In this document: positions 1 through 64,000 of the stretch, piece after piece | Numbering within the stretch: the first letter of the stretch is position 1 | Layout: every line of letters starts with the position of its first letter | NCBI GenBank assembly: GCA_016219285.1 | Contig: JACRNJ010000010.1 | Coordinates: 36,089 to 100,088 of the forward strand | From: Deltaproteobacteria bacterium | GTDB taxonomy: Bacteria; Desulfobacterota; GWC2-55-46; UBA9637 | DNA: 64,000 nt | Direction: 5' to 3' | Notes under the pieces: model-generated | What the model was told of the DNA's origin: nothing | Databases searched by the model: none | The model's input: the letters and a program-made list of their open reading frames with translations, nothing else | Made by a program: the position numbers and the translations under genes

Positions 1-465
1 ATTCATGATATAGATATTATCATGAATTTTGTTAAATCAGAGGTTGAATCAGTGGATGTAGTCAGCATGCCTGTTATAACTGATAAGGCTGACATAGCAA
101 ATGCGCGTATAAGATTTGCAAATGGGTGTATTGCAAGTGTTACGGCAAGCAGGGTTTCAAATGAAAGGGCAAGAAAAATAACATTATTTCAGCGCGATGC
201 CTATATTATAATTGATTACGCAAATCAGAATATGGCAGTTTTCAGAAAGGCTTCCCCAAAAAACGGAGAACCGGCATATATTATGGAAGAAGATGTGAAA
301 ATAAAAAAGAATGACATCCTATTGGAGGAGATAAAGGCATTTGTCAGTTCAGTTATTACCAGAACTCCCCCTCTGGTTTCTGGAGAAGGCGGCAGAAGGG
401 CGCTTAAAGTTGCGCAGATGATACAAAAGGAAGTCAGGAGTCAGGAGTCAAGACTAAACATATGA
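1..465 (+). CDS. Gfo/Idh/MocA-family oxidoreductase, C-terminal part (5' end outside window)
   Basis: Open in frame from base 1 (IHDIDII...), so the start lies upstream of the window. C-terminal alpha/beta domain pattern of Gfo/Idh/MocA enzymes. Sits directly upstream of lpxB as in lipid A clusters. The last residues (EVRSQESRLNI) are encoded by a heptamer-array repeat. Confidence 0.6.
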   Translation: MHDIDIIMNFVKSEVESVDVVSMPVITDKADIANARIRFANGCIASVTASRVSNERARKITLFQRDAYIIIDYANQNMAVFRKASPKNGEPAYIMEEDVKIKKNDILLEEIKAFVSSVITRTPPLVSGEGGRRALKVAQMIQKEVRSQESRLNI

Positions 466-496
466 GAGATTTTCTCCTGACTTCTGACTCATGACT
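432..496. repeat. Inverted heptamer-array hairpin (AGTCAGG-type)
   Basis: agtcaggagtcaggagtcaag ... loop ... ctcctgacttctgactcatgact. Both arms are arrays of AGTCANN heptamers. Spans the stop of the upstream CDS and the lpxB start region. Confidence 0.7.
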
Positions 497-497
497 T

Positions 498-1646
498 ATG
501 ACTGTCTTTATAGTTGCTGGCGAAGCATCCGGAGATCTTCATGGTTCTAATCTCATAAAGGCCCTTAAAGAGGCGGATCCGTCACTTGAATTTTATGGTG
601 TTGGAGGGGAAAGGATGAGAGGTCTTGGTTTTCATGCGTTGGAAGACTCACGGGAACTTGCAGTGGTTGGTATTTCAGAGGTTGTTTTAAAATTAGGCAA
701 ACTTTTTTCTGTATTCAACAGACTCAAAAAAACTCTTGATGCAATAAGACCGGATGTTGTTGTCCTTATAGATTTTCCTGATTTTAACCTCCATGTTGCA
801 AAAGAGGCAAGAAAAAGAAAAATCCCTGTAGTGTATTACATAGGTCCTCAGGTGTGGGCATGGAGAAAGGGGAGAGTCAAGAAGATAGCAAGGCTTGTAA
901 GTAAGATGCTTGTTGTCTTTCCGTTTGAGGAAGATATTTACAAAAGCGCTGGTGTAAATGTGGAGTATATTGGCCATCCGTTAATAGGCACGGTATCATG
1001 CCAATTCTCTAAAGACGATGCGTTGTCAAGTTTGGGTATGGGTAATGGGCCGACGGTTGCGCTTCTGCCAGGCAGCAGAAGGCATGAGGTTGAAAGACTC
1101 CTTCCTGTTATGCTCGATGCGGCAGGCCTTATCAGGAAAGAGGTCAAGGGTGTTCAATTTATTTTACCTTTGGCAGACACGATAGAAGAGACCTTTGTAG
1201 AAGGTATTATTTCGGATTTCGGATTTCGGATTTCGGATTTGAAATCTCAAATCCGTGTTGTAAGGGACCGTTTTTATGAGGTGTTGAAGGCCTCTGATGC
1301 TGCAATTGTTGCCTCTGGCACGGCAACTCTTGAGACTGCCTTAATGGAGATTCCGATGGTTATCGTGTACAAGGTTTCTTTGCTGACCGCTATTATCGGC
1401 AGGATGTTTATAAATATTAATTACATAGGCCTTCCTAATATTGTGGCCGAAAAGGAGGTAGTGCCTGAGCTTGTGCAAGGCAATGCTAATCCTATTTCAA
1501 TAGCAAGAGAGATTTTAAGGTTTTTAAATGATAGCAACGAAAGAAATAGGACTATTTCCGATCTTAAGGATGTCGCAAACAAACTGAGAAAAGGCAATGC
1601 ATCAAAAAGGGCAGCAGAAGTAATATATAAAATAATTAGGAATTAG
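498..1646 (+). CDS. lpxB: Lipid-A-disaccharide synthase
   Basis: 382 aa. N-terminal VAGEASGDLHG motif, with length and overall pattern typical of GT19 LpxB. Lipid A gene neighbourhood. Confidence 0.93.
   Translation: MTVFIVAGEASGDLHGSNLIKALKEADPSLEFYGVGGERMRGLGFHALEDSRELAVVGISEVVLKLGKLFSVFNRLKKTLDAIRPDVVVLIDFPDFNLHVAKEARKRKIPVVYYIGPQVWAWRKGRVKKIARLVSKMLVVFPFEEDIYKSAGVNVEYIGHPLIGTVSCQFSKDDALSSLGMGNGPTVALLPGSRRHEVERLLPVMLDAAGLIRKEVKGVQFILPLADTIEETFVEGIISDFGFRISDLKSQIRVVRDRFYEVLKASDAAIVASGTATLETALMEIPMVIVYKVSLLTAIIGRMFININYIGLPNIVAEKEVVPELVQGNANPISIAREILRFLNDSNERNRTISDLKDVANKLRKGNASKRAAEVIYKIIRN
1210..1255. repeat. In-frame heptamer-array hairpin inside lpxB
   Basis: (TTTCGGA)x4 at 1210-1237 followed by the near-complement gaaatctcaaatccg. 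Translated as SDFGFRISDLKSQIR. Confidence 0.75.
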
Positions 1647-1655
1647 AAATTATTT

Positions 1656-3464
1656 ATGCAGCTCTATTTTCGTTTATTAAAATTTTTATTCCACTATTGG
1701 GCGCAGTTGGCATTGGCCATATTCTTTATGATAACCCTTGCGCTTTCCAACGGCGCAATGGCATATCTGATAGGACCTGTGCTTAAGTTCCTGTTTACCA
1801 ATAATGCAGATGATACAATACGGCTTATTCCCATAGACCTCTTTACATTCAATCGGGCGCAAATGCTTATAGCCGTGCCGTTAATTATTATATTTGTTGC
1901 GCTCATTAAAGGCCTCTCATTTTTCTGGCAGGCCTATTTTATGGGCCATGTTGGCCAGAAAATGGTTGCAGACATCAGACTGCATTTGTACCGGCATATC
2001 CTGAATCTCCCTATTTCATATTTTAGCAAGAGTTCCACCGGGCAATTGATATCAAGGATGACAAATGATGTGGGTATGCTGCAGAATACGGCTTCAAACT
2101 CAGTTGCAACTATCTTGAGGGAGAGTTTTTCAATAATAGTTCTTGCGACTGTGGTTATTACCAGAGATTGGAAACTTGCCCTGGCTGCCTTTGTTACATT
2201 TCCTCTTGCAATATATCCATTGGTAAGATTCTCAAAAAAGATGCGTAAGGTTTCAACCCAGGGGCAGGCAACTATGGGAGCTATGACAATTCTTATGCAC
2301 GAAGCAATAGCAGGCATACGTATTGTCAAGGCCTTTTGCATGGAGAAATACGAAGAGATGAGGTTTGGCAAGGAAAACGATAGATTTACGAAGTTCAGCA
2401 TGAAATCAATAAAGGTTCGGTCTATTTCATCGCCACTTATGGAGACACTGAGAGCGATAGGCCTTGCCTTTGCCATATGGTATGCAGCATACAGGATTCA
2501 AAATGGTTCATTGACGCCTGACGACTTCATATCTTTTTCTGCCGCCCTTTTGATGCTCTATCCGTCAATAAAGGCGCTCAATGGCGTTAATATGAATATT
2601 CAGCAGGGCCTTGCCGCTGCAGCGCGTGTATTTGAGCTTTTGGACGCCCCTCAGGAAACAAAGGATAAGGATGACGCAAAGAGGATTGATACTATCCGTC
2701 AGGGCATTGAATTTAAGGATGTGTCATTCAGATACGGCGAGAAATTGATTCTTGAAGGCATTAATCTTAAAGTTAGAAAGGGAGAGATTATTGCAATAGT
2801 AGGAACAAGCGGCGCTGGCAAGACAACATTTATTAACTTGCTTCCAAGGTTTTATGATGTAACGGAAGGGATTATTCTTTTTGACGATGTAGATATTAGA
2901 GATATAATAAAAAATTCCCTCAGATCTCAAATTGCTATAGTATCACAACAGGTTATTTTGTTTAATGATAGTGTAAGTAAAAATATTGCCTATGGTGATG
3001 TTACAAGGGATAGCAGAGATATAATAAGTGCGGCAAAGGCCGCCAATGCAGACAGCTTTATCAGAAAGCTGCCACAGGGATACGATACTGTAATCGGCGA
3101 AGGCGGCGTCAGGCTTTCAGGCGGAGAGAGGCAGAGGCTTTCTATTGCAAGGGCAATCCTTAAAAACGCCCCAATACTTATACTGGATGAGGCAACATCG
3201 TCTCTGGATACTGAATCTGAAATGGAAGTTCAGAAGGGGCTAAATAATCTTGTGCATGGAAGAACCACGTTTGTCGTTGCGCACAGGCTTTCTACCGTAA
3301 GGAATGCAGACAGGATTATTGTTCTATCTGACGGCGGAATAAAAGAGATGGGCAGGCATGAAGAGCTTTTAAAATTTGGCGGAGAGTATTCTCGTATTTA
3401 TAATATGCAGTTTCAAGGAGGAGATGAAATAAATCTCAAATCTCAAATTACAAATTACAAATAA
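1656..3464 (+). CDS. msbA: Lipid A export ABC transporter, permease/ATPase fusion
   Basis: 602 aa. Six-TM N-terminal half plus ABC ATPase with Walker A GTSGAGKTT, signature LSGGERQR and Walker B ILILDEATS. Located between lpxB and waaA. Confidence 0.88.
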   Translation: MQLYFRLLKFLFHYWAQLALAIFFMITLALSNGAMAYLIGPVLKFLFTNNADDTIRLIPIDLFTFNRAQMLIAVPLIIIFVALIKGLSFFWQAYFMGHVGQKMVADIRLHLYRHILNLPISYFSKSSTGQLISRMTNDVGMLQNTASNSVATILRESFSIIVLATVVITRDWKLALAAFVTFPLAIYPLVRFSKKMRKVSTQGQATMGAMTILMHEAIAGIRIVKAFCMEKYEEMRFGKENDRFTKFSMKSIKVRSISSPLMETLRAIGLAFAIWYAAYRIQNGSLTPDDFISFSAALLMLYPSIKALNGVNMNIQQGLAAAARVFELLDAPQETKDKDDAKRIDTIRQGIEFKDVSFRYGEKLILEGINLKVRKGEIIAIVGTSGAGKTTFINLLPRFYDVTEGIILFDDVDIRDIIKNSLRSQIAIVSQQVILFNDSVSKNIAYGDVTRDSRDIISAAKAANADSFIRKLPQGYDTVIGEGGVRLSGGERQRLSIARAILKNAPILILDEATSSLDTESEMEVQKGLNNLVHGRTTFVVAHRLSTVRNADRIIVLSDGGIKEMGRHEELLKFGGEYSRIYNMQFQGGDEINLKSQITNYK

Positions 3465-3547
3465 ATTTCAAATCCCAATTTGAAAAGCAAATATTTTTGG
3501 TATTTGGAATTTTGGTTATTATTTGAGATTTGCAATTTGATTTTTGG
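3428..3547. repeat. Long composite inverted heptamer-array hairpin
   Basis: aaatctcaaatctcaaattacaaattacaaata ... tatttgagatttgcaatttgattt. The left arm encodes the MsbA C-terminus (INLKSQITNYK). Confidence 0.65.
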
Positions 3548-3554
3548 CGCTTTT

Positions 3555-4219
3555 ATGAAGAAGATACTAAATAAAATTACCATTGCCATAGCGCCGTTTT
3601 TGATATCGGTACTTATCAAATTTCTTGCCATGACCATGAGAATTTCCTATGTCAATTTTGCAAAGGATTGGAGAAGCGGTAGAAATGTAATCCTTGCATT
3701 CTGGCATGGAAGATTGTTGATGATGCCTGTTATGTGCTGTGGTGTCACAGTTCTTGTGAGCCAGCACAAGGATGGCGAGTTGATAGCAAGGGCGGTAAAG
3801 AGATTTAATATTGATTCTGTCAGGGGCTCTTCAACAAGGGGCTGGTTAGGCGGTGTAAGGGGGCTTTTAAATGCTGTCAAAAGAGGCAAGGATATAGCCA
3901 TAACGCCTGATGGTCCAAAAGGCCCAAAATTTAATGTACAGACTGGAATTATACATTTAGCAAAGCTAACAGGCCTTCCAATAATACCCATGACCTTCAG
4001 CGCTTCAAAAAAAAAACTTTTAAAAGCTGGGATGGTTTTATCATGCCTTATCCATTTTCCAAAGGCGTATTTATATGCGGCGCCCCCATCGTTGTAAATC
4101 GTGAGTCAACCGAACAAGAATTGGAACAAAAGAGGCTGATTTTGCAAAAAAGCCTTATAGAAATTACAGAAAGGGCGGATGATTATTTCAAAGTTAAAAT
4201 ATATGACTGCAATTCTTAA
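3555..4219 (+). pseudogene. DUF374-family (lysophospholipid acyltransferase-like) protein, interrupted by a frameshift in an A10 run
   Basis: ATG at 3555 (MKKILNKITIAIAP...). Conserved FWHGRLLMMP...SQHKDGELIARAV...ITPDGPKGP pattern of DUF374. After the A10 run (4007-4016) the family-like continuation SWDGFIMPYPFSKGVFICGAPI...* is in the -1 frame and ends at 4219. An 11th A would restore one ORF. Confidence 0.8.
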
Positions 4220-4244
4220 ATCCTAATGTCTAATTTCCAATGAA

Positions 4245-4273
4245 TCCTTGACAGGAATAATATCTGTCAAGGA
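4245..4273. repeat. YCCTTGACAG...CTGTCAAGGR hairpin
   Basis: tccttgacag-gaataatat-ctgtcaagga, a perfect 10-bp stem. Same stem family as 43890-44143 and 51506-51538. Confidence 0.7.
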
Positions 4274-4367
4274 TGAAATGTCCAATGACTAAATCTACAA
4301 TGTTTTGATTTTTATTTGACATTTGGTTTTTATTAGGAATTAGGATTTAGAAATTAGAAATTTTCTT

Positions 4368-5729
4368 ATGTATCTTTTCTACGACATCCTTCTTCACATC
4401 TCTCTCTTAATGCTTGCGCCGTATTTCCTTTTTAAGATGGCCTTTGCCGGGAAATATCGCAAGGGGGTTCTTGAAAGGTTTGGTTTTATAGGCGAAGAGA
4501 AACTTAAGAATCTTTACGACAAGAAAGTAGTTTGGTTTCATGCGGTTTCTGTTGGAGAGACAAAGGCGAGTATGCTGCTGCTGAAACATTTTAAAGAAAA
4601 ATATCCAGACGCAAAAATTATATTTTCCACTGTTACGGCAACCGGCAATGCAATTGCAATGAAGCAGGGGGCGCAATGGATTGACAGCCTTATCTATTTT
4701 CCATTTGACTTTCATTGGGTTGTTAACAGTGTTGTGAAAAGAATAAAACCAAAAGTTTTTATAGTAGTGGAGAAAGAGATATGGCCGAATATCCTCAAAG
4801 TCCTGAAAAAAAGCAATATTCCTGCATTGGTTATAAACGGAACCATATCTGACCGCTCCTTTAAGCGGTATAAAATGTTTGGATTTTTCTTTAAAAGGAT
4901 ATTCGGCAATATATCATGTTTTTTGTGCCAAACAAAAATGGACGGTGATAAGGCAATAGCCCTTGGAATAGAGCCTTCGAGGGTTATTGCTACAGGCAAT
5001 ATAAAATTTGATATAGAGTCTGCTCAGTGGAGCCCTTCTGAAAGGGATGTTGTTATGCGAGGGCTTAATATAACAGGCTATGATGATATCATTATTGCAG
5101 GAAGCACCCATGCAGGCGAGGAGGAGATTGTACTGGATGTTTTTAAAAGACTTAAGCAGGAGGTTTCAAATTTAAGAGTGATAATTGCGCCAAGACACCC
5201 GGAAAGGTTTAATGAGGTGGAAAGGCTTATAAAGGGAATGGGGTTTTCTATTACAAGAAGGTCTGTGATAAGAAGTCAGAAGCAAGAAGCAAGAAGCAAG
5301 AAGCAAGAAGCCCAAAAAAGTCTTGCCTCTTACCTCTTACCTATTGTCTCTCATCCGAAATCAGAAGTCATCCTTTTGGATACCATTGGCGAGCTTTGTA
5401 ATTTTTACAGTATTGCAACAATTGCCTTTGTTGGCGGCACCCTTGTAGATATCGGCGGGCATAATCTACTTGAGCCTGCCTTTTATAAGAAGCCTGTAAT
5501 TTACGGTAATTACCTTAAAGGCTATACTGGAATGGCAAATATGCTTGAAACAGCCGGCGGCGGCATACGAATAAAAAATGGAGAGGAATTTTTTGAGAAG
5601 GCGAAACAGCTGCTCATGGATGATGTATATAGCCAGAAGGTTGGCAGTGCGGCTTACAGCGTGGTTCTTGCCAACAAAGGCGCAACAGATAAATGTCTGA
5701 AGATTTTGGAAGGGTTATTTGGGGAATGA
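4368..5729 (+). CDS. waaA: 3-deoxy-D-manno-octulosonic acid (Kdo) transferase
   Basis: 453 aa. N-terminal membrane anchor, WFHAVSVGE motif, GT30-like C-terminal half. Lipid A/Kdo context. Confidence 0.9.
   Translation: MYLFYDILLHISLLMLAPYFLFKMAFAGKYRKGVLERFGFIGEEKLKNLYDKKVVWFHAVSVGETKASMLLLKHFKEKYPDAKIIFSTVTATGNAIAMKQGAQWIDSLIYFPFDFHWVVNSVVKRIKPKVFIVVEKEIWPNILKVLKKSNIPALVINGTISDRSFKRYKMFGFFFKRIFGNISCFLCQTKMDGDKAIALGIEPSRVIATGNIKFDIESAQWSPSERDVVMRGLNITGYDDIIIAGSTHAGEEEIVLDVFKRLKQEVSNLRVIIAPRHPERFNEVERLIKGMGFSITRRSVIRSQKQEARSKKQEAQKSLASYLLPIVSHPKSEVILLDTIGELCNFYSIATIAFVGGTLVDIGGHNLLEPAFYKKPVIYGNYLKGYTGMANMLETAGGGIRIKNGEEFFEKAKQLLMDDVYSQKVGSAAYSVVLANKGATDKCLKILEGLFGE
5272..5350. repeat. In-frame heptamer-array hairpin inside waaA
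   Basis: (AGCAAGA)x4 at 5281-5308, with imperfect complement tcttgcctcttacctcttacc at 5321-5341. Translated as RSQKQEARSKKQEAQKSLASYLLPIV. Confidence 0.7.
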
Positions 5730-5877
5730 AGGGCGATTTTTAGCTTGACACCTGAAAGCATGGCATTATAAATTGAGGTATATGGAAGAACAGGTTATAA
5801 ACTTGATTATTCCCTGTAGTCTTGCTGCAGGGTTACCACTAATCCCCTCCCATCAAGGGGTGGGGTGGGATTTTTAG

Positions 5878-6478
5878 ATGAGGATGGGAATGCAAACAAC
5901 TATTTCGCAGGTTGATTACAAAAAACAGTATACTTACGCTGATTACTTTGCCATCAACGATGACAAGAGATATGAGGTTATGGAGGGGCGTATTATGATG
6001 GTTCCTGCGCCAAATACCTTTCATCAGAGGATTTCCTCGGAAATAGGATATCTTTTCGTTAAATATGTAAAAGGAAACGACCTTGGGTCTGTTTTTCTTG
6101 CCCCGACTGATGTGGTTTTGAGCGATGACGTGGTTGTTCAGCCGGACATCCTGTTTATAAGCAAGGAAAAGGCCGGGATTATAGGGGAGCAAGCCATAAT
6201 GGGGGGCCCCGGACATTGTTGTCGAGATTATCTCTCCATCGTCGTCGTTTAATGATTCGGTAAGAAAGAGAGAGATTTATCAGAGGTTTGGCGTGAAAGA
6301 ATACTGGCTTGTCTTTCCGGAGGAGAAGGCCATAGAAATTATGTGTCTTGAGGCTTGTCCCCGCACGTCTGAAGCGGGGAACGGCATTTACAGGGAGCTT
6401 TGCTCGGCAAAAGAGCAAGGAACCGTAAGGTCTAAATTCCTTCAGGGGCTTGAGGTTGAGTTGAAAGGAGTGTTTTAG
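5878..6478 (+). pseudogene. Uma2-family (DUF820) endonuclease, frameshifted in a G6C4 run
   Basis: The first ORF carries YEVMEGRIMMVPAP...HQRI...QPDILFISK. After ggggggcccc (6201-6210) the expected continuation APDIVVEIISPSSSFNDSVRKREIYQRFGVKEYWLVFP is in another frame. Removing one G restores it. Confidence 0.75.
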
Positions 6479-6552
6479 CAGTCCATAATTTTTGGTGTTT
6501 TTCGCTTGAAAAGTAAAAAATATTATGATTTACCCATAAAAAAAGGAAATTT

Positions 6553-6930
6553 ATGAAAAGAGAGGCTTTAAGATATTTAGATAATGCAAAGGAGATATTG
6601 GGTAAATCTCCTATTGAAGACAATACCTATCTGGATATTAAGTATGTAAAGACAGCCTGCGGTGTTGCTTATCTGGGAGTATTAGAGGCGATAAATGAAG
6701 TGCTGCTTAAAAAAGGGTTTACAAAGAAGGAGTTGCCTAAAAAGGTAGAGGAGTATAGAAAGGCCTTGCAGAAACATGTATCAGCGCATAATGGAAAATT
6801 GCTGCGGGAATTTGAGATGCTTTATGACGCCCTGCACATAGCAGGATACTACAGAGGGCTTATCTATAACACAGATGCTATCAAAGACTATTTAAAGGCG
6901 GCAAAGGACTTTATAGGTAAACTGCATTAA
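6553..6930 (+). CDS. Small helical protein, DUF5618-like (HEPN-like fold?)
   Basis: 125 aa, ATG preceded by aaaggaaa. The pattern Y.D.KYV..A.G.AYLGVL.A......YDALHIAGYY resembles my recollection of DUF5618. Weak call. Confidence 0.4.
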   Translation: MKREALRYLDNAKEILGKSPIEDNTYLDIKYVKTACGVAYLGVLEAINEVLLKKGFTKKELPKKVEEYRKALQKHVSAHNGKLLREFEMLYDALHIAGYYRGLIYNTDAIKDYLKAAKDFIGKLH

Positions 6931-7030
6931 AAAAACAAGGACAACGAAGTTTTTCCCTGTCTGTTGTAGTCAGGCAGTATATGGTTAAGAGAATAGTTTG
7001 CAAGGGAGTTCTGAAATGGTACGAATCCTG

Positions 7031-7079
7031 CAACTCAACTCAACTCAACTCAACTCAACTCAACTCAACTCAACTCAAC
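7031..7079. repeat. Pentanucleotide microsatellite (CAACT)n, about 9.8 units
   Basis: Perfect caact repeats read directly from 7031 to 7079. Intergenic, at the left edge of the GC-richer block. Confidence 0.95.
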
Positions 7080-7121
7080 AATAATCTCTTTTTTAAAAAT
7101 CTTAAAAATTTCGTTTATAAA

Positions 7122-7147
7122 GGCAGACTTCACGGTCTGCCTTTTTT
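7122..7147 (+). terminator. Rho-independent terminator-like hairpin
   Basis: ggcagac-ttcac-ggtctgcc followed by tttttt. Confidence 0.6.
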
Positions 7148-7254
7148 GTTTCTGCCGGTTCAGGTTTGCAAACCTGAACCACAACATTCCTGTCTGCGTG
7201 CCTGCCTGTGCTACGGCAGACAGGCGCAGAACTAAAATCAAGGAGAATAAGAAA

Positions 7255-8049
7255 ATGAAAACTGTGAAAAGATGGTTGAAACCAATTTTCTGCTTCGCAA
7301 TGCTCGTGCTGGTAGCTTCATGCGGCGCCAAAATTTACATACCCAACATAAACTCGATGGGAAACATGAGCGTCAAAGAGGCACGCAAGGTGCTTGCTAC
7401 AGAGTTACCAGAGAATGCGGAGGTGTTTGTTGATGGTCGTAGCTATCATTTAACGGGCGTGAGTGTGGCACCAACTACGTTAATTATATTGAACGAAAGT
7501 GGCAAAAATCGTGTTTTTAAAATCGGTGAGCTTGACCAAATCACCCATACATACGCATTTGGAATTCCTGACAAATACACCATCTCCTTAAAAAACGAAT
7601 TAATATTCATAACTCAATGTAAGGTTCCGTATACGGCTAATACGAATATTCCTATCGCCCTTTACGTGCTCAAGCAGAACGCAATAAAGGCGGAAAAAGA
7701 TGCTGACGAAGAACATGCCCGCTTTTCGGCATCAATAGCAGACTATCGCAAAAAGGCAGCGTCAAACGCTGCGATTCCTGAAGAGGCAAATAGATACAAG
7801 GTGCAGGCAGAGGGTGCAGTGCGCGACAAGGAGTTCTACGATGCGGCTGACTTTTATGCCGAGGCACTGAAAATAGTCCCGTGGTGGTCCGTCGGGCACT
7901 TCAACAGGGCGCTGGTGCTTGGCGAGACCGGCGAATACGAAGAGGCCATTCGCGAGATGAAGCATTACCTGCAACTCGTGCCAGACGCCCCTAACGTCCG
8001 CGCGGCGCAAGATAAGATATACGACTGGGAGAGGTTAGAGGCAAAATAG
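7255..8049 (+). CDS. Lipoprotein with unknown N-terminal domain and a conserved ~90-aa TPR-like C-terminal module (paralogue 1)
   Basis: ATG 7255 after aaggagaa. Lipobox LVASCG. The C-terminus EEANRYKVQAEGA...VPWWSVGHFNRALVLGE...MKHYLQLVPDAPNVRAAQDKIYDWE is shared with the proteins ending at 9015 and 11359. Confidence 0.75.
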   Translation: MKTVKRWLKPIFCFAMLVLVASCGAKIYIPNINSMGNMSVKEARKVLATELPENAEVFVDGRSYHLTGVSVAPTTLIILNESGKNRVFKIGELDQITHTYAFGIPDKYTISLKNELIFITQCKVPYTANTNIPIALYVLKQNAIKAEKDADEEHARFSASIADYRKKAASNAAIPEEANRYKVQAEGAVRDKEFYDAADFYAEALKIVPWWSVGHFNRALVLGETGEYEEAIREMKHYLQLVPDAPNVRAAQDKIYDWERLEAK

Positions 8050-8107
8050 TAGCACAGTAATCAAATAAACTGTCCACATAGTAAGTAGGGACATAAAGGG
8101 GGTTGAC

Positions 8108-9015
8108 ATGATTAAGGCATTACGCAGGGCAATGTTTTTGTGCATATCAACGATTGCTGTTGTCTATCTTTCAGGGTGTGCGACTGTTAGCCCGCTTCAT
8201 GAAGCAGCAAAGAGTGGTAGCCTTGCCGAAGTAGAAAGGCTTATCAAAGAGGGCGCGGATGTGAATGCGAAGAATGAATCTGCCAGGACCCCGCTGCATA
8301 TGGCGACAAGTAAAGACATAGCTGAACTGCTCATTGCCAAAGGTGCGGACGTGCATGCGAGGAATGACATTGCCGGAACGCCGCTGTATCAGGCGACAAG
8401 TAAAGACATAACTGAACTGCTCATTGCCAAAGGTGCGAACGTGAATGAAAAGGACAGAGATCACTGGACCCCCCTGCATTCTGCAGCAATGAATGGCAAA
8501 AAGGAAGTCGCAGAGTTTCTTATAGTCAAAGGCTCGGACGTGAATGCGAGGAACATATACGGCTATACGCCTTCGGACTTGGCGGCAAGTGAAGGCCAAA
8601 CAGAAGTAGCAAGTTTTTTAAAAGATGTTATGACCGGGAAGGTGAAAGTAGCTGTTCCCTCGCCTCCTGAAGACCCGAAGGAAGCAGCCGCCTTTGAGGC
8701 AGAGGCAAAAAATGCCTTGCATTGGCAGTTAAACCGACGCTGCCGGAAGAGGCGCGTAATTATAAGGTGCGGGCAGTGGCCGCGATTAAGGATAAACAAT
8801 TCGACAAGGCCGCCGAGCTTTACGCAAACGCATCGAAGGCGGCCACGTGTTGGCCCGAGGGTCACTTCAACAGGGCGCTCATATTGGGCGAGTTGAACCG
8901 CTTCGCAGAGGCCCAACGCGAGATGAAGCGTTACCTGCAACTCGTGACAGACGCACCGAACGCCCGTGCGGCGCAGGATAAGATTTACGAGTGGGAGCGG
9001 TTTACATCCAAGTAG
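8108..9015 (+). pseudogene. Ankyrin-repeat lipoprotein with the same C-terminal TPR-like module (paralogue 2), frameshifted at an A6 run
   Basis: Lipobox LSGCA. About four ANK repeats (TPLH..A....ELLIAKGADVN). After the A6 run at 8707-8712 the conserved module (AVKPTLPEEARNYKV...DKIYEWE) continues in the -1 frame. A seventh A would restore one ORF. Confidence 0.75.
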
Positions 9016-9043
9016 GAGGCTGACAGCAAAAGGAGGTATTACC

Positions 9044-10546
9044 ATGAAACGAATCATTGCATTGTTTATTATTTTATTTTTTGCCTTTCCTCTCGCATCC
9101 ATAGCAGGCGCGCCTGCGTGGTGGACACAAAAGAAACAAGAGTGCGGATTGCCTTCAAGTCTTGCTTACAACACATGGGAGTCGCAAGGCTCGCCGTGCA
9201 ATAAAAGCGGTAGTTCATCAAGCGGTAGTACGTCGTCAGGGGACTTGGGCAAGGCTCTCGGTCAGGCGCTTGGCAATGCGATAGCCGATTCGATACGCAA
9301 AAACAGGGAAGAGGCTGCCAGGCAAGCGGTAGAAGAGCAAGCCCGGGCCGCAGAGGAAAGCCGTCGCCAAGAGGAAGAGACGCTCAAATGGCACGAGGAG
9401 ATGAAGAACCGGCTCCTCGGCAACATGATGGGCGTCGGCGACTCATCACAGCTTGGCCTCATGGGTGCCGATTCCGGCTCCGGGCTTAGCCTGATGACCG
9501 ACGACCTTCAGGTCAGGGAAACCAGCGGCGCCTTTGGGCAAAAGGAATTAAAACCCATCATAGGAGACGATCAGACCACCTCGATCCACGTTGACACTTC
9601 GGTCGTGGATTTAAGCGACACGAGCTTGGCCGATGCCAACAAGGCTTTGATGAGGCATCAATGGGCTATGTCGATCGACCCGCGTTATATGGATGATCCG
9701 GCGGTACAACAATACATCCGCGACCTCTGGAAGAACGCTTCCTCCAAGGATGACGCAGAAGCAAAGATTAAATCAATTCTGGAGGATCAATTAAAGGTAA
9801 GCGGTCTGACCAAGCAACAGGTTGACGATTTTTTTGCCACATTCGACACATTCGTTACAGGACAAGGTCCCATGCCAAAAGGGTGGGGCAATGCGTCAAA
9901 GCTTGCGCATGAAATCGACGCCACAATAAATAATGACGCGTTGCAGAAGCCTTACTACGACACATTGTCAAAATCCTTGGGGAAAACCAAGAATATCAAG
10001 GCAGATGTTTCGTATATGGGAACTGGCCCGCAAACCTCGGAAGATTGTGTCCTGCATGCCATCTCAAATGGCGCGCAAGTGCCTTTGGCTCAAGTGAAGG
10101 CTCAGTTGGAACCCACCCTGAAAAGTCTGGCTATCGCCCGCAGCGAAGTTCGCAAAAACCCTGATCTTGCCGTCACCTCTCAGGACAAGGGCGGAACCGG
10201 CGGGCTGAATATTTTCGAGGAGATACTGATAGCCAAAAAAGTGGGCAATGTCATCGCGGTTCCCGATAAAAACTTTGCCAAGGCGATTGAAAGCACGGGC
10301 AGACCGGTCATTACCTCAGTCTTTATTGATGCCTATGACAAAAAAAAGAACCTCGTGAATATCGGCAATCACGAGGTTGCCGTCACGGGTGTTTATCGCG
10401 CGGAGAATGGCAAGGTCTACTACTCCGTTATGGATTCCAACTTAAAAAAGTATGCCAACTATACGGCGTATATAGAAAAGACAGATTTTGAAAATCATAT
10501 GTTATTTGGCGGTGGCTACGTTGTGATTCCAAGCGAAAAACATTGA
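9044..10546 (+). CDS. Secreted protein with Ser/Gly-rich and charged coiled-coil-like N-terminal half and a C-terminal papain-fold (C39-like) putative cysteine peptidase domain
   Basis: ATG 9044 after aggagg. Signal peptide MKRIIALFIILFFAFPLASIAG. Candidate catalytic residues are Q-x4-C (PQTSEDCVLHA), H (IGNHEVAVTGV) and D/N (SVMDSN), in the order and spacing style of C39/papain-like peptidases. Confidence 0.45.
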   Translation: MKRIIALFIILFFAFPLASIAGAPAWWTQKKQECGLPSSLAYNTWESQGSPCNKSGSSSSGSTSSGDLGKALGQALGNAIADSIRKNREEAARQAVEEQARAAEESRRQEEETLKWHEEMKNRLLGNMMGVGDSSQLGLMGADSGSGLSLMTDDLQVRETSGAFGQKELKPIIGDDQTTSIHVDTSVVDLSDTSLADANKALMRHQWAMSIDPRYMDDPAVQQYIRDLWKNASSKDDAEAKIKSILEDQLKVSGLTKQQVDDFFATFDTFVTGQGPMPKGWGNASKLAHEIDATINNDALQKPYYDTLSKSLGKTKNIKADVSYMGTGPQTSEDCVLHAISNGAQVPLAQVKAQLEPTLKSLAIARSEVRKNPDLAVTSQDKGGTGGLNIFEEILIAKKVGNVIAVPDKNFAKAIESTGRPVITSVFIDAYDKKKNLVNIGNHEVAVTGVYRAENGKVYYSVMDSNLKKYANYTAYIEKTDFENHMLFGGGYVVIPSEKH

Positions 10547-10611
10547 ACTGCTTTTAAGATAGCAGGGTGGGCTGTGCCCCACAGTTTTAAAGGTTCACTA
10601 AGATTTCTCTA

Positions 10612-11359
10612 TTGCTTCTCTTTGCCACGGCTCTACTCTTCGCCGGGTGCGCTACGCCACTCATGCGCGCTACAGAGAGAGGCGACATAAAAGAGATGGA
10701 GAGGCTAATAGCCGCAGGCGTGGATGTTAATCGCGAGGGACAGAATACCGAATTTGGTGGGGCAACAGGGTTTACGGCGTTAGGGAAAGCCTTGGAGAAA
10801 GGGCATGTTGAGGCCGCCCGTCTCCTCATTGAAAAGGGCGCTGACGTGAATGCAAAGAAAGGAACTCGCTGTGCTTCTCATTTCCAAAGGCGCGGACGTA
10901 AATATGCAGGATTACTACGGCCATACCCCGTTATATTATGCTAAAAAACGTGGTCACACCTCCATTGTCAGTCTCCTTGAAAAGGCAAAGACTATAAGTG
11001 CCGTGACAGACCCAAGCAGCCCCGCTGAAGAGGCGGCATTTACAGAGGCAGCACGAAGCTACCGTGCAGCTACAGTCAAACCAACATTGCCTGAGGAAGC
11101 TCGCAAATTCAAGGTTCAGGCGGAGTTTGCCTTCAGTAAAAAAGAGTTTGCTAACGCGGCTGAACGCTATAAAAAGGCTCTGGACATGGCCCCGTGGTGG
11201 CCTGAGGGACGCTTTAACCGCGCCCTCATCCTCGGCGAGCTATCCCGCTATGGCGATGCGATCAGGGAAATGAAGAGGTATCTGACGCTCGTCCCCGATG
11301 CGCCCAATGCCCGCGCCGCACAGGATAAGATATACCAGTGGGAAGGCGAGCTGAAATAG
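10612..11359 (+). pseudogene. Ankyrin-repeat lipoprotein with the C-terminal TPR-like module (paralogue 3), disrupted inside the ANK array
   Basis: TTG start, lipobox FAGCA. The frame changes near 10850-10860. The junction DVNAK/KELAVLLISKGADVN lacks most of one ANK repeat, which suggests a repeat-to-repeat deletion that is not a multiple of 3. The C-terminal module is intact in the second frame. Confidence 0.65.
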
Positions 11360-11520
11360 CTGTTTTCGCCGCCAATTGATGTACGGAACTAAAGGGGACG
11401 GATCTCTTTATTTCACAAATTCGGCATGTGATAATATTTTTGACATATGCCAAGGACTGCAAGAGTAGCTCCAAAAGAGCATGTCTATCATGGGAAAGTA
11501 AAGGGGACAACTTGCCTTTG

Positions 11521-12807
11521 TCAGTTGTGTTCTGCCCCAAACAAATACCAGTCAGGCACAGCCCATATATTTTTCCTGACCTCTGCTATTTCTCTGCCTT
11601 GATATACAATGATTCCCATTTTCGCTTTTCCCCTATGTTCTTTAATAAAGGCTTCTATGTTTCGCCCATCTGCGGATGTTGCTTTGTCATTAGCCTTGAC
11701 CTCAACAGGGATAATGCGCCCTTCACCGGCTATGAGAAAATCTATCTTCCTTCCGGCGCTTGTCCGGTAGAAGAAAAGTTCCAGCTCTACAGGTTGAAGC
11801 TGTTTCCATTTAACGAACTCTGAGAAAACCCATGTTTCATAAGACGCCCCTTTATTTATCGTAATATCCCCAAGTATTGCCCTGTTTAGTCCCACATCAG
11901 GAAAATACAGCTTGGGGCTCTTGATAAGCCTCTTGCCTGTATTCTCAAAGTATGGAGGAAGCAGAAAACACTGGAAAGATATATTGAGGAGGTTAAGGTA
12001 TCGCTTCACCGTATTTACGGCAAGAGAAACATCCCTTGCCACCTCGCTAATGGAAAGGATATTTGCCGTCCGGCTGCAAAGCAGTTTCTGGACGGCGGCA
12101 AACATATCTATATCTGCCACCTGTCCTATATCTGAGATGTCGCGCTCAAGATAGGTCTTGCGATAGTCTTTAAGCCAATTCAGCTTATCAGCAGGTTCTT
12201 TCCTGCTCCAGACAGGAGGATAGCCGCCCCATGCCAGGCTTTTATCCCTGTCCCTGACAAGATTCCTTATCCTGTCCGATGAAAGTGTATAAAAGCCCTC
12301 TGTCAACCTGCCGGGCATCCTATTTTTCTGCCATAATTCAGTCAACAAAGGAGTTCCGGTTTCACCGGTCAACTCATGAAGGGATAGCGGATACATATGG
12401 CACAGGGCTGCCCGGCCTGCAAGGGTCTCTCTGATATTTTTCAGAAGGAGCAATTGAGAAGAGCCTGTAAGGATGAAGGTCTTGCGAATGCCGCCTTTTA
12501 TCTTCCTATGTCTGTCTATCACGAGCTTTAACGGATCGAAAATAGACGGTATCTTTTGCACTTCGTCAAGGATTACAAGGGGCGTCTCAATTGTTTCAAG
12601 GATGGAAACCGCTGCTTTTTGGAAACGGTAACGCTCGTCAGGATCGTCAAAGGAGATATATGTAAAAGGCAGGTCAAGGGCTTCCGGCAATTGAAACTCG
12701 CAAAGGGTTGTTTTCCCGGTCTGCCTCGCCCCGGTAATCACAATAACCGGGTCATGCTTCATACGGGAAGCGATAATCGGCAGGATGTCTCTCTTGAAAT
12801 ATTCCAT
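11521..12807 (-). CDS. AAA-family ATPase with DUF4143 C-terminal domain
   Basis: 428 aa. Walker A GARQTGKTT, Walker B LVILDEVQ. Length and C-terminal pattern match the AAA_14 + DUF4143 proteins common in accessory regions. Confidence 0.8.
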   Translation of the reverse strand: MEYFKRDILPIIASRMKHDPVIVITGARQTGKTTLCEFQLPEALDLPFTYISFDDPDERYRFQKAAVSILETIETPLVILDEVQKIPSIFDPLKLVIDRHRKIKGGIRKTFILTGSSQLLLLKNIRETLAGRAALCHMYPLSLHELTGETGTPLLTELWQKNRMPGRLTEGFYTLSSDRIRNLVRDRDKSLAWGGYPPVWSRKEPADKLNWLKDYRKTYLERDISDIGQVADIDMFAAVQKLLCSRTANILSISEVARDVSLAVNTVKRYLNLLNISFQCFLLPPYFENTGKRLIKSPKLYFPDVGLNRAILGDITINKGASYETWVFSEFVKWKQLQPVELELFFYRTSAGRKIDFLIAGEGRIIPVEVKANDKATSADGRNIEAFIKEHRGKAKMGIIVYQGREIAEVRKNIWAVPDWYLFGAEHN

Positions 12808-12979
12808 GCGGTAAATATATCAATGTCGTTGCAAAATTGCAAGGTAATTTTGCAGAGCAATTTTGCAAATTGAACCCAAATATACTAACTCGCCGCATAA
12901 ATATGCCGCAAATATGCTCTTGATTTTATCAAAAGTAGGTGATAACGTCTTTTTATAAATCCATTCGAAAGGAGTAAAC

Positions 12980-13249
12980 ATGCCTATTATAAAGCCCATT
13001 TCAAGCCTGCGCAATCAAACAAGAGAGATTGCTTCATTATGCCATGAGCAAAACGAGCCTGTCTATCTTACCACAAACGGCGAGGGCGACCTTGTTGTTA
13101 TGAGCATAGAACATTACGAAAGACTCAATGCGCGGGTAGAACTCTTCGGAAAGCTTGCCGTAGCTCAAGCCCAGGCCGCTGCCGGGGAAAAGGGTTTTAC
13201 CCATGATCAGGTGATGAAAAAACTCAGGCAACGTTTGCATGGCAAATAA
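12980..13249 (+). CDS. Type II antitoxin, Phd/YefM family
   Basis: 89 aa. N-terminal IKPISSLRNQ...EPVYLTTNGEGDLVVMSIEHYE pattern. Overlaps the downstream toxin gene by 11 nt. Confidence 0.8.
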   Translation: MPIIKPISSLRNQTREIASLCHEQNEPVYLTTNGEGDLVVMSIEHYERLNARVELFGKLAVAQAQAAAGEKGFTHDQVMKKLRQRLHGK

Positions 13250-13544
13250 ATACATCATTCGTTATCTTCCGGCGGCGGTTGATGACCTTATCTCAATCTT
13301 AGACTGGATTGCCGGCGACAGTCCAGCCAATGCCGCAAAATTTGTCGAAAAACTTGACCGGCGTATCGGCGTTCTCATGACTCATCCGTTTCTTGGCCAT
13401 ATACCAAGGGATGACAAACTCAAAAGCACAGGTTATAGCGTCCTTGTTGTAGAATCCTATCTTGCGTTCTACATTGTTTATGGCAAAACAGTTGAAATTC
13501 ACCGGGTTGTTCATGGCTCCCGCAGTTTGGATGATCTGATTTAG
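13239..13544 (+). CDS. Type II toxin, RelE/ParE family
   Basis: 101 aa. ParE-like pattern (YLPAAVDDL..I..WI........A..F...L...I..L...P..G) and C-terminal IHRVVHGSR. Coupled to the Phd-like gene. Confidence 0.8.
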   Translation: MANKYIIRYLPAAVDDLISILDWIAGDSPANAAKFVEKLDRRIGVLMTHPFLGHIPRDDKLKSTGYSVLVVESYLAFYIVYGKTVEIHRVVHGSRSLDDLI

Positions 13545-13574
13545 ATTTAAAAAGGGGCGATTATAAGAGTAACG

Positions 13575-13868
13575 ATGCTGGTATTAGCGTACACATTCGG
13601 TAACAACCAAATCGCCAAGAAACGCGCGGAAACACTCATCGTTGCCGTCAAGTCTTTCAAAGAAAAACACCACCGATATCCAGAAAAGCTGGAGGAGTTG
13701 ACGCCTGATTTCATAGACCGCGTGCCGAAAGCCAAGGATACCCTCATGTTCAACGCATTCTTTTATAACTCGACTTCGGGAGACCATGTCCTGTTTTACG
13801 TTACAATGCCGCCGTTTGGCCGCAAGGTTTACAGCTTTGAACGTAACGAATGGTTTACTATGGACTGA
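13575..13868 (+). CDS. Hypothetical protein
   Basis: 97-aa ORF in a co-directional gene string. No recognisable motif. Confidence 0.3.
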   Translation: MLVLAYTFGNNQIAKKRAETLIVAVKSFKEKHHRYPEKLEELTPDFIDRVPKAKDTLMFNAFFYNSTSGDHVLFYVTMPPFGRKVYSFERNEWFTMD

Positions 13869-14066
13869 TACTAAAAAAATGGAATGGGTGATTCCACTCG
13901 CGGTTTTGCTCCGAAAATCTTCCTTCTCTGTCATTCCCGCATGTCTCAAGCGGGAATCCAGCCTTTTAAAACAATGGATTCCCGATAAAAGCACTCGGGA
14001 ATGACAACCGGGTTAATTTTCATCCCCCATTGTGAGCCAAGGGCTCATGGATGTTTCATTTAGAGC

Positions 14067-14522
14067 GTGGAGGCACTTATGGCACAAGACCTGTTGCCTG
14101 ATAGACGCTATATCGCCGAACTGACGCGTCCGTGGAAGGTTTTAAGCCTTGCGGCTGGAATGGCTTGGCTGCTATTTGGCGCGCTCAATTACGGCATCTC
14201 CGACTGGGATGTTGGGATAAGCCTGCTGATGGGCGGATTAACCTACCTTTGCGCGCCATGGAGCGTAAGGGTAATACTGCATTACATCAGGATCCGTCCT
14301 TCATATTGGCCGTTGTGGATTGGAGTCGCTGTTGCTGTGGCGCTGTTCGTAATAGACGGAGTTTATGTTTTGTATCACACAATCGTGGGAAATCAGATGC
14401 TTCGGCGCGAAAACTTCTACGCATCAACAGCCCTGTACTTCTTGGCAGGGACGATTTGGCTATACAGGGGTTCGCTCCATAATTTCATTGCCGATTTAAG
14501 GAGATTGAGGTCGGAAAAATAA
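14067..14522 (+). CDS. Hypothetical integral membrane protein (about 4 TM segments)
   Basis: Hydrophobic segments visible (LSLAAGMAWLLFGAL, ISLLMGGLTYLCAPW, LWIGVAVAVALFVIDGVYVLY, ALYFLAGTIWLY). The start may be the ATG at 14079. Confidence 0.45.
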   Translation: MEALMAQDLLPDRRYIAELTRPWKVLSLAAGMAWLLFGALNYGISDWDVGISLLMGGLTYLCAPWSVRVILHYIRIRPSYWPLWIGVAVAVALFVIDGVYVLYHTIVGNQMLRRENFYASTALYFLAGTIWLYRGSLHNFIADLRRLRSEK

Positions 14523-14540
14523 AGATAGAGGGGGATAGGA

Positions 14541-14580
14541 GTAGAATCGTTGGGTTTCGCGCTGCGGAGCCGCAACCTAC
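14541..14580. repeat. GTAG...CTAC REP-like element (single unit)
   Basis: gtagaatcgttgggtttcgcgctgcggagccgcaacctac. GTAG at the 5' end, CTAC at the 3' end, imperfect internal palindrome. Confidence 0.5.
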
Positions 14581-14797
14581 CCCTCCCACCGCAAAAAGCA
14601 AGCATTCAGCAGGGTGTATGCCTGCGCGTCTGTAAACAAATTTTCCTCATAAAGACAATTCAATCATTCAGCCGTTATGCTGCTTCTATACGCCCGGATA
14701 AAACCGGCCAATACTCTCCTGTTGCATTGACAAGAGATGGTATGCTATAAAAATACAGTGAGTAGGTTGGGTTTGCTGACAAATAATGCCATCTTGA

Positions 14798-15112
14798 ATG
14801 AAGACACCTGTTGACATACTGAAACAATTATCTTTAGGAGAGTTTGACTTTACCAGACATGCCTTTAAACGAACGATTGAACGGAATATCAGCGAGATTG
14901 AGATAAGAGAAGCCGGTGAAAAAGCGGAGTGTATTGAAGATTATCCTGATGATAAATATTCGCCGAGCTGCCTGCTTTTGGGTTTTACAAAATCCGGGAG
15001 ACCATTGCATGTACAGGCGTCATACGCTGATACGGAATTGGTAAAAATCATTACGCTCTATGAGCCTGACGAAACTGAGTGGACTGATAACTATTCAAGA
15101 AGGAGGATGTAG
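14798..15112 (+). CDS. DUF4258-domain putative toxin
   Basis: 104 aa. The FTRHAFKRTIERNIS...DYPDDKYSPSCLLLGFT..GRPLHV pattern is typical of DUF4258. Followed 2 nt later by a YgiT-type zinc-finger gene. Confidence 0.7.
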   Translation: MKTPVDILKQLSLGEFDFTRHAFKRTIERNISEIEIREAGEKAECIEDYPDDKYSPSCLLLGFTKSGRPLHVQASYADTELVKIITLYEPDETEWTDNYSRRRM

Positions 15113-15114
15113 CC

Positions 15115-15360
15115 ATGTTTAAATGTCATGTATGTAATTCAGCGGAATTCAGAGAAGATGTTGTTGATGAAATTTTTGATATTGAAGGCAAGCATGTTTT
15201 GGTTGAACAAATTCCTGCAAAGGTTTGCGGAAGATGCGGCGAGATGACCTTTAGCCGTGAAACAACGGAAAGAATCAGACGTTTGCTTCATGGAGAAGGG
15301 AAGACAAAGAAAACTATAACCATTGATGTTTTTGCTTATGAAACATCAATGGGCTTTTAG
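15115..15360 (+). CDS. YgiT-type zinc-finger (MqsA-like N-terminal domain) putative antitoxin
   Basis: 81 aa. CxxC...CxxC (CHVCNS ... CGRCGE) with the family-typical spacing. Confidence 0.7.
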   Translation: MFKCHVCNSAEFREDVVDEIFDIEGKHVLVEQIPAKVCGRCGEMTFSRETTERIRRLLHGEGKTKKTITIDVFAYETSMGF

Positions 15361-15363
15361 ACG

Positions 15364-15400
15364 GTTGAGTTGGTTTTTCAACCCAACGGTTTATTTAAAG
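15364..15400 (+). terminator. Possible terminator hairpin after the toxin-antitoxin pair
   Basis: gttgagttg-gttttt-caacccaac (8 of 9 pairs) followed by a T-rich tract. Confidence 0.4.
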
Positions 15401-15445
15401 TAATTATAGCCTGAAGGCAAAAGATAAAAGGGAGACTTTAACCAC

Positions 15446-18184
15446 ATGATAGGCACAACGTTAAAAAAGATATTCGGAAGCAAAAATGAGAGGGAACTGA
15501 AAAAGATTCAGCCCATCGTTGAAAAAATCAACAGCCTTGAACCTGATATGCAGAAGCGGGCGGATGCTGAATTGGCGGCGTTTACGCCGAAATTCAAGGA
15601 GCGGCTTAAAAACGGCGAAACATTGGACGATATTTTGCCTGAGGCATTTGCCGTTGTGAGAGAAATGTCAAAGCGGAAACTCAATATGAGGCACTTTGAT
15701 GTCCAACTCATGGGCGGGATTGTTCTGCATCAGGGAAAGATTTCAGAGATGAAAACCGGCGAGGGAAAAACCCTTGTGGCAACATTGCTGCTTTATCTGA
15801 ATGCGCTGGAGAGCAAAGGCTGTCATCTTATTACGGTGAATGATTATCTGGCAAAAAGGGACACGCAGTGGATGGGGCCGCTCTATCACAGCCTCGGTTT
15901 GTCTGTCGGAGTCATACAGCACGATGCTTCTTTTCTCTATGACCCGGCTTATTCGCCAAAGGATGAACGGCTCTTTCATCTGAGGCCGTGCAGCCGCAGA
16001 GAGGCGTATCAGGCAGATATTACCTACGGCACAAACAATGAATATGGTTTTGATTATCTCAGGGATAATATGAAGTTCTCCCTTGAAGAGTATGTTCAGA
16101 GGGAGCTTAATTTTGCGATAGTTGACGAGGTGGACTCTATCCTCATAGATGAGGCAAGGACGCCGCTTATCATATCAGGCCCTGCAGAGGAATCAACGGA
16201 TAAATATTATACCATTGACAGGATAATTCCCGGACTTGCAAAAGATACACATTTTACAGTTGATGAAAAGGCAAGACAGGTTATTCTGACCGAAGAAGGG
16301 GTTGAAAAGGTTGAGCGGCTTTTGAATATAGAAAACCTCTATGACCCGCGCCAGATTGAGACACTGCATCATGTAAATCAGGGTTTGAGGGCGCATGTGC
16401 TCTTTCACCTGGATGTTGACTATGTTGTGAAGGATGACCAGGTTATTATCGTGGATGAGTTCACCGGAAGGCTCATGCCGGGAAGACGTTGGAGCGACGG
16501 GCTTCATCAGGCAATTGAGGCAAAGGAAAAGGCAAAGATAGAAAACGAAAACCAAACCCTTGCAACGATTACATTCCAGAACTATTTCAGGATGTATAAA
16601 AAACTTGCAGGCATGACAGGGACAGCAGACACAGAGGCGGCCGAGTTTCATTCAATTTATAAACTTGAAGTGATGATTATGCCTCCCAACAAGCCAATGA
16701 GGAGAGATGACAACCCTGATTTGATTTATAAGACTGAAAAGGAAAAGTTTAATGCAGTTATAAGAGAAATAGAGGAGTGGAGTGAAAAAGGGAGGCCGGT
16801 ATTAGTCGGCACGATTTCCATAGAAAAGTCTGAAAGGCTTGCCACTCTTCTGTCAAAACGCGGCGTCAAACATCATGTTCTAAATGCAAAGCACCATGAA
16901 AAAGAGGCGGAGATAATATCGCAGGCAGGCAGGGTCGGCGCTGTGACACTCTCAACCAATATGGCTGGAAGGGGAACAGATATTGTACTTGGCGGAAACC
17001 CTGAGTCAATGGCAGCGCAAAAGGCTGGAAAGGACGACACCACAGCGGAATATAAATCCGCGTTAGAGGTTGCTCGCAAGGTTTGCGAAGATGAGAAAAA
17101 GCAGGTTATTGATTTGGGCGGTCTGCATATCATAGGCACGGAGCGGCACGAGTCGCGCAGAATAGACAACCAGCTTCGCGGGCGCGCAGGGAGGCAGGGA
17201 GATCCTGGTTCGTCAAGGTTTTATCTGTCTATGGAAGATGACCTGCTGCGCATATTTGGTTCTGACAGGATTTCTTCCATCATGGACAGACTTGGCATGG
17301 AAGAGGATGTTCCTATTGAGCATGGCCTTGTCAGCAAGGCAATAGAAAATGCCCAGAAAAAAGTAGAGGCCCATAACTTTGATATAAGGAAGCACCTCCT
17401 TGAATATGATGATGTAATGAATCAACAGAGGGTGGTTGTCTATAAATATAGACGGCAGATCCTTGCGCAGGAAGGCCTGAAAGACATGGTAGCCGATTTT
17501 ATTGACGATATGGCTGAGGAGACTGGATTTACATACGTTGATGAAAAGACACACCCTGATGAGTGGGATACTAAGGCAATAAAGGATGCTGTTTACAAAC
17601 AGTTTGATGCGCAGCTTGATGATAAGCTGTTTGAGGAGATCCAATCACGGGATGCCTTGATAGGCCTTATTTCGGATGAGGCAAAGAAGACATATCAGGA
17701 AAAGCTAGGAGCAATAGGCGCAGAGTCATTTAAGCATCTTGAAAAGATTGTAATGCTTCATACATTGGACACACTTTGGAAAGACCATCTTCTTGCAATG
17801 GACCATTTGAAAGAAGGCATAGGGCTTCGCGGTTACGGCCAGAAAAATCCTTTGCAGGAATATAAAAAAGAAGGGTTTGATCTTTTTCAAGACATGATAT
17901 TCAGGCTGAAGCAAGAGGTATGCGAGAGATTGTTTAAGGTTCAGATTGCGCGGGAAGAACAAGTCTCAACCCTTGAGCCGGTAAAAAGGCCGCAGAGTTT
18001 TGTGTTGAGCAGAGGGGAAGAAAATCAGTGGCAAAGGCCTGCCCCTGCAGGCTTTAAGCAGGGGGCAATGGACAAGGGGCAGGAAGAAAAGCCAAAACCC
18101 GTGCATGTTGCGGAAAAAGTCGGCAGGAATGAACCATGTCCGTGCGGGAGCGGGAAGAAATATAAGAAGTGCTGTGGAAAGTGA
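15446..18184 (+). CDS. secA: Preprotein translocase ATPase SecA
   Basis: 912 aa. MKTGEGKT Walker [21 protein letters not shown]-terminal zinc finger [15 protein letters not shown]. Confidence 0.97.
18036..18066 (+). repeat. PAGFKQG hairpin element, copy a (in frame in secA)
   Basis: ggcctgcccctgcaggctttaagcagggggc. Identical over 31 nt to the sense strand of the copy at 57089-57119. Confidence 0.85.
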
Positions 18185-18191
18185 TAACAAG

Positions 18192-19517
18192 ATGATGAAA
18201 CGGAGAAGCGGAGATAGGGAGAATCGGAGAAAGGGAAAGTCTTTATTCCCCGCTTCCCCGCTTTCCCGCTTCTCCGGTTCACGGTTTTCTGTCCCCGGTT
18301 TTAAAGCTGCCGGTATTGCCTGTGGCATCAAGCATGTCCCCGCAGGCTTTAAGCAGGGAAAGAACGGCAATAAAGACCTTGCCATGATATATTCGGAGTC
18401 GGCTGCTGTTGCAGCAGCCGTGTTTACAAAAAATAAAGTAAAGGCAGCGCCTGTCTTGCTTGATATGCAGAGGCTCAAAAAAGGTTTGTGTCAGGCAATA
18501 ATTATAAACAGCGGAAATGCAAATGCCTGCACAGGCAAAAAAGGCATGGAAGATGCGGCGCGGATGGCTGCGACAGTTGAAGATGTGCTTGGAATAAAAA
18601 AGGGTTTTGTCATGGTTGCGTCAACAGGCGTTATTGGACAGAATCTTCCGATTGACAAGATAGAAAAGGGGATCTCAAAACTTGTTTCGTCTCTTTCAGC
18701 AAAAGGGTGGAATGATGCGGTTCATGCCATTATGACCACAGATGCCTTTCCTAAAGCTGTGTTTGAAAAATGCAGGCTCGGCGGAAAAGAGATTTCTGTT
18801 TTAGGCATTGCCAAAGGCGCGGGCATGATATGCCCGGACATGGCTACTATGCTGGCGTTTCTGGCAACTGATGCTGCAATAGAACAAAAGACTTTGCAAG
18901 CGATGTTGAAGTTATCGGTTGATAATTCGTTTAACTGCATTACTGTTGACGGAGATACATCTACGAATGATACTGTGCTGATACTTGCAAATGGAAAGGC
19001 CGGGAATAAAGAAGTCAGGAGCCAGAAGTCAGGAGTCAGGAGTAAAGACTATAAAACCTTTTCTGAGATGTTGGAAAGAGCCTGTTTGAAACTTGCAAAG
19101 ATGGTTGTCATGGACGGCGAAGGCTCGACAAAGCTGTTGAAGCTTCATGTGAGCGGCGCAAAGACAGATAGTGACGCAAAAAAGATTGCTGAGACTGTTG
19201 CAAATTCGCCGCTTGTGAAGACGGCATTTTTCGGGGAAGACGCAAATTGGGGAAGGATTATGGCGGCAATAGGCCGTTCAGGCGCGGATATGAAACAAGA
19301 AAAGATTAATGTGTATTTCAATAATGTGCCTGTTGTAATGAAGGGGCAGGGGGCAGCATGCAAGGGGCAAGATAGAGAAAAGATGGCTGCAAAGGCTGTG
19401 AAGCAAAAAGAGGTTTGTATAAGGATTGAACTGGGTATGGGCAGGGGGATTGCAACTGTCTGGGCAAGCGATCTGTCGTATGAATATGTTAGGATAAATG
19501 CAGCGTACAGAACGTAG
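18192..19517 (+). CDS. argJ: Bifunctional ornithine acetyltransferase / N-acetylglutamate synthase
   Basis: VPGFKAAGIACGIK near the N-terminus, autoprocessing-region ATMLAF/TDA pattern, C-terminal SYEYVRINAAYRT. Start placed at ATG 18192, because the ORF-track start at 18105 overlaps secA and is unlikely. Confidence 0.9.
   Translation: MMKRRSGDRENRRKGKSLFPASPLSRFSGSRFSVPGFKAAGIACGIKHVPAGFKQGKNGNKDLAMIYSESAAVAAAVFTKNKVKAAPVLLDMQRLKKGLCQAIIINSGNANACTGKKGMEDAARMAATVEDVLGIKKGFVMVASTGVIGQNLPIDKIEKGISKLVSSLSAKGWNDAVHAIMTTDAFPKAVFEKCRLGGKEISVLGIAKGAGMICPDMATMLAFLATDAAIEQKTLQAMLKLSVDNSFNCITVDGDTSTNDTVLILANGKAGNKEVRSQKSGVRSKDYKTFSEMLERACLKLAKMVVMDGEGSTKLLKLHVSGAKTDSDAKKIAETVANSPLVKTAFFGEDANWGRIMAAIGRSGADMKQEKINVYFNNVPVVMKGQGAACKGQDREKMAAKAVKQKEVCIRIELGMGRGIATVWASDLSYEYVRINAAYRT
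18201..18276. repeat. Inverted purine/pyrimidine-rich array hairpin at the argJ 5' end
   Basis: cggagaagcggagatagggagaatcggagaaagggaaag ... ttccccgcttccccgctttcccgcttctccg. A related arm occurs at about 50905-50935. Confidence 0.65.
18330..18359 (+). repeat. PAGFKQG hairpin element, copy b (in frame in argJ)
   Basis: aagcatgtccccgcaggctttaagcaggga. Differs at two positions from the sense strand of the lysA copy. Confidence 0.85.
19012..19045. repeat. GTCAGGA-type heptamer array inside argJ
   Basis: aagtcaggagccagaagtcaggagtcaggagtaa, translated EVRSQKSGVRSK. No obvious complementary arm nearby. Confidence 0.6.
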
Positions 19518-19566
19518 TTGCCCATTTATGGGTGTGTTTAAGAACGCCGATAAATCGGCAGGCTGC
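19514..19566 (+). repeat. GTAG...CTRC REPIN-like doublet
   Basis: GTAG-ttgcccatttatgggt ... cgccgataaatcggcagg-CTGC. The GTAG overlaps the argJ stop codon. Confidence 0.75.
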
Positions 19567-19580
19567 AAACCGGAGGTTTT

Positions 19581-20003
19581 ATGGAAGGCTTGGCAAAAGA
19601 AGCAGACAGGTGGTTCAGGCAGGCGGAGAATGATATGAGGGCTGCAGATTGGTGTCAGCAGGGCGGCTTTTATGCACAGGCATGTTTCTGGGCGCAGCAG
19701 TCAGCGGCAAAGATGTTAAGGGCATTTCTCTTTATGAATAAGGAAGATGCAAAGGAAACCAGATCCGTGAGCGAGCTTCTTGAAAGATGCCTGACCTATG
19801 ATGAAGATTTTAAAACAGTTCTTGAAAACAGCAGCAGGCTGGACATCTATTATAAAACAACCCGTTATCCTGACACTCTTCCTGGCGGCATACCGGCAGA
19901 GCTTATTTCCAACAAAGATTCCAAGGAGGCTATCAAGATTGCGGCAGACATGCTGATCCTTGTAGAAGAAAAACGAAAGGTCTATGTGCCGGAGAAGATG
20001 TGA
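19581..20003 (+). CDS. HEPN-domain protein (solitary, no adjacent nucleotidyltransferase)
   Basis: 140 aa. WFRQAENDMRAA ... ACFWAQQSAAKMLRAFL ... YYKTTRYPD pattern of the HEPN (PF05168-type) family. Confidence 0.7.
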   Translation: MEGLAKEADRWFRQAENDMRAADWCQQGGFYAQACFWAQQSAAKMLRAFLFMNKEDAKETRSVSELLERCLTYDEDFKTVLENSSRLDIYYKTTRYPDTLPGGIPAELISNKDSKEAIKIAADMLILVEEKRKVYVPEKM

Positions 20004-20006
20004 TTT

Positions 20007-20079
20007 GTAGCTGCCGATTCATCGGCGTTTTCAAAAGCGCCCATGGGGCGCTCAACAGAAGGTTGGGTCGGGCAACTAC
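20007..20079 (-). repeat. GTAG...CTAC three-module REPIN-like element (inverse orientation relative to 34979-35055)
   Basis: GTAG-ctgccgattcatcggc-...-gcgcccatggggcgc-tcaacagaaggttgggtcgggcaa-CTAC. It is the reverse complement of the 34979-35055 element with a few substitutions. Confidence 0.8.
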
Positions 20080-20087
20080 AGCTAAAA

Positions 20088-20864
20088 ATGACAAATAGCC
20101 TGATGTATATCTTCAGCTTTATCTTCGGCTCTATTGTTGGCAGTTTCTTGAATGTCTGCATTTATCGTATTCCAGAAGACAAATCAATTATATTCCCTCC
20201 ATCATCATGTCCAAATTGCAATAAGCAAATTGCCTTCTACGATAATATTCCAATTATAAGCTATATTATTCTTCTAGGCAGATGCCGCAATTGTAAAAAT
20301 CCAATCTCACAGCGCTATCCTTTGGTAGAATTTTTAACAGGTTTTTTTTCCGTGATATTATTTAAGGCATTTGGTCTTTCAATAGAGATCCCAATCTACT
20401 TTGTCTTTGTATCAAGCCTCATTGTAATAACCTTTATAGACCTGCGATATCAGATAATACCGGATGTGATAACTCTTCCCGGCATTGCCGTTGGTTTTTT
20501 AGCTTCGTATTTTTTGCCGTACGGCATATTAAATTCCATGATTGGCATATTGGTTGGCGGCGGAAGCCTCTTGCTCGTGGCAGCTGGTTATCAACTTGTT
20601 ACAGGCAGAGAGGGTATGGGCGGTGGAGATATAAAAATGCTCGCAATGATAGGCGCATTTCTGGGATGGAAGGGTGTTATCATAACCATATTTACAGGCT
20701 CCTTTATCGGCGCTGTTGTCGGTTCTGCATTGATGCTGGCAAAAGGCAAGGATACTAAATATGCCATACCTTTTGGCCCTTTTCTTGCCGTTGGCGCAGT
20801 GGTCTCTCTTTTTTTTGGAGATGCTATTATAGATTGGTACATAATGGGTATATGGATGCGCTAA
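20088..20864 (+). CDS. pilD: Prepilin peptidase / N-methyltransferase (A24 family)
   Basis: Zinc-binding CPNC...CRNC pairs, catalytic-region GGGDIKML motif, multiple TM segments. Start moved to ATG 20088 because 20043-20087 is repeat sequence. Confidence 0.9.
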   Translation: MTNSLMYIFSFIFGSIVGSFLNVCIYRIPEDKSIIFPPSSCPNCNKQIAFYDNIPIISYIILLGRCRNCKNPISQRYPLVEFLTGFFSVILFKAFGLSIEIPIYFVFVSSLIVITFIDLRYQIIPDVITLPGIAVGFLASYFLPYGILNSMIGILVGGGSLLLVAAGYQLVTGREGMGGGDIKMLAMIGAFLGWKGVIITIFTGSFIGAVVGSALMLAKGKDTKYAIPFGPFLAVGAVVSLFFGDAIIDWYIMGIWMR

Positions 20865-20876
20865 AGGAGAGTCAGG

Positions 20877-20905
20877 GGCCTGTCCCTGCAGACTTTAAGC
20901 AAGGG
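20877..20905 (+). repeat. PAGFKQG hairpin element, copy c (intergenic)
   Basis: ggcctgtccctgcagactttaagcaaggg, embedded between gtcaggg and gtcagga heptamers. Confidence 0.75.
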
Positions 20906-20967
20906 TCAGGAAGTATAATGTTTTCCATGTCGCTTTCGGATATAATGGAAGAGGTGTCAAATTTTAG

Positions 20968-21480
20968 ATGAAATATGAAAAGGGATTTTCATTGATAGAG
21001 TTGCTTATAACCATTGCCATATTAGCCACATTATCGGCAATAGCGATATTATACATTCCTGATATGATGGATGGTTACAAGGTAAGAGGTGCTGGAAGAC
21101 TTGTTTATTCAGATATGCAGATGGCGAGATTAAGGGCAATAAAAGAAGGGAAGCAGTGGGCAGTGGAGTTTACAAGCGCAAGCGCCACGACCTATTGTGT
21201 TAAAAGTGAGGTTAATACAACCAACAATGCAATGGATGGTTTCAGCACAGGTTGCGCCACACCTAATGATACTATCGTTAAGACAGTAGATATCAATAAT
21301 GAGCATTCCGGAGTTACAGGCGATTCATCAAATGTCAGCAGCAACAGGGTAGAATTTAATCCTAATGGCACGGCGACAAGCGGCAGGATAATAATTTCCA
21401 AGGGGTCAAGGACACAATCACTCTGTCTTAATAGCAGCACTGGCAACATAAGGATTGTTAATGCATCAACCTGTTCATAA
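20968..21480 (+). CDS. fimT: GspH/FimT-family minor (pseudo)pilin
   Basis: Type IV prepilin N-terminus KG/FSLIELLITIAIL. GspH/FimT-like pattern downstream (RLVYSDMQMARLRAI). Confidence 0.7.
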   Translation: MKYEKGFSLIELLITIAILATLSAIAILYIPDMMDGYKVRGAGRLVYSDMQMARLRAIKEGKQWAVEFTSASATTYCVKSEVNTTNNAMDGFSTGCATPNDTIVKTVDINNEHSGVTGDSSNVSSNRVEFNPNGTATSGRIIISKGSRTQSLCLNSSTGNIRIVNASTCS

Positions 21481-21513
21481 GAAGGAGATAATATTAATAC
21501 GGTAAACAATAAA

Positions 21514-21981
21514 GTGATAAACAATAAAGGCTTTACCCTTCTTGAAGTTCTTATAGCAATTGTCGTTGTATCTATAGGCCTTTTGGCTGTGGCAGGTATG
21601 CAGACTATTGCAATAAGAGGCAATGCCTCTGCAAGTGAAGGAACCATTGCAATCCAACTTGCAGAGGAAATGGTTGACAGGATAAGGCTGAATGCAGGCG
21701 CTGCGCCTGCTATTTATAATGGCCTTGACACTAACGGCGGCACCTCCACCACTTGCGCCGGTTTGACTGCCCAAAATGATCCGGCCCTCGGTGACTGTAT
21801 CCAGTGGCGGTCAAGACTGCAGGATGTAAATTTAGGGCTTTCCAATGCAAGAGGGCAAGTTGCGGTGACAGCAGACTCTCCAATCAGCAAAACAGCAACA
21901 ATTACTGTTACAGTTACATGGGGCGCTGTTTCAACCAGAACTGTGCAGTTTATTACCATAATGGAGACATGGCTGACATAA
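21514..21981 (+). CDS. pilV: Type IV pilus minor pilin PilV
   Basis: GTG start. KG/FTLLEVLIAIVVVSIGLLAVAGMQ N-terminus typical of PilV. Confidence 0.75.
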   Translation: MINNKGFTLLEVLIAIVVVSIGLLAVAGMQTIAIRGNASASEGTIAIQLAEEMVDRIRLNAGAAPAIYNGLDTNGGTSTTCAGLTAQNDPALGDCIQWRSRLQDVNLGLSNARGQVAVTADSPISKTATITVTVTWGAVSTRTVQFITIMETWLT

Positions 21982-21984
21982 GGA

Positions 21985-22066
21985 AAATGCAAAAATGAAA
22001 AATGAAAAATTAAAAATTAAAAATAAAAATTTGCAATCTAAAATTTGCAATTTGCAATTTGCAATT
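21985..22066. repeat. A-rich and ATTTGCA heptamer tandem arrays at the pilW 5' end
   Basis: aaaatgcaaaaatgaaaaatgaaaaattaaaaattaaaaat ... aatttgcaatttgcaatttgcaatt. Encodes the unusually long PilW leader. Confidence 0.6.
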
Positions 22067-23086
22067 AAACAACAAGGCTTTTCCCTCGTTGAACTTTTAG
22101 TTGCAATGGTTGTTGCTTCAATTGTGGGTATGGCAGGGTATGTTATATTTTCATCCAGCAGCTGGTCTTATAAGGTTCAGGAGGATGTCTCTGAGGTACA
22201 GCAGAATGTGCGGGTGGCGACTGACATGCTTGCAAAGGATATAAGATTAGCTGGTTTTGGCCTGCCTGACCCGCCTTTTTCACTTACCATAGGCAGTCAA
22301 ACTTTCACATCTCCTATAACCGTTACTAACAGCTCAACAGGGCCTGATACAATAACGGTAGTTGGTATTGGATTTGAGGCAGGAACGCTCCTTATAGGCG
22401 CTGCTACTGATTGTAATAACAGCGGAACGGGTAAGATATGCCTTGATAGTGTTGAGAGCGCTAATAATTTTTTTGGCTCTTCGCCTTCTTATGTTTATAA
22501 TACCGATAAAAAATATATAAGCCTTAACGGCACAACTTTTATAGAACTCTCTATCACACAAACCGAGAGGACATCTGCCAAACTAACATTAGAAACTCCA
22601 TCTGCCCTTGACATAAACTACCCTGACGGCACCACTGTCTATATTATCCAGGCGATTACCTATACAATAAATACCGCCCTAACCGGATGCTCAGCAACAA
22701 ATCCATGTCTTGCAAGGCAAGACCTTGCTGGCAATAATACAGTCTTTGCTTCAGGCATAGAAGACATCCAGTTTGCCTATGGCATAGATGAAAGTCCGAG
22801 GGATGGGAAGTTAGATGACACTGCGGATGGAACTGCTGGTTATGCGGCTACAGATTTCCTCAATGCCCCGACAGACCCTTCCAGCATAATAGCAGTGAAG
22901 GCAAATATAGTGGGAAAGACAAGGAATACAGATTCAAGAGGGGGAACATTTAGAAGGCAATGTCTGGAAGACCGTTCTGCTGATACGACAACATGCGGCA
23001 CAGCGCAGGCGCCTGTAACTGACGGCTACAGACGCAGGGCGCTTACAAAGATGATAAAACTCAGAAATCCAAGACAAGGGGCATAG
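21995..23086 (+). CDS. pilW: Type IV pilus assembly protein PilW
   Basis: QG/FSLVELLVAMVVASIVGMAGY prepilin-like segment. Size and operon position fit PilW. The true start is uncertain because the leader is repeat-encoded. Confidence 0.7.
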   Translation: MKNEKLKIKNKNLQSKICNLQFAIKQQGFSLVELLVAMVVASIVGMAGYVIFSSSSWSYKVQEDVSEVQQNVRVATDMLAKDIRLAGFGLPDPPFSLTIGSQTFTSPITVTNSSTGPDTITVVGIGFEAGTLLIGAATDCNNSGTGKICLDSVESANNFFGSSPSYVYNTDKKYISLNGTTFIELSITQTERTSAKLTLETPSALDINYPDGTTVYIIQAITYTINTALTGCSATNPCLARQDLAGNNTVFASGIEDIQFAYGIDESPRDGKLDDTADGTAGYAATDFLNAPTDPSSIIAVKANIVGKTRNTDSRGGTFRRQCLEDRSADTTTCGTAQAPVTDGYRRRALTKMIKLRNPRQGA

Positions 23087-23111
23087 GAAGATTCAAGATT
23101 CAAGATTCAAG

Positions 23112-23684
23112 ATGAAAGCGGTGATTATTATGAAATTACTAAACAATGAAAGGGGCGCAATCCTTATCACCATGCTCCTCCTTATGGTCATTGTTACACT
23201 TATAGGGGTCATAGCCATAAATACAACAACAGTGGATATGCAGATAACAGGGAATTTAAAGAGGGTCTCAACAGCCTTTGAGGGCGCAGAGGCAGGGATT
23301 GACCTCGCCATTCCTATTATAGAAAATTCATTAGCATCTGGCCAGCTTACAACGTCAAACACGGCCATTTCAACTGCCTTTAATTTTACATCAGGTTCAG
23401 GAACCACTGCAAGTCTCGATACAACCAATTCGCCATCTCTTGGCGATGAAATAACAGGTAGTTCAAGTTATAATACTGATACTCCAAATTCATCCCCGCC
23501 GGATTTATCCATCACCAATCTCAACGGGGTTGCAGTCAATGTAGATATAGACCGGCTCTATTCATATGCGCTGCCAGGCGGTTCGCTTGAGTTTGCCGCA
23601 GGGTATGAAGGTGTTGGCGTAGGCGCCGCAGGAGGCGGCGCTGGTGTGCTTTATTCAATAGATAGCCAAGGAACAATAGAGTGA
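23112..23684 (+). CDS. pilX: PilX-like minor pilin
   Basis: ERGAILITMLLLMVIVTLIGVIAINTTTVDMQI matches the PilX N-terminal domain pattern. The start may be ATG 23130. Confidence 0.65.
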   Translation: MKAVIIMKLLNNERGAILITMLLLMVIVTLIGVIAINTTTVDMQITGNLKRVSTAFEGAEAGIDLAIPIIENSLASGQLTTSNTAISTAFNFTSGSGTTASLDTTNSPSLGDEITGSSSYNTDTPNSSPPDLSITNLNGVAVNVDIDRLYSYALPGGSLEFAAGYEGVGVGAAGGGAGVLYSIDSQGTIE

Positions 23685-23705
23685 TGATTTAGGAGAAAAC
23701 TCAAT

Positions 23706-24020
23706 ATGAAAAACAACAAATTATTATTAGTGTGCATGGTAATTTTAAGCATATTTTTAATAAGCAGCGAGGCGCTTGCAGCCTCTAAAATTATTAAGGG
23801 TAGGGGAACATTGACCTCAATAGAAGAGGATGGGACTGTTATAATTGATAAAAAAGGATATAATATAGACCCATCAGTAAAAATCATTGACAAGAAAGGA
23901 AAGAAGAGCGCCATTTATGGCATCTTCCCTCCAACTAAAGTATATTTTGAATACAAATATGATAGAAATGGGTTTGTTATAAAACGGATAAAGGAGTTTC
24001 CTGATGAGGTTCATAGATAA
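23706..24020 (+). CDS. Small secreted hypothetical protein within the pilus operon
   Basis: 104 aa with signal peptide (LLLVCMVILSIFLISSEALA). Tightly packed between pilX and pilY1. Confidence 0.5.
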   Translation: MKNNKLLLVCMVILSIFLISSEALAASKIIKGRGTLTSIEEDGTVIIDKKGYNIDPSVKIIDKKGKKSAIYGIFPPTKVYFEYKYDRNGFVIKRIKEFPDEVHR

Positions 24021-24034
24021 AAGGGCTGAACATT

Positions 24035-27000
24035 ATGAAAGTGAAAGGCCATAAAAATATCTTTAAAGGCGTCTGTCTGGCAATCATGTTTGCATGGTCG
24101 CAGGCATTGGCGCAAACCAATAGCGACTATACCTCTGTCCCGCCTTTTATAGGAACTGCTATTCAGCCCAATGTCCTTATAGTCCTTGATAACTCAGGGA
24201 GTATGTGCGACCAGGCTTATGCAGGGTCTTATAACGCATCCCAGTTTGCCAATGGGCAATACTACGGGTATTTTGACGGCTCAAAGAATTATAAATATAC
24301 CAACAATAACAGGTGGGAAGAAACAACAGATGCGATGACCACAGGCACTACTGCCAACCCCATTGCCAACGGAAGTTTTCTGAATTGGGCAACAATGCGC
24401 AGGGTTGAAGTGGCAAAAAAACTCTTAATCGGCGGCAAGGCAAATCCGCGTTCATGGAACGGTTCGGTTACTGTAAAGCTCACTGGCGAGACTGCCTGCG
24501 ACGACGACTGGGATTTTCAGAAAGACCATGATACCAGCGCAGGGGGCCTCATATATCCATTCGCAGGGAATTACCGTTTTAAGAGGGAGGGCGATGATTT
24601 GGAGATAAGCCCTATTAGCGGCGGTTCTAATACATTTTATATATATCCCAATTCTGATATCTCTGTCCCGTCAGGCTGGAGCGAGTATCCATCCGGTGGA
24701 ACTGTCACTGCATGGGATAAGGTTGATGAAAGTTCATCAGACGAAGACTCAACCTATATCCAGAATAACAATACCACCAGTCCTGTTATATTGGGTTACA
24801 GTTACACACAGGCAGAACCTGCCGGCGCTATTACTGTTACAGTAAAGGTCAGGGCAAAAAAGACAGACAGCGACAGCACGAGAAAGATACGAGGGGCGCT
24901 GAGGATAGATGGTGCTGATTATGCCTCTAATTATGTGAATTTAGACGACGACTATGATGCCTATTCATTTGCATGGACAAGCAACCCTGCAACAGGGGCG
25001 GCATGGAACTGGAATGAGATTAAAGGGACAGCCGCCTCAGGAAATTTACAAGGTTTTGGGGTTAAGGCTGATGGTAACTATACATCCAAATATCCCCGTG
25101 TGACACAGGTCTATCTTGATGTTTCTGTTACTGCCCCCTCTGGAGGGCCTTATAATACCATAGTTGACCGGGGGATGATAAATGCAACAGGGATTATAGA
25201 CAACCTGAGCAGTGATGTCAGGTTCGGGTTGGCGTATTATCAGCCTGAAAGCGCTAACCATGGCGGAAAGGTAGATACCCATGTTGATTTCAGCGCCTCC
25301 TCAAGCATGATTACCTCTATTAATAATAAGGTTCCCTCCACATCGACGCCCCTGGCAGAAACCCTTTATGAGATGACAAGATACTTTAGACAGGATGCGC
25401 CGTATTATAGTAATTCCCCTGCTGACTACCAGACAGGTATTAACTACGACCCTTATTATTTCAACTATTCAGACCCCGGCGCTACAGACCAGTATGCCCC
25501 TTGCGCTAAATCCTTTATCCTATTCCTTACAGACGGCGAATCAACGCGGGATACGAGCATTCCAGGAACATCTACATCTCCTCCGTACTCAGCATGCTCC
25601 CTTACAAATATAAAGGCATGCTCAGGTTACGGTGAGCTTCCAAACCCCAGATTTGCAGGCACACCTATTGGACAGACATATTCATCAGACGGGAGGGACT
25701 ATCTTATTGATGTCGCATACTGGGCAAGGACAAGCGATGCCCGTCCAGGCTCATGCACTGCTACCCCAACCTCATGGCAGCAGTGTCTGCCAGGCGCTCA
25801 GAATATAACCTTCTATTCTGTATTTATGTTTGGCACGGATTCTACTTTATTGAAGGATGCGGCAATATACGGCGGTTTTGAGGATATGAATGGCAATAAT
25901 AAGCCAGATTGTACTACAGAGCCGAGGGAGTGTTACAGGGATAGCGACGGCGACGGAACTGTGGAATCCAATGGTCAGGATGACCCGATTACATATTTTG
26001 AAGGCAATGATGGTTATCAATTAGAAACAAGCATCACAAACGCCATAGCGAGTATTTTAAAGAGGAGCGCATCAGGGACATCGGTTTCCATTCTTGCCAC
26101 CTCTGCTGAGGGAGAGGGCGCCCTCTATCAGGCATATTTCTACCCTGAAAAAATTATGTCAGATGCTACAAATAGGACATGGCTTGGCTATTGCAGGGGG
26201 CTTTTTGTGGATGTGGATGGAAACCTGAGGGATGATTATACCAATGGAGGCGCAAAGGATGCCGCGCTCATCTACTCGCAGGATAGAATCTTGAGGATGC
26301 GCCTTGACACCTCTACCAATGAGGTAAATACAGACCTTTATGTTGATGCAGATGAGAATGGACAGCCTGATGGTTCGCCCACAACAGCGCTGATTGATGA
26401 TGTTGCGGCGCTATGGGAGGCAGGCGAAAAGCTTGCCATGAGGGATAAGGGTACACGGAATATCTACACATGGATAGACAGCGACAATGACGGCGCGGTT
26501 GATAACGGCGATTTTGGCAGCCCTGCAGGCGAGGCAATGTTGTTTGCATCTGCAAATGCCTCACTTTTACAGCCTTATCTCCGCGCCTTGGATTCGACAG
26601 AGGCGGTAAATATCATAAACTTTATAAGGGGCTCTCATATTTCAGGTTACAGGAACAGGTGTCTGCCGATAACAGGGGCTTCTGCTGAATCAGGATGCTC
26701 ATCAGGAGAAAGGGTATGGACGTTGGGCGATATTATTTATTCAACGCCCACAACCGTTGGACCCACAAAGGAGCAGTACGACCAAATCTACGGTATAGCC
26801 TCATATACGGATTTCAGAAAAAAATATAACAATAGACGGCATATCGTGTATGTCGGCGCAAATGACGGCATGCTCCACGCCTTTAATGCAGGCATATATA
26901 TCCCGGGAGATAGAGCAGGCACTTCAGCTATAGAGCATGGCCGCTTTTTAGAAAACCCATCAAACAGCGACGGTATTGATACTGACGGTGATGGCGCTGA

Positions 27001-28630
27001 CAGTGATTTTGACGGATGGGGCGCTAGCCTGGGCAGCGAACTTTGGGCATTTATGCCCTACGATAACCTGCCGCATCTCAAATGGCAGACAAGCGCAAGC
27101 TATGCCCATGTCTACTATACAGACCTTAAGCCAAAGCCGACTGATGTGAGGATATTCTGCGATGCTACGAATACAGATACAGGCGCAAACTGCATTGACG
27201 GCCAGAGCGGTGTATCCCACCCGGGTGGATGGGGGACAATCCTTATCGTGGGTATGAAGTATGGCGGCGGCGCAATGAATGTTACTGCAGATTTTGATTA
27301 TAATGCAGGCACCTCTGATACAACAAGGACATTCAGGTCTGCCTATTATGCCCTTGATATAACAAATCCGGAAAAACCGCCGAGGCTTCTTTGGAGGTTT
27401 ACGGATGCCAACCTTGGTTTTACCACAAGCTACCCCGGAATAGCGCATATATGCAGCGGCGGCACATGCCCTGGCACAGGCACGGAAAAGTGGTTTATGG
27501 TGGTTGGCTCAGGTCCTGATAATAATGCGCCGGCCGGCACTCGGGGCTATGGCGGAACAAGCACGCAGAGGCCAAGTATGTATGTTGTAAACATCCTGAC
27601 AGGGGCAAAGACCTTTATATTTACCAATTTGGGCATAAACAACGGCGGAACACTTCTTGATGCAAATACCTTTATGGGCGACCCTACGATTGTGGACGGC
27701 GACCTTGATTTTACAACCGATGTTATCTATATGGGAAGCGTGATATCAACAACAGGCGGAAAGGTATTCAGGATAAACACCAATCAGAGCGCAGCGCCGG
27801 CTGACTGGGCGCTGTCAACCCTGTTTGACACCGGCAAGCCTGTCCTTGTCGCGCCGTCTGTTTCTAAAGACCGTTTCAACAATTTCTGGGTATTCTTCGG
27901 CACCGGCAGATTTATATCCACTGACGATAAGGTCAATTCTGACCCGCAAACCTTCTATGGTATAAAGGATGCGTGCTGGCAGAATAATACCGGAGCGACC
28001 CCATGCCCTGCTGCTGCAAACCCGTATTTACTCTCCTCGCTATTTAACAGCAGCGCTATAGCGGTGTGCACATCCGGGGCAGATGTTAACGCCGGTAAGA
28101 TTTATGATTCAAGCACCGGCGCCTGCGGGTCAGGCACTGTTGCCTACAGTTCATATAGCTCACTTCTTACGGCAGTGCGGGCAGCCTCCGGCTGGTATTT
28201 AAACTTAAATAATCCCGCCACCCCAAGCGAAAGGGTTATATCCAGAGGGGTTGTAATTGGCGGAATCCTCCTGTTTACCTCTTTTACGCCAAACAACGAT
28301 ATCTGCACCATGCTTGGCGACAGCAAGCTGTATGCCCTTTACTATGAAACCGGAACTGCATACTATAAATCTGTCATAGGCGAGACAGGAAGCGGCGCAT
28401 TTGAGACCGTATTACGTTCAACTGACCTTGGCAAAGGTATGCCTACAACCGTTAGCGTTGCTGTTGGCAAGAAGAGCAAGGGGTATATCCAGACATCCAC
28501 AGGCGCTATTGTCGAGGTTGAAACAGCACCGGCTATCGGTGTAAAGAGCGGTCCTGCAGCCTGGAGAGAAAAACAAAGCGGCGGAGGAACCATTGAATTA
28601 GAGGAGATATATAGACACATAGTAAAGTAG
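24035..28630 (+). CDS. pilY1: PilY1/PilC-like type IV pilus tip-associated adhesin with N-terminal vWA domain
   Basis: 1531 aa. Signal peptide, MIDAS-like VLIVLDNSGSM, several Asp-rich Ca-binding-like loops (DSDGDGTVESNGQDD, DSDNDGAVDNGD, DTDGDGADSDFDG), C-terminal beta-propeller-like region. Follows fimT-pilV-pilW-pilX. Confidence 0.8.
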   Translation: MKVKGHKNIFKGVCLAIMFAWSQALAQTNSDYTSVPPFIGTAIQPNVLIVLDNSGSMCDQAYAGSYNASQFANGQYYGYFDGSKNYKYTNNNRWEETTDAMTTGTTANPIANGSFLNWATMRRVEVAKKLLIGGKANPRSWNGSVTVKLTGETACDDDWDFQKDHDTSAGGLIYPFAGNYRFKREGDDLEISPISGGSNTFYIYPNSDISVPSGWSEYPSGGTVTAWDKVDESSSDEDSTYIQNNNTTSPVILGYSYTQAEPAGAITVTVKVRAKKTDSDSTRKIRGALRIDGADYASNYVNLDDDYDAYSFAWTSNPATGAAWNWNEIKGTAASGNLQGFGVKADGNYTSKYPRVTQVYLDVSVTAPSGGPYNTIVDRGMINATGIIDNLSSDVRFGLAYYQPESANHGGKVDTHVDFSASSSMITSINNKVPSTSTPLAETLYEMTRYFRQDAPYYSNSPADYQTGINYDPYYFNYSDPGATDQYAPCAKSFILFLTDGESTRDTSIPGTSTSPPYSACSLTNIKACSGYGELPNPRFAGTPIGQTYSSDGRDYLIDVAYWARTSDARPGSCTATPTSWQQCLPGAQNITFYSVFMFGTDSTLLKDAAIYGGFEDMNGNNKPDCTTEPRECYRDSDGDGTVESNGQDDPITYFEGNDGYQLETSITNAIASILKRSASGTSVSILATSAEGEGALYQAYFYPEKIMSDATNRTWLGYCRGLFVDVDGNLRDDYTNGGAKDAALIYSQDRILRMRLDTSTNEVNTDLYVDADENGQPDGSPTTALIDDVAALWEAGEKLAMRDKGTRNIYTWIDSDNDGAVDNGDFGSPAGEAMLFASANASLLQPYLRALDSTEAVNIINFIRGSHISGYRNRCLPITGASAESGCSSGERVWTLGDIIYSTPTTVGPTKEQYDQIYGIASYTDFRKKYNNRRHIVYVGANDGMLHAFNAGIYIPGDRAGTSAIEHGRFLENPSNSDGIDTDGDGADSDFDGWGASLGSELWAFMPYDNLPHLKWQTSASYAHVYYTDLKPKPTDVRIFCDATNTDTGANCIDGQSGVSHPGGWGTILIVGMKYGGGAMNVTADFDYNAGTSDTTRTFRSAYYALDITNPEKPPRLLWRFTDANLGFTTSYPGIAHICSGGTCPGTGTEKWFMVVGSGPDNNAPAGTRGYGGTSTQRPSMYVVNILTGAKTFIFTNLGINNGGTLLDANTFMGDPTIVDGDLDFTTDVIYMGSVISTTGGKVFRINTNQSAAPADWALSTLFDTGKPVLVAPSVSKDRFNNFWVFFGTGRFISTDDKVNSDPQTFYGIKDACWQNNTGATPCPAAANPYLLSSLFNSSAIAVCTSGADVNAGKIYDSSTGACGSGTVAYSSYSSLLTAVRAASGWYLNLNNPATPSERVISRGVVIGGILLFTSFTPNNDICTMLGDSKLYALYYETGTAYYKSVIGETGSGAFETVLRSTDLGKGMPTTVSVAVGKKSKGYIQTSTGAIVEVETAPAIGVKSGPAAWREKQSGGGTIELEEIYRHIVK

Positions 28631-28653
28631 AGGAGGGAGGAAGATGGGGAGGA

Positions 28654-28678
28654 CTGGGTCAGGGGTCAGACTTACTTA
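28654..28678 (-). repeat. Inverted copy of the 26-nt RAYT-flanking repeat
   Basis: ctgggtcaggggtcagacttactta is the reverse complement (23 of 25) of the unit repeated at 29652-29729. Confidence 0.8.
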
Positions 28679-28713
28679 TTGACAATATTATTGTCTTTTG
28701 TTACTTTGCTCTT

Positions 28714-29658
28714 ATGGCAAGGAAACCAAGGATAGAATTTAATGGGGCGTTCTATCATGTCATTACTCGCGGCAACCAACAGCAAAAGACATTCAAAGAA
28801 CGGAATGACTTTCAAAAATACATGGAAATCTTGTCAAGCTATAAACAAAAATACAACTTTCTTGTTTACGCCTATATTCTTATGAGCAACCATGTGCATT
28901 TGCTAATAGAAACCGCGCAAACGCCGCTATCCAAGATACTTCAAGGAATAAACCAAAGCTACACCATGTATTTTAACAGGAAATACAAAACATCAGGGCA
29001 TCTTTTTCAGGGAAGATATAAAGCAATCCTGTGTGATAGAGATGAATACCTGTTGGTACTGATAAAATATATCCATCACAATCCTGTAAGGGCGAAAATA
29101 GTGGAGAGGCCTGACGAATATGAGTGGAGCAGTTACCGGCATTATGTCCAAAGACAAGAACAGGCAGGCATCGTAGATACAGACCATGTTCTCAGGATGT
29201 TTTCAGAGGATAAAACAACAGCCAGAAAGCTTTTTAGGGCGTATATATCTGAAAGGGCAGGCATGGGCGGAGATGAGATATACCGGACTGTTGACCAGCG
29301 TATATTGGGCGATGAAGAATTCATAGAAAAGGTGAAAGAAAAAAGCAATGGCAATATAAATAGTGGTAAAAGACCCTGGCAATACAGCCTGAATACTATC
29401 ATGGGGGTGATAGAGATAGCATACGGGGTTTCATTGAAAGAAATCCGCAGTTCGGGCAAGGATAGAGCCTTGACAAAAGCGAAAACAGTTTTAAGCCTGG
29501 TTGCCGGAGAATACGGATATAAAAACAAGGAGATAGCGGATTTTATACAAAAAGACCCTGTAGTTATAACAAGACATTTAAAGGAAAGGGCTAATTTACA
29601 GAAAGATATGGAGAAGGTTATGGGGCTATTGAATGGAAAACTAATTGTCAATAAGTAA
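28714..29658 (+). CDS. REP-associated tyrosine transposase (RAYT; IS200-like Y1/HUH transposase) with DnaA-C-like HTH tail
   Basis: 314 aa. FYHVITRGN, HUH motif SNHVHLLI, catalytic Tyr region YIHHNPVRA. The C-terminal SSGKDRALTKAKTVLSLVAGEYGYKNKEIADFI..DPVVITRHL resembles DnaA domain IV. Confidence 0.85.
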   Translation: MARKPRIEFNGAFYHVITRGNQQQKTFKERNDFQKYMEILSSYKQKYNFLVYAYILMSNHVHLLIETAQTPLSKILQGINQSYTMYFNRKYKTSGHLFQGRYKAILCDRDEYLLVLIKYIHHNPVRAKIVERPDEYEWSSYRHYVQRQEQAGIVDTDHVLRMFSEDKTTARKLFRAYISERAGMGGDEIYRTVDQRILGDEEFIEKVKEKSNGNINSGKRPWQYSLNTIMGVIEIAYGVSLKEIRSSGKDRALTKAKTVLSLVAGEYGYKNKEIADFIQKDPVVITRHLKERANLQKDMEKVMGLLNGKLIVNK

Positions 29659-29729
29659 GTCTGACCCCTGCCCCACCTAAGTAAGTCTGACCCCTGCCCC
29701 ACCTAAGTAAGTCTGACCCCTGCCCCACC
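29652..29729 (+). repeat. Tandem 26-nt repeat x3 (taagtaagtctgacccctgccccacc)
   Basis: Three perfect head-to-tail copies. The first overlaps the RAYT stop codon. Confidence 0.95.
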
Positions 29730-29869
29730 TTGGGGTTCTTTACAGCCGTAAGGGGTTTATGGATAAGGCAATTAATGCATTCTCTGAGGCATTACGGATT
29801 AAACCTTACGACACTGAGGCTCAGGAAGGTTTGAAAAAGGCATTGTATTTCAAACAGATCCAGAGGTAG
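29729..29869 (+). pseudogene. 3' remnant of a TPR-protein gene (TMTC-like paralogue?)
   Basis: Open frame LGVLYSRKGFMDKAINAFSEALRIKPYDTEAQEGLKKALYFKQIQR* with no 5' part. Resembles the C-terminus of the next gene (YARKGLFEEAIKNYANALKIAPDD). Confidence 0.55.
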
Positions 29870-29884
29870 GGGACATATAAACTT

Positions 29885-31552
29885 TTGTTGAGTATCAAAA
29901 AGCTATTTAAGATGAGACAATTTTACAACTCAAAATCCATCGCCATAATCATTATCCTGGTAGTCTCTTTCGGGGTGTATGCCAACACCCTTTTGAATGG
30001 ATTTGTGTTCGATGACACTGACCAGGTTCTGAAAAATAGGTGGATTACCGGTATTCGCCACATACCCGATATATTTTTATCATCAGTATGGTCTTTTTCA
30101 GACGACAGTTCCAAGTTTAATTATTACCGGCCAATTATGCATTTAATATATATGGCTGAATATCATGTCTTTGGTCTAAAACCATGGGGATGGCATCTGG
30201 TCAATATTATCTTTCATAGCATGAACAGTGTTATGGTATTCCTGATTGCATCTATATTCATCAATACGGCAGGGGCTAGAGGCAAAGAACAAGAGGCAAG
30301 TGTAAACCCTCACACATCACATATCTCTCATCTCACATCTCCAACCATCGGCAATCAGTTGCCTGCCATTATGGCTGCCATAATCTTTGCCACCCATCCT
30401 ATAAATACCGAGGCGGTAGCATGGGTAGCATGCATACCAGAACTTTCATTCACCCTATTTTATATGCTTTCATTTTATTTTTATGTAAAATTGAACAATC
30501 GCAACGATGATAAAAAAACAGCAAAAATAGGTTATTATCTTTTGTCTATTGCAGCTTTTTTCCCAGCCATCCTTTCAAAGGAAACAGGCCTGACCTTGTT
30601 GTTGTTTATAGTTATTTATGATTATTCAAGAATGGGAAAAACCTTTATCAGGAATTGGAGGCAATATCTTCCCTATATCACAGCAATCATAATATATGTT
30701 GCTGTAAAAATATACATGCCGAAAGGTACAATGACAGCAGAATCTGCATCTTTTCCTCTAACTCCATATCAGTGGTTTATCAATATACCTCCAATTTTCA
30801 TACAGTATATGAGCAAACTCCTGTTTCCTGTGAACCTTACTGCCCTCTATGTCTGGCAAACCTCTTTCTCTATTACTGAACCAAAGGCCTTTGCCTCATT
30901 TTTGGCGGTAATCGTTATTGGTTTCCTGCTGTTCATTTTTAGAAAGAATCAGACCGTATGTATCTCATTTGGATTGATATTAATGCCACTTCTTCCTGTC
31001 CTTTATTTGCCAGGTTTGACAACAGCTTTTGCCGAAAGGTATCTATATCTGCCTTCCGCAGGATTCGCCATGCTTTTTTCTTACATGCTGCAAAAGTTGT
31101 GGTATGCCTATAAACCATTTAACATTTTAGCCGTTTTCATATCATTAGCAGCAATAGTATTCTATACAACAGCAACAATAAAGAGAAACCCGGTATGGCA
31201 TGATGAATATATATTGTGGTCGGATACAGCAACAAAATCGCCGTACAGTCCGATGGCTCACTACAATCTTGGACTCATATATTATGATAAAGGGCTTGTA
31301 GATGAAGCTATAGCTTCATACAAGAAGGCATTAGACCTCTTCACCAGACCATCGGACCGTAAGGATGCCTTTACTAACATTGGGAATACATATGCCAGAA
31401 AGGGTCTTTTTGAAGAAGCCATAAAGAACTATGCGAATGCACTGAAGATTGCCCCGGATGATGCTGATATCCTTCACAACTTAAAGATTGCCAGAAGGAT
31501 GCTAGAACAAAGGAGACATCAGAAATTACCCAAAGGAGAGCAAGAACAATAG
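29885..31552 (+). CDS. TMTC-like GT-C fold membrane protein with DUF1736-type motif and C-terminal TPRs
   Basis: Multi-TM N-terminal region, FAERYLYLPSAGF motif, C-terminal TPR repeats. The start is possibly ATG 29912. Confidence 0.7.
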   Translation: MLSIKKLFKMRQFYNSKSIAIIIILVVSFGVYANTLLNGFVFDDTDQVLKNRWITGIRHIPDIFLSSVWSFSDDSSKFNYYRPIMHLIYMAEYHVFGLKPWGWHLVNIIFHSMNSVMVFLIASIFINTAGARGKEQEASVNPHTSHISHLTSPTIGNQLPAIMAAIIFATHPINTEAVAWVACIPELSFTLFYMLSFYFYVKLNNRNDDKKTAKIGYYLLSIAAFFPAILSKETGLTLLLFIVIYDYSRMGKTFIRNWRQYLPYITAIIIYVAVKIYMPKGTMTAESASFPLTPYQWFINIPPIFIQYMSKLLFPVNLTALYVWQTSFSITEPKAFASFLAVIVIGFLLFIFRKNQTVCISFGLILMPLLPVLYLPGLTTAFAERYLYLPSAGFAMLFSYMLQKLWYAYKPFNILAVFISLAAIVFYTTATIKRNPVWHDEYILWSDTATKSPYSPMAHYNLGLIYYDKGLVDEAIASYKKALDLFTRPSDRKDAFTNIGNTYARKGLFEEAIKNYANALKIAPDDADILHNLKIARRMLEQRRHQKLPKGEQEQ

Positions 31553-32286
31553 TGGGTCCTTATCTTTCCATAGTTATACCTGCCTATAATGAGGAAACAG
31601 TTATCGAGAATACTTTGAAAGAGGTAGTTAAATATCTTGAGGAAAAAAGTTTTTTCTACGAAGTAGTTGTTGTGTGCGACGGGTGCAAGGATAAAACTGC
31701 CATGTTGGCAGTGGAAATTGCAAAGAAGAACAATAAGGTAAGGGTTATTGACAGAAAGGCCAATATGGGAAAGGGGTTTTCTGTGAGGGAAGGGTGCCTT
31801 GAGGCAAGGGGCGATTATGTCATTTTTACCGATGCAGACCTTTCCACCCCTATACAAGAGATTGAAAAACTCCTTAAATGTTTACAGGAGGATTATGATA
31901 TTGCCATAGGCTCAAGGGCGCTCAAAGAATCTGATATACAAATCCATCAACCATGGTATAGAGAGACTATGGGAAAGACATTCAATCTCTTTGTGCAGAC
32001 CATTGCTATGAAAGGGATAAAAGACACGCAGTGCGGTTTTAAAGGTTTTAAAAAAGAGGTCATCCGAAAGGTTTTCCCAAGGCAGACTATCAATGGCTTT
32101 GGTTTTGATGTGGAAGTTCTCTACATTGCCGGAAAATTTGGATACAAGATAAAAGAGGTTCCTATCCACTGGCTGAACAGAAAAGAATCTAAGGTCAACC
32201 CCCTCACACATTCCTTGCAGATGATGACTGATCTAATCAGGATCAGGATATTGGACTGGAAGGGGGCTTATAAAAAAAGTGACTAA
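31552..32286 (+). CDS. GT2 polyprenyl-phosphate glycosyltransferase (Dpm1/GtrB/ALG5-like)
   Basis: GTG start overlapping the upstream stop. LSIVIPAYNEE, DxD-type FTDADLSTP. Size 244 aa. Confidence 0.75.
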   Translation: MGPYLSIVIPAYNEETVIENTLKEVVKYLEEKSFFYEVVVVCDGCKDKTAMLAVEIAKKNNKVRVIDRKANMGKGFSVREGCLEARGDYVIFTDADLSTPIQEIEKLLKCLQEDYDIAIGSRALKESDIQIHQPWYRETMGKTFNLFVQTIAMKGIKDTQCGFKGFKKEVIRKVFPRQTINGFGFDVEVLYIAGKFGYKIKEVPIHWLNRKESKVNPLTHSLQMMTDLIRIRILDWKGAYKKSD

Positions 32287-34075
32287 AAACAGCCTGCTGC
32301 GCGAAATTATATTTCCCACCTCCGTCATCATATTGCTGACTGCAATAGCCTATTCCAACACATTCTCCAATTCCTTTCATTTTGACGACAGGTATGCAAT
32401 CTTCGAAGACAGGGCAATCAGGGATATAGGAAATATCCCGTCCATGTTTAAAGATATGTTGAACAGACCTCTTCTCAGGATTACCTTTGCCCTTAACTAT
32501 CACTTTGGAGGCTTTGATGTCTTTGGTTATCACCTCGTCAATCTGTTGCTACATATAATTGCAGGCATAAGTGTATATTTCCTTGCAAAACTTTTATTTG
32601 AGCGAATGGGCGGTCATGGGAATTCCGTATCATTTGCGCTGCTTGCCGGTTTGATATTTGCCCTGCATCCCGTTCAAACCGGTTCTGTCACATATATAGC
32701 CAGCAGGTCTGCCGTGCTAGCCGCTATTTTCTATGTCCTTTCCGTTATTCTCTTTATATTAGGCAGTGAAAGAAATGGTAGCAAGATGGTATTTTTTCAT
32801 ATAGGGGCGTTTTTAAGTTTTCTTATGGCATTGGGGTCTAAGGAGACAGCTGCAACGGTTCCTTTTATAGTGCTAATGCTTCCTTTTTTTCTAATGACTG
32901 CAAAACACAGAAGAAATATCACGCTGCCCTTATTGTGGTTAATGGCGCTTCCAGTGTACGCGCTGATAAGATACCTTGTGTCACAGAACGTTGTTCCTGT
33001 AGACACAAGATTTAGCTACAGTGAAATACTTCCTCCGTATCAATACCTTCTGACAGAGGTAAATGTCGTAATATACTACTATCTTAAGTGGCTTTTCTTT
33101 CCTGTAAATGGACCGAATGCAGATCCAGACATACCAGCAGAGACATCATTTATTGACATATCTACAATAGCCGCATCTCTTGTAATAGCATGTATTGTTT
33201 ATATGGCCATCCGTTTCAGGAGAGAGGTTACTGTTGTCTCATTTGGAATATTCTGGTATTTCATCACATTGATTCCAACCTCAAGCATCTTTCCAATTGC
33301 GGACGTTGCCGTAGAACGTCACCTGTATCTGCCGTCTATAGGCTTTGCATTTGTTTCGGCATATCTGCTTATGAAGATTAAGGAATTGCTCCCCTCAAAG
33401 ATATGGTTCCTCCCTTATATAATTCCCCTTATAATGATTGTTATAACCATACAGACAAACTCTGTATGGAAAAACGGGATCACCTTATGGGAGGATGCCG
33501 CAAGGAAATCTCCCAACAAGATAAGAGCGCTTGGCAACAGGGCGTTTGCCTATCTGGAAAGCGGCAATCTCAACATGGCGGAGATGCTTTATCATGATTT
33601 TTTAAAACGTTTCCCCAACGACCCGTTTGGATATAATAATACGGGCCTGATCCTTGAAAAAAAGGGGGATGTTTTGTCGGCAATAAAATACTACAGGGAG
33701 GCTGTTAATCTTAAGCCAAAATACTGGCGGTTTCATATGCACCTTGGAAATGCATACAGTCAAAACGGTTTCATGGTCGAGGCAGTAAGTGAGCTGCAAA
33801 TTGCTGTAAATCTTGAACCATTAAATCCTGAACCTATGATTATGCTTGCATCTCTACTGGCAAAACAGGGGGAAACAGACAGTGTCATTATTATTGCAAA
33901 TAAAGCGCTTTCCATAGAAAGTGAGAACGTAGAGGCATACTTGCTTCTTGGCATCTCATATGAAAAAAAAGGTATGAGGGAAGAGGCAATTAAATTTTAC
34001 AAAAAGGCGCTGGAGCTAAATCCAGGATGGAGGGAATCTTTGACCGAAAGAATAAAAACAATGACAGGCAATTAA
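32279..34075 (+). CDS. Second TMTC-like GT-C membrane protein with C-terminal TPRs
   Basis: Multi-TM region, VERHLYLPSIGF motif, about five C-terminal TPRs. Overlaps the GT2 gene by 8 nt. Confidence 0.7.
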   Translation: MTKNSLLREIIFPTSVIILLTAIAYSNTFSNSFHFDDRYAIFEDRAIRDIGNIPSMFKDMLNRPLLRITFALNYHFGGFDVFGYHLVNLLLHIIAGISVYFLAKLLFERMGGHGNSVSFALLAGLIFALHPVQTGSVTYIASRSAVLAAIFYVLSVILFILGSERNGSKMVFFHIGAFLSFLMALGSKETAATVPFIVLMLPFFLMTAKHRRNITLPLLWLMALPVYALIRYLVSQNVVPVDTRFSYSEILPPYQYLLTEVNVVIYYYLKWLFFPVNGPNADPDIPAETSFIDISTIAASLVIACIVYMAIRFRREVTVVSFGIFWYFITLIPTSSIFPIADVAVERHLYLPSIGFAFVSAYLLMKIKELLPSKIWFLPYIIPLIMIVITIQTNSVWKNGITLWEDAARKSPNKIRALGNRAFAYLESGNLNMAEMLYHDFLKRFPNDPFGYNNTGLILEKKGDVLSAIKYYREAVNLKPKYWRFHMHLGNAYSQNGFMVEAVSELQIAVNLEPLNPEPMIMLASLLAKQGETDSVIIIANKALSIESENVEAYLLLGISYEKKGMREEAIKFYKKALELNPGWRESLTERIKTMTGN

Positions 34076-34380
34076 TAAGAGCTTGTTGAAAAACCCGACA
34101 ACCTCGGATTACACAGATAAATAAGATTACACCGATTAAAATTCCTTGCCGAGTAGAATTCCCGCCATTTACAGGTTGGGTTCTTCAATTATTTTAGTGG
34201 TGGTTTTCCGCCACATATCGGTTTTCCCGCCGATTTCCTTATAAAATCAGACTCAAAACCATAGACTGAAAATATAAGAATTCTCCGACTATTTTCTGCA
34301 TCTACTTGATTTAATTAGTTCTTATATCTGCGGTCTGTAGTCTGGTACTATTTGGCACACTTGTTGCGAGCATAAAGGGT

Positions 34381-34977
34381 ATGACCCTTAGTGTGTTGAT
34401 ATATCTATCCCAAAGGTGTTTTAAGACGTTGGTGCTATGCATAATTCTATTTGCGGGCCTCTCGGTTGGGTTTACACCTGTTTTTGGCATGGATATAACA
34501 AAAGTACGGACAATTGCAGGCAAGCTGGAACAATTGACAGGCCAGAATATTAAAATTGTAGTAGAAAACTCCATTAAACCAGATGCATACCTTCACCCAA
34601 TGGGATATATAGTTATAACCAGTGGTCTGATGAGATTTTTTGAAGATGATGCGGAAATGGTTTTTATAATAGGCCATGAATGGGCGCATGTTATAAAAGG
34701 GCATTATAAAGACGAGCAAGATATCCTGGGTATTTCAAAGAATATATCCAACCCTGATAAATTAAAAGCAGATAAACTTAAAAAAGAGATGGATGCTGAT
34801 GCCTATGGGCTGGGTGTTATGAAGGCTCTTGGTTATGACTCTGCAGCCTCTCTTAAGGTGTTAGCCAAATTGCGTCAGGTAATGGGCCAAAATGGAATGG
34901 AGGGATATTCATCTATAGAAGAAAGGATGAATATCTTGAATGGACTGCTGAACTATAGTGGAGGACAAAATAAGTAG
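34381..34977 (+). CDS. Small HExxH metallopeptidase (M48-like)
   Basis: 198 aa, N-terminal hydrophobic segment, FIIGHEWAHVIKGHY zinc-binding motif. Confidence 0.6.
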   Translation: MTLSVLIYLSQRCFKTLVLCIILFAGLSVGFTPVFGMDITKVRTIAGKLEQLTGQNIKIVVENSIKPDAYLHPMGYIVITSGLMRFFEDDAEMVFIIGHEWAHVIKGHYKDEQDILGISKNISNPDKLKADKLKKEMDADAYGLGVMKALGYDSAASLKVLAKLRQVMGQNGMEGYSSIEERMNILNGLLNYSGGQNK

Positions 34978-34978
34978 A

Positions 34979-35055
34979 TGTGGTTTGCCCGACCCAACCT
35001 TCTGTTGGGCGCCCCATGGGCGTATTTTAAAATAGCCGATAAATCGGCAGACTAC
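34979..35055 (+). repeat. Three-module REPIN-like element (GTGG...CTAC)
   Basis: tgtggtttgcccgacccaaccttctgttgggcgccccatgggcg...gccgataaatcggcagactac. Starts right after the M48-like stop codon, which itself lies in a GTAG. Confidence 0.8.
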
Positions 35056-35135
35056 AAATTTATGTCGCCGACTATATTTTGAATTGAAGGCAATAGGGAA
35101 GGAGCCGTAGGGCGGCCCCTTCCCTATCCATTTGA

Positions 35136-35519
35136 TTAAAGATTAACTTTAACGCTGGTAATTGTATTCTCTGATTGGATAAGGGTTGTGTTGCTGCCTT
35201 TGGGCGTAATGCCATACGCTTCAAAAGCTGCATATTCATTTGCCAGATTGAACCCTTCAACTCTTTCCTTTTCCACACACTGCCCGGAGAGGCATACCGT
35301 CCATTTAACATTACTGTCAAGGGCGAAGTTTACTGCCTTTTTCTCCTGGCCGGCTAATCCAAGAACCTCAACATTCACTATTATGCTATTCTGCTGAGAA
35401 TCCATTGATAGCATTTGCCCTTTTATTTTTTTTGCGTCAGCAGCAAATGTTGTTGCAGCAGCAGCCAGCGCTATCGCAACAAATAAAAAAAGGCTTGTTA
35501 TTTTCTTGATTGTTTGCAT
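35136..35519 (-). CDS. Small secreted hypothetical protein
   Basis: 127 aa. Strong RBS (gaaaggagg) and signal peptide ending AATTFA-AD. Confidence 0.6.
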   Translation of the reverse strand: MQTIKKITSLFLFVAIALAAAATTFAADAKKIKGQMLSMDSQQNSIIVNVEVLGLAGQEKKAVNFALDSNVKWTVCLSGQCVEKERVEGFNLANEYAAFEAYGITPKGSNTTLIQSENTITSVKVNL

Positions 35520-35564
35520 TTGTATTCACCTCCTTTCAGGTTATTTAAAATTGTTTACATTGTA

Positions 35565-35605
35565 ATTTTACATCAAAGGCATACCTGATAATGTGATAAA
35601 TATCA
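35565..35605 (-). promoter_or_regulatory. Predicted class II FNR/CRP-family (DNR/NNR-type) dependent promoter
   Basis: TGAT-AAAT-ATCA at 35594-35605 (8 of 10 matches to TTGAT-N4-ATCAA). On the minus strand a TAAAAT -10 hexamer lies at 35570-35565, 29.5 nt from the box centre. That is the geometry of a box centred at -41.5. Confidence 0.5.
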
Positions 35606-35916
35606 TGTTTTAGGTTTTTAAGGCTTAAATCTGAAACAGCCAATTTTCCGTGCGATCACCTGCTTTTTCTCCCCTTAACACATAAATGGTGCTTACTTAA
35701 TTTACTTGGCAACAAAATAAATTGGCGGCGGTATGCCGCCAAAATGGCTGATTTGCGCCGTTTTTGATGGACGGTAAGATATTCACATTTTTCAAATACA
35801 AGCGCTATTGTCAAGAAATATCTAATATTTTTTTATTACATCTGCTTCACCAAGGGGATGGCATGATTATTGCTTCTTAATGAATAACAAATAACAGCGC
35901 AATTATTATCCCCTTT

Positions 35917-36306
35917 ATGAAGAGAAAGGCACATTACTCTGCAGAAAATAAATGTGTAGGGCTTTTGAGAAGGCTTCGGTGGCCCAGCGGGGTGAAATGC
36001 CCCAGATGTGATGGAGAGCATATTATAGGGGTTGGGCAGATGAGAACCTTTCCGGAACATAAACGTTATTACTGCTCCGGGTGTAGATATACCTTTTCCG
36101 ATACATCAATGACCCTGTTTCACGGCAGCAGGCTGCCTCTCAGCAAGTGGTTTGACGCTATCATCCTTGGGGCAAACGGCTCGTCAGCCATGGGTATTAA
36201 AAAAGAACTGCATATTACCTATAAGGCGGCATGGAGGATAAAGCATCTTATGGGTGAGGATTATCTTGTTCATGAGATAAGGCGAAGGTTGTTAAGAAAG
36301 GGTTAA
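35917..36306 (+). CDS. IS1595-family transposase N-terminal region only (zinc ribbon + HTH), no catalytic domain
   Basis: 129 aa. LRWPSGVKCPRCDG...YYCSGCRYTFSDTSMTLFHGSRLPLSKWF is the IS1595/ISXO2-like N-terminal pattern, and the DDE part is absent. The stop codon lies in the target duplication of the adjacent MITE. Confidence 0.6.
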   Translation: MKRKAHYSAENKCVGLLRRLRWPSGVKCPRCDGEHIIGVGQMRTFPEHKRYYCSGCRYTFSDTSMTLFHGSRLPLSKWFDAIILGANGSSAMGIKKELHITYKAAWRIKHLMGEDYLVHEIRRRLLRKG

Positions 36307-36392
36307 ACCCCGTTAGAAGCTAGCCTATAAAAAAACTGTTTGCTTCCAACAAGGACTTGTCTGTGGGAGGAAAAGTTTCTAACGGGGTTAAA
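36303..36392. mobile_element. 80-nt MITE with 14-bp TIRs, flanked by TTAAA direct repeats (intergenic copy)
   Basis: ttaaa-CCCCGTTAGAAGCT...AGTTTCTAACGGGG-ttaaa. Core 36308-36387. Confidence 0.8.
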
Positions 36393-36424
36393 TATAAAAG
36401 AAGGAGGTGAAATAATTATTTTCA

Positions 36425-36490
36425 TTTACGATTTACGAATTACGATTTAAGATTTTAAATTCCTCAATCTGAAATCGTAAATCTCAAATC
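36425..36490. repeat. Inverted heptamer-array hairpin (TACGATT-type) upstream of nirS
   Basis: tttacgatttacgaattacgatttaag ... ctgaaatcgtaaatctcaaatc. Confidence 0.65.
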
Positions 36491-36510
36491 ACAATAAGGA
36501 GGTTAAACAG

Positions 36511-38151
36511 ATGTTAGTTCAATACAAGAAAAGAGTAATGGCGGCAATTGAGAAAGTGGTAATGTCAGTAGTCTTGTCTGCTCTTATGATAATAGGCGCA
36601 GCTTACAATGCTCAGGCAAACCCAGACTTAACACCTGAGGAGCTTATGAAGGCAAAAGGCCTGTATTTTAACAGGTGTGCCGGATGTCATGGAACATTAA
36701 GAAAAGGCGCTACAGGACCTAATATTACCGATGTAAATCTAAAACAGAAGAATTACGACACAAACATAATAAAGGCATTTGTTACTAATGGAACCGGCGG
36801 CGGTATGCCGAGCTTCGGCAGTGACTTTTCTGCTGAGGATATAGAGCTTATAGCGAACTTCCTCCAACAGGCGCCTCCTGCCCCGCCAGAATTTTCACTG
36901 GCAGAGATGAAGGAGACATGGAGGCTTATAGTCCCGGAGGCTCAAAGACCAAAAAAACCTGAGCATAGCAGAAATTGGCAGAATTTTTTCGGCATTGTCC
37001 TGAGAGACGCTGGCAAGGTGGCTATACTTGATGGAGATACCAAGGAGCTTGTAAGTGTTGTAGATACAGGTTTTGCGGTGCACATACTCCGTTCCTCTGC
37101 GTCAGGCAGATACTTTTATTCCATAGGAAGGGACGGCAAGTCAACCATGATTGATTTATGGATGGCAAAACCTGACAAGGTGGCAGAGGTAAAGACATGC
37201 TATGATGCGAGAAGTATAGACTCCAGCAAATATAAAGGTAAAAAGGGGAATTTTGAAGATAAGCTGGCTATAGTTGGATGCTACTGGCCGCCTCATTTTG
37301 TGGTCATTGACGGTCAGACCCTGGAGCCTAAAAAAGTAGTAAGCACCAGGTCTTATTCATACGATACAAACGAATATATAGCTGAGGCGAGGGTTGCCGC
37401 AATTATTTCTGCGCATAAAGAGCCTGAGTGGATAATCAATATTAAAGAGGCCGGTTATATATGGGCCATTGACTATTCTGATATAAAGAACCTCAAGATT
37501 ACACAGGTAGAGACCGAAAGATTTCTGCACGATGGCGGGTGGGATGCAAGCAAGAGATATATCCAGATGGCAGCCAACATGAGAAACAAGATGGTAATTG
37601 TGGACAGCGAGACAAAGAAGCAGATTGCCCAGATAGAGACAGGCAATAAACCACATCCTGGCAGGGGCGCAAACTGGACAGACCCTGAATTTGGCCCGGT
37701 TACGGCTACGCCGCATCTCGGAGAAGGTCTGGTTGCTGCGTGGGGCAGTGATCCAAAAGGTCATGCTAAAAATGCGTGGAAGGTTGTAAGAAAGGTAGAA
37801 ACACTTGGCGGCGGCGGTCTGTTTGTAAAGACTCACCCAAAGGCAAAGCATGTGTGGGTTGACCATACCTTAAATCCTGATGACAAGATAAAGAGGAGCC
37901 TCTGTGTCTTTGACAAAAACGCCCCTGGCGAAAAGGCGCAGTGCTGGCAGGTCGCTGACCATGGCAGGGTTGTGCATCTTGAATACAACAAGGCAGGCAA
38001 TGAGGTATGGGTTGCTGTGTGGGATAAGGCGGGAGAGATTGTAATCTTTGATGATAAGACCCTGAAAGAGAAATCAAGGATTAAGGGAGATTGGCTTGTA
38101 ACGCCTACAGGCCATTTTAATGTCTATAATACAATGACGGATACTTACTAA
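36511..38151 (+). CDS. nirS: Cytochrome cd1 nitrite reductase
   Basis: 546 aa. Signal peptide, heme c site CAGCHG in the N-terminal domain, then a long d1 beta-propeller region. RBS aaggagg. Followed by heme d1 maturation genes. Confidence 0.88.
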   Translation: MLVQYKKRVMAAIEKVVMSVVLSALMIIGAAYNAQANPDLTPEELMKAKGLYFNRCAGCHGTLRKGATGPNITDVNLKQKNYDTNIIKAFVTNGTGGGMPSFGSDFSAEDIELIANFLQQAPPAPPEFSLAEMKETWRLIVPEAQRPKKPEHSRNWQNFFGIVLRDAGKVAILDGDTKELVSVVDTGFAVHILRSSASGRYFYSIGRDGKSTMIDLWMAKPDKVAEVKTCYDARSIDSSKYKGKKGNFEDKLAIVGCYWPPHFVVIDGQTLEPKKVVSTRSYSYDTNEYIAEARVAAIISAHKEPEWIINIKEAGYIWAIDYSDIKNLKITQVETERFLHDGGWDASKRYIQMAANMRNKMVIVDSETKKQIAQIETGNKPHPGRGANWTDPEFGPVTATPHLGEGLVAAWGSDPKGHAKNAWKVVRKVETLGGGGLFVKTHPKAKHVWVDHTLNPDDKIKRSLCVFDKNAPGEKAQCWQVADHGRVVHLEYNKAGNEVWVAVWDKAGEIVIFDDKTLKEKSRIKGDWLVTPTGHFNVYNTMTDTY

Positions 38152-38163
38152 AAATTAGGATAT

Positions 38164-38216
38164 GGGATGTGGGAAGTGGGATGTGGAAAAAATCGCGTCC
38201 CACAAACCACACATCC
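38164..38216. repeat. Inverted heptamer-array hairpin (GGGATGT-type)
   Basis: gggatgtgggaagtgggatgtgg ... tcccacaaaccacacatcc. A related arm lies at about 54485-54530. Confidence 0.65.
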
Positions 38217-38240
38217 AATAAATCAAACAAAGGAGAAAAC

Positions 38241-38786
38241 ATGAAAAGGATATTTTTATCAGCATTAGCAGCGGTAATGATTTTAGCAGTAATGACCGGC
38301 GGTAGTTTTGCGGCAGAAAAAAAGGGAGCAAAGGCAGCAGCTTCTGCAGAAAAGGCGCCCTCAAATTACTGGGACAAATGGACAAAGACAATATCCCTGG
38401 ATATATTTCCTGACTGCGGTGTGAATGTGCTCGGCGCAGGCGGGGATGACATATTACAGGCTACGGTGGATATCTACTGCGGTGTAAAGCCAGGCGGATA
38501 TGTAGGCTATGTCAATCCGAAAGTGCACGATATCTACAAGAAGAAGGGCAGCAAATATCCTGACGGTAAAACCGCTGTTCTTGTGTTTAAAAAGATTGGC
38601 GCTGCATTTACAACCGACCATAAAGACGGCCAGCCGATTTACGATGTCGTTGCCATTAAAGACGGCAAATCAATTGCATCAAAAGATGCAGGCCATCCAT
38701 TAAACCCACAAACCTGCGCTAAATGCCATGTCGGTTTTAAGGATGTATGCAAAAAGTTGGGTTATCTCTGCGGCAACAGGCTGTAA
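38241..38786 (+). CDS. Small secreted mono-heme c-type cytochrome, CxxCH near the C-terminus (beta-rich; P460 / c'-beta-like topology?)
   Basis: ATG 38241 after aggag. Signal peptide ...GGSFA-AE. Single CAKCH about 20 residues from the C-terminus. The body looks beta-strand rich. Confidence 0.5.
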   Translation: MKRIFLSALAAVMILAVMTGGSFAAEKKGAKAAASAEKAPSNYWDKWTKTISLDIFPDCGVNVLGAGGDDILQATVDIYCGVKPGGYVGYVNPKVHDIYKKKGSKYPDGKTAVLVFKKIGAAFTTDHKDGQPIYDVVAIKDGKSIASKDAGHPLNPQTCAKCHVGFKDVCKKLGYLCGNRL

Positions 38787-38788
38787 AT

Positions 38789-38843
38789 ACAGACTACAGA
38801 TTGCAGACTACAGACTGAAGTTTCTATAGTCTGTAGTCTGTGG
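38789..38843. repeat. Inverted heptamer-array hairpin (CAGACTA-type)
   Basis: acagactacagattgcagactacagactg ... tagtctgtagtctgtgg. Confidence 0.7.
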
Positions 38844-38861
38844 TTTAGCTAACAGGGACCC

Positions 38862-40385
38862 ATGAAGAAAAATTTTACTCTTATTGCTGCATTTATAATC
38901 TTTACAACCGGTCTTGCAATGGCTGATGATGGCAAAGGACTTTATATGAAACACTGCGCATCCTGCCACCATGTTGAAAGATATGGCCTAAAGGCCCCGG
39001 CCTTAATACCGGAAACCTTGAAGGCATATAAAAATGAGGAGCTTGCAAAGATTATAAAAGAGGGTCTTCCGGCAAGCCAGATGCCGCCGTTTAAAGAACT
39101 TTTGGCAGACGGCGATATTGATAAAATCATATCTTACATAACCCTGCCTCTGAGCAATGCCAGATGGACAAAGGAAGATATTGTAAAAAGCAGAGAGGTT
39201 TTTACAGAACCTGCGCATCAAAAACCAATATCCAATCTTGACTATGAAAATATCACACTGGTTGTAGAAAGCAGCAGAAGCATAACAGTTATGGATGGCA
39301 ATAATTTTAAATCATTAGATAAATTTCAGGCAGGGGCCATTCACGGCGGACCTAAATTCTCTTATTCGCTCCGTTACATATATGCCCCGACAAGGGACGG
39401 CGTAATAACAAAATACGACCTTTATACATTGAAAAAAATTGGAAGCGTAAAAACTGGCATAAATACGAGAAACATAGCCATCTCTGATGATGATAAATGG
39501 GTGGCTGCAGCCAACTACTTGCCCAGTAATATTGTATTTTTAAATGATGAATTAACCCCAACTTATGTTTTAGAAACCTCAGGAAAGATAGGAGGGATAT
39601 ACACTCTGATTTCAGAAAAAAAGTTTGTATGCGCTTTTAGGGATGTGCCAAATCTATGGCTCATAAATTATACAAAGGGTTTTGAAATAGAAAGTCTTGC
39701 CCTGCCTGAGCCATTTGAAGATATATCAATAAATCCATTTGAAGACATTATTATCGGCTCTTCAAGAAAAGGGACCAGAATTTATATTTACAGTTTAAAA
39801 CAAAGAAGGGTTGTAAACAACTTTGAAACAGACGGTATGCCGCACCTTGCCTCAGCCACATACTGGGTTGACCCCGTTAGAAGCTCGCCTATTGATAAGC
39901 AGTCTACTCTCAATACAAACTTGTCTCCGATTGAGAAAGCTTCTAACGGGGTTGACAAGGGTGTGCTTTACACCGCTATAAATCACCTGAAGAGGCCTGT
40001 TTTAACTATTCTGGATTTGAATAGCGGGAAGGTAGTTAAGGAGATTAGTCTTAATGGGGCAGGTTTTTTTGTAAGGACGCATCAGAATACGCCGTTTATC
40101 TGGGTTGATACAAATACAGATGCAATCCAGATTATAGACAAAGCCGCACTTCAGGTTGTAAAAACGCTTGTTCCATCAAAGGGTAAAAAGGCTATGCACA
40201 TTGAATTCACAAAGGACGGAAGATATGCAATGGCCAGCATTTATGAGGAAGAAGGATCCCTTGTAATCTATGATGCGGTTACCCTGACTGAGATAATGAG
40301 AATACCGCTCAGGAAACCTGCCGGCAAATATAATGCGTTGAACAAAACATATCCAAAGATACAGGCAAGAGGCGATGGGCTATAG
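38862..40385 (+). CDS. nirN: NirN-like heme d1 maturation protein (c-type heme domain + cd1 beta-propeller)
   Basis: 507 aa. Signal peptide, CASCHH heme c site, propeller domain homologous to the NirS d1 domain. Position between nirS and nirJ. Carries the 84-bp MITE insertion. Confidence 0.7.
   Translation: MKKNFTLIAAFIIFTTGLAMADDGKGLYMKHCASCHHVERYGLKAPALIPETLKAYKNEELAKIIKEGLPASQMPPFKELLADGDIDKIISYITLPLSNARWTKEDIVKSREVFTEPAHQKPISNLDYENITLVVESSRSITVMDGNNFKSLDKFQAGAIHGGPKFSYSLRYIYAPTRDGVITKYDLYTLKKIGSVKTGINTRNIAISDDDKWVAAANYLPSNIVFLNDELTPTYVLETSGKIGGIYTLISEKKFVCAFRDVPNLWLINYTKGFEIESLALPEPFEDISINPFEDIIIGSSRKGTRIYIYSLKQRRVVNNFETDGMPHLASATYWVDPVRSSPIDKQSTLNTNLSPIEKASNGVDKGVLYTAINHLKRPVLTILDLNSGKVVKEISLNGAGFFVRTHQNTPFIWVDTNTDAIQIIDKAALQVVKTLVPSKGKKAMHIEFTKDGRYAMASIYEEEGSLVIYDAVTLTEIMRIPLRKPAGKYNALNKTYPKIQARGDGL
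39868..39955. mobile_element. Same 80-nt MITE, in-frame copy inside nirN, flanked by TTGA direct repeats
   Basis: ttga-CCCCGTTAGAAGCT...AGCTTCTAACGGGG-ttga. Core 39872-39951. 80 + 4 = 84 nt = 28 codons, translated PVRSSPIDKQSTLNTNLSPIEKASNGVD. Confidence 0.8.
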
Positions 40386-40467
40386 GCAAGGGGTAAATAG
40401 TCGATTGTCGATTTTCGATTGTCGAATTTAAAATCGTAAATCGTAAATCAAAAAACGAGGTTTATCT

Positions 40468-41715
40468 ATGCTGGGCGTTACAAAACTTTTATGCGAAACC
40501 ATGACGACGGAGAGAGGTGTTGCCGGTAAAGGGCACGGTCACGGCGTATCTCCAAGGCTTCTCCAGTTTTCAGAAGTCAAGAGACCCATCGTTGTCTGGA
40601 ATATTACCAAGAGATGCAACTTGAGGTGTATTCACTGTTACTCCGATTCACTCAATCAGGATTATCAGGGTGAATTGATGACCGAAGAGGCAAAGCAGGT
40701 AATAGACGACCTGGCTGGTTTTGGGGCGCCTGTTATAATCTTTTCAGGCGGCGACCCGCTTTTGAGAAATGATATATTTGAAATTGCAAACTATGCAGGC
40801 TCAAAGGGCATAAGGTGCGCGCTATCCACAAATGGTGTTTTGATAGACAAGGCAACTGCAAAGGCGATTAAGGATGCAAACTTTGCCTATGTTGGTGTGA
40901 GTATAGACGGCATTGGTGAATTTAATGACAGGTTCAGGGGTATGATTGGCGCTTATAATATGGCATTAGAAGGCATACGAAACAGCAGAGACGCGGGTGT
41001 GAGGACAGGCCTGCGTCTTACCCTGAATAAGAGGACACTGCCTCAGCTTCCGGCCATATTTGATTTGGCAGAGGCGGAAAACATCCCCAGGGTTTATATA
41101 TCACATCTTGTATATGCAGGTCGTGGAAATAAAATTAAAAAGGATGATTTAAGCCATGAAGAGACAAGGAAGGCATTGGATTTCATATTTGAAAAGGCAA
41201 TTGAATTTCATCAAAAGGGATTAGAGAAGGATGTGCTTACAGGCAATAACGATGCAGATGGAGTTTATCTTTATCTCAAAGTAAAGAGAGAAGATGAAGC
41301 AAAGGCTGAAAAGATTTACAAGCTTTTAAAGATGAGGGGAGGGAACAGCTCAGGCACTGCCATTGGCTGTATTGATAATATAGGCAATGTGCATGCAGAC
41401 CAGTTTTGGAGCCGCTACTCATTTGGCAATGTGAAAGAGAAAACCTTTAGCCAGATATGGACAGACACAAAAGACCCTGTCATGTGCGGGCTTAAGAATA
41501 AAAAAGAGTCTGTAAGGGGCAGGTGCGGCCACTGTTCATATCTTGATATATGCGGTGGAAACTATAGGGTGAGGGCAGAGGCAATATATGGAGATGTATG
41601 GGCAGAAGACCCTGCTTGCTATTTGGCAGACGAGGAAATAGGGATAAAGAGGCAGGCAATAGGCAATGGGCAAGAGGCAATAGGAGAAGAGAAACGATAT
41701 GCAGAAATTGTATAA
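40468..41715 (+). CDS. nirJ: Heme d1 biosynthesis radical SAM protein NirJ
   Basis: 415 aa. CNLRCIHC radical SAM cluster motif, C-terminal Cys-rich auxiliary cluster region (CGHCSYLDICGG). The last ~25 residues are encoded by a GGCAATR heptamer array (41651-41684). Confidence 0.85.
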   Translation: MLGVTKLLCETMTTERGVAGKGHGHGVSPRLLQFSEVKRPIVVWNITKRCNLRCIHCYSDSLNQDYQGELMTEEAKQVIDDLAGFGAPVIIFSGGDPLLRNDIFEIANYAGSKGIRCALSTNGVLIDKATAKAIKDANFAYVGVSIDGIGEFNDRFRGMIGAYNMALEGIRNSRDAGVRTGLRLTLNKRTLPQLPAIFDLAEAENIPRVYISHLVYAGRGNKIKKDDLSHEETRKALDFIFEKAIEFHQKGLEKDVLTGNNDADGVYLYLKVKREDEAKAEKIYKLLKMRGGNSSGTAIGCIDNIGNVHADQFWSRYSFGNVKEKTFSQIWTDTKDPVMCGLKNKKESVRGRCGHCSYLDICGGNYRVRAEAIYGDVWAEDPACYLADEEIGIKRQAIGNGQEAIGEEKRYAEIV

Positions 41716-43006
41716 AAAAAATATTCAAGGTAGTTGCCGATTTATCGGCGTTTTTAAACCTGTCCCCGCAGGCTTTAAGCGTGGATACGCCCATAAATGG
41801 GCAGCTACAATTTTATTTGCATGTTTTAGCCTTTTAATATTCTCAAAGGCCATAGCATTTGCCGCAGACAAGGATGCTTACGGCACTGCCTCTTTAATGG
41901 TGATTGTTGAAAGAGAGGCAGGAAGTGTGATTGTTATTGATTCTTCAAGGCATAAATTATTAGGCCGGATTTCGAATCTTGGCAATCTCATACATGCTAC
42001 CGTCAAGTTTTCAAAGGATGCAAGGTTCGCCTATGTGATAGGCAGGGATGCATCCGTAAGCAAGATAGACCTGTTGAAATTAAAACTTGTGAAAAAGGTG
42101 AGGGCAGGGGATGACTCTGTAGGCGGCGTAATGACTCAGGACGGCAAATATGTCGCCCTAAGCAACTATGTGCCGGGCGAGGTCAGAATACTTGATGCGG
42201 AGACATTGGAAACAGTAAAGATAATTCCGGCAGAGAGAGAGTATCCTGACGGCAAAAAAATAGCGGCAAGGGTTGTCGGCCTGGTGGATGCGCCTGGAAA
42301 TCTCCTTGTATTTTCAATGATGGATAATGACGGAATATGGGTTGTAGATGCAGGCAAAAAGGATTTTCCAGTAACAAAGAAATTCTGGGATATTGGCGAA
42401 ACTCCCTATGACGGGCTTATAACCCCTGACGGCAGATATTATATCTCAGGCCTTTTAAACTCCAATTGGGTTGGACTTCTGGATATTTGGGATATGACAG
42501 AGGTTAAAAGGATTTCAACTATAAAGACGAAAGATGCGAGGGGGACAGGAGAAGATATTGTCCCTTTGTGGAAGATACCGCATCTAAAAGGATGGGCTAT
42601 TGCAGGCGATTACGCAGTGATTCCTGCTATTAAGAGAGAGGTGGCATTGGTTTACAATATAAGGGATTGGAGCATAATAAAGGAAGTGCCTCTGGTTGGC
42701 ACTGCGCTCTATACAGTTGCAGGCCCTGATGGAAGATATGTGTGGGTTGATTTGGTCGGAAAGAACGGAGACACAATTCAGGTTATAGACCTTAAAACCC
42801 TTGAGGTTGTAAAAACCTTTTCGCCGGGTAAAGGCGCAACCCATCCCCAGTTTACGCCAAAAGGCGATGCGGTTTATATATCGTTGATGGATGAATACAA
42901 GGTGGTGGTTTATAATCCGGTTACTTTTGAAAAGATAACAGAATTTCCGGCGGAAAAACCGTCAGGCATATTTTCAACAGAAAGGGCGCATAAGTTTGGC
43001 ATGTAA
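41699..43006 (+). CDS. nirF: NirF-like cd1 beta-propeller protein without heme c
   Basis: 435 aa. Signal-like segment AATILFACFSLLIFSKAIAFA, propeller homologous to the NirS/NirN d1 domains, no CxxCH. The N-terminal ~35 residues are encoded by a composite repeat element. Confidence 0.7.
   Translation: MQKLYKKNIQGSCRFIGVFKPVPAGFKRGYAHKWAATILFACFSLLIFSKAIAFAADKDAYGTASLMVIVEREAGSVIVIDSSRHKLLGRISNLGNLIHATVKFSKDARFAYVIGRDASVSKIDLLKLKLVKKVRAGDDSVGGVMTQDGKYVALSNYVPGEVRILDAETLETVKIIPAEREYPDGKKIAARVVGLVDAPGNLLVFSMMDNDGIWVVDAGKKDFPVTKKFWDIGETPYDGLITPDGRYYISGLLNSNWVGLLDIWDMTEVKRISTIKTKDARGTGEDIVPLWKIPHLKGWAIAGDYAVIPAIKREVALVYNIRDWSIIKEVPLVGTALYTVAGPDGRYVWVDLVGKNGDTIQVIDLKTLEVVKTFSPGKGATHPQFTPKGDAVYISLMDEYKVVVYNPVTFEKITEFPAEKPSGIFSTERAHKFGM
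41730..41808 (+). repeat. GTAG...CTAC composite element carrying a PAGFK hairpin module, inside the nirF 5' coding region
   Basis: GTAG-ttgccgatttatcggc-gtttttaaa-cctgtccccgcaggctttaagcgtgga-tacgcccataaatgggcag-CTAC. Confidence 0.8.
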
Positions 43007-43016
43007 AAGTGAAAAC

Positions 43017-43084
43017 GATTACATAGATTTTGAAATACGATTACACAGATTTAAAACAGTTTTATCTATGTAATCTGTTTTTTT
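43017..43084 (+). terminator. Terminator-like hairpin after the nir operon
   Basis: Perfect 12-bp stem gattacatagat (43017-43028) / atctatgtaatc (43064-43075), then tg and a T7 run. The loop is long (35 nt). Confidence 0.5.
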
Positions 43085-43202
43085 AACAGTCTTTCCTGAG
43101 ATAGCCGGGGCCGCTGTCTCATAGAAAGAGGGGAGGCTCTTTATAGAATACTCTATAGAGACCTCCCCTATTTATTTATAAGTCTATACGTTTACAATGA
43201 CT

Positions 43203-43396
43203 AAAAACCTATCTTTACCTTTGCCTTTTCGTCAAAATTCCCTCTCATTTCCTCGTTGCAGGCCATTACAAAATCAGCCATAGAAACCTCTTTATTGCCC
43301 CTTCTGACTGCCCTTGCAGCAGCATTTTGTATTATAACCGGCCTCCTGACAGGTCGTAATGCTCAGCGAGATGCTGGAGATTTACATCATCCGACA
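43203..43396 (-). pseudogene. Possible C-terminal remnant of an AAA+ (FtsH/Cdc48-type) ATPase gene
   Basis: The minus strand reads LSDDVNLQHLAEHYDLSGGRL, then after a frameshift IIQNAAARAVRRGNKEVSMADFVMACNEEMRGNFDEKAKVKIGF*. This resembles the AAA lid region (..G.SGAD..N..NEAAL.A.R.....V...DF..A). No Walker motifs remain. Confidence 0.3.
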
Positions 43397-43518
43397 GTTA
43401 AAACTTCTTTTTTCTTTTGTTTTATGCTATGTTGCACATGTTCTATGGTTCTCTTTTACCCACACTCTTTCACGATGAGCCAGTTTAACCTTAATATTAG
43501 CCTTAACCTGTATTTTAT

Positions 43519-43848
43519 ATGTCCAAACTTCTAGTCATTACATATCCGGATACATCTCTTGGTTTTAACCTTGCAGGCGTTGAGGTTAAGGAAACGGAAG
43601 AGGGTGGTGATATTACACCCATGCTGCTGGAAATTATACAGGCCGGCAATTACGGCCTTCTGGCTATAGAAGAAAAACTGCTGGCCAAGGTTGATGAAGG
43701 TATTCTAAAAAGGATTAGAAAGACAGGCATTCCTGTTATCGTTCCGATAAATACGCCAAAATCGTGGCATGGCGAAGCAGATATGGAATCGTATATAGCG
43801 CGGCTTATTAGAAGGGCGATTGGGTATCAGGTGAAGATCAAAAGGTAA
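43519..43848 (+). CDS. atpF: V/A-type ATP synthase subunit F
   Basis: 109 aa. LVITYPDTSLGFNLAGVEV ... YGLLAIEEKL ... IPVIVPI pattern typical of V-type subunit F. Confidence 0.75.
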   Translation: MSKLLVITYPDTSLGFNLAGVEVKETEEGGDITPMLLEIIQAGNYGLLAIEEKLLAKVDEGILKRIRKTGIPVIVPINTPKSWHGEADMESYIARLIRRAIGYQVKIKR

Positions 43849-43889
43849 TTCATGCTGAAAATGCCCATCTGCTGCGGTTTCTGCGTTCA

Positions 43890-43959
43890 ACCCTTGACAA
43901 AGCTGTCCTTGGCCAAAGCCAAGGGCTTGCCTTTGGCAAGCCACAGATTTGTCAAGGGT
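43890..43959. repeat. Composite palindrome closed by ACCCTTGACAAA / TTTGTCAAGGGT with two inner hairpins
   Basis: Outer 12-bp inverted repeat. Inner ccttggc-caaa-gccaagg and gcttgcc-tttg-gcaagc hairpins. Confidence 0.8.
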
Positions 43960-43969
43960 CAACATACCT

Positions 43970-44050
43970 GTAGCTTGCCCATCCCCGCTAAAAATCTGCG
44001 GGAACATGTTTATGGGCATATTTAAAAGCGCCGATAAATCGGCCGACTAC
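43970..44050 (+). repeat. GTAG...CTAC doublet whose first hairpin loop is interrupted by a PAGFK-type hairpin (antisense)
   Basis: GTAG-cttgcccat[ccccgctaaaaatctgcgggaacatg]tttatgggc...gccgataaatcggccga-CTAC. Confidence 0.75.
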
Positions 44051-44053
44051 AGC

Positions 44054-44143
44054 GCCTTGCCCTTGACAAACTATCTCCTTTGCCAAAGGCAAAAGAGTTT
44101 TGTGTTTTGCTTCGTAAAAACACATAATTTGTCAAGGGCTTGC
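44054..44143. repeat. Second CCCTTGACAAA / TTTGTCAAGGG composite palindrome
   Basis: gccttgcccttgacaaa ... atttgtcaagggcttgc with inner hairpins (cctttgcc-aaa-ggcaaaag; tgtgtttt...aaaacaca). Confidence 0.75.
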
Positions 44144-44209
44144 ATCTGGACAATTTTTGAGCATGAACTGCGATATAATATATCGCAGAGTGTTGGTTAT
44201 TTTTAGACT

Positions 44210-45970
44210 ATGCAAATTATCAAAGGCATAATCTGCGGCATCTCCGGTCCCACGGTTACCGCTAGAGGCATGAATGGCGCCAAGATGCACACAACCGCCT
44301 TTGTGGGTAAAGACGGGCTTCTTGGGGAAATTGTAAAAATTCAGGGCGAGCAGGCAATACTGCAAGTCTATGAAGACACAACAGGACTTTCCATTGGCGA
44401 AGATGTTGTAAGTCAAGGTAAACCGCTTACTACCAGGCTTGGCCCAGGCATTCTCTCCAATGTTTTTGATGGCATTCAAAGACCGCTTGAATCATTAAAA
44501 TTAAAGTCAGGCGATTTTATAAAAAAAGGGATTAGCTTTGATGTGCTGTTGGATAAGACATGGGAGTTTGTTCCTATAGTAAAAAATGGCGATGCAATCG
44601 GGGCAGGGGATGTTATTGGCATTGTCAAAGAAAATAAAACCGTAGAACATAAAATCCTTGTGCCGCCCAATCTCCTGGTGTCCCCTTTTAGTAAAGCGGG
44701 GGGAAAATTTAAAGGTGTTGTCAAAGAAGTCCGCAAAGGCGCTATCACAGGCGATGAGCCTGTTGTTGTCCTTGAAGATAGCAACGTTATTTCTTTATAT
44801 CATGAGTGGCCTGTAAGAGAGGCAAGGCCGTTTAATGAAAGGCTGTCACCAGACACGCCATTTCTTACAGGCCAGCGCATATTTGACACCATGTTTCCGG
44901 TGGCAGAGGGCGGCACAGCCATTGTGCCAGGTGGTTTCGGAACAGGCAAGACCATTGTGGAGCAGACCCTCGCCAGATATGCAAAATCAGACATTATTGT
45001 TTATGTCGGCTGTGGAGAGCGTGGAAATGAAATGACTGAGGTCCTGACAGATTTCCCAAAACTAATTGACCCATCCACAGGCCTGCCTTTAAGTTTACGG
45101 GCTGTTCTTATTGTAAATACCTCAAATATGCCTGTTGCAGCGAGAGAGGCATCTATATTTATTGGCGCAACCATAGCTGAGTATTACAGAGATATGGGAT
45201 ACAATGTTGCGCTTATGACAGATTCAATCTCCAGATGGGCGGAGGCCTTGAGGGAAATATCGTCAAGGATGGAAGAGATGCCCGGAGAAGAAGGGTACCC
45301 GCCGTATATTGCAACCCGTCTCGGAAATTTTTATGAAAGGGCAGGAAAGGTAAAATGCTTCGGCAAAGATAACAGAACAGGCTCTGTTACCATAGTCAGC
45401 TCGGTATCGCCGCCGGGCGGTGATTTTTCCGAGCCGGTAACGCAGGCATCATTAAGGGTTGCAGGCGCTCTATGGGCTCTGGACACAGACCTTGCATACA
45501 GGAGGCACTTTCCGGCAGTTGACTGGAATAAAAGTTTCAGCCTTTATTATAATTCATTGAAAGAGTGGTTTAGGAGAGAAGTGGCAGAAGATGCTATTTT
45601 ACTCCGAGATAGTATTATGAAAATACTTGAGCGGGAGGGGGAACTCAAAGAAGTTGTTCAGATAATAGGCCTTGAGGCATTGCAGGATGCAGACAGGCTT
45701 ACCATGGAACTGGGAAGGATTGTCAAAGAGGTGTTTTTAAGGCAGAGCGTATTCAATGACGCAGATGCATTCTGCACCATGGAAAAGCAGTATTGGATGA
45801 TGGTGTGCATAATCCAATTTTACAATAAAGCTAAAAACACACTTGCCAAGGGAGTATATCTGGAAAAGATTCTATCAAGCCCTGTTGTAGCAAGACTTAT
45901 GCGTATGCAGGATATACCGAGCAATGTGTTCAAGCAAAGGGCAGGGGAGATGATTAGGGAGATGGAGTGA
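44210..45970 (+). CDS. atpA: V/A-type ATP synthase catalytic subunit A
   Basis: 586 aa. GPGILSNVFDGIQRPL, P-loop GGFGTGKT, the non-homologous region characteristic of A subunits, VSPPGGDFSEPVT. Confidence 0.92.
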   Translation: MQIIKGIICGISGPTVTARGMNGAKMHTTAFVGKDGLLGEIVKIQGEQAILQVYEDTTGLSIGEDVVSQGKPLTTRLGPGILSNVFDGIQRPLESLKLKSGDFIKKGISFDVLLDKTWEFVPIVKNGDAIGAGDVIGIVKENKTVEHKILVPPNLLVSPFSKAGGKFKGVVKEVRKGAITGDEPVVVLEDSNVISLYHEWPVREARPFNERLSPDTPFLTGQRIFDTMFPVAEGGTAIVPGGFGTGKTIVEQTLARYAKSDIIVYVGCGERGNEMTEVLTDFPKLIDPSTGLPLSLRAVLIVNTSNMPVAAREASIFIGATIAEYYRDMGYNVALMTDSISRWAEALREISSRMEEMPGEEGYPPYIATRLGNFYERAGKVKCFGKDNRTGSVTIVSSVSPPGGDFSEPVTQASLRVAGALWALDTDLAYRRHFPAVDWNKSFSLYYNSLKEWFRREVAEDAILLRDSIMKILEREGELKEVVQIIGLEALQDADRLTMELGRIVKEVFLRQSVFNDADAFCTMEKQYWMMVCIIQFYNKAKNTLAKGVYLEKILSSPVVARLMRMQDIPSNVFKQRAGEMIREME

Positions 45971-46419
45971 GCCTAATGGTGCATCACTTTATTCATGCTA
46001 TTGACAGAGATTTTACTGTTGCGGATATAGAAAGGAAATGTTGTTCATGCTCACTAATTAAGTATCTCTTTTGACAGTAGAAATGTTTCAAAAACAAGAT
46101 ATTGTCTCTTTGCCGGAGAGATTTGACAAGGAAACTTGAAGATAATAAAAGGGGCCTGCTAAAAAATACCTTCCAATTGTCTTGCAGAATGTATTGGACA
46201 TTTTCTAAATCGGGATTACCGGGGATAGACAAGCGGTTGACAAACCATTAGGACATAGTGTAGCCTATAATTCTTTTTAATCTAATGGCAATTGATGAAC
46301 CTATTATTAATTTATAGCCTAATATTGAGGAAAGTTCGGGAAGTTACATTTCCATTTAAGTTTTTAAAAATGGCAAATATTGCTTAAAAACACTTCACCA
46401 TAATGAGAGGTCTAACAAA

Positions 46420-47076
46420 GTGAAAAAGATTGCGCCATCTATACTATCTGCTGATTTTACAAAACTGGCAAAGGAGATAAGGGCTGTTGAGGATGCAAAG
46501 GCAGATTATATACATATAGATGTGATGGATGGTCACTTCGTGCCTAATATAACGGTAGGGCCGTTTATTGTAGAGGCGGCAAGAAGGGCAACAAGGCTGC
46601 CTCTTGATGTCCACCTGATGATAGAAAATCCTGATAAGTTTATTCCTGATTTTGCCAAGGCTGGGAGCGATATAATCACTGTTCATGCAGAGGCATGTAA
46701 ACACTTACATAGGACTATCCAGCATATCAAAGAACAAGGTATACGGGCCGGTATATCCTTAAACCCAACAACACCGTTACATGTGCTTGACCATATACTG
46801 GGAGATATTGATATGATATTGATTATGACTGTAAACCCTGGTTTCAGCGGCCAAAGCTTTATAAATTCATGCCTTCCAAAGATAACGCTCATGAGAAGGA
46901 TTCTTGACCAAGGCAATTACAAGGCAGAGCTTGAGATTGACGGAGGGATAAAGGTTTCCAACATAGGTACGGCAGCGAAGGCGGGGGCGGATGTATTTGT
47001 TGCAGGGTCTGCCATATTCGGAAGCGAAAGTTATAAAAAGACAATATCAGCAATGAGGCTGGAGATAGAGGGATAA
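46420..47076 (+). CDS. rpe: Ribulose-phosphate 3-epimerase
   Basis: 218 aa, GTG start. PSILSADF...HIDVMDGHFVPN...MTVNPGFSGQ motifs. Confidence 0.93.
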   Translation: MKKIAPSILSADFTKLAKEIRAVEDAKADYIHIDVMDGHFVPNITVGPFIVEAARRATRLPLDVHLMIENPDKFIPDFAKAGSDIITVHAEACKHLHRTIQHIKEQGIRAGISLNPTTPLHVLDHILGDIDMILIMTVNPGFSGQSFINSCLPKITLMRRILDQGNYKAELEIDGGIKVSNIGTAAKAGADVFVAGSAIFGSESYKKTISAMRLEIEG

Positions 47077-47179
47077 ACGCTATTGTAAATTGCAAGGTGC
47101 AAATTTTTAATAAGATTTTATCTTGCTTATGGCCGCTTGTTTTTGATATCTTATACTTTTCATAGTGGCGCTAAACAAT

Positions 47180-47256
<77 letters not shown>

Positions 47257-47343
47257 ATCAAGACATATGGAATACACAGTATGTAATTTGACATAATATA
47301 CATTATGCGACAAATATAATTGATTCTACTATTCAGAAAAACT

Positions 47344-48078
47344 CTATATTCCCTCTATTTTATCTTTACTATCTATTTTTATCCCTCTTTTTCTCATAGT
47401 ATCCTTTATAACCTTAAGTTTCCAATCCCTGTGGTTATTTATTATTGATAAAACCTCTTTTGGTTTATCGGTTATTTTGACAAGCTCCATATCCTCTGCT
47501 GATATGGTTTTGCTCTTCAACATTGTTGTCTTCATCCAATGGAGCAGGCCGCTCCAATAATCCTTTCCAACAAGAATCAAAGGCAATGGATATATCTTGT
47601 GGGTTTGGATAAGCGTGAGCGCTTCAAAGAACTCATCAAGGGTCCCAAACCCGCCAGGCATACAGACATAGCCCATAGCATATTTTATAAACATCACCTT
47701 TCTGGCGAAGAAGTATTTAAATGTCAAAGATTTGTTCTGAAACGGATTAGGTTTTTGTTCTTTTGGCAAAAGTATATTTAAACCTACAGAGGCGCCGTCA
47801 TTGGTTATAGCGCCTTTGTTGGCTGCCTCCATGACACCAGGCCCCCCGCCAGTTATAATGGTATACCCGTTTTTTACAAGAAGAGTGGAAATTTCCAGAG
47901 TCTGTTTATAATATTTATGATTTCTATGAAATCTTGCTGAACCGAATATGGATACAGCCGGTCCTAGTGTTGAGAGCTCTTCAAAACCCTCCACAAATTC
48001 ACTTATTATCTTGAATATGCGCCATGTTTCCTGACCCTTCAAATCCTCAACCATGTTTCCGGAAAACTCAAATCCCAA
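47344..48078 (-). CDS. LOG-family (TIGR00730) nucleotide phosphoribohydrolase
   Basis: PGGFGTLDEFFE and GGGPGVMEAAN motifs. The first residues overlap a repeat hairpin, so the start may be the downstream ATG (MVEDLKG). Confidence 0.85.
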   Translation of the reverse strand: MGFEFSGNMVEDLKGQETWRIFKIISEFVEGFEELSTLGPAVSIFGSARFHRNHKYYKQTLEISTLLVKNGYTIITGGGPGVMEAANKGAITNDGASVGLNILLPKEQKPNPFQNKSLTFKYFFARKVMFIKYAMGYVCMPGGFGTLDEFFEALTLIQTHKIYPLPLILVGKDYWSGLLHWMKTTMLKSKTISAEDMELVKITDKPKEVLSIINNHRDWKLKVIKDTMRKRGIKIDSKDKIEGI

Positions 48079-48219
48079 ATTACAAATCCCAAATAATAAT
48101 TAATTATTCAATAAACAAAGCTTGAAGCAGCATGGTTATTGAAATTTGATTATTGGCTATTATTTGTTATTTGATATTTGTTTATTGAAATTTTCATCCC
48201 CCTTTCTATCATATATATT

Positions 48220-49779
48220 TTATTCCCATTCTATTGTGCTCGGGGGTTTACTGCTTATATCATAAACCACCCTATTGATTCCCCGCACCTCATTTATTAT
48301 CCTGCCTGAAATTTTTGCCATTAAATCATAAGGCAGTCTTACCCAATCCGCTGTCATGCCATCCACACTTTCTACCGCCCTTATTGCCATTACATTTTCA
48401 TAAGTCCTTTCATCACCCATAACACCGACTGTCTTTATTGGCAAAAGCACAGCAAATGCCTGCCACATCTTTGTATAAAGCCCTGCGCCTTTTATCTCTT
48501 CCAGCACAATACTGTCTGCCTTTCTTAGTATATCACACCTTTCTTTAGTAACCTCGCCCAAAACCCTTATGGCAAGACCTGGTCCAGGGAATGGATGTCT
48601 ATTTATTATCTCATCAGGCATTTTCAATGCCCTACCTAAATCCCTGACCTCATCCTTAAACAACTCCCTCAAAGGCTCTACCAGTTTTAGCTTCATCTTT
48701 TTTAAAAGTCCGCCCACATTATGATGGCTCTTGATAGTGGCTGAAGGGCCTTTGAATGACACGCTCTCAATCACATCAGGATACAAAGTCCCCTGGCCAA
48801 GAAAACCGGTATTTTTTAACTTCATAGCCTCGTCTTCAAAAACCCTGACGAATTCATTGCCGATAATCTTCCGCTTTTTTTCAGGGTCTTCCACACCTTT
48901 AAGTTTATCAAGAAACCTTGTTGAAGCATCTACGCAAATAAGTTTCATATGAAAATTTTTCCTTAACACATCTTCTACTTTTTTTGCCTCTCCCGTCCTT
49001 AACAAACCGTTATCAACAAATATACAGGTTAACTGTTTGCCAATGGCGCGGTGCAAGAGAACAGCGGCAACAGATGAATCCACACCGCCGCTTATGCCGC
49101 ACACAACACCTCTCTCCCCTACCCTCGTCCTTATCTCTGCAACAGCAGTGTCTATGAACGACTCCATTGTCCATGTGGGCTTGCATTTACATATTTTTAA
49201 AAGAAAATTCTTAAGAATCTGTGCGCCCTTTGGCGTATGAACAACTTCAGGATGAAATTGCACATTGAAGATTTTTCTTTTAAGATTACTCATTGCGCAT
49301 ATCGGCGAATTTTTGCTGTGGGCAATGGATACAAACCCATTTGGCATCTTCTTGATTCTGTCGCCGTGGCTCATCCAGACTTGGGTGACGCGTTGTGCGC
49401 TATGTGCGATGCGTGATAACAAATCAGAATCATCGTCAATAACCAGTTCTGCGCTGCCGTATTCTCTGTGAGAGGATTTTTCCACCTTGCCGCCGAGGAG
49501 ATGGGCGGTAAGCTGCATGCCGTAACAGATGCCGAGGATCGGAATACTGAGATTGAAAATTTCTTTGGAAATAAGCGGAGCATCTTTATCATACACGCTG
49601 GATGGCCCGCCGGAAAGGATGATACCTCTGGCATTCAAGACCTTTATCCTGTCAAGACCAATATTATACGGATGTATCTCACAATAAACCTTCTGTTCCC
49701 TGACTCGTCTTGCAATAAGCTGTGTGTATTGAGAACCGAAGTCTAATATCAGGATTTTTTGCTTATGGATGTCCGGCAT
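48220..49779 (-). CDS. guaA: GMP synthase (glutamine-hydrolysing)
   Basis: 519 aa. GATase domain (GICYGMQ), ATP-PPase SGGVDSS motif, C-terminal PPSTIEWE. Confidence 0.97.
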
Positions 49780-49850
49780 GAGAGAAAAATATATCTAAAA
49801 AAAATGAAATAAACAATCAAAAAATGGGGAGGCAAAAACAATGTGACAAG

Positions 49851-50321
49851 CTAAGTTTTATAGTGGTATGCTGTCAGAAATATAACTGCCAGCCCCAATA
49901 TCATAATGATGACATTCATTATTGTTGATTTCATGTGAACGGCCTTAAATTGAACCCTCAATGCCTCTTTTTGCGTCTGGTCTTCGGTCATGCGAATCTG
50001 AGCCTTGACCTCCACGGCATTTTTGCCGATTACCTTGCCTGAGTAAAACACAAGCACGGTCATCAAAGCTAACAACCCGATTCTTGCCCATGGATAAGCC
50101 TTTTCCTGAAACGATAATATCGCTATGGTTGCAACGGCTGTGACACTGCAAATATATCCTATTATCCAATACTTAGGAAATATATCTCCTACCACATCTC
50201 CTGCGGTCTCTCTGGGCAAGATTTTAAAGATGCTCGGCGCAGCAATGAAGGAAAAAAATATCATGCCGCCAAGCCAGACAACCAGAGAAAGGAGGTGGAT
50301 GAATCTAACAATTGTCATCAT
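49851..50321 (-). CDS. DUF4149-domain membrane protein
   Basis: 156 aa, four TM segments. FIHLLSLVVWLGGMIFFSFIAAPSIF pattern. Confidence 0.6.
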   Translation of the reverse strand: MMTIVRFIHLLSLVVWLGGMIFFSFIAAPSIFKILPRETAGDVVGDIFPKYWIIGYICSVTAVATIAILSFQEKAYPWARIGLLALMTVLVFYSGKVIGKNAVEVKAQIRMTEDQTQKEALRVQFKAVHMKSTIMNVIIMILGLAVIFLTAYHYKT

Positions 50322-50366
50322 ATAACATCTCTATCCATAAATTCTAAACTCAGAGACATTCCTCAT

Positions 50367-51002
50367 CTATTTCAACACTGCAACCAACCCATCTGCCGCT
50401 ACAAGTTGGACCTCAAGGGTCGCCTCTGCGCTGCCGTCATCCTTATATTCCTCTTTAACCACGATTGCGCCTTTTACAAAACCCTCTATGCGGGTTATTT
50501 CTATATGTTTTTCATCAAGGTATTCTTTCATGCCTTTGTCAGGCGGCGTTTTCATCTTCAATATTATCTCAAGCAGGTTTTTCTGTGCCTCTACAATTGC
50601 TGCGCGCATGACAAGTATTTTTGCCTGAGCTGGATTTGTAATGTGTTTCGGCGGCAGGCCGCGGCCGGTCGCACTTATTACACCCTTCTGCCAATTAACA
50701 CCAGTCACATCTGAGACAACCAGTGCGCCTTTATAAGCCTCCGCAGAAATAGCCTCGGCAGACGGCGCTACCTCGGCCTTTTTTTCCACTACTGAAATTT
50801 TAGTTTCTTCTTTTACAGGCTCCTCTTTCTTGCCACAGGCGGTTAATGATACAGCAAACAGGAAGCAGGAAACAGTAAACAGTAATAAAAATGAAAAACG
50901 AATTTCCCCGCTTCTCCCTTTCTCTGTTTCAGTCCTTTTCTTGAGGATCTGTTGCCCCTTGACTTCTGACACTACGGCACTCCGGCACTTTGACATTTTC
51001 AT
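50367..51002 (-). CDS. LPP20-like lipoprotein
   Basis: Lipobox SLTACG. Mature-part pattern (ISATGRG.P.......AQAKILVMRAAIVEAQKNLLE) resembles the LPP20 family. The N-terminal extension is repeat-encoded, so the start is uncertain. Confidence 0.5.
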   Translation of the reverse strand: MKMSKCRSAVVSEVKGQQILKKRTETEKGRSGEIRFSFLLLFTVSCFLFAVSLTACGKKEEPVKEETKISVVEKKAEVAPSAEAISAEAYKGALVVSDVTGVNWQKGVISATGRGLPPKHITNPAQAKILVMRAAIVEAQKNLLEIILKMKTPPDKGMKEYLDEKHIEITRIEGFVKGAIVVKEEYKDDGSAEATLEVQLVAADGLVAVLK

Positions 51003-51003
51003 T

Positions 51004-51351
51004 TCAATCCCCCTCTTTAACTTTTCTCAATACCTTCTTTCCTGCTATTTTTTTCTTATCCTCAAGCCGCCTCATCTTCTGAGAGCGAGAAAGTTTTGTA
51101 GGAATGCGCTTTTTAGGTTTAAAATACATCTTTGCAATAGCTTTCTCAAGCCTCTCCATTGCTATTTCCCTGTTTAAGTGCTGAGAACGTCTCTCCGTAG
51201 CCTGAACAACTATGCCTGTTGGAATATGGCGAATGCGCACAGCAGTGGCAGTCTTGTTCTTGTGCTGACCGCCCGGACCTGAACTGCGATAGAATTCTAT
51301 CTCAATGTCGGATTTTCTTATATTGATAGCAGAGTTTGCAGACATGTGCAA
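51004..51351 (-). CDS. arfB: ArfB-type peptidyl-tRNA hydrolase / class I release-factor-like ribosome rescue protein
   Basis: 115 aa. GGQ motif ([11 protein letters not shown]), RSQHLNRE, basic C-terminal tail. Confidence 0.7.
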
Positions 51352-51443
51352 TCCAATTTTCTTTCCGATTTACCTGCCATACTTCGTTATCGGACAATTT
51401 TTACTCCTCACCGTATCGGTGAATATACGGCTCATAGTAAATA

Positions 51444-51490
51444 ACACACCCCTTTAGTCCCCTCTCGAGAGGGGATTTAGGGGTGTGTTG
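51444..51490. repeat. Nested perfect palindrome
   Basis: acacacccctttagtcccctctcgagaggggatttaggggtgtgt. Confidence 0.8.
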
Positions 51491-51505
51491 TCTAACAACC
51501 AACTT

Positions 51506-51538
51506 GCCCTTGACAGGTGAAACGGTCTGTCAAGGGCT
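51506..51538. repeat. GCCCTTGACAG...CTGTCAAGGGC hairpin
   Basis: gcccttgacag-gtgaaacggt-ctgtcaagggc. Same stem family as 4245-4273 and 43890-44143. Confidence 0.75.
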
Positions 51539-51981
51539 TGCCAGTTTACACAAAAATCAAAGTCTATTTTTGGATCTTTCAAAATTCCCTTACAATCTTT
51601 GAAATTTCTTTAACAGGCAATACAGTGATATTTCGTGCTACAGGATAAGATTCTTTGCCCGGATAAAATAAGCACTTTCATTTTGCAAGGGTAAAACAGA
51701 GGCAAATTTTTGATGGCGATTCTTTTCCTTCATTGCCGCGACAGGTTATGTGGTAAACTAAATGGCATTGCTACCAAAGTCTATAGCATTTAAAAATCTA
51801 TTTTATCAATGTAAAGAATTGACCTCAAAAACCTTTTTGTCATCAATGCCAAAAGTTAATATGCCACGTCAATATGGCGGGCATACGGCAAGCTATGACA
51901 GTTAAATATGGTGTCCCATGAATTAGGGAAAATAAATCTGTCCCCTTTATTTTTATTTGTCACCATTATTTTCATTTTTTC

Positions 51982-53172
51982 TCACCTCTCAAAAAGCCTC
52001 TCTATGAGTTTATGTCCTTGCTCTACAAACAAACCGCTTGCCTTTGCATCTGCTTCTGTATATGCCTTGCCATTGCTTGTTTTTGCCGGATAAAGCACAA
52101 ACGGCACAGGGTCTCGGGTATGCGTTTTCTTTGCTATGGGCGTAGGATGATCAGGAAGCACAAGTATTTTATAATTCTTAAACTGAACAAGCCCATCAAT
52201 CACCCTGCCGACAACCTCTTTATCAAAATCCTCAATGGCCTTTATCTTGCCTTTTAAGTCGCCGTTATGCCCAGCCTCATCCGGCGCCTCTACATGAACG
52301 CATACAAAATCCTTTGTCTCCAACTCCTTGAGCGCATATTCTGCCTTGCCTTTGTAATTTGTATCAAGATAACCTGTAGCACCGGGAACATTAACCACCT
52401 TCAATCCGGCATATATGCCAAGACCTTTGAGCAGGTCAACTGCTGATATAATGGAACCTTCAATATCGAATCTCTGCTTTAATGTCGGCAGTTTTGGCGC
52501 CCTGCCCTGTCCCCACAACCAGATAGAGTTTGCAGGTTTATGCCCGCCTTCTTGTCTTTTAATATTTACCAGATGCTCTTTGAGGAGCATCTGCGAGGCA
52601 TTCATCAACTGAATGAACTTTTCCGAACCTTTGCCTTTGGGAAGATAATCCTTTATCTCTTTGCCTGTTATATCATGGGGCGGCGTTGTCTCAAGGCCGT
52701 CCGGGCCTCCGCTCCATACCATCAAATGCCTGTAGCTGACGCCGGGATAAAATCTGAGTCCTTGTTTGCCAAGCTCCTTATCAATATCTCTAATAATCTC
52801 TCTGGCCTCATCTGTGGTTATATGGTCTGCGCTGAAATCATTCATATAAACCTTGCCGTCCTTCTGACTGAGTGTAACAAGGTTACATCTCACCGCAAGA
52901 TCATCGGTTGCCAGTTTTACGCCGATGCTTGCAGCCTCCAGAGGCGACCTGCCGGTATAATACTGCGCTGGGTTGTAACCCAATACACTCAAAATGGCTA
53001 CATCGCTCCCCGGTGGATAACCGTCAGGCACATTCTTCACAAGACCGATAGAGCCCTTCTGCGCAAGCATATCCATATTAGCCGTCCTCGCAGCCTGGAG
53101 CGGTGTTTTGTTATCCAACTCTTTAATGGGATCATCAGACATCCCGTCGCCTATGAGAATGATGTATTTCAT
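51982..53172 (-). CDS. apgM: Cofactor-independent phosphoglycerate mutase family protein, archaeal ApgM type (possibly an alternative homoserine kinase given thrC adjacency)
   Basis: MKYIILIGDGMSD...TPLQ.A.T.NMD.LA..G N-terminus and metalloenzyme-superfamily motifs (HVEAPDEAGH, LPDHPTP). Start placed at ATG 53172. Confidence 0.75.
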   Translation of the reverse strand: MKYIILIGDGMSDDPIKELDNKTPLQAARTANMDMLAQKGSIGLVKNVPDGYPPGSDVAILSVLGYNPAQYYTGRSPLEAASIGVKLATDDLAVRCNLVTLSQKDGKVYMNDFSADHITTDEAREIIRDIDKELGKQGLRFYPGVSYRHLMVWSGGPDGLETTPPHDITGKEIKDYLPKGKGSEKFIQLMNASQMLLKEHLVNIKRQEGGHKPANSIWLWGQGRAPKLPTLKQRFDIEGSIISAVDLLKGLGIYAGLKVVNVPGATGYLDTNYKGKAEYALKELETKDFVCVHVEAPDEAGHNGDLKGKIKAIEDFDKEVVGRVIDGLVQFKNYKILVLPDHPTPIAKKTHTRDPVPFVLYPAKTSNGKAYTEADAKASGLFVEQGHKLIERLFER

Positions 53173-53222
53173 AGTAAAGTAAAGAATATTCATGCTCAAA
53201 AATTGCCCCGATGCAAAGCGTT

Positions 53223-53315
53223 GTAGTTTGCCGATTTACCTGTCTGCGTGCAACGCACAGGCAGGCGCACAGGCAGGTCGGCGCTTTTAAAGACGTCCAT
53301 AAATGGGCAAGCTAC
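53223..53315 (+). repeat. GTAG...CTAC doublet whose first hairpin is interrupted by a CCTGTCTGC...GCAGGCAGG hairpin
   Basis: GTAG-tttgccgattta[cctgtctgcgtgcaacgcacaggcaggcgcacaggcagg]tcggc...tccataaatgggcaag-CTAC. Confidence 0.75.
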
Positions 53316-53392
53316 AGATATGTGAAGCGCAGCAACGATGGCAACACGGCCTGGTGCCCTCTGGGCGCGGCATTTCTAGCGTGAGCTATCTA

Positions 53393-54463
53393 TCAAAACC
53401 CCAGCAACTTAACCACCTTACCCAGCTCAGTCTCCGCTGTTATAGGCTTGTCAGATGACTTTATTGCTGTATCAGGGTCTTTCAGGCCATGCCCTGTCAA
53501 TGTGCAGACAATTGTATCGCCGTTTTTAAATATACCTTTTTTGTGCATCTTTATAACACCTGCCAGAGATGCGGCAGACGCAGGTTCACAGAATACCCCT
53601 TCCCTTGCAAGAAGCTTATACGCATAAATAATTTCATCATCAGACACCATGTCTATTATCCCGCCCGATTCATCCTTTGCCTTTACTGCATTTTCCCAGC
53701 TTGAAGGATTGCCGATTCTTATGGCAGATGCTATTGTCTCAGGATTTTTTATAGGATGACCCCTTACAATAGGAGCGGAGCCCTCTGCCTCAAATCCCAT
53801 CATCTTTGGCAGACTATCTGTTACCCCTCGTTCCTTAAATTCCTTATAACCTCTCCAGTATGCGGTTATATTGCCGGCATTCCCAACAGGCAGAAAATGG
53901 TATGTGGGCGCAAAACCCAGATGATTGCACACCTCAAATGCCGCAGTCTTCTGGCCTTCAAGCCTGTACGGATTTATTGAATTAACCAATGTTACAGGAT
54001 ACATCATGGAAACCTCTTTCACAATTATCAGGGCTTCGTCAAAATTCCCTTGTATCTGCACAACTTTTGCCCCATGCATCATTGCCTGTGACAACTTGCC
54101 AAGCGCAATCTTTCCTTCTGGTATCAGAACATAGGCCCTTAATCCTCCTCTTGCCGCATACGCAGCGGCAGCAGCAGAAGTATTTCCGGTTGAGGCGCAT
54201 ATTATGGCGTGAGAACCTTCTTCCTTTGCCTTCGATACCGCCATGGTCATGCCCCTGTCCTTGAAGGAGCCTGTTGGGTTCAGCCCCTCATATTTGAGGA
54301 ATATGTTTAAGCCTCTTTCAAACAACTCCCCCATAGTCAAAACCTCTATCAAAGGGGTATTGCCTTCCCTCAGGGTAACTACTGAGTCATCTTTTACCTT
54401 TGGCAAAAATTCCTGAAACTCCCTGATTACTCCGTTCCAATTGCGCGTTTTTGTTGCCTGCAC
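53393..54463 (-). CDS. thrC: Threonine synthase
   Basis: 356 aa. PLP-lysine motif [21 protein letters not shown]. Confidence 0.95.
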
Positions 54464-54728
54464 AGATATCCTCCAAAATTATGGGGTGTGGAAAAATCCT
54501 TTACTGCCGCCTGCTTCCCACATCCGTAGTATTTAAAAAGACTATCAAAACAAGGTGAGAAAGTCATTAAGAATTTTCAACTTCCTTTTTACTATTTCTT
54601 TTACAGATGGCATAATAATGATGACAGCATTTTAAGGTTGAACTGCGATATTTAATTTGTTAAATTTGGATAGTGTAAAAACCAACATGAATTGTAGTCT
54701 GCCGATTTAATAAAAAAGGAGAACCAAT

Positions 54729-55061
54729 ATGAAAACATACTATGCGCCGGAAGATTTATCTAAATTTTCCACCATGGGCGAGGGTGCGCCAGAACTGTGG
54801 AAAAAATTTTCAGAATGGTATGGCGCTGTATTTGCCGAAGGCGCCCTTTCTGAAAGAGAAAAGGCCCTAATCGCACTGGGGGTTGCCCATGCTGTCCAGT
54901 GTCCCTATTGTATAGATGCCTATACTCAGACATGCCTTGAGAAAGGCTCAAATGAACAGCAGATGACAGAGGCCGTTCATGTGGCGGCAGCCATCAGGGG
55001 AGGCGCATCACTTGTTCACGGCGTGCAGATGAAGAATGTGGTAAAGAAGGTGTCTATCTAA
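54729..55061 (+). CDS. Carboxymuconolactone decarboxylase/AhpD-like protein (arsenosugar biosynthesis-associated peroxidase-like)
   Basis: 110 aa. CxxC in VQCPYCID. Directly upstream of arsS, the usual pairing. Confidence 0.6.
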   Translation: MKTYYAPEDLSKFSTMGEGAPELWKKFSEWYGAVFAEGALSEREKALIALGVAHAVQCPYCIDAYTQTCLEKGSNEQQMTEAVHVAAAIRGGASLVHGVQMKNVVKKVSI

Positions 55062-55077
55062 CTCCATAATCCAGCAG

Positions 55078-55134
55078 GTAGCCTGCCCATTTTATGGGCG
55101 CATTGTTACAAACGCCGATAAATCGGCAAACTAC
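55078..55134 (+). repeat. GTAG...CTAC REPIN-like doublet (cleanest copy)
   Basis: GTAG-cctgcccattttatgggcg-cattgttacaaa-cgccgataaatcggcaaa-CTAC. Confidence 0.85.
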
Positions 55135-55173
55135 TTTCATGTTTGATTTCTAAATTAATGTTAAAGGACAACT

Positions 55174-56160
55174 ATGAATAACCAATCCCATTACAAACCC
55201 TTTGACAACGCCTTACTGGAAAGTAGACTTTACCCTCTTACAGCAACCGGGATAAGCACCTTTCAGGTAAATGTCGGAAAACTGTGCAATCAGGCCTGCA
55301 AGCACTGCCATGTTGAAGCAGGGCCAAATAGGAATGAGGTAATGCGGAAAGAGACAATGGAGGCCTGCCTTACTGCCATTGAAAAAACCGATATCCCGAC
55401 CATTGACATAACAGGCGGGGCGCCTGAAATGAATCCAAATTTTCGCTGGCTTGTGCAAGAATTCAGAAATAGAAACCGCCATGTCATGGTTCGCTCAAAT
55501 CTGACAATCCTTACAGAACCTGATTATAAAAACCTTGCTGAATTTTTCGCGGAGAACAAAATAGAGGTGGTTGCCTCCCTCCCCTATTATCTGGAGCAGA
55601 CTTTAGACAGGCAGCGCGGGGAGGGCGTATTTAAAAAATCTATAGAAGCCATGAAACAACTAAACAGCATCGGCTACGGCAAAGAGGGTTCTGACCTGAT
55701 ATTGAATCTGGTTTATAATCCGGCGGGGGCGTTTCTCCCTCCTTCTCAAAAGCCGCTTGAGGCAGATTACAGGAGAGAGATGTTTAAAAGATATGGGATT
55801 GCATTTAACAACCTTTATACAATTACCAATATGCCAATAGGCCGCTTTTTGAAGTATCTCAATATATCCCAAAATTACAATTCATACATGGAAAAACTTG
55901 CCTCAACCTATAATCCGAATGCTGCATCTCAAGTGATGTGCAGATATACATTATCGGTTGCATGGGACGGCTCGCTGTATGACTGCGATTTTAACCAGAT
56001 GCTCGGCATGACCGTAAATCACGGCGCACCATCTAATATCAAAGAATTTAATTTAGCTAAACTGTGCAACAGGCGAATTGTAACCGGCACCCACTGCTAT
56101 GGCTGCACAGCAGGCGCAGGCTCAAGCTGCGGCGGGGCTCTGTGGTATAAAACACTATAA
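55174..56160 (+). CDS. arsS: Arsenosugar biosynthesis radical SAM protein ArsS (radical SAM / Cys-rich domain family)
   Basis: 328 aa. CNQACKHC radical SAM motif near the N-terminus, C-terminal Cys-rich tail (CYGCTAGAGSSCGG). Confidence 0.75.
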   Translation: MNNQSHYKPFDNALLESRLYPLTATGISTFQVNVGKLCNQACKHCHVEAGPNRNEVMRKETMEACLTAIEKTDIPTIDITGGAPEMNPNFRWLVQEFRNRNRHVMVRSNLTILTEPDYKNLAEFFAENKIEVVASLPYYLEQTLDRQRGEGVFKKSIEAMKQLNSIGYGKEGSDLILNLVYNPAGAFLPPSQKPLEADYRREMFKRYGIAFNNLYTITNMPIGRFLKYLNISQNYNSYMEKLASTYNPNAASQVMCRYTLSVAWDGSLYDCDFNQMLGMTVNHGAPSNIKEFNLAKLCNRRIVTGTHCYGCTAGAGSSCGGALWYKTL

Positions 56161-58176
56161 TATGGTTGGATCAGGAATAAATGCTGGCCGCCACTCATTG
56201 ATTTCCAGATGGCGGCGGATTTCCTGCTCAAATCCTTCTGGTATATCGTAATATGTCCTGATAAAGAGATTTATATCAGCAGGCAACGGTTCTTTTTTAC
56301 CCGCGCAAAGCTCTATATAGTTTTTTAATTTTATTTTCCTGCCTTCTGTCGTGTCGTTAGGCCTGATACAGAGTTTAGCTGCAAGAGGCAGGGCTTGCTC
56401 AATAGTTTCAGCAAAACATAAAAGGTGTTGCGGCGCAGGGCCTGTTGGGACTATATCCCCGAGTCTCGTATCCTTTACCTGCCAGAGTCTATCCTGCCCG
56501 ATAAGGTGAATACCATAGTTTTTGAACATCGGCCCGAAGATAACAGGGATGCCGAGCCTTGCCATACCCAGCGCAGAAGAGAATGCCTTCTGCGTGAATG
56601 CGCCCCAGAGTATTACTACTGCGCCAACCCTGTTTATTATATAGTCTGCAATTTCTTTGTAATTATTCTCCGGTTTTCTGTGGCACATTATCTGGGCGAT
56701 TTTTATGCAGGCCCCGATAAGATGAGAAGCAGATACACATGAACCAAGATTTGTTAGGTTTCTGCTGTCAAAAGAGTCAGGATTGTCTTTGAACAAATCT
56801 CCTTTTGCAACATCCATTGAGGCACAGCCGCCAGTGGAAACAATATATCCCCTATTTAGAAATTCTCGGGCAAACATATTAGCAATTGAATCTTCTGGCT
56901 TCTGACTTCTGACTTCTGACTTCTGACTTGCCTCCGGACATCCAAATATCCCTACAATTCCGGGAATCTCACCCATCACAATAGACGGCGCAACTCCCCT
57001 TATTTCACCATCTCGTATAGGGCCGCGGCCAATCCGTAAAAAAGAGTTCGGGGTTCGGAGTTCGGAGTTCGGAGTTTTACTGCCTGCTGCCCCCTGCTTA
57101 AAGCCTGCAGGGGCAGGCCCCTGCCCACTGCCTACTAACTTCAATGCTGCCTCTGCTGCCTTTTTCTTATCCAGAATAATACCCGTCCCATTCTTCAAAA
57201 TATATTCTGACGACTTGTCCAACGGCATGTCCGTTAAATCTCTAAGTCCAAGCGCCGTCTCTTGTGTTGTTGCAATAAGCATACTATTAACCTTACCCGC
57301 CTCGGCAACCACATCCGGCCTTATGCACTGTGTGTCCATAATAACAACATCCGCAATGCCTGATTTAATAACATCCAATTGCATAGCCTGATTGCCTATT
57401 ACCTTAAAACCATGACTATGCCTCGCTGAATCTGATGCTGCACAGCACAGGCCGCAGACCTCCACCTTATCCTTAATACCTCTACTTTCAAGAAGGTGCA
57501 TAATTTCATGGGCAACAGATGAGTTGTGACCAATTATAAGTATTACAGGCTTTGATGTATCAACAGTTTCTAATCCGATAGCTATTATTGGCGAATTGGA
57601 TTCGCCCTTTGGCATGTTCATGGCAGATATCTGCGCAATGTCTGCCACTTCCATGGCAAGGTTATCCAGCATACCTGCATGAAGCGTCTTGCTTACAAAA
57701 TCATCAGGGGATGCCTCTGTGCCGAAGTTTATGGAGGAGAGGAGGTGATTTAACTGGCCTTCTATATAGGTAAGAATATTTCTCAACTCACCCATGTTTT
57801 TTGGCTTACAGCCTGTTATAAGCGTTGTGATTGGAGTTGCTATAGCGGTATGCAGGCCGGTATCTACACGACACTCTTTATCGAACCTGTCTATTAAGTT
57901 TTCTATAAGTCTTACAGCGTGAGATGTATGACCCGATGTTCCTATAACAGCATCTAATAAAATCTCTCTTGCCTTGAAACCAGTTTCATCAATGCCGCAT
58001 TTTCCAACCCCCCCTCCCCCCCCCTTTGTTAAATGGGGGGCAGGGGGGGTTGGCCTGCACGGCCCCATGGCACACAGGTGGCAGGCCTTATTAGACTTTG
58101 AAAATATTGGCAGGTATCTTTCAAGCAGGGTTAAATCCCAGTCTCTTAAATCAAATATATCTAAATATGGTTTCAT
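56155..58176 (-). CDS. Ni-CODH (CooS)-like protein, prismane/CODH family, carrying several repeat-derived in-frame inserts
   Basis: 673 aa. The following line up with CooS B- and C-cluster regions: C-x2-C-x4-C (CHLCAMGPCR) then KCG, GTSGHTSHA, IIGHNSS, CGLCCAA, MDTQCIRPD, GGCASMD, LGSCVSA. Enzyme specificity not established. Confidence 0.55.
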   Translation of the reverse strand: MKPYLDIFDLRDWDLTLLERYLPIFSKSNKACHLCAMGPCRPTPPAPHLTKGGGGGVGKCGIDETGFKAREILLDAVIGTSGHTSHAVRLIENLIDRFDKECRVDTGLHTAIATPITTLITGCKPKNMGELRNILTYIEGQLNHLLSSINFGTEASPDDFVSKTLHAGMLDNLAMEVADIAQISAMNMPKGESNSPIIAIGLETVDTSKPVILIIGHNSSVAHEIMHLLESRGIKDKVEVCGLCCAASDSARHSHGFKVIGNQAMQLDVIKSGIADVVIMDTQCIRPDVVAEAGKVNSMLIATTQETALGLRDLTDMPLDKSSEYILKNGTGIILDKKKAAEAALKLVGSGQGPAPAGFKQGAAGSKTPNSELRTPNSFLRIGRGPIRDGEIRGVAPSIVMGEIPGIVGIFGCPEASQKSEVRSQKPEDSIANMFAREFLNRGYIVSTGGCASMDVAKGDLFKDNPDSFDSRNLTNLGSCVSASHLIGACIKIAQIMCHRKPENNYKEIADYIINRVGAVVILWGAFTQKAFSSALGMARLGIPVIFGPMFKNYGIHLIGQDRLWQVKDTRLGDIVPTGPAPQHLLCFAETIEQALPLAAKLCIRPNDTTEGRKIKLKNYIELCAGKKEPLPADINLFIRTYYDIPEGFEQEIRRHLEINEWRPAFIPDPTIL
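56892..56930. repeat. (TTCTGAC)n heptamer array inside the CooS-like gene
   Basis: cttctgacttctgacttctgacttctgactt. Sense-strand translation SQKSEVRSQKPE. Confidence 0.8.
57044..57078. repeat. (GTTCGGR)n heptamer array inside the CooS-like gene
   Basis: gagttcggggttcggagttcggagttcggagtttt. Sense translation KTPNSELRTPNS. Confidence 0.8.
57089..57119 (-). repeat. PAGFKQG hairpin element, copy e (in frame in the CooS-like gene)
   Basis: The reverse complement is ggcctgcccctgcaggctttaagcagggggc, identical to the secA copy. Confidence 0.85.
58004..58053. repeat. C-run/G-run hairpin in frame in the CooS-like gene
   Basis: ccaaccccccctccccccccctttgttaaatggggggcagggggggttgg. Sense translation PTPPAPHLTKGGGGGVG, located between the CxxCxxxxC motif and the next Cys. 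Confidence 0.7.
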
Positions 58177-58230
58177 CGGCAGGATGTATGATTGTAAGAA
58201 AATGCTATTGCATTTTCTGTGTTAAGTTCT

Positions 58231-59133
58231 TCATAAAAGGAATATTACTATCATGGCAATACCAGTTGTCAAATGGGCGACAACAGCAGCCTTTATGCAA
58301 GGAAGCATTTCTTTAAACTTGTCATAATTTTTAAACAGACCATTTACAGCCTTTATGCCAAATACGCCTGTGAATACGGCAAACAGCACAATGGCCGGCA
58401 GCAGATTTAACAAAACTCCGATTACAATACTGGCATAAGCCCCGACCATAAGCATGGCAAAACCCCATCTTGCGTTCTTCTTTCCAAGCCGCACGACCAT
58501 CTGATTCTTTGCCACAGCTTTATCAGCATCATAATCAGGGAATTCATTTATATACAGTATGGCTGCTATGAGAAATGACAAGGGCAGAGCGGCAAACACC
58601 GCGCTCACGGAAAAAGTCTGTGTCTGCACATAGTACGAACCAGCTACAGACAGAATACCGAAGTTAATGCCAACCAGCAGTTCTCCCACTCCCCTGCCTA
58701 CAAGGAAAAGCGGCGGCGCAGAATAGAAATAGCCGGATACAAACCCAAGGCAGCCAATCAGGAGCAACGGCAATCCTCTTTCATACACAAGATAGACTCC
58801 TATTGCACTCCCTATCATAAGGCAGGCGGCTCCAAGGAGATAGGTCTCTTGAGCCGTCATAATCTTATTTTGAATCATCCTGCTGCCGCCGGTAAAAGGC
58901 GTAATACCGGTGCGGTTTATATTGTCTGTCCCGTTGAGATAATCAAAGTAGTCATTTAATACATTCATACCGGCATGATAAAAGATGGCTGCGAGAATGG
59001 ATAACAGAAAATAGCCTAAGGTGAATATTTTGTGCTCATACCATGCAACTGCCGCACCCAAGGTAACAGGAAGTATAATTGCAGTAAAAAATTGAGGACG
59101 GGTAGCAAGGAAGTAGGTTTTTAATCTTTGCAA
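58231..59133 (-). CDS. UbiA-family prenyltransferase, MenA-like
   Basis: 300 aa, about 8-9 TM segments, NDYFDYLNGTD Asp-rich motif. Confidence 0.65.
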   Translation of the reverse strand: MQRLKTYFLATRPQFFTAIILPVTLGAAVAWYEHKIFTLGYFLLSILAAIFYHAGMNVLNDYFDYLNGTDNINRTGITPFTGGSRMIQNKIMTAQETYLLGAACLMIGSAIGVYLVYERGLPLLLIGCLGFVSGYFYSAPPLFLVGRGVGELLVGINFGILSVAGSYYVQTQTFSVSAVFAALPLSFLIAAILYINEFPDYDADKAVAKNQMVVRLGKKNARWGFAMLMVGAYASIVIGVLLNLLPAIVLFAVFTGVFGIKAVNGLFKNYDKFKEMLPCIKAAVVAHLTTGIAMIVIFLL

Positions 59134-59200
59134 GGATTGAACCTCTATAAAACATGGACTGGCGGCTAGGGATTAGGGGCTAGTAAATTACTACAGACAT

Positions 59201-60481
59201 CTAACTTTTTGCCAGATCCTCTCCCTTTATCAAATCCTTATAAGACTCCCTTTCTCTTATTACAGAGAATTTGTTCCCCTTTACCATAACCTCAGCAGCC
59301 CTCGGTCTTGAGTTATAGTTGCTGGACATGGAAAAACCATAGGCTCCTGCGCTCATTATGGCCATCAAATCGCCTGATTTAAAGTAGAGAAGCTCCCTAT
59401 CCTTCGCAAAGAAATCTCCGGATTCACATATAGGGCCTACCACATCGGCGGTAATCTCTCCCTGCTTAAAATCTGCGGGGACATGCTTGCCGGAATTTTT
59501 CCCGACCGCCTTTATTGCATGATAAGAACCGTAAAGGCTCGGCCTTGCAAGGTCGTTCATGGCAGCGTCAACAATGATAAAATTCTTCTCGGTGCCCTGT
59601 TTTGTGTATAACACCTTTGTAACTAATATACCGGCATTCCCCACCATGACCCTGCCCGGCTCAAATATCAGCGTCACACCCAAGCGCTTTGTCGCATCAA
59701 TCACCGCCTTGCCGTATTTGCTCGGATGCGGCGCATTCTCGTCCTTGTAAGTTATACCAAGGCCGCCGCCCATATCCAGATATTTTACCTCAATCCCCTC
59801 ACTCCCAAGCGTTGTGATAATCTCTTTTGTCTTTTTGAGGGCGTCAATAAACGGAGAAAGCTGCGTAAGCTGTGAACCGATATGGCAGTCAACGCCGATA
59901 GGGGTAAGATTTTTCAGATTGTTTTTTGCATAAACGTATTCCTTAATAGCCTGCTCTGTCTCTATACCGAATTTATTTTTCTTGAGCCCGGTTGAAACAT
60001 ACGGGTGCGTCTTTGGGTCAACATTCGGATTTACCCGTATGGCAAAGCCGGCCTTTTTCTTCAGCCTGCCTGCGATTTTATTTATTGCCCGCAGCTCTTC
60101 AGGGGATTCAACATTGAACATGAGTATGCCGGCCTTCAAGGCATATTCAATTTCATCTTCCCTCTTTCCGACACCTGAATAGACTATCTTTTTAGGATTC
60201 GCCCCGGCCTTTAGCGACCTGAAAAGCTCTCCGCCTGAAACAATATCAACACCGCTCCCTGCTTTGATAAAGGTATTCAGCACTGAAATATTTGAATTCG
60301 CCTTTACAGAATAGCAGATAAGATGCGGCACGGTTTCAAATGCCTCATCAAAGGCCGCGTAATGCCGAGTCAGTGTCTTGTGACTGTAAATATAACACGG
60401 CGTTCCAACCTCTTTAGCGATTTTTTCTATGGATACGGCTTCGGCGTAGAATTTATTTTTCTTGTAGGTGAAAAAGTGCAT
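59201..60481 (-). CDS. lysA: Diaminopimelate decarboxylase
   Basis: 426 aa. PLP-lysine region CYSVKAN, GGGLGI, ICESGD motif. Confidence 0.93.
   Translation of the reverse strand: MHFFTYKKNKFYAEAVSIEKIAKEVGTPCYIYSHKTLTRHYAAFDEAFETVPHLICYSVKANSNISVLNTFIKAGSGVDIVSGGELFRSLKAGANPKKIVYSGVGKREDEIEYALKAGILMFNVESPEELRAINKIAGRLKKKAGFAIRVNPNVDPKTHPYVSTGLKKNKFGIETEQAIKEYVYAKNNLKNLTPIGVDCHIGSQLTQLSPFIDALKKTKEIITTLGSEGIEVKYLDMGGGLGITYKDENAPHPSKYGKAVIDATKRLGVTLIFEPGRVMVGNAGILVTKVLYTKQGTEKNFIIVDAAMNDLARPSLYGSYHAIKAVGKNSGKHVPADFKQGEITADVVGPICESGDFFAKDRELLYFKSGDLMAIMSAGAYGFSMSSNYNSRPRAAEVMVKGNKFSVIRERESYKDLIKGEDLAKS
59459..59488 (-). repeat. PAGFKQG hairpin element, copy f (in frame in lysA; reads KHVPADFKQG)
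   Basis: The reverse complement is aagcatgtccccgcagattttaagcaggga. Differs at two positions from the argJ copy. Confidence 0.85.
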
Positions 60482-60595
60482 TGATTAAGATTCCTCCTTG
60501 TAAAAAGGCATGGGATGCCGGATGTTTGAACAACTGATATCAGCGGTTTGAAAGCGTCGGCTTTAAAATCCGCCTGAGCGAATTACTGGAAATGA

Positions 60596-60828
60596 TTAGA
60601 GTAAGTTCAAAAAATCTTCAACAGTTATTTCTGCATCTCTTAATAGTTTACGCAAGAGACCCTTACCGAGCCGAGCATTGCATGATTAGGGATAGTCAGA
60701 GGTTGTTTGCCCTTGTTTGTTTTATGACGCATTCTGATGTGGCTGCCTTTTTGACGAATAATTTGATAATCCAACTTCCCGAATGTTTTTATAGCTGCTT
60801 TTGCAGATATTAAAGGCAGTTTAGGCAT
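60596..60828 (-). pseudogene. hicA: HicA-family toxin, frameshifted near its 3' end
   Basis: The N-terminal 50 residues are HicA-like (GSHIRMRHK...LTIPNH). The annotated frame ends in MLGSVRVSCVNY*, whereas the family-like tail GKGLLRKLLRDAEITVEDFLNLL* is in another frame and ends at 60596. Confidence 0.7.
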
Positions 60829-61051
60829 AGGATAAAGTGGAGAAGATTAACTCTTGAGGATGAAAGTTTTTAAGGGCCTCTTTATTTTCTTTTTCTTCAA
60901 GACACAAATCTATTACTTCTCTTATATTTTCCATAGCCTCATCTATAGTTTTGCCCTGGGTGTAACAACCGCTAAAAAGAGGACATTCCACAACATAAAA
61001 GCCGTCTTCATCTTTTTCAATCAAAATAGGCAACTGATACTGTTTTTTCAT
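60821..61051 (-). CDS. hicB: HicB-family antitoxin
   Basis: 76 aa. ILIEKDEDGFYVVECPLFSGCYTQGKTIDEAMENIREVI is the UPF0150/HicB pattern. Overlaps hicA by 8 nt. Confidence 0.85.
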   Translation of the reverse strand: MKKQYQLPILIEKDEDGFYVVECPLFSGCYTQGKTIDEAMENIREVIDLCLEEKENKEALKNFHPQELIFSTLSYA

Positions 61052-61109
61052 TTCTCACCTCTCTTTTAAGACATCATATTAGCATTGAGATTTCAAGAGA
61101 TAAACTATT

Positions 61110-61331
61110 CTACTTTATCCATGCCGTCTCCTGCGGCGGCTTTGGCGGCGCCTTTTTGCCGCAACCTATAACTAGAGTGAACAGTGAAAAGTGAAGAGTG
61201 AATAGTAATAAAAATATTAAATACTTTGTAGTCTGCTGATTTATCAGCGATTTTAAATACGCCCAATGAATTGGGCAACTACACTCCTGACCTTTTAACT
61301 CTCTGCCACTTTGACTCTTTGACACTTTCAT
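61110..61331 (-). CDS. Putative small lipoprotein (LptM/YifL-like), start uncertain
   Basis: Lipobox VIGCGKK followed by a Pro-rich tail, in the usual position between argH and lysA. Most of the upstream ORF is repeat sequence. Confidence 0.4.
61228..61282 (+). repeat. GTAG...CTAC REPIN-like doublet (variant hairpins)
   Basis: GTAG-tctgctgatttatcagcg-attttaaatac-gcccaatgaattgggcaa-CTAC, itself enclosed by heptamer-array arms. Confidence 0.8.
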
Positions 61332-62704
61332 TTCAGCGCCCTTTCTATCTCCTTCAATCTCTTTTTAACAGCTTCCAGCGCTGTCCCGCCTTTCACCTTC
61401 CTGTTGTCGACGGAAGCCTCTACGGAAATTGCTTTTTTAATATCTTTATCAAACACCTTTGAAAAACCCTTCCATTCATCAACAGACAAATCCTCCAAAC
61501 CTTGCGATGTCTTAATGCAATAGGCAACTATCTTGCCGATAATGTGATGGCCTTCTCTGAACGGAATGCCTTTTTTAACCAGGTAATCCGCCGCATCGGT
61601 TGCGGTGAGAAAGCCGCCCTTTGTGGCATCAAGCATTCTCTCTTTATTTATTTTCATTGTCTGCAGCATTGGCGAAAAAATTTTGATGCACTTCTTTATT
61701 GTGTCTACGGTGTCAAACAAAGCCTCTTTGTCTTCCTGTATATCTTTATTGTATGCAAGAGGCAGGGATTTCATTGTTGTTAAGAGGGAAAAAAGATTTC
61801 CATACACTCTGCCTGTCTTTCCCCTTACAAGCTCCGGCACATCAGGATTCTTCTTTTGCGGCATGATGGATGAACCGGTGGAAAAAGCATCGGATAATTC
61901 TATAAAGTCAAATTCATGAGAAGACCATAAAATAAGTTCTTCGCTCAACCTGCTCAAGTGCATCATCACAAGAGAGGCAGCGCTGCAAAATTCTATGCAA
62001 AAATCCCTGTCGCTTACGCTGTCAAGGCTGTTATCTGTTGGTTTATCAAAACCAAGCTCATTTGCAACAAAATCCCTGTCCAGAGGATATGGACTGCCTG
62101 CCAATGCGCCTGCGCCAAGCGGCATGACGTTCACACGCTTATAGCAGCCTTCAAATCTTTCATAATCCCTTTTCATCATTTCATAATACGCAAGAAGGTG
62201 ATGGCTGAATAAAATCGGCTGCGCCTTCTGGAGATGGGTATAGCCAGGCATGATGCAGCCAAGGTTTTTCTTTGCAACATCCACCAACGTCTTTTGCAAA
62301 TTTTTTATTAAATTTTGAATCTCTTTAATCTCATCCCGTAAATACAACCTAATATCAAGCGCAACCTGATCGTTCCTAGACCTTGCAGTATGCAGTTTTC
62401 CACCCACAGGCCCGATCTTTTCCGTCAGCCTTTTTTCAATCGCCATATGTATATCTTCTAAATCATATGTAAATACAAATTTACTGGCATCAATCTCTTT
62501 TTCAATGCTCTTTAAGCCGCCAACAATTTTATCCGCCTCTTTCTTGGTAATAATTCCCGCCTTTGCCAGCATCTTCGCATGGGCAATAGAACCCATAATG
62601 TCGTGTTTATAGAGCCGCCTATCAAATGAGATAGAGGCATTGAACTCTTCTGCAAGTTTATCGGTCTTTTGTGTAAAACGGCCTGACCAGGGTTTCAGTG
62701 GCAT
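61328..62704 (-). CDS. argH: Argininosuccinate lyase
   Basis: 458 aa. Fumarate-lyase signature [12 protein letters not shown]. The start overlaps the lysC stop (TAATG). Confidence 0.96.
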
Positions 62705-63939
62705 TACCCCTCCTCCTCCACATCTCCCTTGCTAAGCCCGAATGCGTCATGCAATGTCCTTACCGCCAGTTCCGTATATTTTGCGTCAATGACTGCGGAT
62801 ATCTTTATTTCGGAGGTGGATATCATCTGGATATTGATATTCTCCTTTGACATGCTCTCGAACATCTTTGATGCAATACCGGCATGGCTTCTCATGCCTG
62901 CGCCTACGATGGATACCTTTGCGATGTTGGTATCGGAAAGCACCTTTCCTGCCTTTAATTCCTTTGCAGTCTTTTCTATAAGCTGTAATGCCTTTTTGAA
63001 ATCTCCCTTAGATACCGTGAATGTCAAATCCGTATGGCCGTCATGGCTTACATTCTGCACAATCATGTCCACATTTATATTTGCCTTTGTAAGCGGGGCA
63101 AAGAGTTTTGCGGCAATCCCCGGCTTGTCTGGCACCTTTGCAATCGTTATCTTTGCCTCATCTTTATTATATGTTACACCCGAAACTGCAACCTTTTCCA
63201 TGTCTTTATCCTCCTTTGTAACAAGCGTTCCTTCCGCATCGGTAAAGGACGACTTTACCATCACAGGGACATTATATTTTTTTGCAAATTCAACAGACCT
63301 TGTTTGCAGCACCTTAGCGCCGAGGCTTGCCATCTCCAGCATCTCGTCATAGGAAATCTTTTTCAGCTTCCTCGCATCCGGGCATATATTCGGGTCTGTG
63401 GTATAAACTCCTTCCACATCCGTAAATATCTCGCACACATCCGCCTTAAGAGCAGCCGCAAGGGCAACCGCGGTTGTGTCGGAACCGCCTCTGCCCAGTG
63501 TTGTGATATTCCCTTCCCTGTCAATACCTTGAAACCCTGCAACCACAACGATATTTCCTTTTTTAAGCTCGGACAATATGCCGCCTGTTTCTATCTCTTC
63601 AATCCTTGCCTTGCCAAATGCGTTGTCTGTTATTATAGGCACCTGACAACCCAGAAAAGATTTTGCGCCAAAACCCAAATCCTGAAGCGCCAGCGCCAGA
63701 AGCCCGATGGTAACCTGCTCCCCTGTTGATACCACCACATCATATTCCCTGCCTATGGGAAATTCCTTCATCTGATTTGTCAGGTCAACCAGCTTGTTGG
63801 TCTCGCCTGACATGGCAGATACAACCACAATAATCTTATGCCCTTTCCTCTTTGTCTGCGCAACCCGTATGGCAACATTCCTAATCCTTTCAACATTGCC
63901 GACCGATGTGCCGCCGTATTTCTGAACGATTAAGGCCAT
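62704..63939 (-). CDS. lysC: Aspartate kinase (monofunctional, with ACT domains)
   Basis: 411 aa. [10 protein letters not shown]-terminus, two C-terminal ACT-like regions. Confidence 0.95.
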
Positions 63940-63978
63940 ATCTATCCTCGCTTTGTTTAAATTGTAAATTTATTTTCT

Positions 63979-64000
63979 GTAGTTGCCCGACCCAACCTTC
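63979..64000 (+). repeat. Start of another three-module GTAG element, truncated by the window end
   Basis: gtagttgcccgacccaaccttc matches the first 22 nt of the 34979-35055 type. Confidence 0.6.

Follow-up and report, generated by a model that had tools for sequence, protein, structure and literature searches.

The window, a stretch of 64,000 nt from an uncultured member of the Desulfobacterota, contains about 20 loci with tandem arrays of heptameric or octameric units, corresponding to a density of about one array per 3 kb. These arrays lie within or between genes such as lpxB, msbA, waaA, argJ and the nir genes, and many are joined to a second array of complementary units to form a hairpin. 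The individual loci are as follows.

432..503: hairpin; the 5′ arm (AGTCAGG x2.7) is the C-terminal tail of ORF 22-465 (stop codon 463-465), the 3′ arm (CCTGACT/TCTGACT/CATGACT/TATGACT) includes the lpxB ATG at 498; z = −3.8.
1209..1255: hairpin within lpxB; ATTTCGG x4.6 (100% matches), then GAAATCTCAAATCCG (GAAATCT CAAATCC); in frame and translated (ISDFGFRISDLKSQIR), encoding SDFGFRISDLKSQ, an insert of about 8–9 aa compared to distant orthologues.
1634..1652: array only; AATTAGR x2.7, spanning the lpxB stop codon.
3431..3547: long hairpin; AAATCTC/AAATTAC units form the last ~11 MsbA residues, and the complementary GAGATTT/GCAATTT units of the 3′ side end 8 nt upstream of the ATG of the DUF374 gene at 3555.
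4207..4362: composite hairpin upstream of waaA; outer arms of TCCTAAT-type and ATTAGGA x4.4 enclose inner hairpins.
5270..5342: array within waaA; AGAAGTC/AGAAGCA x6 and TCTTGCC/TCTTACC x3, about 26–29 extra residues (IRSQKQEARSKKQEAQKSLASYLLPIVS).
18197..18280: octamer hairpin, 13 nt past the secA stop codon; GAAGCGGA x4.4 / TTCCCCGC x4.4; N-terminal extension of ArgJ (ATG at 18192) in the sole available argJ frame; z = −4.6.
19010..19043: array only, in argJ; AGTCAGG/AGAAGTC x4.4, a 12-aa insert (VRSQKSGVRSKD) compared to a solved ornithine acetyltransferase.
21984..22069: two arrays of weak mutual complementarity, AAAAATG/AAAAATT and AATTTGC; leader of a PilW-like pilin, upstream of the N-methylation motif.
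23088..23113: array only; AAGATTC x3.7, within the 25 nt that separate the PilW-like from the PilX-like gene.
36424..36494: hairpin; ATTTACG x4.6 / AAATCGT-type x4.1, ending 17 nt upstream of the nirS-like ATG.
38158..38216: hairpin, 7 nt past the nirS-like stop codon; GGATGTG x4.1 / CCACACA-type; z = −4.1.
38788..38843: hairpin, 2 nt past the stop codon of ORF 38169-38786; TACAGAC x4.1 / TCTGTAG x2.7; z = −4.1.
40400..40449: hairpin at the nirN-like / nirJ junction; GTCGATT x3.7 / AAATCGT x2.7.
41654..41684: array only; AGGCAAT x4.4, the C-terminal tail of NirJ.
48069..48193: long hairpin at the junction of guaA and a LOG-family gene (both minus strand); CAAATCC-type / TTATTTG-type; z = −3.2.
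50851..50929, minus strand: array ACAGGAA x4.6 with a pyrimidine-rich partner, TTCCCCGCTTCTCCC (partner p = 0.02); hydrophobic core of a lipoprotein-type signal peptide.
56892..56929: array only; CTTCTGA x5.4 (coding-strand unit TCAGAAG), by which a CdhA-like CO dehydrogenase subunit gains the insert SQKSEVRSQKPE.
57044..57076: array only; GAGTTCG x4.7, in the same CdhA-like gene.
61176..61328, minus strand: wide hairpin directly past the argH stop codon; AGTGAAA x4.4 / CACTTTGA-type arms; a REP-like module is nested in its loop, and one arm forms a lipoprotein signal-peptide core.

An initial annotation of this DNA had described the in-frame lpxB hairpin (as 1210-1255) and the design of array, spacer and complementary array. 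Both were confirmed, and all loci listed in it exist, but it left out 4207-4362, 48069-48193, 50851-50929, 23088-23113 and 1634-1652. The hairpin it had placed at 18201-18276 as heptameric has a period of 8. At 5272-5350 in waaA the extra residues are real, but the hairpin is weak on the plus strand (z = −0.8) and the other strand pairs better. Its impression of a different heptamer at each locus was correct in that many units occur, but arose from a small sample: AGTCAGR-type units are present at about 4-5 loci of the window (including 432, 5270, 19010 and 56892), and GATTT/AAATC-type units at 1209, 3431, 36424, 40400 and 48069.

Period-7 arrays are far above background frequency, with 18 observed in the window and 0.1 expected from dinucleotide shuffles, while periods between 1 and 21 that are not multiples of 7 yielded 0–3 arrays each; TRF reported more than 25 period-7 rows. 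A reverse-complement partner (empirical p ≤ 0.05, range 200 nt) was found for 15 of 24 arrays (~60%), compared to 1.2 expected, and paired arrays are 0–95 nt apart. Nine of ten hairpins fold at z = −2.9 to −4.6; array-only loci show no folding. The longer arm is the 5′ arm in 9 of the 13 tabulated pairs, which fits a parent array with a partial copy, and like variant units adjoin each other (e.g. AAATCTC x2 followed by AAATTAC x2, or ATTAGGA x2). As had been stated before, the hairpins differ from ordinary terminators. A G+C-rich stem followed by a T/U tract, as in intrinsic terminators, is not seen in them, and a consensus scan for terminators and promoters between 36 and 42 kb called none of the four array hairpins, whose stems are AT-rich and not followed by a T run.

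It is extremely improbable that the arrays are an artefact of short-read metagenome assembly. The window does originate from a metagenome-assembled genome, and at the arrays Logan contigs break and word depth is inflated. Nevertheless, the same architecture is present in independent NCBI, ENA and JGI assemblies, in the complete sequence CP061800 of the isolate Desulfonema magnum and in cultured Anabaena and Microcystis, and essential genes stay in frame through the arrays. The genome paper of D. ishimotonii does not mention these repeats. Joints in Logan contigs ('skips 102', 'goes back 42'), which break at arrays, were not taken as alleles; most likely they represent other loci with the same array.

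Hairpins are concentrated at gene junctions (10 of 12, p ~1e-8), where they lie between co-directional genes, begin 0–27 nt past a stop codon and have their 3′ edge about 17–21 nt upstream of the next start. The remaining copies are genuine in-frame inserts in LpxB, WaaA, ArgJ and the CdhA-like protein, in agreement with the earlier remark that intragenic copies keep the frame; distant orthologues are devoid of the inserts and do not encode the same residues from non-repetitive DNA. Copies at junctions are mostly paired and intragenic copies mostly array-only.

The closest relatives, groundwater 'Deltaproteobacteria'/Thermodesulfobacteriota MAGs, show rapid turnover of the arrays, with units replaced in register. 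Unit number and sequence change quickly at lpxB, waaA and the nir junctions when the window is compared to its close relatives (L001, L081, L098-L100). At the lpxB site, the ATTTCGG x4 of the window is replaced in relative L001 (93% aa identity) by different units that fill the same seven slots. The waaA arrays of the window and L098 are equally long but differ in one unit (AGAAGCA in the former, AGGAGTC in the latter), and the orthologues form a series from no insert via an array only (L100) and AGRAGTC with ACTCCNA (L099) to AGAAGCA with TCTTRCC (window, L098), both arms changing together. The site keeps the frame in every aligned sequence (34 WaaA relatives and 15 LpxB). The msbA/DUF374 hairpin (3431..3547) is present in L099 and missing in L100, which has a spacer of 3 nt at this position. 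At the nir junctions whole hairpins are swapped for other hairpins between close relatives, including L081, and a hairpin directly follows the nirS-like stop codon in 6 of 6 relatives, with unrelated sequences. The hairpin at 36424..36494 is conserved in L081, and a similar one occurs at an unrelated locus in L110.

This distribution could reflect selected intercistronic RNA stem-loops that stabilise mRNA, serve as processing sites or couple translation, as in REP/BIME, with the 7-nt period as a local way of building stems. We consider this possible but doubtful. The position of 10 of 12 hairpins between stop and start codons of co-directional genes, the hairpin past the nirS-like stop codon in all six relatives, the co-varying arms in waaA and the prevalence of pairing at junctions are in favour of it, and the cyanobacterial literature proposes such a role for the STRR hairpins that separate hupS from hupL. 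However, the sense strand has no advantage: among 28 hairpins the sense strand folded more stably than the antisense strand in 13 (p = 0.57), and G-U pairs did not differ between the strands. In addition, hairpins also lie inside lpxB, waaA and the 5′ end of argJ, the msbA/DUF374 junction is empty in L100, and a search of the window with Rfam covariance models matched only a tRNA and assigned the hairpins to no family. A look for RNA sequencing runs that contain this DNA returned none.

In the source metagenome the word depth at arrays is 50-250x that of their flanks, and dozens of different flanks adjoin them. Together with a CGATTTA hairpin at three non-orthologous loci, the replacement of whole junction hairpins and the fact that true small palindromic elements move in the source genome, this is what non-autonomous MITE- or REPIN-like elements would produce, if tandem heptamers served as terminal inverted repeats for a trans-acting transposase. 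Such an origin is nevertheless quite improbable. Comparison of same-unit hairpins and of empty and filled sites revealed no shared loops, fixed ends or target duplications, and hairpins of the same unit have only this unit in common, without common core or fixed length, in contrast to a genuine 84-nt element in nirN. Dozens of unit families would require dozens of cognate enzymes, and array-only loci and in-register unit turnover are unlike transposons. REP sequences are defined by a family-wide conserved sequence, non-periodic arms and a cognate RAYT transposase. The window arrays resemble REP/BIME/REPIN as short multi-copy imperfect palindromes in intercistronic positions, thought to form mRNA stem-loops, but share no palindrome conserved in all copies, and they differ from MITEs in having neither target-site duplication nor shared interior. 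Integron attC sites were discarded (core flanking genes, periodic arms), as was CRISPR (contiguous units without spacers, core flanking genes).

The preference for period 7 extends beyond the window. At 80 lpxB loci from Desulfobacterota, arrays of periods 7, 8, 9 and 6 numbered 51, 25, 13 and 7, and in 849 kb from many phyla 350, 35, 20 and 23, respectively. AGTCAGR arrays occur in more than 120 contigs of many phyla, from Cyanobacteria to Acidobacteriota, Bacteroidota and Desulfobacterota. A limited set of heptamers recurring across loci and phyla might represent arrayed sites for a protein that reads about 7 nt per subunit, either IHF/HU-like on duplex DNA or OB-fold/Csp-like on a single strand, inverted pairs binding two oligomers. 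The same architecture was read as global-regulator sites in Geobacter metallireducens, a partner protein was likewise speculated for heptamer repeats of Nostoc, CspB has been reported to bind one heptamer per monomer, and a directional binder could account for an intrinsic polarity of the arms. We hold little confidence in this reading, since dozens of unrelated units occur in one genome, close relatives carry entirely different units at the same orthologous site, arrays lie inside ORFs of unrelated housekeeping genes and no gene emerged as a candidate.

Reports of heptanucleotide arrays in bacteria date back to 1990. The window arrays belong to this known but unexplained kind, the long heptanucleotide SSR or STRR-like repeats, as they have at least three head-to-tail 7-nt units, dispersed recurring families and rapid change between relatives. 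The statement of the initial annotation that no element class of this design is described therefore does not hold; cyanobacterial STRR, the GGGAATC pairs of Xanthomonas and the paired sites of G. metallireducens all match it. Cyanobacterial STRR are hairpin-forming tandem 7-bp units at many loci, often within operons (hupS-hupL), for which transcript stability or translational coupling has been proposed. Vioque (1997) reportedly found helix P12 of RNase P RNA to be lengthened by STRR, with unrelated units in closely related strains. In the strict sense STRR denotes the units STRR1-3 of heterocyst-forming or filamentous cyanobacteria, whereas the window has other units in an uncultured host from the Desulfobacterota. 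The window further differs from STRR in its density, its many copies translated as in-frame inserts, and its purine-first polarity and arm co-variation, which we did not find described for STRR.

The 15 of 24 window arrays with a partner resemble the inverted pairs of Xanthomonas and G. metallireducens. Xanthomonas genomes contain GGGAATC arrays of 2–26 units, with 70–75 cases per genome of two close convergent arrays on opposite strands, and at a given intergenic site related species differ extensively in array length and sequence (Rehm et al. 2015, PMC4692102). They consist of one dominant G-rich unit, read as quadruplex-forming, and are intergenic only, whereas the window has many AT-rich units without G4 potential. 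In G. metallireducens, paired 'global regulator binding sites' of classes 1–3 and GGGACCG x4 elements comprise 3–5 tandem units of 7–9 nt, mostly in opposite-strand pairs at variable distance, with tens of copies, some intragenic (Aklujkar et al. 2009, PMC2700814). The AGTCAGR unit of the window corresponds, as reverse complement, to MTYCTGA, the unit of class 3; each class has one consensus unit, and the sites were interpreted as putative binding sites of IHF/HU-type proteins. As cited in two later papers (PMC4679880, PMC4692102), Mrazek et al. (2007) found heptanucleotide repeats over-represented in bacteria, with period 7 as the preferred long SSR in many genomes, and proposed polymerase slippage; inverted pairing was not handled as a general feature in these earlier surveys. 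TAACTGA repeats are common to Beggiatoaceae, cyanobacteria and Bacteroidetes and directly adjoin start codons (PMC4679880), but are almost all direct (one indirect out of 170 sets in the Guaymas genome), whereas window arrays are mostly paired. Contingency-locus SSRs are similar in their intra-ORF position and a unit that is not a multiple of 3, by which a one-unit change shifts the frame. The host genes in the window are however housekeeping genes (lpxB, waaA, argJ), and the relatives' alleles are all in frame without sign of on/off switching.

The explanation we prefer, with about even chances of being correct, is that the arrays are hypermutable heptanucleotide microsatellites of the STRR/long-SSR kind, generated by a DNA-level process and then filtered by selection. 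Slipped-strand mispairing in a register of about 7 nt, more rarely of 8–9 nt, would create the arrays and turn them over. MutS-type mismatch repair acts on loops of up to ~4 nt, so that heptamer-size loops are too large for it. Intrastrand fold-back or template-switch copying might then mirror an array, giving array, short spacer and complementary array, and quasi-palindrome correction would keep both arms alike, although arm co-variation is just as well compatible with selection for pairing. Slippage and fold-back are proposed from assembled contigs only. Selection would merely filter the outcome, as the pattern of surviving copies suggests. In intercistronic spacers nearly all survivors fold on themselves, which may rejoin stop and start. 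Within genes they are stop-free on the coding strand and located in C-terminal tails, N-terminal leaders or signal peptides, and surface loops, with net length changes that are multiples of 3 nt (three units, 21 nt, equal 7 aa). In RNA the junction copies are predicted to form stable intercistronic stem-loops, and an effect on mRNA stability or translational coupling would be secondary. The DNA-level origin is favoured because housekeeping enzymes, in which an RNA hairpin would serve no evident purpose, carry inserts, and because folding shows no strand asymmetry. Nevertheless, the hairpin kept past the nirS-like stop codon in every relative looks like selection for structure, against a pure DNA-level model, and the same heptamers at unrelated loci and in unrelated phyla (AGTCAGR, CGATTTA) are not predicted by random seeding.

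A strong purine-first polarity is likewise not predicted by a symmetric model of slippage and fold-back. The purine-rich arm is the 5′ arm in 58 pairs and the 3′ arm in 5; the composite hairpin at 4207..4362 is the sole, weakly pyrimidine-first case in the window. A coding filter is not sufficient as its cause, since pairs with both arms outside long open frames retain the polarity (24:4 and 16:1). A general property of hairpins was rejected too, as non-periodic hairpins in the same DNA are purine-first in a ratio of only 169:120. We found no description of this polarity in the literature on STRR or other heptamer arrays. One could imagine that inverted heptamer-array hairpins are pan-bacterial, self-generating palindromic elements with an intrinsic purine-5′/pyrimidine-3′ polarity on both strands, produced or maintained by a directional process or factor in 7-nt register; a polymerase or repair step or a heptad-reading protein may be candidates. 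We regard this idea as unlikely. If true, the hairpins would be more than a passive by-product of slippage, and the recurrence of units such as AGTCAGR across phyla would reflect the sequence preference of the directional mechanism.

As the lineage is rich in arrays and many relatives are sequenced, gain, loss, unit replacement and mirroring can be traced at orthologous sites, even inside essential genes. The joint change of arms, the cross-phylum recurrence of units and the strict purine-first polarity offer handles for experimental work in tractable carriers such as G. metallireducens, Anabaena and Xanthomonas. On the practical side, arrays fragment short-read assemblies, lead gene callers to add spurious N- or C-terminal extensions, and leave conserved enzymes with low-complexity peptide inserts such as SQESEVR.

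The source genome also contains separate ordinary REP-like modules. The 84-nt element in nirN (39871-39953) has defined ends, a fixed length, a target-site duplication, similar full-length copies and a common loop or core.

A simple period scan detected 18 period-7 arrays in the window compared to 0.1 in dinucleotide-preserving shuffles, so the heptamer arrays noticed in the initial annotation are clearly above background; the other periods from 1 to 21 yielded 0-3 arrays each, the multiples 14 and 21 excepted. Tandem Repeats Finder reported more than 25 period-7 rows. An array was taken to have a partner where its reverse complement matched the 200 nt flanking it more closely than it matched 95% of control windows; this held for 15 of 24 arrays (1.2 expected). 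Single-strand folding resulted in z-scores of -2.9 to -4.6 at 9 of 10 hairpin loci, and array-only loci tested alongside as single strands did not fold. Sense and antisense strands folded equally well (13/28, p = 0.57). In a scan of 36-42 kb the hairpins were not terminator-like, and Rfam returned no family match for them.

All loci listed in the initial annotation are present. The lpxB hairpin (1209-1255) comprises 4.6 perfect copies of ATTTCGG followed by GAAATCTCAAATCCG and is indeed translated in frame within LpxB as ISDFGFRISDLKSQIR. The supposed heptamer hairpin at the argJ 5' end (18197-18280) has period 8, and the waaA hairpin exists at its locus but is weak on the + strand. Overlooked loci are 4207-4362, 48069-48193, 50851-50929, 23088-23113 and 1634-1652. 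The sole strong non-heptamer microsatellite of the window is a perfect pentanucleotide array, (CAACT) x9.8, at 7031-7079, and three perfect tandem copies of the 26-nt unit TAAGTAAGTCTGACCCCTGCCCCACC are found at 29652-29730, at the 3' end of ORF 28714-29658.

The window has a G+C content of 43.5% and is about 90% coding when maximal ORFs are used. For LpxB and the NirN-like protein, the closest relatives come from groundwater MAGs that carry the label Deltaproteobacteria or Thermodesulfobacteriota. Pfam confirmed LpxB, MsbA, DUF374, WaaA, SecA, ArgJ, PilW- and PilX-like pilins, three cytochrome d1 proteins, NirJ, GuaA, a LOG-family protein, a Prismane/CO-dehydrogenase protein, a PLP decarboxylase and ArgH. 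The protein encoded at 56155-58176 (-), previously labelled CooS-like, is closest to CdhA, the archaeal-type acetyl-CoA decarbonylase/synthase alpha subunit (E = 1.7e-139); it lacks a middle segment of about 94 residues of solved chains. A tRNA gene (47180-47253) marks the switch of gene orientation from the + to the - strand. Between waaA and secA lies a block of about 9.7 kb (5730-15445; 46.6% G+C vs 40.1% upstream) with ankyrin-like 90-nt repeats (8255-8447) and a C-terminal motif of about 99 nt common to three ORFs (7938, 8904, 11251). In the related sequences L098-L100 secA directly follows waaA.

Ten of 12 hairpins are located at junctions between genes of the same direction (p about 1e-8). 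Their starts range from 33 nt ahead of the upstream stop codon to 27 nt past it, with hairpin 36424, further downstream behind another element, as sole exception, and they end 17-21 nt ahead of the next start where that start is clear. Thus, the spacer essentially consists of the hairpin and the ribosome-binding site. In three cases the 3' arm extends into the next gene (lpxB ATG, LOG start, lipoprotein signal peptide). Two small lipoprotein-like ORFs, 50367-51002 (-) and 61110-61331 (-), with lipoboxes LTAC|G and VIGC|G, have signal-peptide hydrophobic cores encoded by heptamer arrays. Both carry the complementary arm inside an unusually long N-terminal extension, which in one of them also holds a REP-like module; a canonical start codon nearer the signal peptide was not found for 61110-61331 (-).

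Judged by orthologue alignments, the intragenic copies are real insertions and add residues to four proteins.

Extra residues at intragenic arrays
LpxB: +8-9 aa vs distant orthologues, +5 aa vs E. coli LpxB
WaaA: about +26-29 aa vs orthologues of 35-50% identity and Aquifex WaaA
ArgJ: +12 aa vs solved ornithine acetyltransferase
CdhA-like protein: +7-9 aa vs solved CdhA

Within ORFs, all units lack stop codons on the coding strand; the recurring unit AGTCAGR is translated into SQESEVR-type peptides in four different proteins.

Orthologous sites differ strongly between relatives. At lpxB, L001 (93% amino acid identity) shares the seven 7-nt slots but fills them with different units (ATTTTGG ATTTTAA ATCTCAA ACCCCAG ACCTCAA ATCTCAA ATCCATG; in the window ATTTCGG x4 ATTTGAA ATCTCAA ATCCGTG), L002 has a 9-nt repeat and L003 nothing; Desulfonema magnum lpxB has heptamer hairpins of its own. 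The waaA insert site is hypervariable among 34 relatives: the DNA reads AGGAGTC x5 alone in L100, AGRAGTC x4 + ACTCCNA x4 in L099, and AGAAGCA x3-4 + TCTTRCC x3 in L098 and the window, which are separated by one whole unit in register. According to this series the 3' arm follows the 5' arm. The msbA/DUF374 hairpin is shared with L099, and L100 has a 3-nt spacer without hairpin. In the nir cluster hairpin 36424 is conserved in L081, and at four other junctions each relative carries some other element: a heptamer hairpin that differs from the one in the window, a hairpin built from 6- or 9-nt units, a plain hairpin, or a REP-like element rich in G+C.

Since an inverted repeat U...rc(U) is identical on both strands, the order of its arms is an intrinsic property and not a matter of strand choice.

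Arm order of paired arrays
AGTCAGR arrays: pyrimidine-rich partner downstream 24, upstream 0
All period-7/8 pairs: 5' arm purine-rich 58, pyrimidine-rich 5
Both arms outside 100-codon open stretches: purine-rich 5' arm 24 vs 4
Both arms outside 70-codon open stretches: purine-rich 5' arm 16 vs 1
Non-periodic hairpins, same DNA: purine-rich 5' arm 169 vs 120
Window pairs: purine-first 6, one weak exception

Periodic and non-periodic hairpins differ in polarity (Fisher p = 2e-9, calculated from an earlier 63:4 tally of periodic pairs, not 58:5).

We favour an origin of the hairpins at the DNA level, with selection acting afterwards as a filter. Slippage in a 7-nt register would generate arrays, fold-back would then mirror an array into a complementary arm, and quasi-palindrome correction could follow. 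In intercistronic spacers self-folding copies would persist; within ORFs only stop-free, frame-neutral copies would, in tails, leaders and loops. Slippage and fold-back would account for the observed turnover of units in register, the runs of one and the same variant unit, the array-only-to-paired series at a single site, the strand symmetry of folding and the inserts in housekeeping enzymes. The main alternative, that the hairpins are kept by selection as intercistronic RNA stem-loops, is favoured by their regular positions and by the fact that all relatives retain a hairpin of some kind behind the nirS-like stop.

Period-7 and period-8 array hairpins occur at many Desulfobacterota lpxB loci, including D. 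magnum, Desulfatirhabdium and Desulfaltia. Two arrays on the D. magnum chromosome (L043) are far longer than any in the window: about 50 CAAATNN units (355 nt) immediately upstream of lpxB at 4647-5001, and 19 ACACCTA units at 1233-1369. Canonical units recur across unrelated sources. An exact scan for AGTCAGR x4 matched at least 120 contigs, the matches listed coming from Cyanobacteria, Acidobacteriota, Verrucomicrobiota, Bacteroidota, Nitrospirota, Bacillota and Chloroflexota. Among the matches listed, 849 kb of these contigs contained 350 period-7 arrays (period 8: 35; period 6: 23; period 9: 20), and 61 of 327 arrays had a strong inverted partner vs 6-7 in controls. In the source metagenome the word depth of the window's arrays is 50-250 times that of their flanks, with dozens of different flanks. 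A CGATTTA hairpin occupies two window loci and one non-orthologous locus in a relative.

The initial annotation knew of no described element class; the architecture has, however, been described under several names. These are STRR hairpins of cyanobacteria, convergent GGGAATC arrays of Xanthomonas, paired tandem-repeat sites of G. metallireducens, which include the reverse complement of AGTCAGR, heptanucleotide long SSRs and TAACTGA repeats, and the heptamer repeats of Nostoc that influence recF and recO expression. None of them comes with a mechanistic explanation. The window is an unusually dense case of this architecture. Cross-phylum unit sharing, arm co-variation and polarity are additions that were not found in the literature so far as accessible.

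Palindromic elements of other kinds are also present. An 83-84-nt palindrome whose terminal inverted repeats are 15 nt long (ACCCCGTTAGAAGCT...AGCTTCTAACGGGGT) lies in frame inside the nirN-like gene (39871-39953; second copy 36307-36389), with a GTTGAC direct repeat on its flanks. The 28 residues that it adds, VDPVRSSPIDKQSTLNTNLSPIEKASNG, are missing from all five relatives, the closest included, and the element resembles a recent MITE-like insertion within coding sequence. This mobile palindrome has a shared loop, ends and target duplications, whereas copies of the heptamer arrays have none of these in common and share the unit alone. Ordinary REP-like modules (GTAGTTGCCGATTTATCGGCGTTTTTAAA, CCCCGCAGGCTTTAAGCRGGG, ATACGCCCATAAATGGGCAGCTAC) form a separate family.

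REP-like modules in the window
19514-19567
20007-20035
35014-35056
41730-41810
44009-44051
53274-53316
55084-55135
61229-61280
Further sites: 6351, 18035, 18330, 20876, 41756

The middle module CCCCGCAGGCTTTAAGCRGGG is translated as PAGFKQG in SecA (18035-18064) and ArgJ (18330-18359); L100 lacks the ArgJ copy. In relatives, a composite REP-like element of high G+C content, CACCCTCCCCTTAATCCCCTCCCGTCAAGGGAGGGG...CCCTCTCCCCTTGCGGGAGAGGGTCAGGGTGAGGGG (L081 5758-5880; L085 5175-5309, 5860-5975 and 7291-7360), sits at the very junctions that hold heptamer hairpins in the window.

Follow-up and report, generated by a model that had tools for sequence, protein, structure and literature searches.

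Why should five unrelated genes within one stretch of bacterial DNA contain nearly the same short palindrome, each time in frame and on the sense strand, and read as nearly the same peptide? We analyzed this stretch (the window, 64 kb in all) together with other genome loci that carry the repeat. The repeat is probably best explained as a mobile hairpin of the REP-like type, non-autonomous and very small (27 nt), whose phase within genes is set by filters. As selfish DNA, it represents a new family within a known kind and not a new kind of system.

The window contains seven copies of the 27-mer, of which five are in frame and in sense and read PAGFK(Q/R)G (HVPADFKQG in LysA). These copies and one more candidate are as follows:

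18038..18064, + strand: SecA C-terminal linker, residues 865-873; sub-family B, perfect 7-bp stem, reads PAPAGFKQG
18333..18359, + strand: ArgJ, after the conserved GIK; sub-family A, C.A mismatch in the stem, reads HVPAGFKQG
20879..20905, + strand: intergenic; one stem mismatch
41759..41785, + strand: N-terminus of a NirF-like cytochrome d1 protein; reads PVPAGFKRG
43982..44008, − strand: degenerate intergenic copy inside another REP composite; 2 mismatches to the consensus
57091..57117, − strand: low-complexity linker of a CooS-like/Prismane protein, residues 354-362; sub-family B, reads PAPAGFKQG
59459..59485, − strand: LysA, residues 333-341; sub-family A, C.A mismatch, reads HVPADFKQG
6351..6380, + strand: possible diverged copy inside a frameshifted Uma2-like gene; 77% to the reference, loop ACGTCTGAA

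With up to three mismatches, the 23-mer CCCCTGCAGGCTTTAAGCAGGGG has 4 matches in the window, versus 0.00 expected, and a 17-mer core has 10 matches, versus 0.61 expected. Every copy listed in the original prediction exists where it had been placed, and the translations given for ArgJ (KHVPAGFKQG), the NirF-like protein (KPVPAGFKRG), LysA (KHVPADFKQG), SecA, and the CooS-like protein match ours. It was also right that the copies form near-identical pairs: those in secA and the CooS-like gene are 95% complementary over 38 nt, and those in argJ and lysA are 91% complementary over 35 nt. The identities of the five host genes (SecA, ArgJ, NirF-like, CooS-like/Prismane, and LysA) are backed by Pfam. 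It is uncertain if 6351..6380 is a member of the family; it would be in a stop-containing phase.

The SecA insert follows SecA_SW, whose last residue is 833, and precedes the SEC-C zinc motif at 894-912. In the AlphaFold model of LysA, the insert falls in a coil (328-341), with a mean pLDDT of 53 for residues 331-340. ArgJ has a native motif, VPGFKAAG, that is 16 residues upstream of the insert and resembles it. The intergenic copy at 20879..20905 follows the stop codon of a prepilin peptidase gene (20043-20864) by 15 nt; the gene downstream of it (20968-21480) encodes a GspH-like pilin, and an orthologous copy exists in locus L081. The nirF copy is nested between two inverted GTAG-tagged REPs (41730-41810), and L002 has the same REP-27mer-REP arrangement in an intergenic region. 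(The L050 ortholog of the NirF-like protein starts MPKLDKKKLKNPAGFKRGYAHKW.) The nirF copy is probably translated because no other start codon precedes the signal peptide.

Comparisons of filled and empty sites show how the repeat arrived. In LysA, the Lys and Glu codons that flank the insert have exactly 27 nt less between them in the DNA of L112, and 55 of the 60 closest orthologs have no insert. In ArgJ, the nine residues are missing from 40 of 40 orthologs, and the exact 27-nt empty site (atcaag^aagaac) is found in L097, L114, and L115. The CooS-like protein has a syntenic ortholog in L112 without the nine residues at the insert site. The orthologs of these three proteins that do not have the insert are 78-89% identical at the protein level. 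There is no target-site duplication: atcaag[27]aagaac corresponds to atcaagaagaac when empty, and ggcaag[27]gagatt corresponds to gcaaaagaaatt. As the orthologs lack exactly 27 nt (nine codons) and there is no duplication, the repeat is inserted DNA and not a conserved protein motif, which agrees with the original prediction. The prediction had described a 30-nt hairpin element and an insertion of ten residues; the hairpin repeat and the insertion are real, but the empty sites give a unit of 27 nt, CMTGYCCCYGCAGRYTTTAAGCRGGGR, or nine residues. The insertions are not all of one age: L097, which is 86% identical in nucleotides, has the secA copy too but lacks the one in argJ. In L113 the secA copy has decayed, and L115 has none.

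Each 27-mer contains one hairpin. A 5' CMTG is followed by a 7-bp G+C stem (YCCCYGC/GCRGGGR) that encloses a conserved 9-nt loop, AGRYTTTAA; in a position table, the 5' end is C-M-T-G and the 3' end has no conserved tag. The hairpin is constrained: pairing holds in 98% of the stem cells, there is covariation at two of the seven pairs (UA/CG 50:30; CG/UA 44:31), and the observed stem pairing score was reached by 0 of 500 shuffles. As RNA, the argJ and lysA copies, whose stems have the C.A mismatch, fold with −6.7 kcal/mol, versus −12.8 kcal/mol for the secA and CooS-like copies. The Z-scores of single 27-mers are weak (−0.6 to −2.5). A transcription terminator was rejected because there is no T tract. 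CRISPR repeats were also rejected: the copies are dispersed, with at most two of them 34-70 nt apart and no regular spaced arrays. The 27-mers had no overlapping match in Rfam up to an E value of 5 (in the window, only a tRNA passes the gathering score), and a literature search for the repeat sequence and its peptide gave nothing relevant.

A scan with the exact pattern, which misses decayed copies, found the element in at least 111 genome loci. About 0.9 Mb of loci contain at least 103 copies with three mismatches or fewer, versus 0 in shuffled sequence. The element is found many times per genome in MAGs that are labeled Deltaproteobacteria/Thermodesulfobacteriota, Nitrospirota, Nitrospinota, and others (the labels are those of the sequence records), and the loci are from independent assemblies from many studies. 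Across MAGs labeled as different phyla, the loop and the stem are nearly identical. We found no copy in the viral contigs that we searched. Most copies are solo hairpins rather than inverted doublets. Some are nested in other repeats (GTAG-REP doublets, a CGTC-REP-containing MITE, and a 65-nt repeat of a Tara MAG), and the GTAG- and CGTC-tagged REPs near copies are separate elements that host the 27-mer. Among the matches listed, the element lies within real genes, about 25 in all and unrelated to one another, where linkers and loops are its usual place; the host ORFs among these matches represent about 20 unrelated Pfam families, and the inserts are typically between domains. We rejected the lower divergence of orthologous copies (5%) than of their flanks (28%) as evidence of conservation. 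This difference is an ascertainment artifact: to be retrieved, each of the two copies in a pair had to match the exact pattern.

The insertion sites share a purine-rich target. A purine (A or G) occupies position −3 in 85 of 92 copies, and the count for position −2 is also 85 of 92; T does not occur at position −1, and about 90% of copies have a purine triplet at −3 to −1. Sub-family B copies are flanked by heptamer arrays with a TCAGRRG unit, which are found both between and within genes. Within the arrays, the element is always at TCAGRRG^, and deletion of the 27 nt restores the 7-nt register.

What, then, explains the phase? Four of the six phases are free of stop codons, as the original prediction noted and as can be read directly from the repeat; the remaining two contain TAA. 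The prediction also held that insertions are always in sense and always in the phase that reads PAGFKQG. This is true of the five genic copies in the window, but across the at least 111 loci there are copies in a second sense phase and in antisense. Among the matches listed, with orthologous insertion events merged by eye, about 20 independent internal insertions are in the PAGFK phase, 5 are in the other sense phase, and 3 are antisense. The second sense phase reads xSPQALSG in Pfam-verified genes (a CbiG-methylase fusion, AcrB, CheA, and an acyl-CoA synthetase/acyltransferase), and there are antisense copies within a heptosyltransferase and a UvrD-like helicase. The phase preference is a bias and not a law. 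We found no copy that interrupts a gene in a stop-containing phase among the loci listed. We rejected ribosomal bypass or splicing of the 27-mer because either would leave stop-phase copies within genes.

A purine-rich target (AAR^ or RRG^) on purine-rich coding strands by itself leads one to expect the PAGFK phase for 30-43% of copies and sense orientation for 57-69%. The chance of about 1 in 256 that had been calculated for the window assumes equal priors and is not supported as it was stated. Simple target models (AAR^, RRR^, or purine runs) were rejected as the full cause of the bias. They explain part of it, and an excess of the PAGFK phase remains after correcting for the target (P about 1e-5 to 3e-3). 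The idea that only this peptide is tolerated may be a partial explanation, given that the excess survives the correction. We found no support for the other idea in the original prediction, that insertion is coupled to the direction of transcription or translation. Between co-directional genes (crudely called as the longest ORFs, in the loci listed), 11 intergenic copies are co-oriented with the genes and 11 are opposed. This argues against coupling to transcription and favors a filter made up of stop codons, the purine-rich target (RRR^), and tolerance of the peptide.

We propose that a new copy inserts as a block of exactly 27 nt, next to the 3' side of a purine triplet (AAR or RRG) and with no duplication of the target. 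As 27 nt is nine codons, no insertion shifts the frame. Copies in the two TAA-containing phases would truncate the protein and be lost. The remaining copies would be translated as nine extra residues and would survive in inter-domain linkers, surface loops, and termini. The dominance of PAGFK(Q/R)G would then reflect the joint action of the removal of stop-containing phases; the purine-rich target, which is commoner on the purine-rich coding strand and is often an in-frame Lys codon; and the Pro/Gly-rich PAGFK peptide itself, which is probably better tolerated. (We infer the relative weight of these three filters.) The element presumably moves as single-stranded DNA, via a tyrosine enzyme (HUH/Y1, RAYT-like) that acts in trans.

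A related question is which enzyme this could be. The window includes a RAYT-like Y1 transposase gene (28714-29658), which is flanked by 32-nt TIRs that differ in sequence from the 27-mer. We looked for a sequence link between the 27-mer and this gene and did not find one. In 80 metagenomic loci around homologs of the gene (352 kb), there are 0 copies of the 27-mer, and their ends are GGGGTCAGRC inverted repeats. TIR-flanked RAYT-like Y1 transposases abound in the same lineages as the 27-mer. When we clustered 743 proteins that adjoin copies, there was no recurrent family, only common families. A tblastn search of all loci with E. coli RAYT, IS200 TnpA, and IS608 TnpA found nothing relevant; we discarded this negative result as too insensitive because the search missed the window's own Y1 gene. 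More tentatively, and we consider this unlikely, the 21-nt core CCCYGC-AGGCTTTAA-GCRGGG could be the recognition module of an unrecognized cross-phylum system for mobilizing single-stranded DNA, with the TIR-flanked RAYT-like Y1 transposases as its enzyme. If so, among known mobile elements that are "coding-adapted," the 27-mer would be the smallest (its length is divisible by three, there are sense frames without stop codons, and it uses RRR^ targets, with heptamer arrays as landing pads), and it would be actively remodeling protein linkers.

The strand and phase bias might instead be set at insertion into single-stranded DNA (the non-template strand of transcribed genes or the lagging-strand template at forks), and not by selection. 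IS200/IS605 elements behave in this way, and such insertion would put the top strand of the element on the coding strand. The lack of target duplication and the fixed 5' flanking target are as in HUH/Y1 elements, and the genome carries a Y1 transposase gene. Also, the strand of the element, the strand of the genes, and the sign of the GC skew switch together near 47 kb in the window. However, the even split of intergenic copies between co-directional genes, whose orientation is a proxy for the direction of both transcription and replication, does not fit; nor do antisense intragenic copies in genes that are co-oriented with their neighbors (for example, in L030), and no link to an enzyme was found. 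Setting of the bias at insertion seems unlikely.

It is very unlikely that the hairpin is kept for a host function, with its presence under selection as an mRNA or DNA binding or processing site or as a translation-pausing signal. Such a function could account for the near identity of the loop and stem across labeled phyla, for the compensatory changes in the stem, and for one core hairpin inside three different repeat contexts. But the closest relatives have no insert in argJ, lysA, or the CooS-like gene and show no sign of compensation; the secA copy is decayed or absent in L113 and L115, respectively; the host genes and positions are unrelated; and there is neither a match in Rfam nor the T tract of a terminator. 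We give almost no credence to PAGFKQG as a convergent or conserved protein motif, or to the repeat as an artifact of assembly or chance, despite the resemblance of the native ArgJ motif VPGFKAAG to the insert. The copies are identical in nucleotides, including at synonymous sites; some copies are intergenic or antisense; chance would give 0 matches; many independent assemblies carry the element; and the exact 27-nt gaps in orthologs already refute it.

Such an element has partial precedents. Repeats of both the REP and the Rickettsia palindromic element (RPE) types have been described inside genes (PMC3733652, PMC10969869). Like the 27-mer, REPs are G+C-rich imperfect palindromes (20-40 nt) with many dispersed copies, some of them in ORFs with a preference for linkers and termini; they nest into other repeats; and a tyrosine transposase is the suspected mobilizer (intragenic REPs and the REPIN-RAYT system: Di Nocera, 2013, PMC3733652; Bertels and Rainey, 2011, PMC3116915). 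In contrast to REPs, which have a GTAG or CGTC tag, the 27-mer has neither and begins with CMTG. REPINs or REPtrons are inverted doublets beside a RAYT gene, whereas the 27-mer is mostly solo and does not flank the RAYT-like gene or its homologs. Also, REP families are usually lineage-specific, while the sequence of the 27-mer is nearly identical across distant taxa.

RPEs are palindromic repeats that are in frame in many unrelated housekeeping genes, translated, and compatible with the fold (PMC10969869; PMC3733652). Like the 27-mer, they are read as a conserved peptide. However, RPEs are about 100-150 bp and are confined to Rickettsia, while the 27-mer is a single hairpin of 27 nt without sequence relation to them, and its hosts are free-living anaerobe and groundwater lineages labeled as several phyla. 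The comparison supports the RPE, which the original prediction had cited as a precedent, as a fair functional analog: an in-frame translated palindrome. In-frame palindromic selfish DNA in essential genes, best known from Rickettsia, is also present in free-living subsurface lineages, and here it is only nine codons long.

IS200/IS605 elements, like the 27-mer, insert directly 3' of a short conserved target without target-site duplication and have a hairpin feature. They differ in having two different subterminal hairpins, versus one, and a replication-linked orientation bias, versus the even split of intergenic 27-mers. A single untagged 27-mer hairpin fits neither the described RAYT substrates nor the ends of IS200/IS605. 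A MITE of a DDE transposon would have terminal inverted repeats and a target-site duplication, and the 27-mer sites show no duplication. Cyanobacterial SDRs (small dispersed repeats; Elhai et al., 2008, ref. 43 in PMC3116915) are reportedly dispersed repeats of about 21-27 nt that insert into each other and occasionally into genes without disruption; they would resemble the 27-mer in these respects and in their very short length but would differ in sequence, hosts, and structure.

The pairs of filled and empty 27-nt sites are clean material for studying duplication-free movement and for learning which protein sites tolerate random nine-residue insertions. Repeats of this kind lengthen ORFs, give rise to spurious N-terminal extensions, cause breaks in assemblies, and introduce low-complexity segments; each of these effects confuses annotation and homology searches in MAGs. 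Finally, the heptamer arrays have a counterpart in the heptanucleotide tandem arrays of Geobacter metallireducens, with consensus MTYCTGA, or TCAGRAK on the other strand (PMC2700814). Like the arrays with the TCAGRRG unit, these are both intergenic and intragenic, and they correspond to the landing context of the 27-mer and not to the hairpin element.

The repeated word exists and is much too frequent to be due to chance. In the window, a 23-mer with up to 3 mismatches had 4 matches (0.00 expected) and a 17-mer core had 10 (0.61 expected), and a repeat search of the window recovered the same hairpin family (direct pair D5 and inverted pairs I4, I6, and I20). The five in-frame copies of the original prediction are borne out: the repeat peptide is present in the translations of all five ORFs, and Pfam confirmed the identities of the host genes.

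Translation of the repeat in its host ORFs in the window
ArgJ: KHVPAGFKQG
NirF-like: KPVPAGFKRG
LysA: KHVPADFKQG
SecA and CooS-like/Prismane: each a 10-residue repeat peptide

A possible diverged hairpin copy (6351-6380) lies in a Uma2-like endonuclease gene (5878-6478) that a frameshift has split into two ORFs (5878-6252 and 6293-6478). It sits in the second ORF, in the phase that normally carries TAA, and its loop is altered so that no stop is left.

The repeat is inserted DNA, and its unit is 27 nt. It had been described as a 30-nt element; the hairpin repeat exists, but the gaps at LysA and ArgJ are exactly 27 nt. In the closest LysA orthologue (89% identity), on a syntenic contig (L112, lysA-ubiA-Prismane), exactly 27 nt are absent: the window reads GGC AAG [CAT GTC CCC GCA GAT TTT AAG CAG GGA] GAG ATT, with the insert bracketed, and L112 reads GCA AAA GAA ATT. 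The insert is missing from this site in 55 of the 60 closest LysA sequences. Similarly, the CooS-like protein of L112 is 9 residues shorter at the insert site, and 9 residues are missing from ArgJ in 40/40 orthologues examined, with the exact empty site atcaag^aagaac in the DNA of loci L114, L115, and L097. These orthologues uphold the claim that this is a DNA repeat and not a protein motif. No target-site duplication was found in any filled/empty pair that we compared. The insertions are not all of one age: L097, which is 86% identical to window positions 14570-18684, shares the secA insertion yet lacks the one in argJ. At the exact ArgJ site, locus L113 (about 3080) has only 6 nt, CAGGTA; these are similar to the final 6 nt of the 27-mer and are possibly the remnant of a deletion between its AAGCA direct repeats.

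The ArgJ of L114 (P0124) has a further copy, KPAPAGSKQGG, in a second loop, where the window instead has the heptamer-derived EVRSQKSGVRS. The spacer between secA and argJ has turned over rapidly, and toxin-antitoxin pairs differ among relatives at or near this junction: a heptamer palindrome occupies it in the window (18185-18290), a nucleotidyltransferase/HepT pair lies between the two genes in L113 (2147-2960), and a HicAB pair lies directly upstream of argJ in L114 (2487-2920), where no secA was called.

The consensus is CMTG-YCCCYGC-AGRYTTTAA-GCRGGGR. Across 84 distinct copies, 98% of stem cells are paired, the outer stem pair switches between U-A and C-G (50:30), and the fifth switches between C-G and U-A (44:31); this covariation was reached by 0 of 500 shuffles. 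The predicted RNA fold is −12.8 kcal/mol for perfect copies and −6.7 for the argJ and lysA copies, which have a C.A mismatch in the stem. Purines occupy the three positions 5' of the 27-mer in about 90% of copies, and T never occurs at position −1. Copies of sub-family A, whose closing pair is T-A, generally come after AAA or AAG. In sub-family B the closing pair is C-G, and copies are mostly found at the precise junction of two units in a heptamer array (TCAGRRG^[27]^TCAGRRG), whose 7-nt register is restored if the 27 nt are removed.

Host ORFs scanned against Pfam were genuine and unrelated (20/20), and the insert usually falls between Pfam domains.

Pfam assignments of hosts
Sense copies: class II aminoacyl-tRNA synthetase, ProRS, RibD, DXS, adenylosuccinate lyase, ABC ATPase with TOBE domain, DNA methylases, Zn-dehydrogenase, Cas6, AcrB, CheA, CbiG-methylase fusion, acyl-CoA synthetase/acyltransferase
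Antisense copies: heptosyltransferase, UvrD-like helicase

In SecA, the insert is in the flexible linker preceding the zinc motif, and in an AlphaFold model of LysA it is a low-confidence coil between two strands. In several other LysA orthologues, from other lineages (P0003, P0004, P0012, P0016, P0019, P0021, P0023, and P0025), this very loop is occupied by another palindromic repeat (PPxPPFxKGGxGGF in translation; the family also reads as LEKGGEGGF or NPLTLILSPKGRGKDEG), so the same permissive sites are struck repeatedly by different repeats. That other repeat is also found at the N-terminus of ArgJ P0123 and between secA and argJ in L097 (about 6140-6200).

The copies were predicted to be always sense and always in the phase that reads PAGFKQG. 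This phase does dominate, but it is not the only one.

Approximate independent internal insertions (longest-ORF gene calls; orthologous sites merged by eye, so that collapsing is approximate)
PAGFK phase: 20
Other sense phase (xSPQALSG): 5
Antisense: 3
Either stop-containing phase: 0

Because no in-gene copies sit in stop-containing phases, the inserts are probably translated through. Relative to four equally likely phases, the PAGFK excess has P = 3e-7. If the 27-mer is placed in real genes of the loci behind AAR, RRR, or comparable motifs, then 32-43% of copies are expected in the PAGFK phase and 57-69% in sense orientation, and P rises to about 1e-5 to 3e-3. The excess shrinks but persists, so target composition explains only part of the bias; the remainder is due to something else, most simply tolerance of the peptide. 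Within TCAGRRG arrays, sense orientation is forced because the complement of the array has TGA in every frame. The other proposal, that insertion is coupled to the direction of transcription or translation, fared poorly: intergenic copies flanked by same-direction genes were 11 co-oriented and 11 opposed, which speaks against coupling to transcription or replication. (We did not use the apparent conservation of orthologous copies, which is circular because they were ascertained by exact match.)

The 27-mer inserts as a block, without duplication, at a purine target and under a hairpin constraint. It is probably moved by a tyrosine HUH/Y1 enzyme that works on single-stranded DNA, as the parallels with IS200/IS605 and REP/RAYT suggest. 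The window encodes one candidate:

28714-29658, + strand, RAYT-like Y1 (IS200-type) transposase, 314 residues; element span 28655-29730

The protein matches PF01797 (E = 3e-16) and scores 75.7 bits against the NCBIfam model for REP-associated tyrosine transposases (cut-off 80). The gene is bordered by 32-nt inverted repeats (TGGGTCAGGGGTCAGACTTACTTATTGACAAT), and the element's right terminus is in triplicate (three tandem 26-nt copies). Homologues are abundant in MAGs of Nitrospirota, Thermodesulfovibrionia, and Syntrophales, and at 23 of 25 metagenomic loci examined they have inverted repeats with GGGGTCAGRC or GGGTCAGRC at or next to the outer end; given these flanking repeats, here and in the homologues, the element is of the TIR-flanked "TIRYT" type. 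A link to the 27-mer is not established, because 80 homologue loci contain 0 copies of it. A stretch of 12 identical nt (GCAGGGGTCAGA), found in the Y1-element terminus and in the 3' arm and flank of sub-family B, is the sole hint, and it may reflect a shared G-rich heptamer context.

REPs and RPEs also occur inside genes (PMC3733652, PMC10969869), and the 27-mer behaves like these. However, it differs from RPE families in size and sequence, it lacks the GTAG or CGTC of tagged REPs, its copies are mostly solo and do not adjoin the RAYT, unlike REPIN/REPtron systems, and it inserts without the target duplication of DDE-type MITEs. Neither its sequence nor its peptide occurs in the papers searched. 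We class it as a new family within a known kind (intragenic REP/RPE).

At least 111 loci came from scanning one genome for each species with the exact pattern, a criterion that under-samples decayed copies. A tolerant search found 103 copies in the listed loci plus the window and 0 in shuffled sequence. Among the matches listed, several MAGs have many copies, including several "Deltaproteobacteria" (Rifle, Californian groundwater), Thermodesulfobacteriota, Nitrospinota, Nitrospirae, and one Tara Oceans MAG (taxon labels are those of the records); none was found in the viral contigs searched. The hairpin also nests in other repeats. Two GTAG-tagged REPs enclose it at window 41730-41810 and at locus L002; in MAG Yes70-24 it occupies the loop of a CGTC-tagged REP that belongs to a ~170-nt MITE; and in the Tara MAG a ~65-nt repeat carries it at its 3' end. 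REP, 27-mer, and REP together make up the N-terminus of the NirF-like protein, and the L050 orthologue also translates part of this composite.

Other repeats in the window
19525-19567, 35014-35056, 41730-41810, 44009-44051, 53274-53316, 55093-55135, 61225-61257: separate GTAG-tagged REP family (forms GTAGTTGCCGATTTATCGGC and GCCCATAAATGGGCAGCTAC)
36307-36389, 39871-39953: 83-nt element with inverted termini ACCCCGTTAGAAGCT...AGCTTCTAACGGGGT
7938-8036, 8904-9002, 11251-11349: 99-nt coding repeat, 67-86% identity
430-450/474-494, 3444-3464, 5269-5310, 19023-19043, 21990-22024, 36424-36451, 40400-40427, 41655-41682, 50856-50883, 56891-56925, 57044-57071, 61174-61201: heptamer arrays (examples)

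The 83-nt element looks like a MITE; its first copy directly follows a small ORF (35917-36306) that encodes an IS1595-type zinc-ribbon. The 99-nt segment recurs at the 3' ends of three neighbouring TPR/ankyrin genes, which points to a duplicated C-terminal module. Heptanucleotide tandem arrays of at least 3 units are unusually dense (21 sites in the window, with many different unit sequences); arrays with the TCAGRRG unit are known from Geobacter metallireducens (PMC2700814). Some are at the ends of genes, some form inverted pairs in intergenic DNA, and some lie in frame within kdtA, argJ, and the CooS-like gene, where they encode stretches like EVRSQKS. Finally, at about 47000-47350, next to a tRNA gene (47180-47253), GC skew changes sign, cumulative skew peaks, and all genes switch from the + to the − strand, as at a replication terminus or the boundary of a large inversion.

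Follow-up and report, generated by a model that had tools for sequence, protein, structure and literature searches.

An in-frame MITE insertion in a nirN-type gene of a deltaproteobacterium and its relationship to a widespread family of small elements

The question raised by this locus is whether an 80-nt palindromic segment lying inside the reading frame of a nirN-like gene is a genuine mobile element and, if so, whether the encoded protein can still function with the residues that it adds. The window analysed here is a stretch of 64 kb of deltaproteobacterial DNA carrying a nir cluster, in which a second copy of the same segment lies between genes. The best explanation, to which we assign a probability of about 0.85, is the joint one that a real MITE has inserted in nirN and that the resulting loop is tolerated. 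The kind of event, a small mobile element inserted in frame in a gene, is ordinary.

Results

The host gene and the nir cluster

The cluster is arranged in the order nirS, ORF, nirN, nirJ and nirF, with the following genes relevant to the present analysis:

36511..38151, + strand: nirS-like cytochrome cd1 gene, downstream of the intergenic copy
38862..40385, + strand: host gene, NirN-type, cytochrome c domain and cytochrome d1 beta-propeller, 507 aa, ORF intact
40468-41715, + strand: nirJ-like radical SAM gene, intact
41699-43006, + strand: nirF-like d1-propeller gene, intact

The host ORF matched PF13442 and PF02239 in Pfam, with the d1 match broken into two parts, and its protein contains a CASCHH (CXXCH-type) motif, with a c-type cytochrome located N-terminal to the d1 propeller. 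Its best PDB relative was P. aeruginosa NirN (6RTD, E-value 4.5e-94), in an alignment interrupted at residues 337-371, that is, exactly at the insertion, and the only PDB matches at 1e-20 or better were P. aeruginosa NirN 6RTD and 6RTE. Judged by these similarities, the predicted product is of the NirN (dihydro-heme d1 dehydrogenase) type and resembles NirN more than it does NirS or NirF.

Two copies of an 80-nt element

The two copies, their terminal inverted repeats (TIRs) and their target duplications (TSDs) are positioned as follows:

36303..36307, no strand: left TSD of the intergenic copy, TTAAA, including the TAA stop of ORF 35917-36306
36308..36387, no strand: second MITE copy, intergenic, 80 nt, between the 129-aa zinc-ribbon ORF and nirS
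36388..36392, no strand: right TSD of the intergenic copy, TTAAA
39868..39871, no strand: left TSD of the nirN copy, TTGA
39872..39951, no strand: MITE copy in the nirN-like ORF, 80 nt, which with one TSD copy amounts to 28 additional codons
39872..39885, + strand: left TIR of the nirN copy, CCCCGTTAGAAGCT, translated P-V-R-S
39938..39951, + strand: right TIR of the nirN copy, AGCTTCTAACGGGG, translated A-S-N-G
39952..39955, no strand: right TSD of the nirN copy, TTGA

The initial annotation described two 80-nt copies with perfect or near-perfect TIRs, flanked by TTGA in nirN and by TTAAA in the intergenic region, and both were found where it had placed them, the TIRs being complementary at 14/14 positions in the nirN copy (15/15 counting the next base) and at 13/14 in the intergenic one. 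The copies are 3.5 kb apart, and the intergenic one is 123 nt upstream of nirS. When up to two mismatches are allowed, the TIR 14-mer occurs four times in the window against an expectation of 0.25, a number reached in none of 100 shuffles. Once the terminal Gs of the element are included, the flanking repeat amounts to 8 nt (GGGTTGAC and GGGTTAAA). The element has no coding capacity of its own, but strong hairpins are predicted on both strands of the copies (+ strand z = -5.1 for the nirN copy and -4.3 for the intergenic copy). A search of the window with Rfam 15 returned no family at gathering score, only sub-threshold microRNA-hairpin matches at both copies.

The TIRs, the TSDs, the small size, the multiple copies and the presence/absence polymorphism confirm that both copies are a bacterial MITE, and the transposition footprint originally proposed is thus genuine, with further copies and empty sites found in addition to the TIRs and TSDs. 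Two statements about the ORF upstream of the intergenic copy did not hold. It had been called IS1595-like, but the 129-aa product has a zinc ribbon only and its gene is syntenic in a relative (L121) that lacks the element, so that it is neither an IS nor a partner of the MITE. The stop codon of this ORF had been attributed to the element, but it sits in the left TSD copy and also exists in the empty site of L121. A second MITE family, with CCCTTGACAAA ends, 4-bp duplications and the same design, is present in the same window.

A family found in several phyla

A search for further copies recovered the family in more than 119 genome loci of Patescibacteria, Planctomycetota, Deltaproteobacteria and Nitrospirae, the copies of which share a conserved end of 10-11 nt, and the exact 14-nt TIR in 27 metagenome loci, mostly with perfect 4-bp TSDs (TCAA, TGAA, TTTA, TTCA, TGGA, TAAA, TTGA and TCCA). 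The family core is CCCGTTAGAA...TTCTAACGGG, with highly variable interiors and a copy length of 30-140 nt, mostly 66-92. The target is TNNA rather than the TTRA given at first, and in 71-74% of 139 genome copies its middle two bases are the same on both sides of the element. The duplication is 4 bp in most copies and 5 bp in the intergenic copy of the window and in L125. One locus (L085) consists of a cluster of small family copies.

About 13% of the family copies lie in long ORFs (22/142 in the ORF count), in hosts that include DnaE, IF-2 and a class II aminoacyl-tRNA synthetase. All 18 of the in-ORF copies examined are translated in the frame PVR[S/N]...SNG, and the in-ORF copies found are all open, of a length divisible by three, and in the one frame in which the TAG/TAA of the TIRs is not read. 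Approximately 27% of the family copies abut a start codon, a roughly 20-fold enrichment, and only 7/170 have a possible gene-splitting look.

Rfam gave no match on nine loci with structured family copies, and a twister-like ribozyme, considered for the GC-rich Patescibacteria subfamily, had no Rfam support. Literature searches for the TIR strings returned unrelated primers only, and those on MITEs of candidate phyla radiation bacteria nothing relevant; this widespread family is apparently undescribed.

Filled and empty sites in relatives

In the closest relative found, L121 (a Deltaproteobacteria MAG with 89% nucleotide identity in nirN), both sites are cleanly empty, with TGGGTTGATAAGG at the nirN position and GGGTTAAATATAAAAG in the intergenic region. 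The former sequence is also that of L122, whose nirN is 85% identical. By contrast, the more distant L120 (76% nucleotide identity in nirN) has the same element at the same codon, with TIR and TSD; its copy shows two TIR mismatches, its ORF is still open and it has kept all residues invariant across 22 homologues. The 28-residue segment is present in only two of 120 NirN homologues. A homologous segment in an orthologue had been regarded as a possible argument against mobility, and one orthologue (P0004) does have such a segment; at the DNA level, however, this segment is again the MITE, with its TIR and TSD, and so is no argument against mobility.

The history of the nirN site is less simple. 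The window and L120 copies share 82.5% identity, against only 54.8% at the four-fold sites of the host gene, so that a simple history of one old insertion followed by losses is at odds with the clock. The two copies have different interior hairpins, and their divergence is even across codon positions. With a TNNA target, it is improbable a priori that the same codon was hit twice independently. A filled allele acquired as a recombination patch from an L120-like donor was rejected, since the window flanks are 92-97% L121-like up to the element. We infer that the patchy occupancy (filled in the window and L120, empty in L121 and L122) reflects seamless excision or a second insertion. Excision could be mediated by a transposase, or could result from slippage across the hairpin from one 8-nt flanking repeat to the other; alternatively, a closely related master copy could have given rise to a second insertion. 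The combination of empty sites in the closer relatives and a filled site in a more distant one is compatible with seamless excision, and also with repeated insertion.

The inserted residues

The target GTTGAC in nirN is in codon phase 1, so that the element and one TSD copy (80 + 4 = 84 nt) add 28 codons without a stop and the frame is kept, as the initial annotation had proposed and as can be read in the translation across the insert (...SATYWVD-PVRSSPIDKQSTLNTNLSPIEKASNGVD-KGVLY); the filled/empty junction can be written …TACTGGGTTGA|CAAGGG…. In the structure model, which also agrees with the proposed location in the propeller, the insert is positioned at the turn joining two adjacent strands of one blade (327-336 and 369-375), with a pLDDT below 50 for residues 339-366 and above 90 elsewhere in the propeller. 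The 28 extra residues are thus modelled as a disordered surface loop. The insert begins eight residues past the histidine motif MPHL, which is invariant, and in the model the loop and this histidine are at opposite ends of a 10-residue strand. All residues invariant among the 22 aligned NirN-type homologues are retained, and the other genes of the nir cluster are intact as well.

Discussion

A tolerated loop and its alternatives

Of the two outcomes initially envisaged, a tolerated loop or a recent inactivation, the first is favoured. Going by sequence and model, the inserted NirN most likely still works, since the ORF and the invariant residues are intact, the low-confidence loop lies between strands of a confident propeller, the reading frame through the same insertion has stayed open in a second lineage despite TIR decay, and family members are found in frame in essential genes elsewhere. 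Recent inactivation supposes that the insert is real but that its 28 residues cripple NirN in an ORF that has not yet decayed, and this we consider unlikely. The insertion could be young, as the TIRs and TSD of the window copy are perfect and the nearest relative is empty, and it comes after the invariant stretch M326-P327-H328-L329...W335. However, L120 carries it in an open ORF with a decayed TIR and every invariant residue in place, the modelled loop is at the strand end far from the histidine, and the DnaE, IF-2 and aminoacyl-tRNA synthetase genes that hold family members in frame belong to small genomes.

A regulatory role, in which the copies would have been retained as an attenuator, an RNase site or a protein-binding site tuning nir expression, is very unlikely. 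The hairpins predicted on both strands, the position of one copy shortly upstream of nirS, and a similarity between the window and L120 copies that exceeds that of neutral sites of the gene would all suit such exaptation, but the nearest relative has neither copy in an otherwise identical locus, the interior hairpins are not conserved between the window and L120 while divergence is uniform over codon positions, and no terminator-like or promoter-like site coincides with the copies.

Still less credible is an intervening sequence, removed after transcription or bypassed in translation between the duplicated GTTGAC codons to give a mature protein without the 28 residues. A perfect hairpin between identical in-frame codon pairs and the presence of copies in essential genes could be taken in its favour. 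Removal would, however, free both length and stops, and translational bypass or splicing was rejected because the in-ORF copies are always in frame and open, in lengths divisible by three and in the one frame that avoids the stops of the TIR; in addition, few copies look gene-splitting, no stop follows the would-be take-off codon, and no ribozyme or intron was matched in Rfam. Finally, a native lineage-specific NirN loop or a chance palindrome without mobility, for which a homologous segment in one other orthologue might have spoken, is already refuted by the empty sites, and the same TIRs and TSD in the DNA of that orthologue, the 118/120 homologues without the segment, the second copy, the hundreds of relatives with TSDs and the excess of TIR matches over expectation are all against it.

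Candidate mobilising enzyme

The initial annotation had proposed a search for an autonomous partner, but neither the window nor the 1.1 Mb of fetched loci yielded an autonomous element with the same TIRs. No IS1380-like ORF was detected in these loci by tblastn, by phmmer or by a small HMM made from ISEcp1, IS1247 and a relative from Alicyclobacillus; one weak tblastn match was antisense to an 876-aa ORF. No convincing candidate emerged when TIR half-sites with matching TNNA flanks and a spacing of 0.4-3.5 kb were paired in the window and in every locus. An inverted copy pair in L011 was dismissed as an autonomous element given that it flanks an Ig-domain gene and not a transposase, and the 129-aa zinc-ribbon ORF was discarded as a partner for the reasons given above.

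The CCC ends and the 4-5-bp duplications with T...A outer bases, together with the similarly designed second MITE family of the window, suggest that the mobilising enzyme may be of the IS1380/piggyBac type, an assignment made from end sequence and duplication length only. Since no IS1380-like transposase was found, the element is not filed as a member and is described only as having similar ends and duplication. More broadly, it is possible, although we hold it with considerable doubt, that the CCCGTTAGAA elements constitute an undescribed MITE superfamily that spans phyla, has piggyBac/IS1380-like ends, moves into and out of its sites seamlessly and is harmless by way of a constant-frame PVRS...SNG loop or a start-codon-duplicating insert; occupation of the same nirN codon in two lineages with empty relatives between them would then point either to re-insertion at a specific site or to frequent excision that leaves no footprint.

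The insertion probably has little consequence for the nir cluster. With its filled and empty alleles, it is a clean natural case in which selfish DNA has given a beta-propeller enzyme an additional loop, and it indicates a position at which NirN is permissive. Of wider interest is the family, with its end shared across phyla, its TNNA duplication, its single in-ORF frame and its enrichment at start codons. Should the family be linked to a transposase, it would represent a bacterial system whose ends resemble those of piggyBac and whose excision may be seamless. It would also give rise to recurrent annotation artefacts, such as odd loops and false N-terminal extensions, in the genomes of uncultivated bacteria.

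Comparison with known systems

Target duplications in the IS1380 family are 4-5 bp (ISfinder family table). In this short duplication the element resembles that family, as it does in its ends, which start with CC in ISEcp1 (CCTAGATTCTACGT) and IS1247 (CCCACATTTCCC) as they do in the left TIR of the nirN copy; nevertheless, the TIRs of ISEcp1 and IS1247 differ from that of the element and cannot be aligned to it beyond the first bases. IS1380 is the prokaryotic outgroup of piggyBac, in which the TIRs start with CCCTT or CCCTC and the 4-bp duplications are TTAA, with variants TCAA and TAAA (PMC10813416). The element shares the CCC ends of piggyBac but has TNNA in place of the TTAA target, and the seamless excision of piggyBac would fit its clean empty sites.

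Like integron attC sites, the copies are imperfect palindromes of similar size with words resembling GTTRRRY/RYYYAAC (GTTAGAA and TTCTAAC in the TIR), but these core words are in reversed order, which rules out an attC identity, and the copies are flanked by direct duplications, outside cassette arrays and inside genes. REP/BIME sequences (RAYT, TnpA-REP) and IS200/IS605-type elements are likewise short, abundant, hairpin-forming and mostly intergenic. They make no target duplication and have GTAG/CGTC tags or subterminal hairpins (PMC3733652). The family has true TIRs, and the TSD in most copies rules out a REP/RAYT or IS200/IS605-type identity; where a REP would be a 20-40-nt palindrome with a GTAG/CGTC tag, the element is 80 nt long, has no end tag and is flanked by a TSD.

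A parallel in behaviour is seen in the in-frame, translated intragenic insertions of the Rickettsia palindromic elements (RPEs), ERIC, QMITE1 and the Anabaena MITEs. RPEs and similar elements are short palindromic mobile DNA found in genes, where they are translated in frame and are thought to form surface loops without loss of function (PMC10969869). With these the present family has no known sequence relationship, and it differs from them in its sharp TIRs and 4-bp TNNA duplication, its smaller size, its occurrence in several phyla and not in one genus, and its use of a single frame within ORFs.

Two copies of the element and their empty sites

The transposition footprint in the nirN-like gene is real, and the two elements described in the initial annotation, with their coordinates, terminal inverted repeats (TIRs) and flanking repeats, were all confirmed in the window sequence. 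At 80 nt each, the two copies align in the same orientation, and both are predicted to fold into long hairpins well beyond what shuffled controls give (nirN copy: z = -5.1 on one strand, -6.7 on the other). With up to two mismatches allowed, the 64 kb contain the TIR 14-mer four times (0.25 expected), a count reached in 0 of 100 shuffles, and the flank repeat amounts to 8 nt once the terminal Gs of the element are included (GGGTTGAC and GGGTTAAA).

Features of the nir region of the window
35917-36306: 129-aa ORF, IS1595-type zinc ribbon only, transposase domain absent
36308-36387: second (intergenic) MITE copy, one mismatch in right arm (AGTTTCTAACGGGG), TTAAA on each side
36511-38151: nirS-like gene, intact
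38169-38786: 205-aa ORF between nirS and nirN, intact, no Pfam match
38862-40385: NirN-type ORF, 507 aa
39872-39951: MITE copy in the NirN-type ORF, starts CCCCGTTAGAAGCT, ends AGCTTCTAACGGGG, TTGA on each side
40468-41715: nirJ-like radical SAM gene, intact
41699-43006: nirF-like gene, intact
43891-43958: second MITE-like family, palindromic copy 1, TCAA at 43887-43890 and 43959-43962
44060-44138: second MITE-like family, palindromic copy 2, CTTG at 44056-44059 and 44139-44142

Of 22 aligned homologues, only the window protein and homologue P0004 have the 28 inserted residues, which the two closest relatives, P0002 (90% amino acid identity) and P0003 (83%), lack; the window protein and P0004 are also the only carriers among the 120 homologues listed. 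At the DNA level, the empty-site alleles that the initial annotation had proposed to look for were found in two related loci: the nirN site is cleanly empty in L121 (MAG GCA_016214995.1, labelled Deltaproteobacteria) and L122 (...TACTGGGTTGATAAGGG...), and the site of the intergenic copy is also empty in L121 (...AAAGGGTTAAATATAAAAGAAGG...). The reading of a transposition footprint in a functional-looking gene is thus supported by TIRs, target-site duplications (TSDs), copies and empty sites. Whereas inverted repeats, duplications of 4-5 bp and cleanly empty sites are established, the cut-and-paste DDE enzyme acting in trans is inferred.

The 129-aa ORF had been called IS1595-like and thought to owe its stop-codon context to the intergenic element, and neither statement held. 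Having a zinc ribbon alone and lying at the same place upstream of nirS in L121, it was rejected as an insertion sequence or MITE partner; its conserved position suggests a small host protein and not an IS remnant. Its TAA stop lies inside the target sequence of the intergenic copy, and is therefore older than the insertion. Between this copy and nirS (36424-36482), a run of ATTTACG-like heptamers with an imperfect palindrome, kept in L121, may be an operator.

History of the nirN insertion

The locus of P0004 (L120) has this element inserted at the identical codon, with the TSD TTGA/TTGA and two mismatches in the right TIR. Identity between the two nirN copies is 82.5% over the whole element and 77% for the 52-nt interior, where no other copy, the window's intergenic one included, exceeds 63%; the host genes are only 76.5% identical, and their four-fold sites 54.8%. 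By codon position the insertion is 82/89/79% identical, a uniformity that does not look like protein-level selection.

In a neighbour-joining tree the window protein groups with P0002 and P0003, then with P0005, P0006 and P0008, and P0004 falls outside, so that a single gain would imply at least four clean losses. The occupancy could be explained either in this way or by two gains at one codon, for which closely related master copies would have been the source; both histories require seamless excision or a marked site preference. No recombination patch is visible in the window nirN, since its flanks keep 92-97% identity to the empty L121 as far as the element borders.

A second, unrelated in-frame hairpin insertion (TTTCCCTGC...GCAGGGA) lies near the NirN N-terminus in L121 (~10090-10150, 54 nt) and L120 (~5090-5120, 27 nt), and also in P0011 and P0012. 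The residues added, directly before CXXCH, are FSLLNTPDGIIRGQAGRD-like; the insertion is missing at window ~38950 and, like the MITE, is patchy across the tree. ORFs of 166 and 185 aa in L120 and L121 occupy the position of the window's 205-aa ORF.

The element family

Further copies, which the initial annotation had also suggested seeking, are numerous. A genome scan with CCCGTTAGAA, a 45-72-nt gap and TTCTAACGGG, one genome per species, yielded at least 119 loci, which among the matches listed are mostly MAGs (Patescibacteria, Planctomycetota/Pirellulales, Deltaproteobacteria, Nitrospirae and others). In metagenomes, 27 loci matched the 14-nt TIR of the window exactly, most with perfect 4-bp TSDs (TCAA, TGAA, TTTA, TTCA, TGGA, TAAA, TTGA, TCCA) and one with a 5-bp duplication, TATAA. 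Interiors are highly diverse and sizes range from 30 to 139 nt, and the flanks of 139 copies share one register, R-TNNA-Y / CCCG...CGGG / R-TNNA-Y, in which the outermost Y/R pair is part of the TIR. The variable middle bases of TNNA match left and right in 71-74% of these copies, the hallmark of a 4-bp target duplication. No Rfam family matched the element, and a full-text literature search with the TIR strings returned unrelated primers only.

Patescibacteria have subfamilies of 66-72 nt whose interiors are GC-rich (L003, L023, L024, L033, L034, L044, L045, L083, L089, L099, L107, L116) and for which Rfam gives no match. By eye, their inner hairpins seem to change on both sides (CTCTCG/CGAGAG vs CTGCCG/CGGCAG), which suggests a conserved fold. 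The IMG/VR viral contigs L156, L157, L160 and L161 carry a few family copies with partial TSDs; L153-L155, L158 and L159 have the same 10-nt ends without a TSD and may be unrelated.

The second MITE-like family of the window, downstream of nirF (ends CCCTTGACAAA...TTTGTCAAGGG), is of the same design as the nirN element, with CCC ends and a 4-bp duplication. A 78-nt palindrome at 13929-14006 (TGTCATTCCCGC...GGGAATGACA) may be a further repeat family, and a C-run/G-run palindrome lies at 58004-58053 (CCAACCCCCCCTCCCCCCC ... GGGGGGCAGGGGGGGTTGG, 95% complementary).

Copies inside genes and at start codons

Long open frames hold 22 of 142 copies, and all 18 in-gene copies examined, the window's included, are read in one frame, giving Pro-Val-Arg-Ser/Asn on the N side and Ser/Thr-Ser-Asn-Gly on the C side, with the flanking codon pair (Val/Ile then Asp/Asn/His) duplicated. 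TAG and TAA in the TIRs close the third frame, and the first and second are open with about equal frequency. With a 2.3-fold excess of RTNNAY targets in the codon phase observed, 70% of copies would be expected to fall there, and 18/18 gives p ~0.002. Five in-frame copies (L044:3443-3508, L025:2207-2236, L080:4374-4445, L132:7954-8033, L139:3211-3290) lie in DNA polymerase III alpha (DnaE), IF-2 (a 30-nt mini-copy), a class II aminoacyl-tRNA synthetase, an R3H protein and a DUF362 protein, and all read PVR[S/N]...SNG. Gene splitting is conceivable for only 7 of 170 copies. The surviving in-gene copies are the frame-keeping, translated ones, which argues against RNA-level removal or ribosomal bypass.

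An ATG or GTG opening an ORF of at least 100 aa adjoins 46 of 336 element ends (~27% of copies; among loci L001-L149, e.g. L001:1309-1383, L032:4316-4391, L056:1181-1256), with the start codon doubled in the TSD (ATGAAT-element-ATGAA...); of the RTNNAY sites themselves, just 0.7% are start-like. In the commonest, 76-nt class, traced by hand, a frame starting at the upstream ATG would run into the right-TIR TAA, 4 nt before the real ATG.

The host ORF combines a c-type cytochrome domain with a cytochrome d1 domain matched in two stretches, and its sole solved relative at E <= 1e-20 is Pseudomonas aeruginosa NirN (6RTD/6RTE, E 4.5e-94), the alignment being interrupted at query residues 337-371. 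In an AlphaFold2 model (22-sequence alignment as input, mean pLDDT 81) the propeller is mostly above 90, and residues 339-366, below 50, lie between strand 327-336, which begins at the invariant MPHL motif, and strand 369-375. Because of this low pLDDT and position, the insertion is modelled as a floppy excursion at a beta-turn, with the conserved histidine at the opposite end of the ten-residue strand, and propeller geometry would direct the loop away from the heme d1 pocket. The initial annotation had left a choice between a tolerated loop and an inactivation; the low-pLDDT beta-turn and the in-frame habit of the family make the former much more likely.

Comparison with known elements

Among bacterial IS families, CC at the start of the ends together with a 4-5-bp duplication is the combination known from IS1380 in the ISfinder family table. 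The IS1380 members retrieved start with CCTAGATTCTACGT (ISEcp1) and CCCACATTTCCC (IS1247). IS1380 is the prokaryotic outgroup of its eukaryotic relatives, the piggyBac elements, which start with CCCTT/CCCTC, duplicate TTAA and occasionally TCAA or TAAA (PMC10813416), and are noted for precise excision in references cited there. Neither the window nor 1.1 Mb of loci yielded a transposase with these ends, so we do not claim that the element belongs to IS1380/piggyBac. The element is not a REP/RAYT, IS200/IS605-type, attC site or known RNA.

For the cross-phylum ends, the single frame, the start-codon occupation and the recurrent occupancy of the nirN codon we found no published report in the searchable literature. 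The nirN event itself is of modest novelty, in-frame translated insertions being already known from other MITEs: Rickettsia palindromic elements, some ERIC, QMITE and Anabaena MITEs are likewise inserted in frame and translated within genes (PMC10969869).
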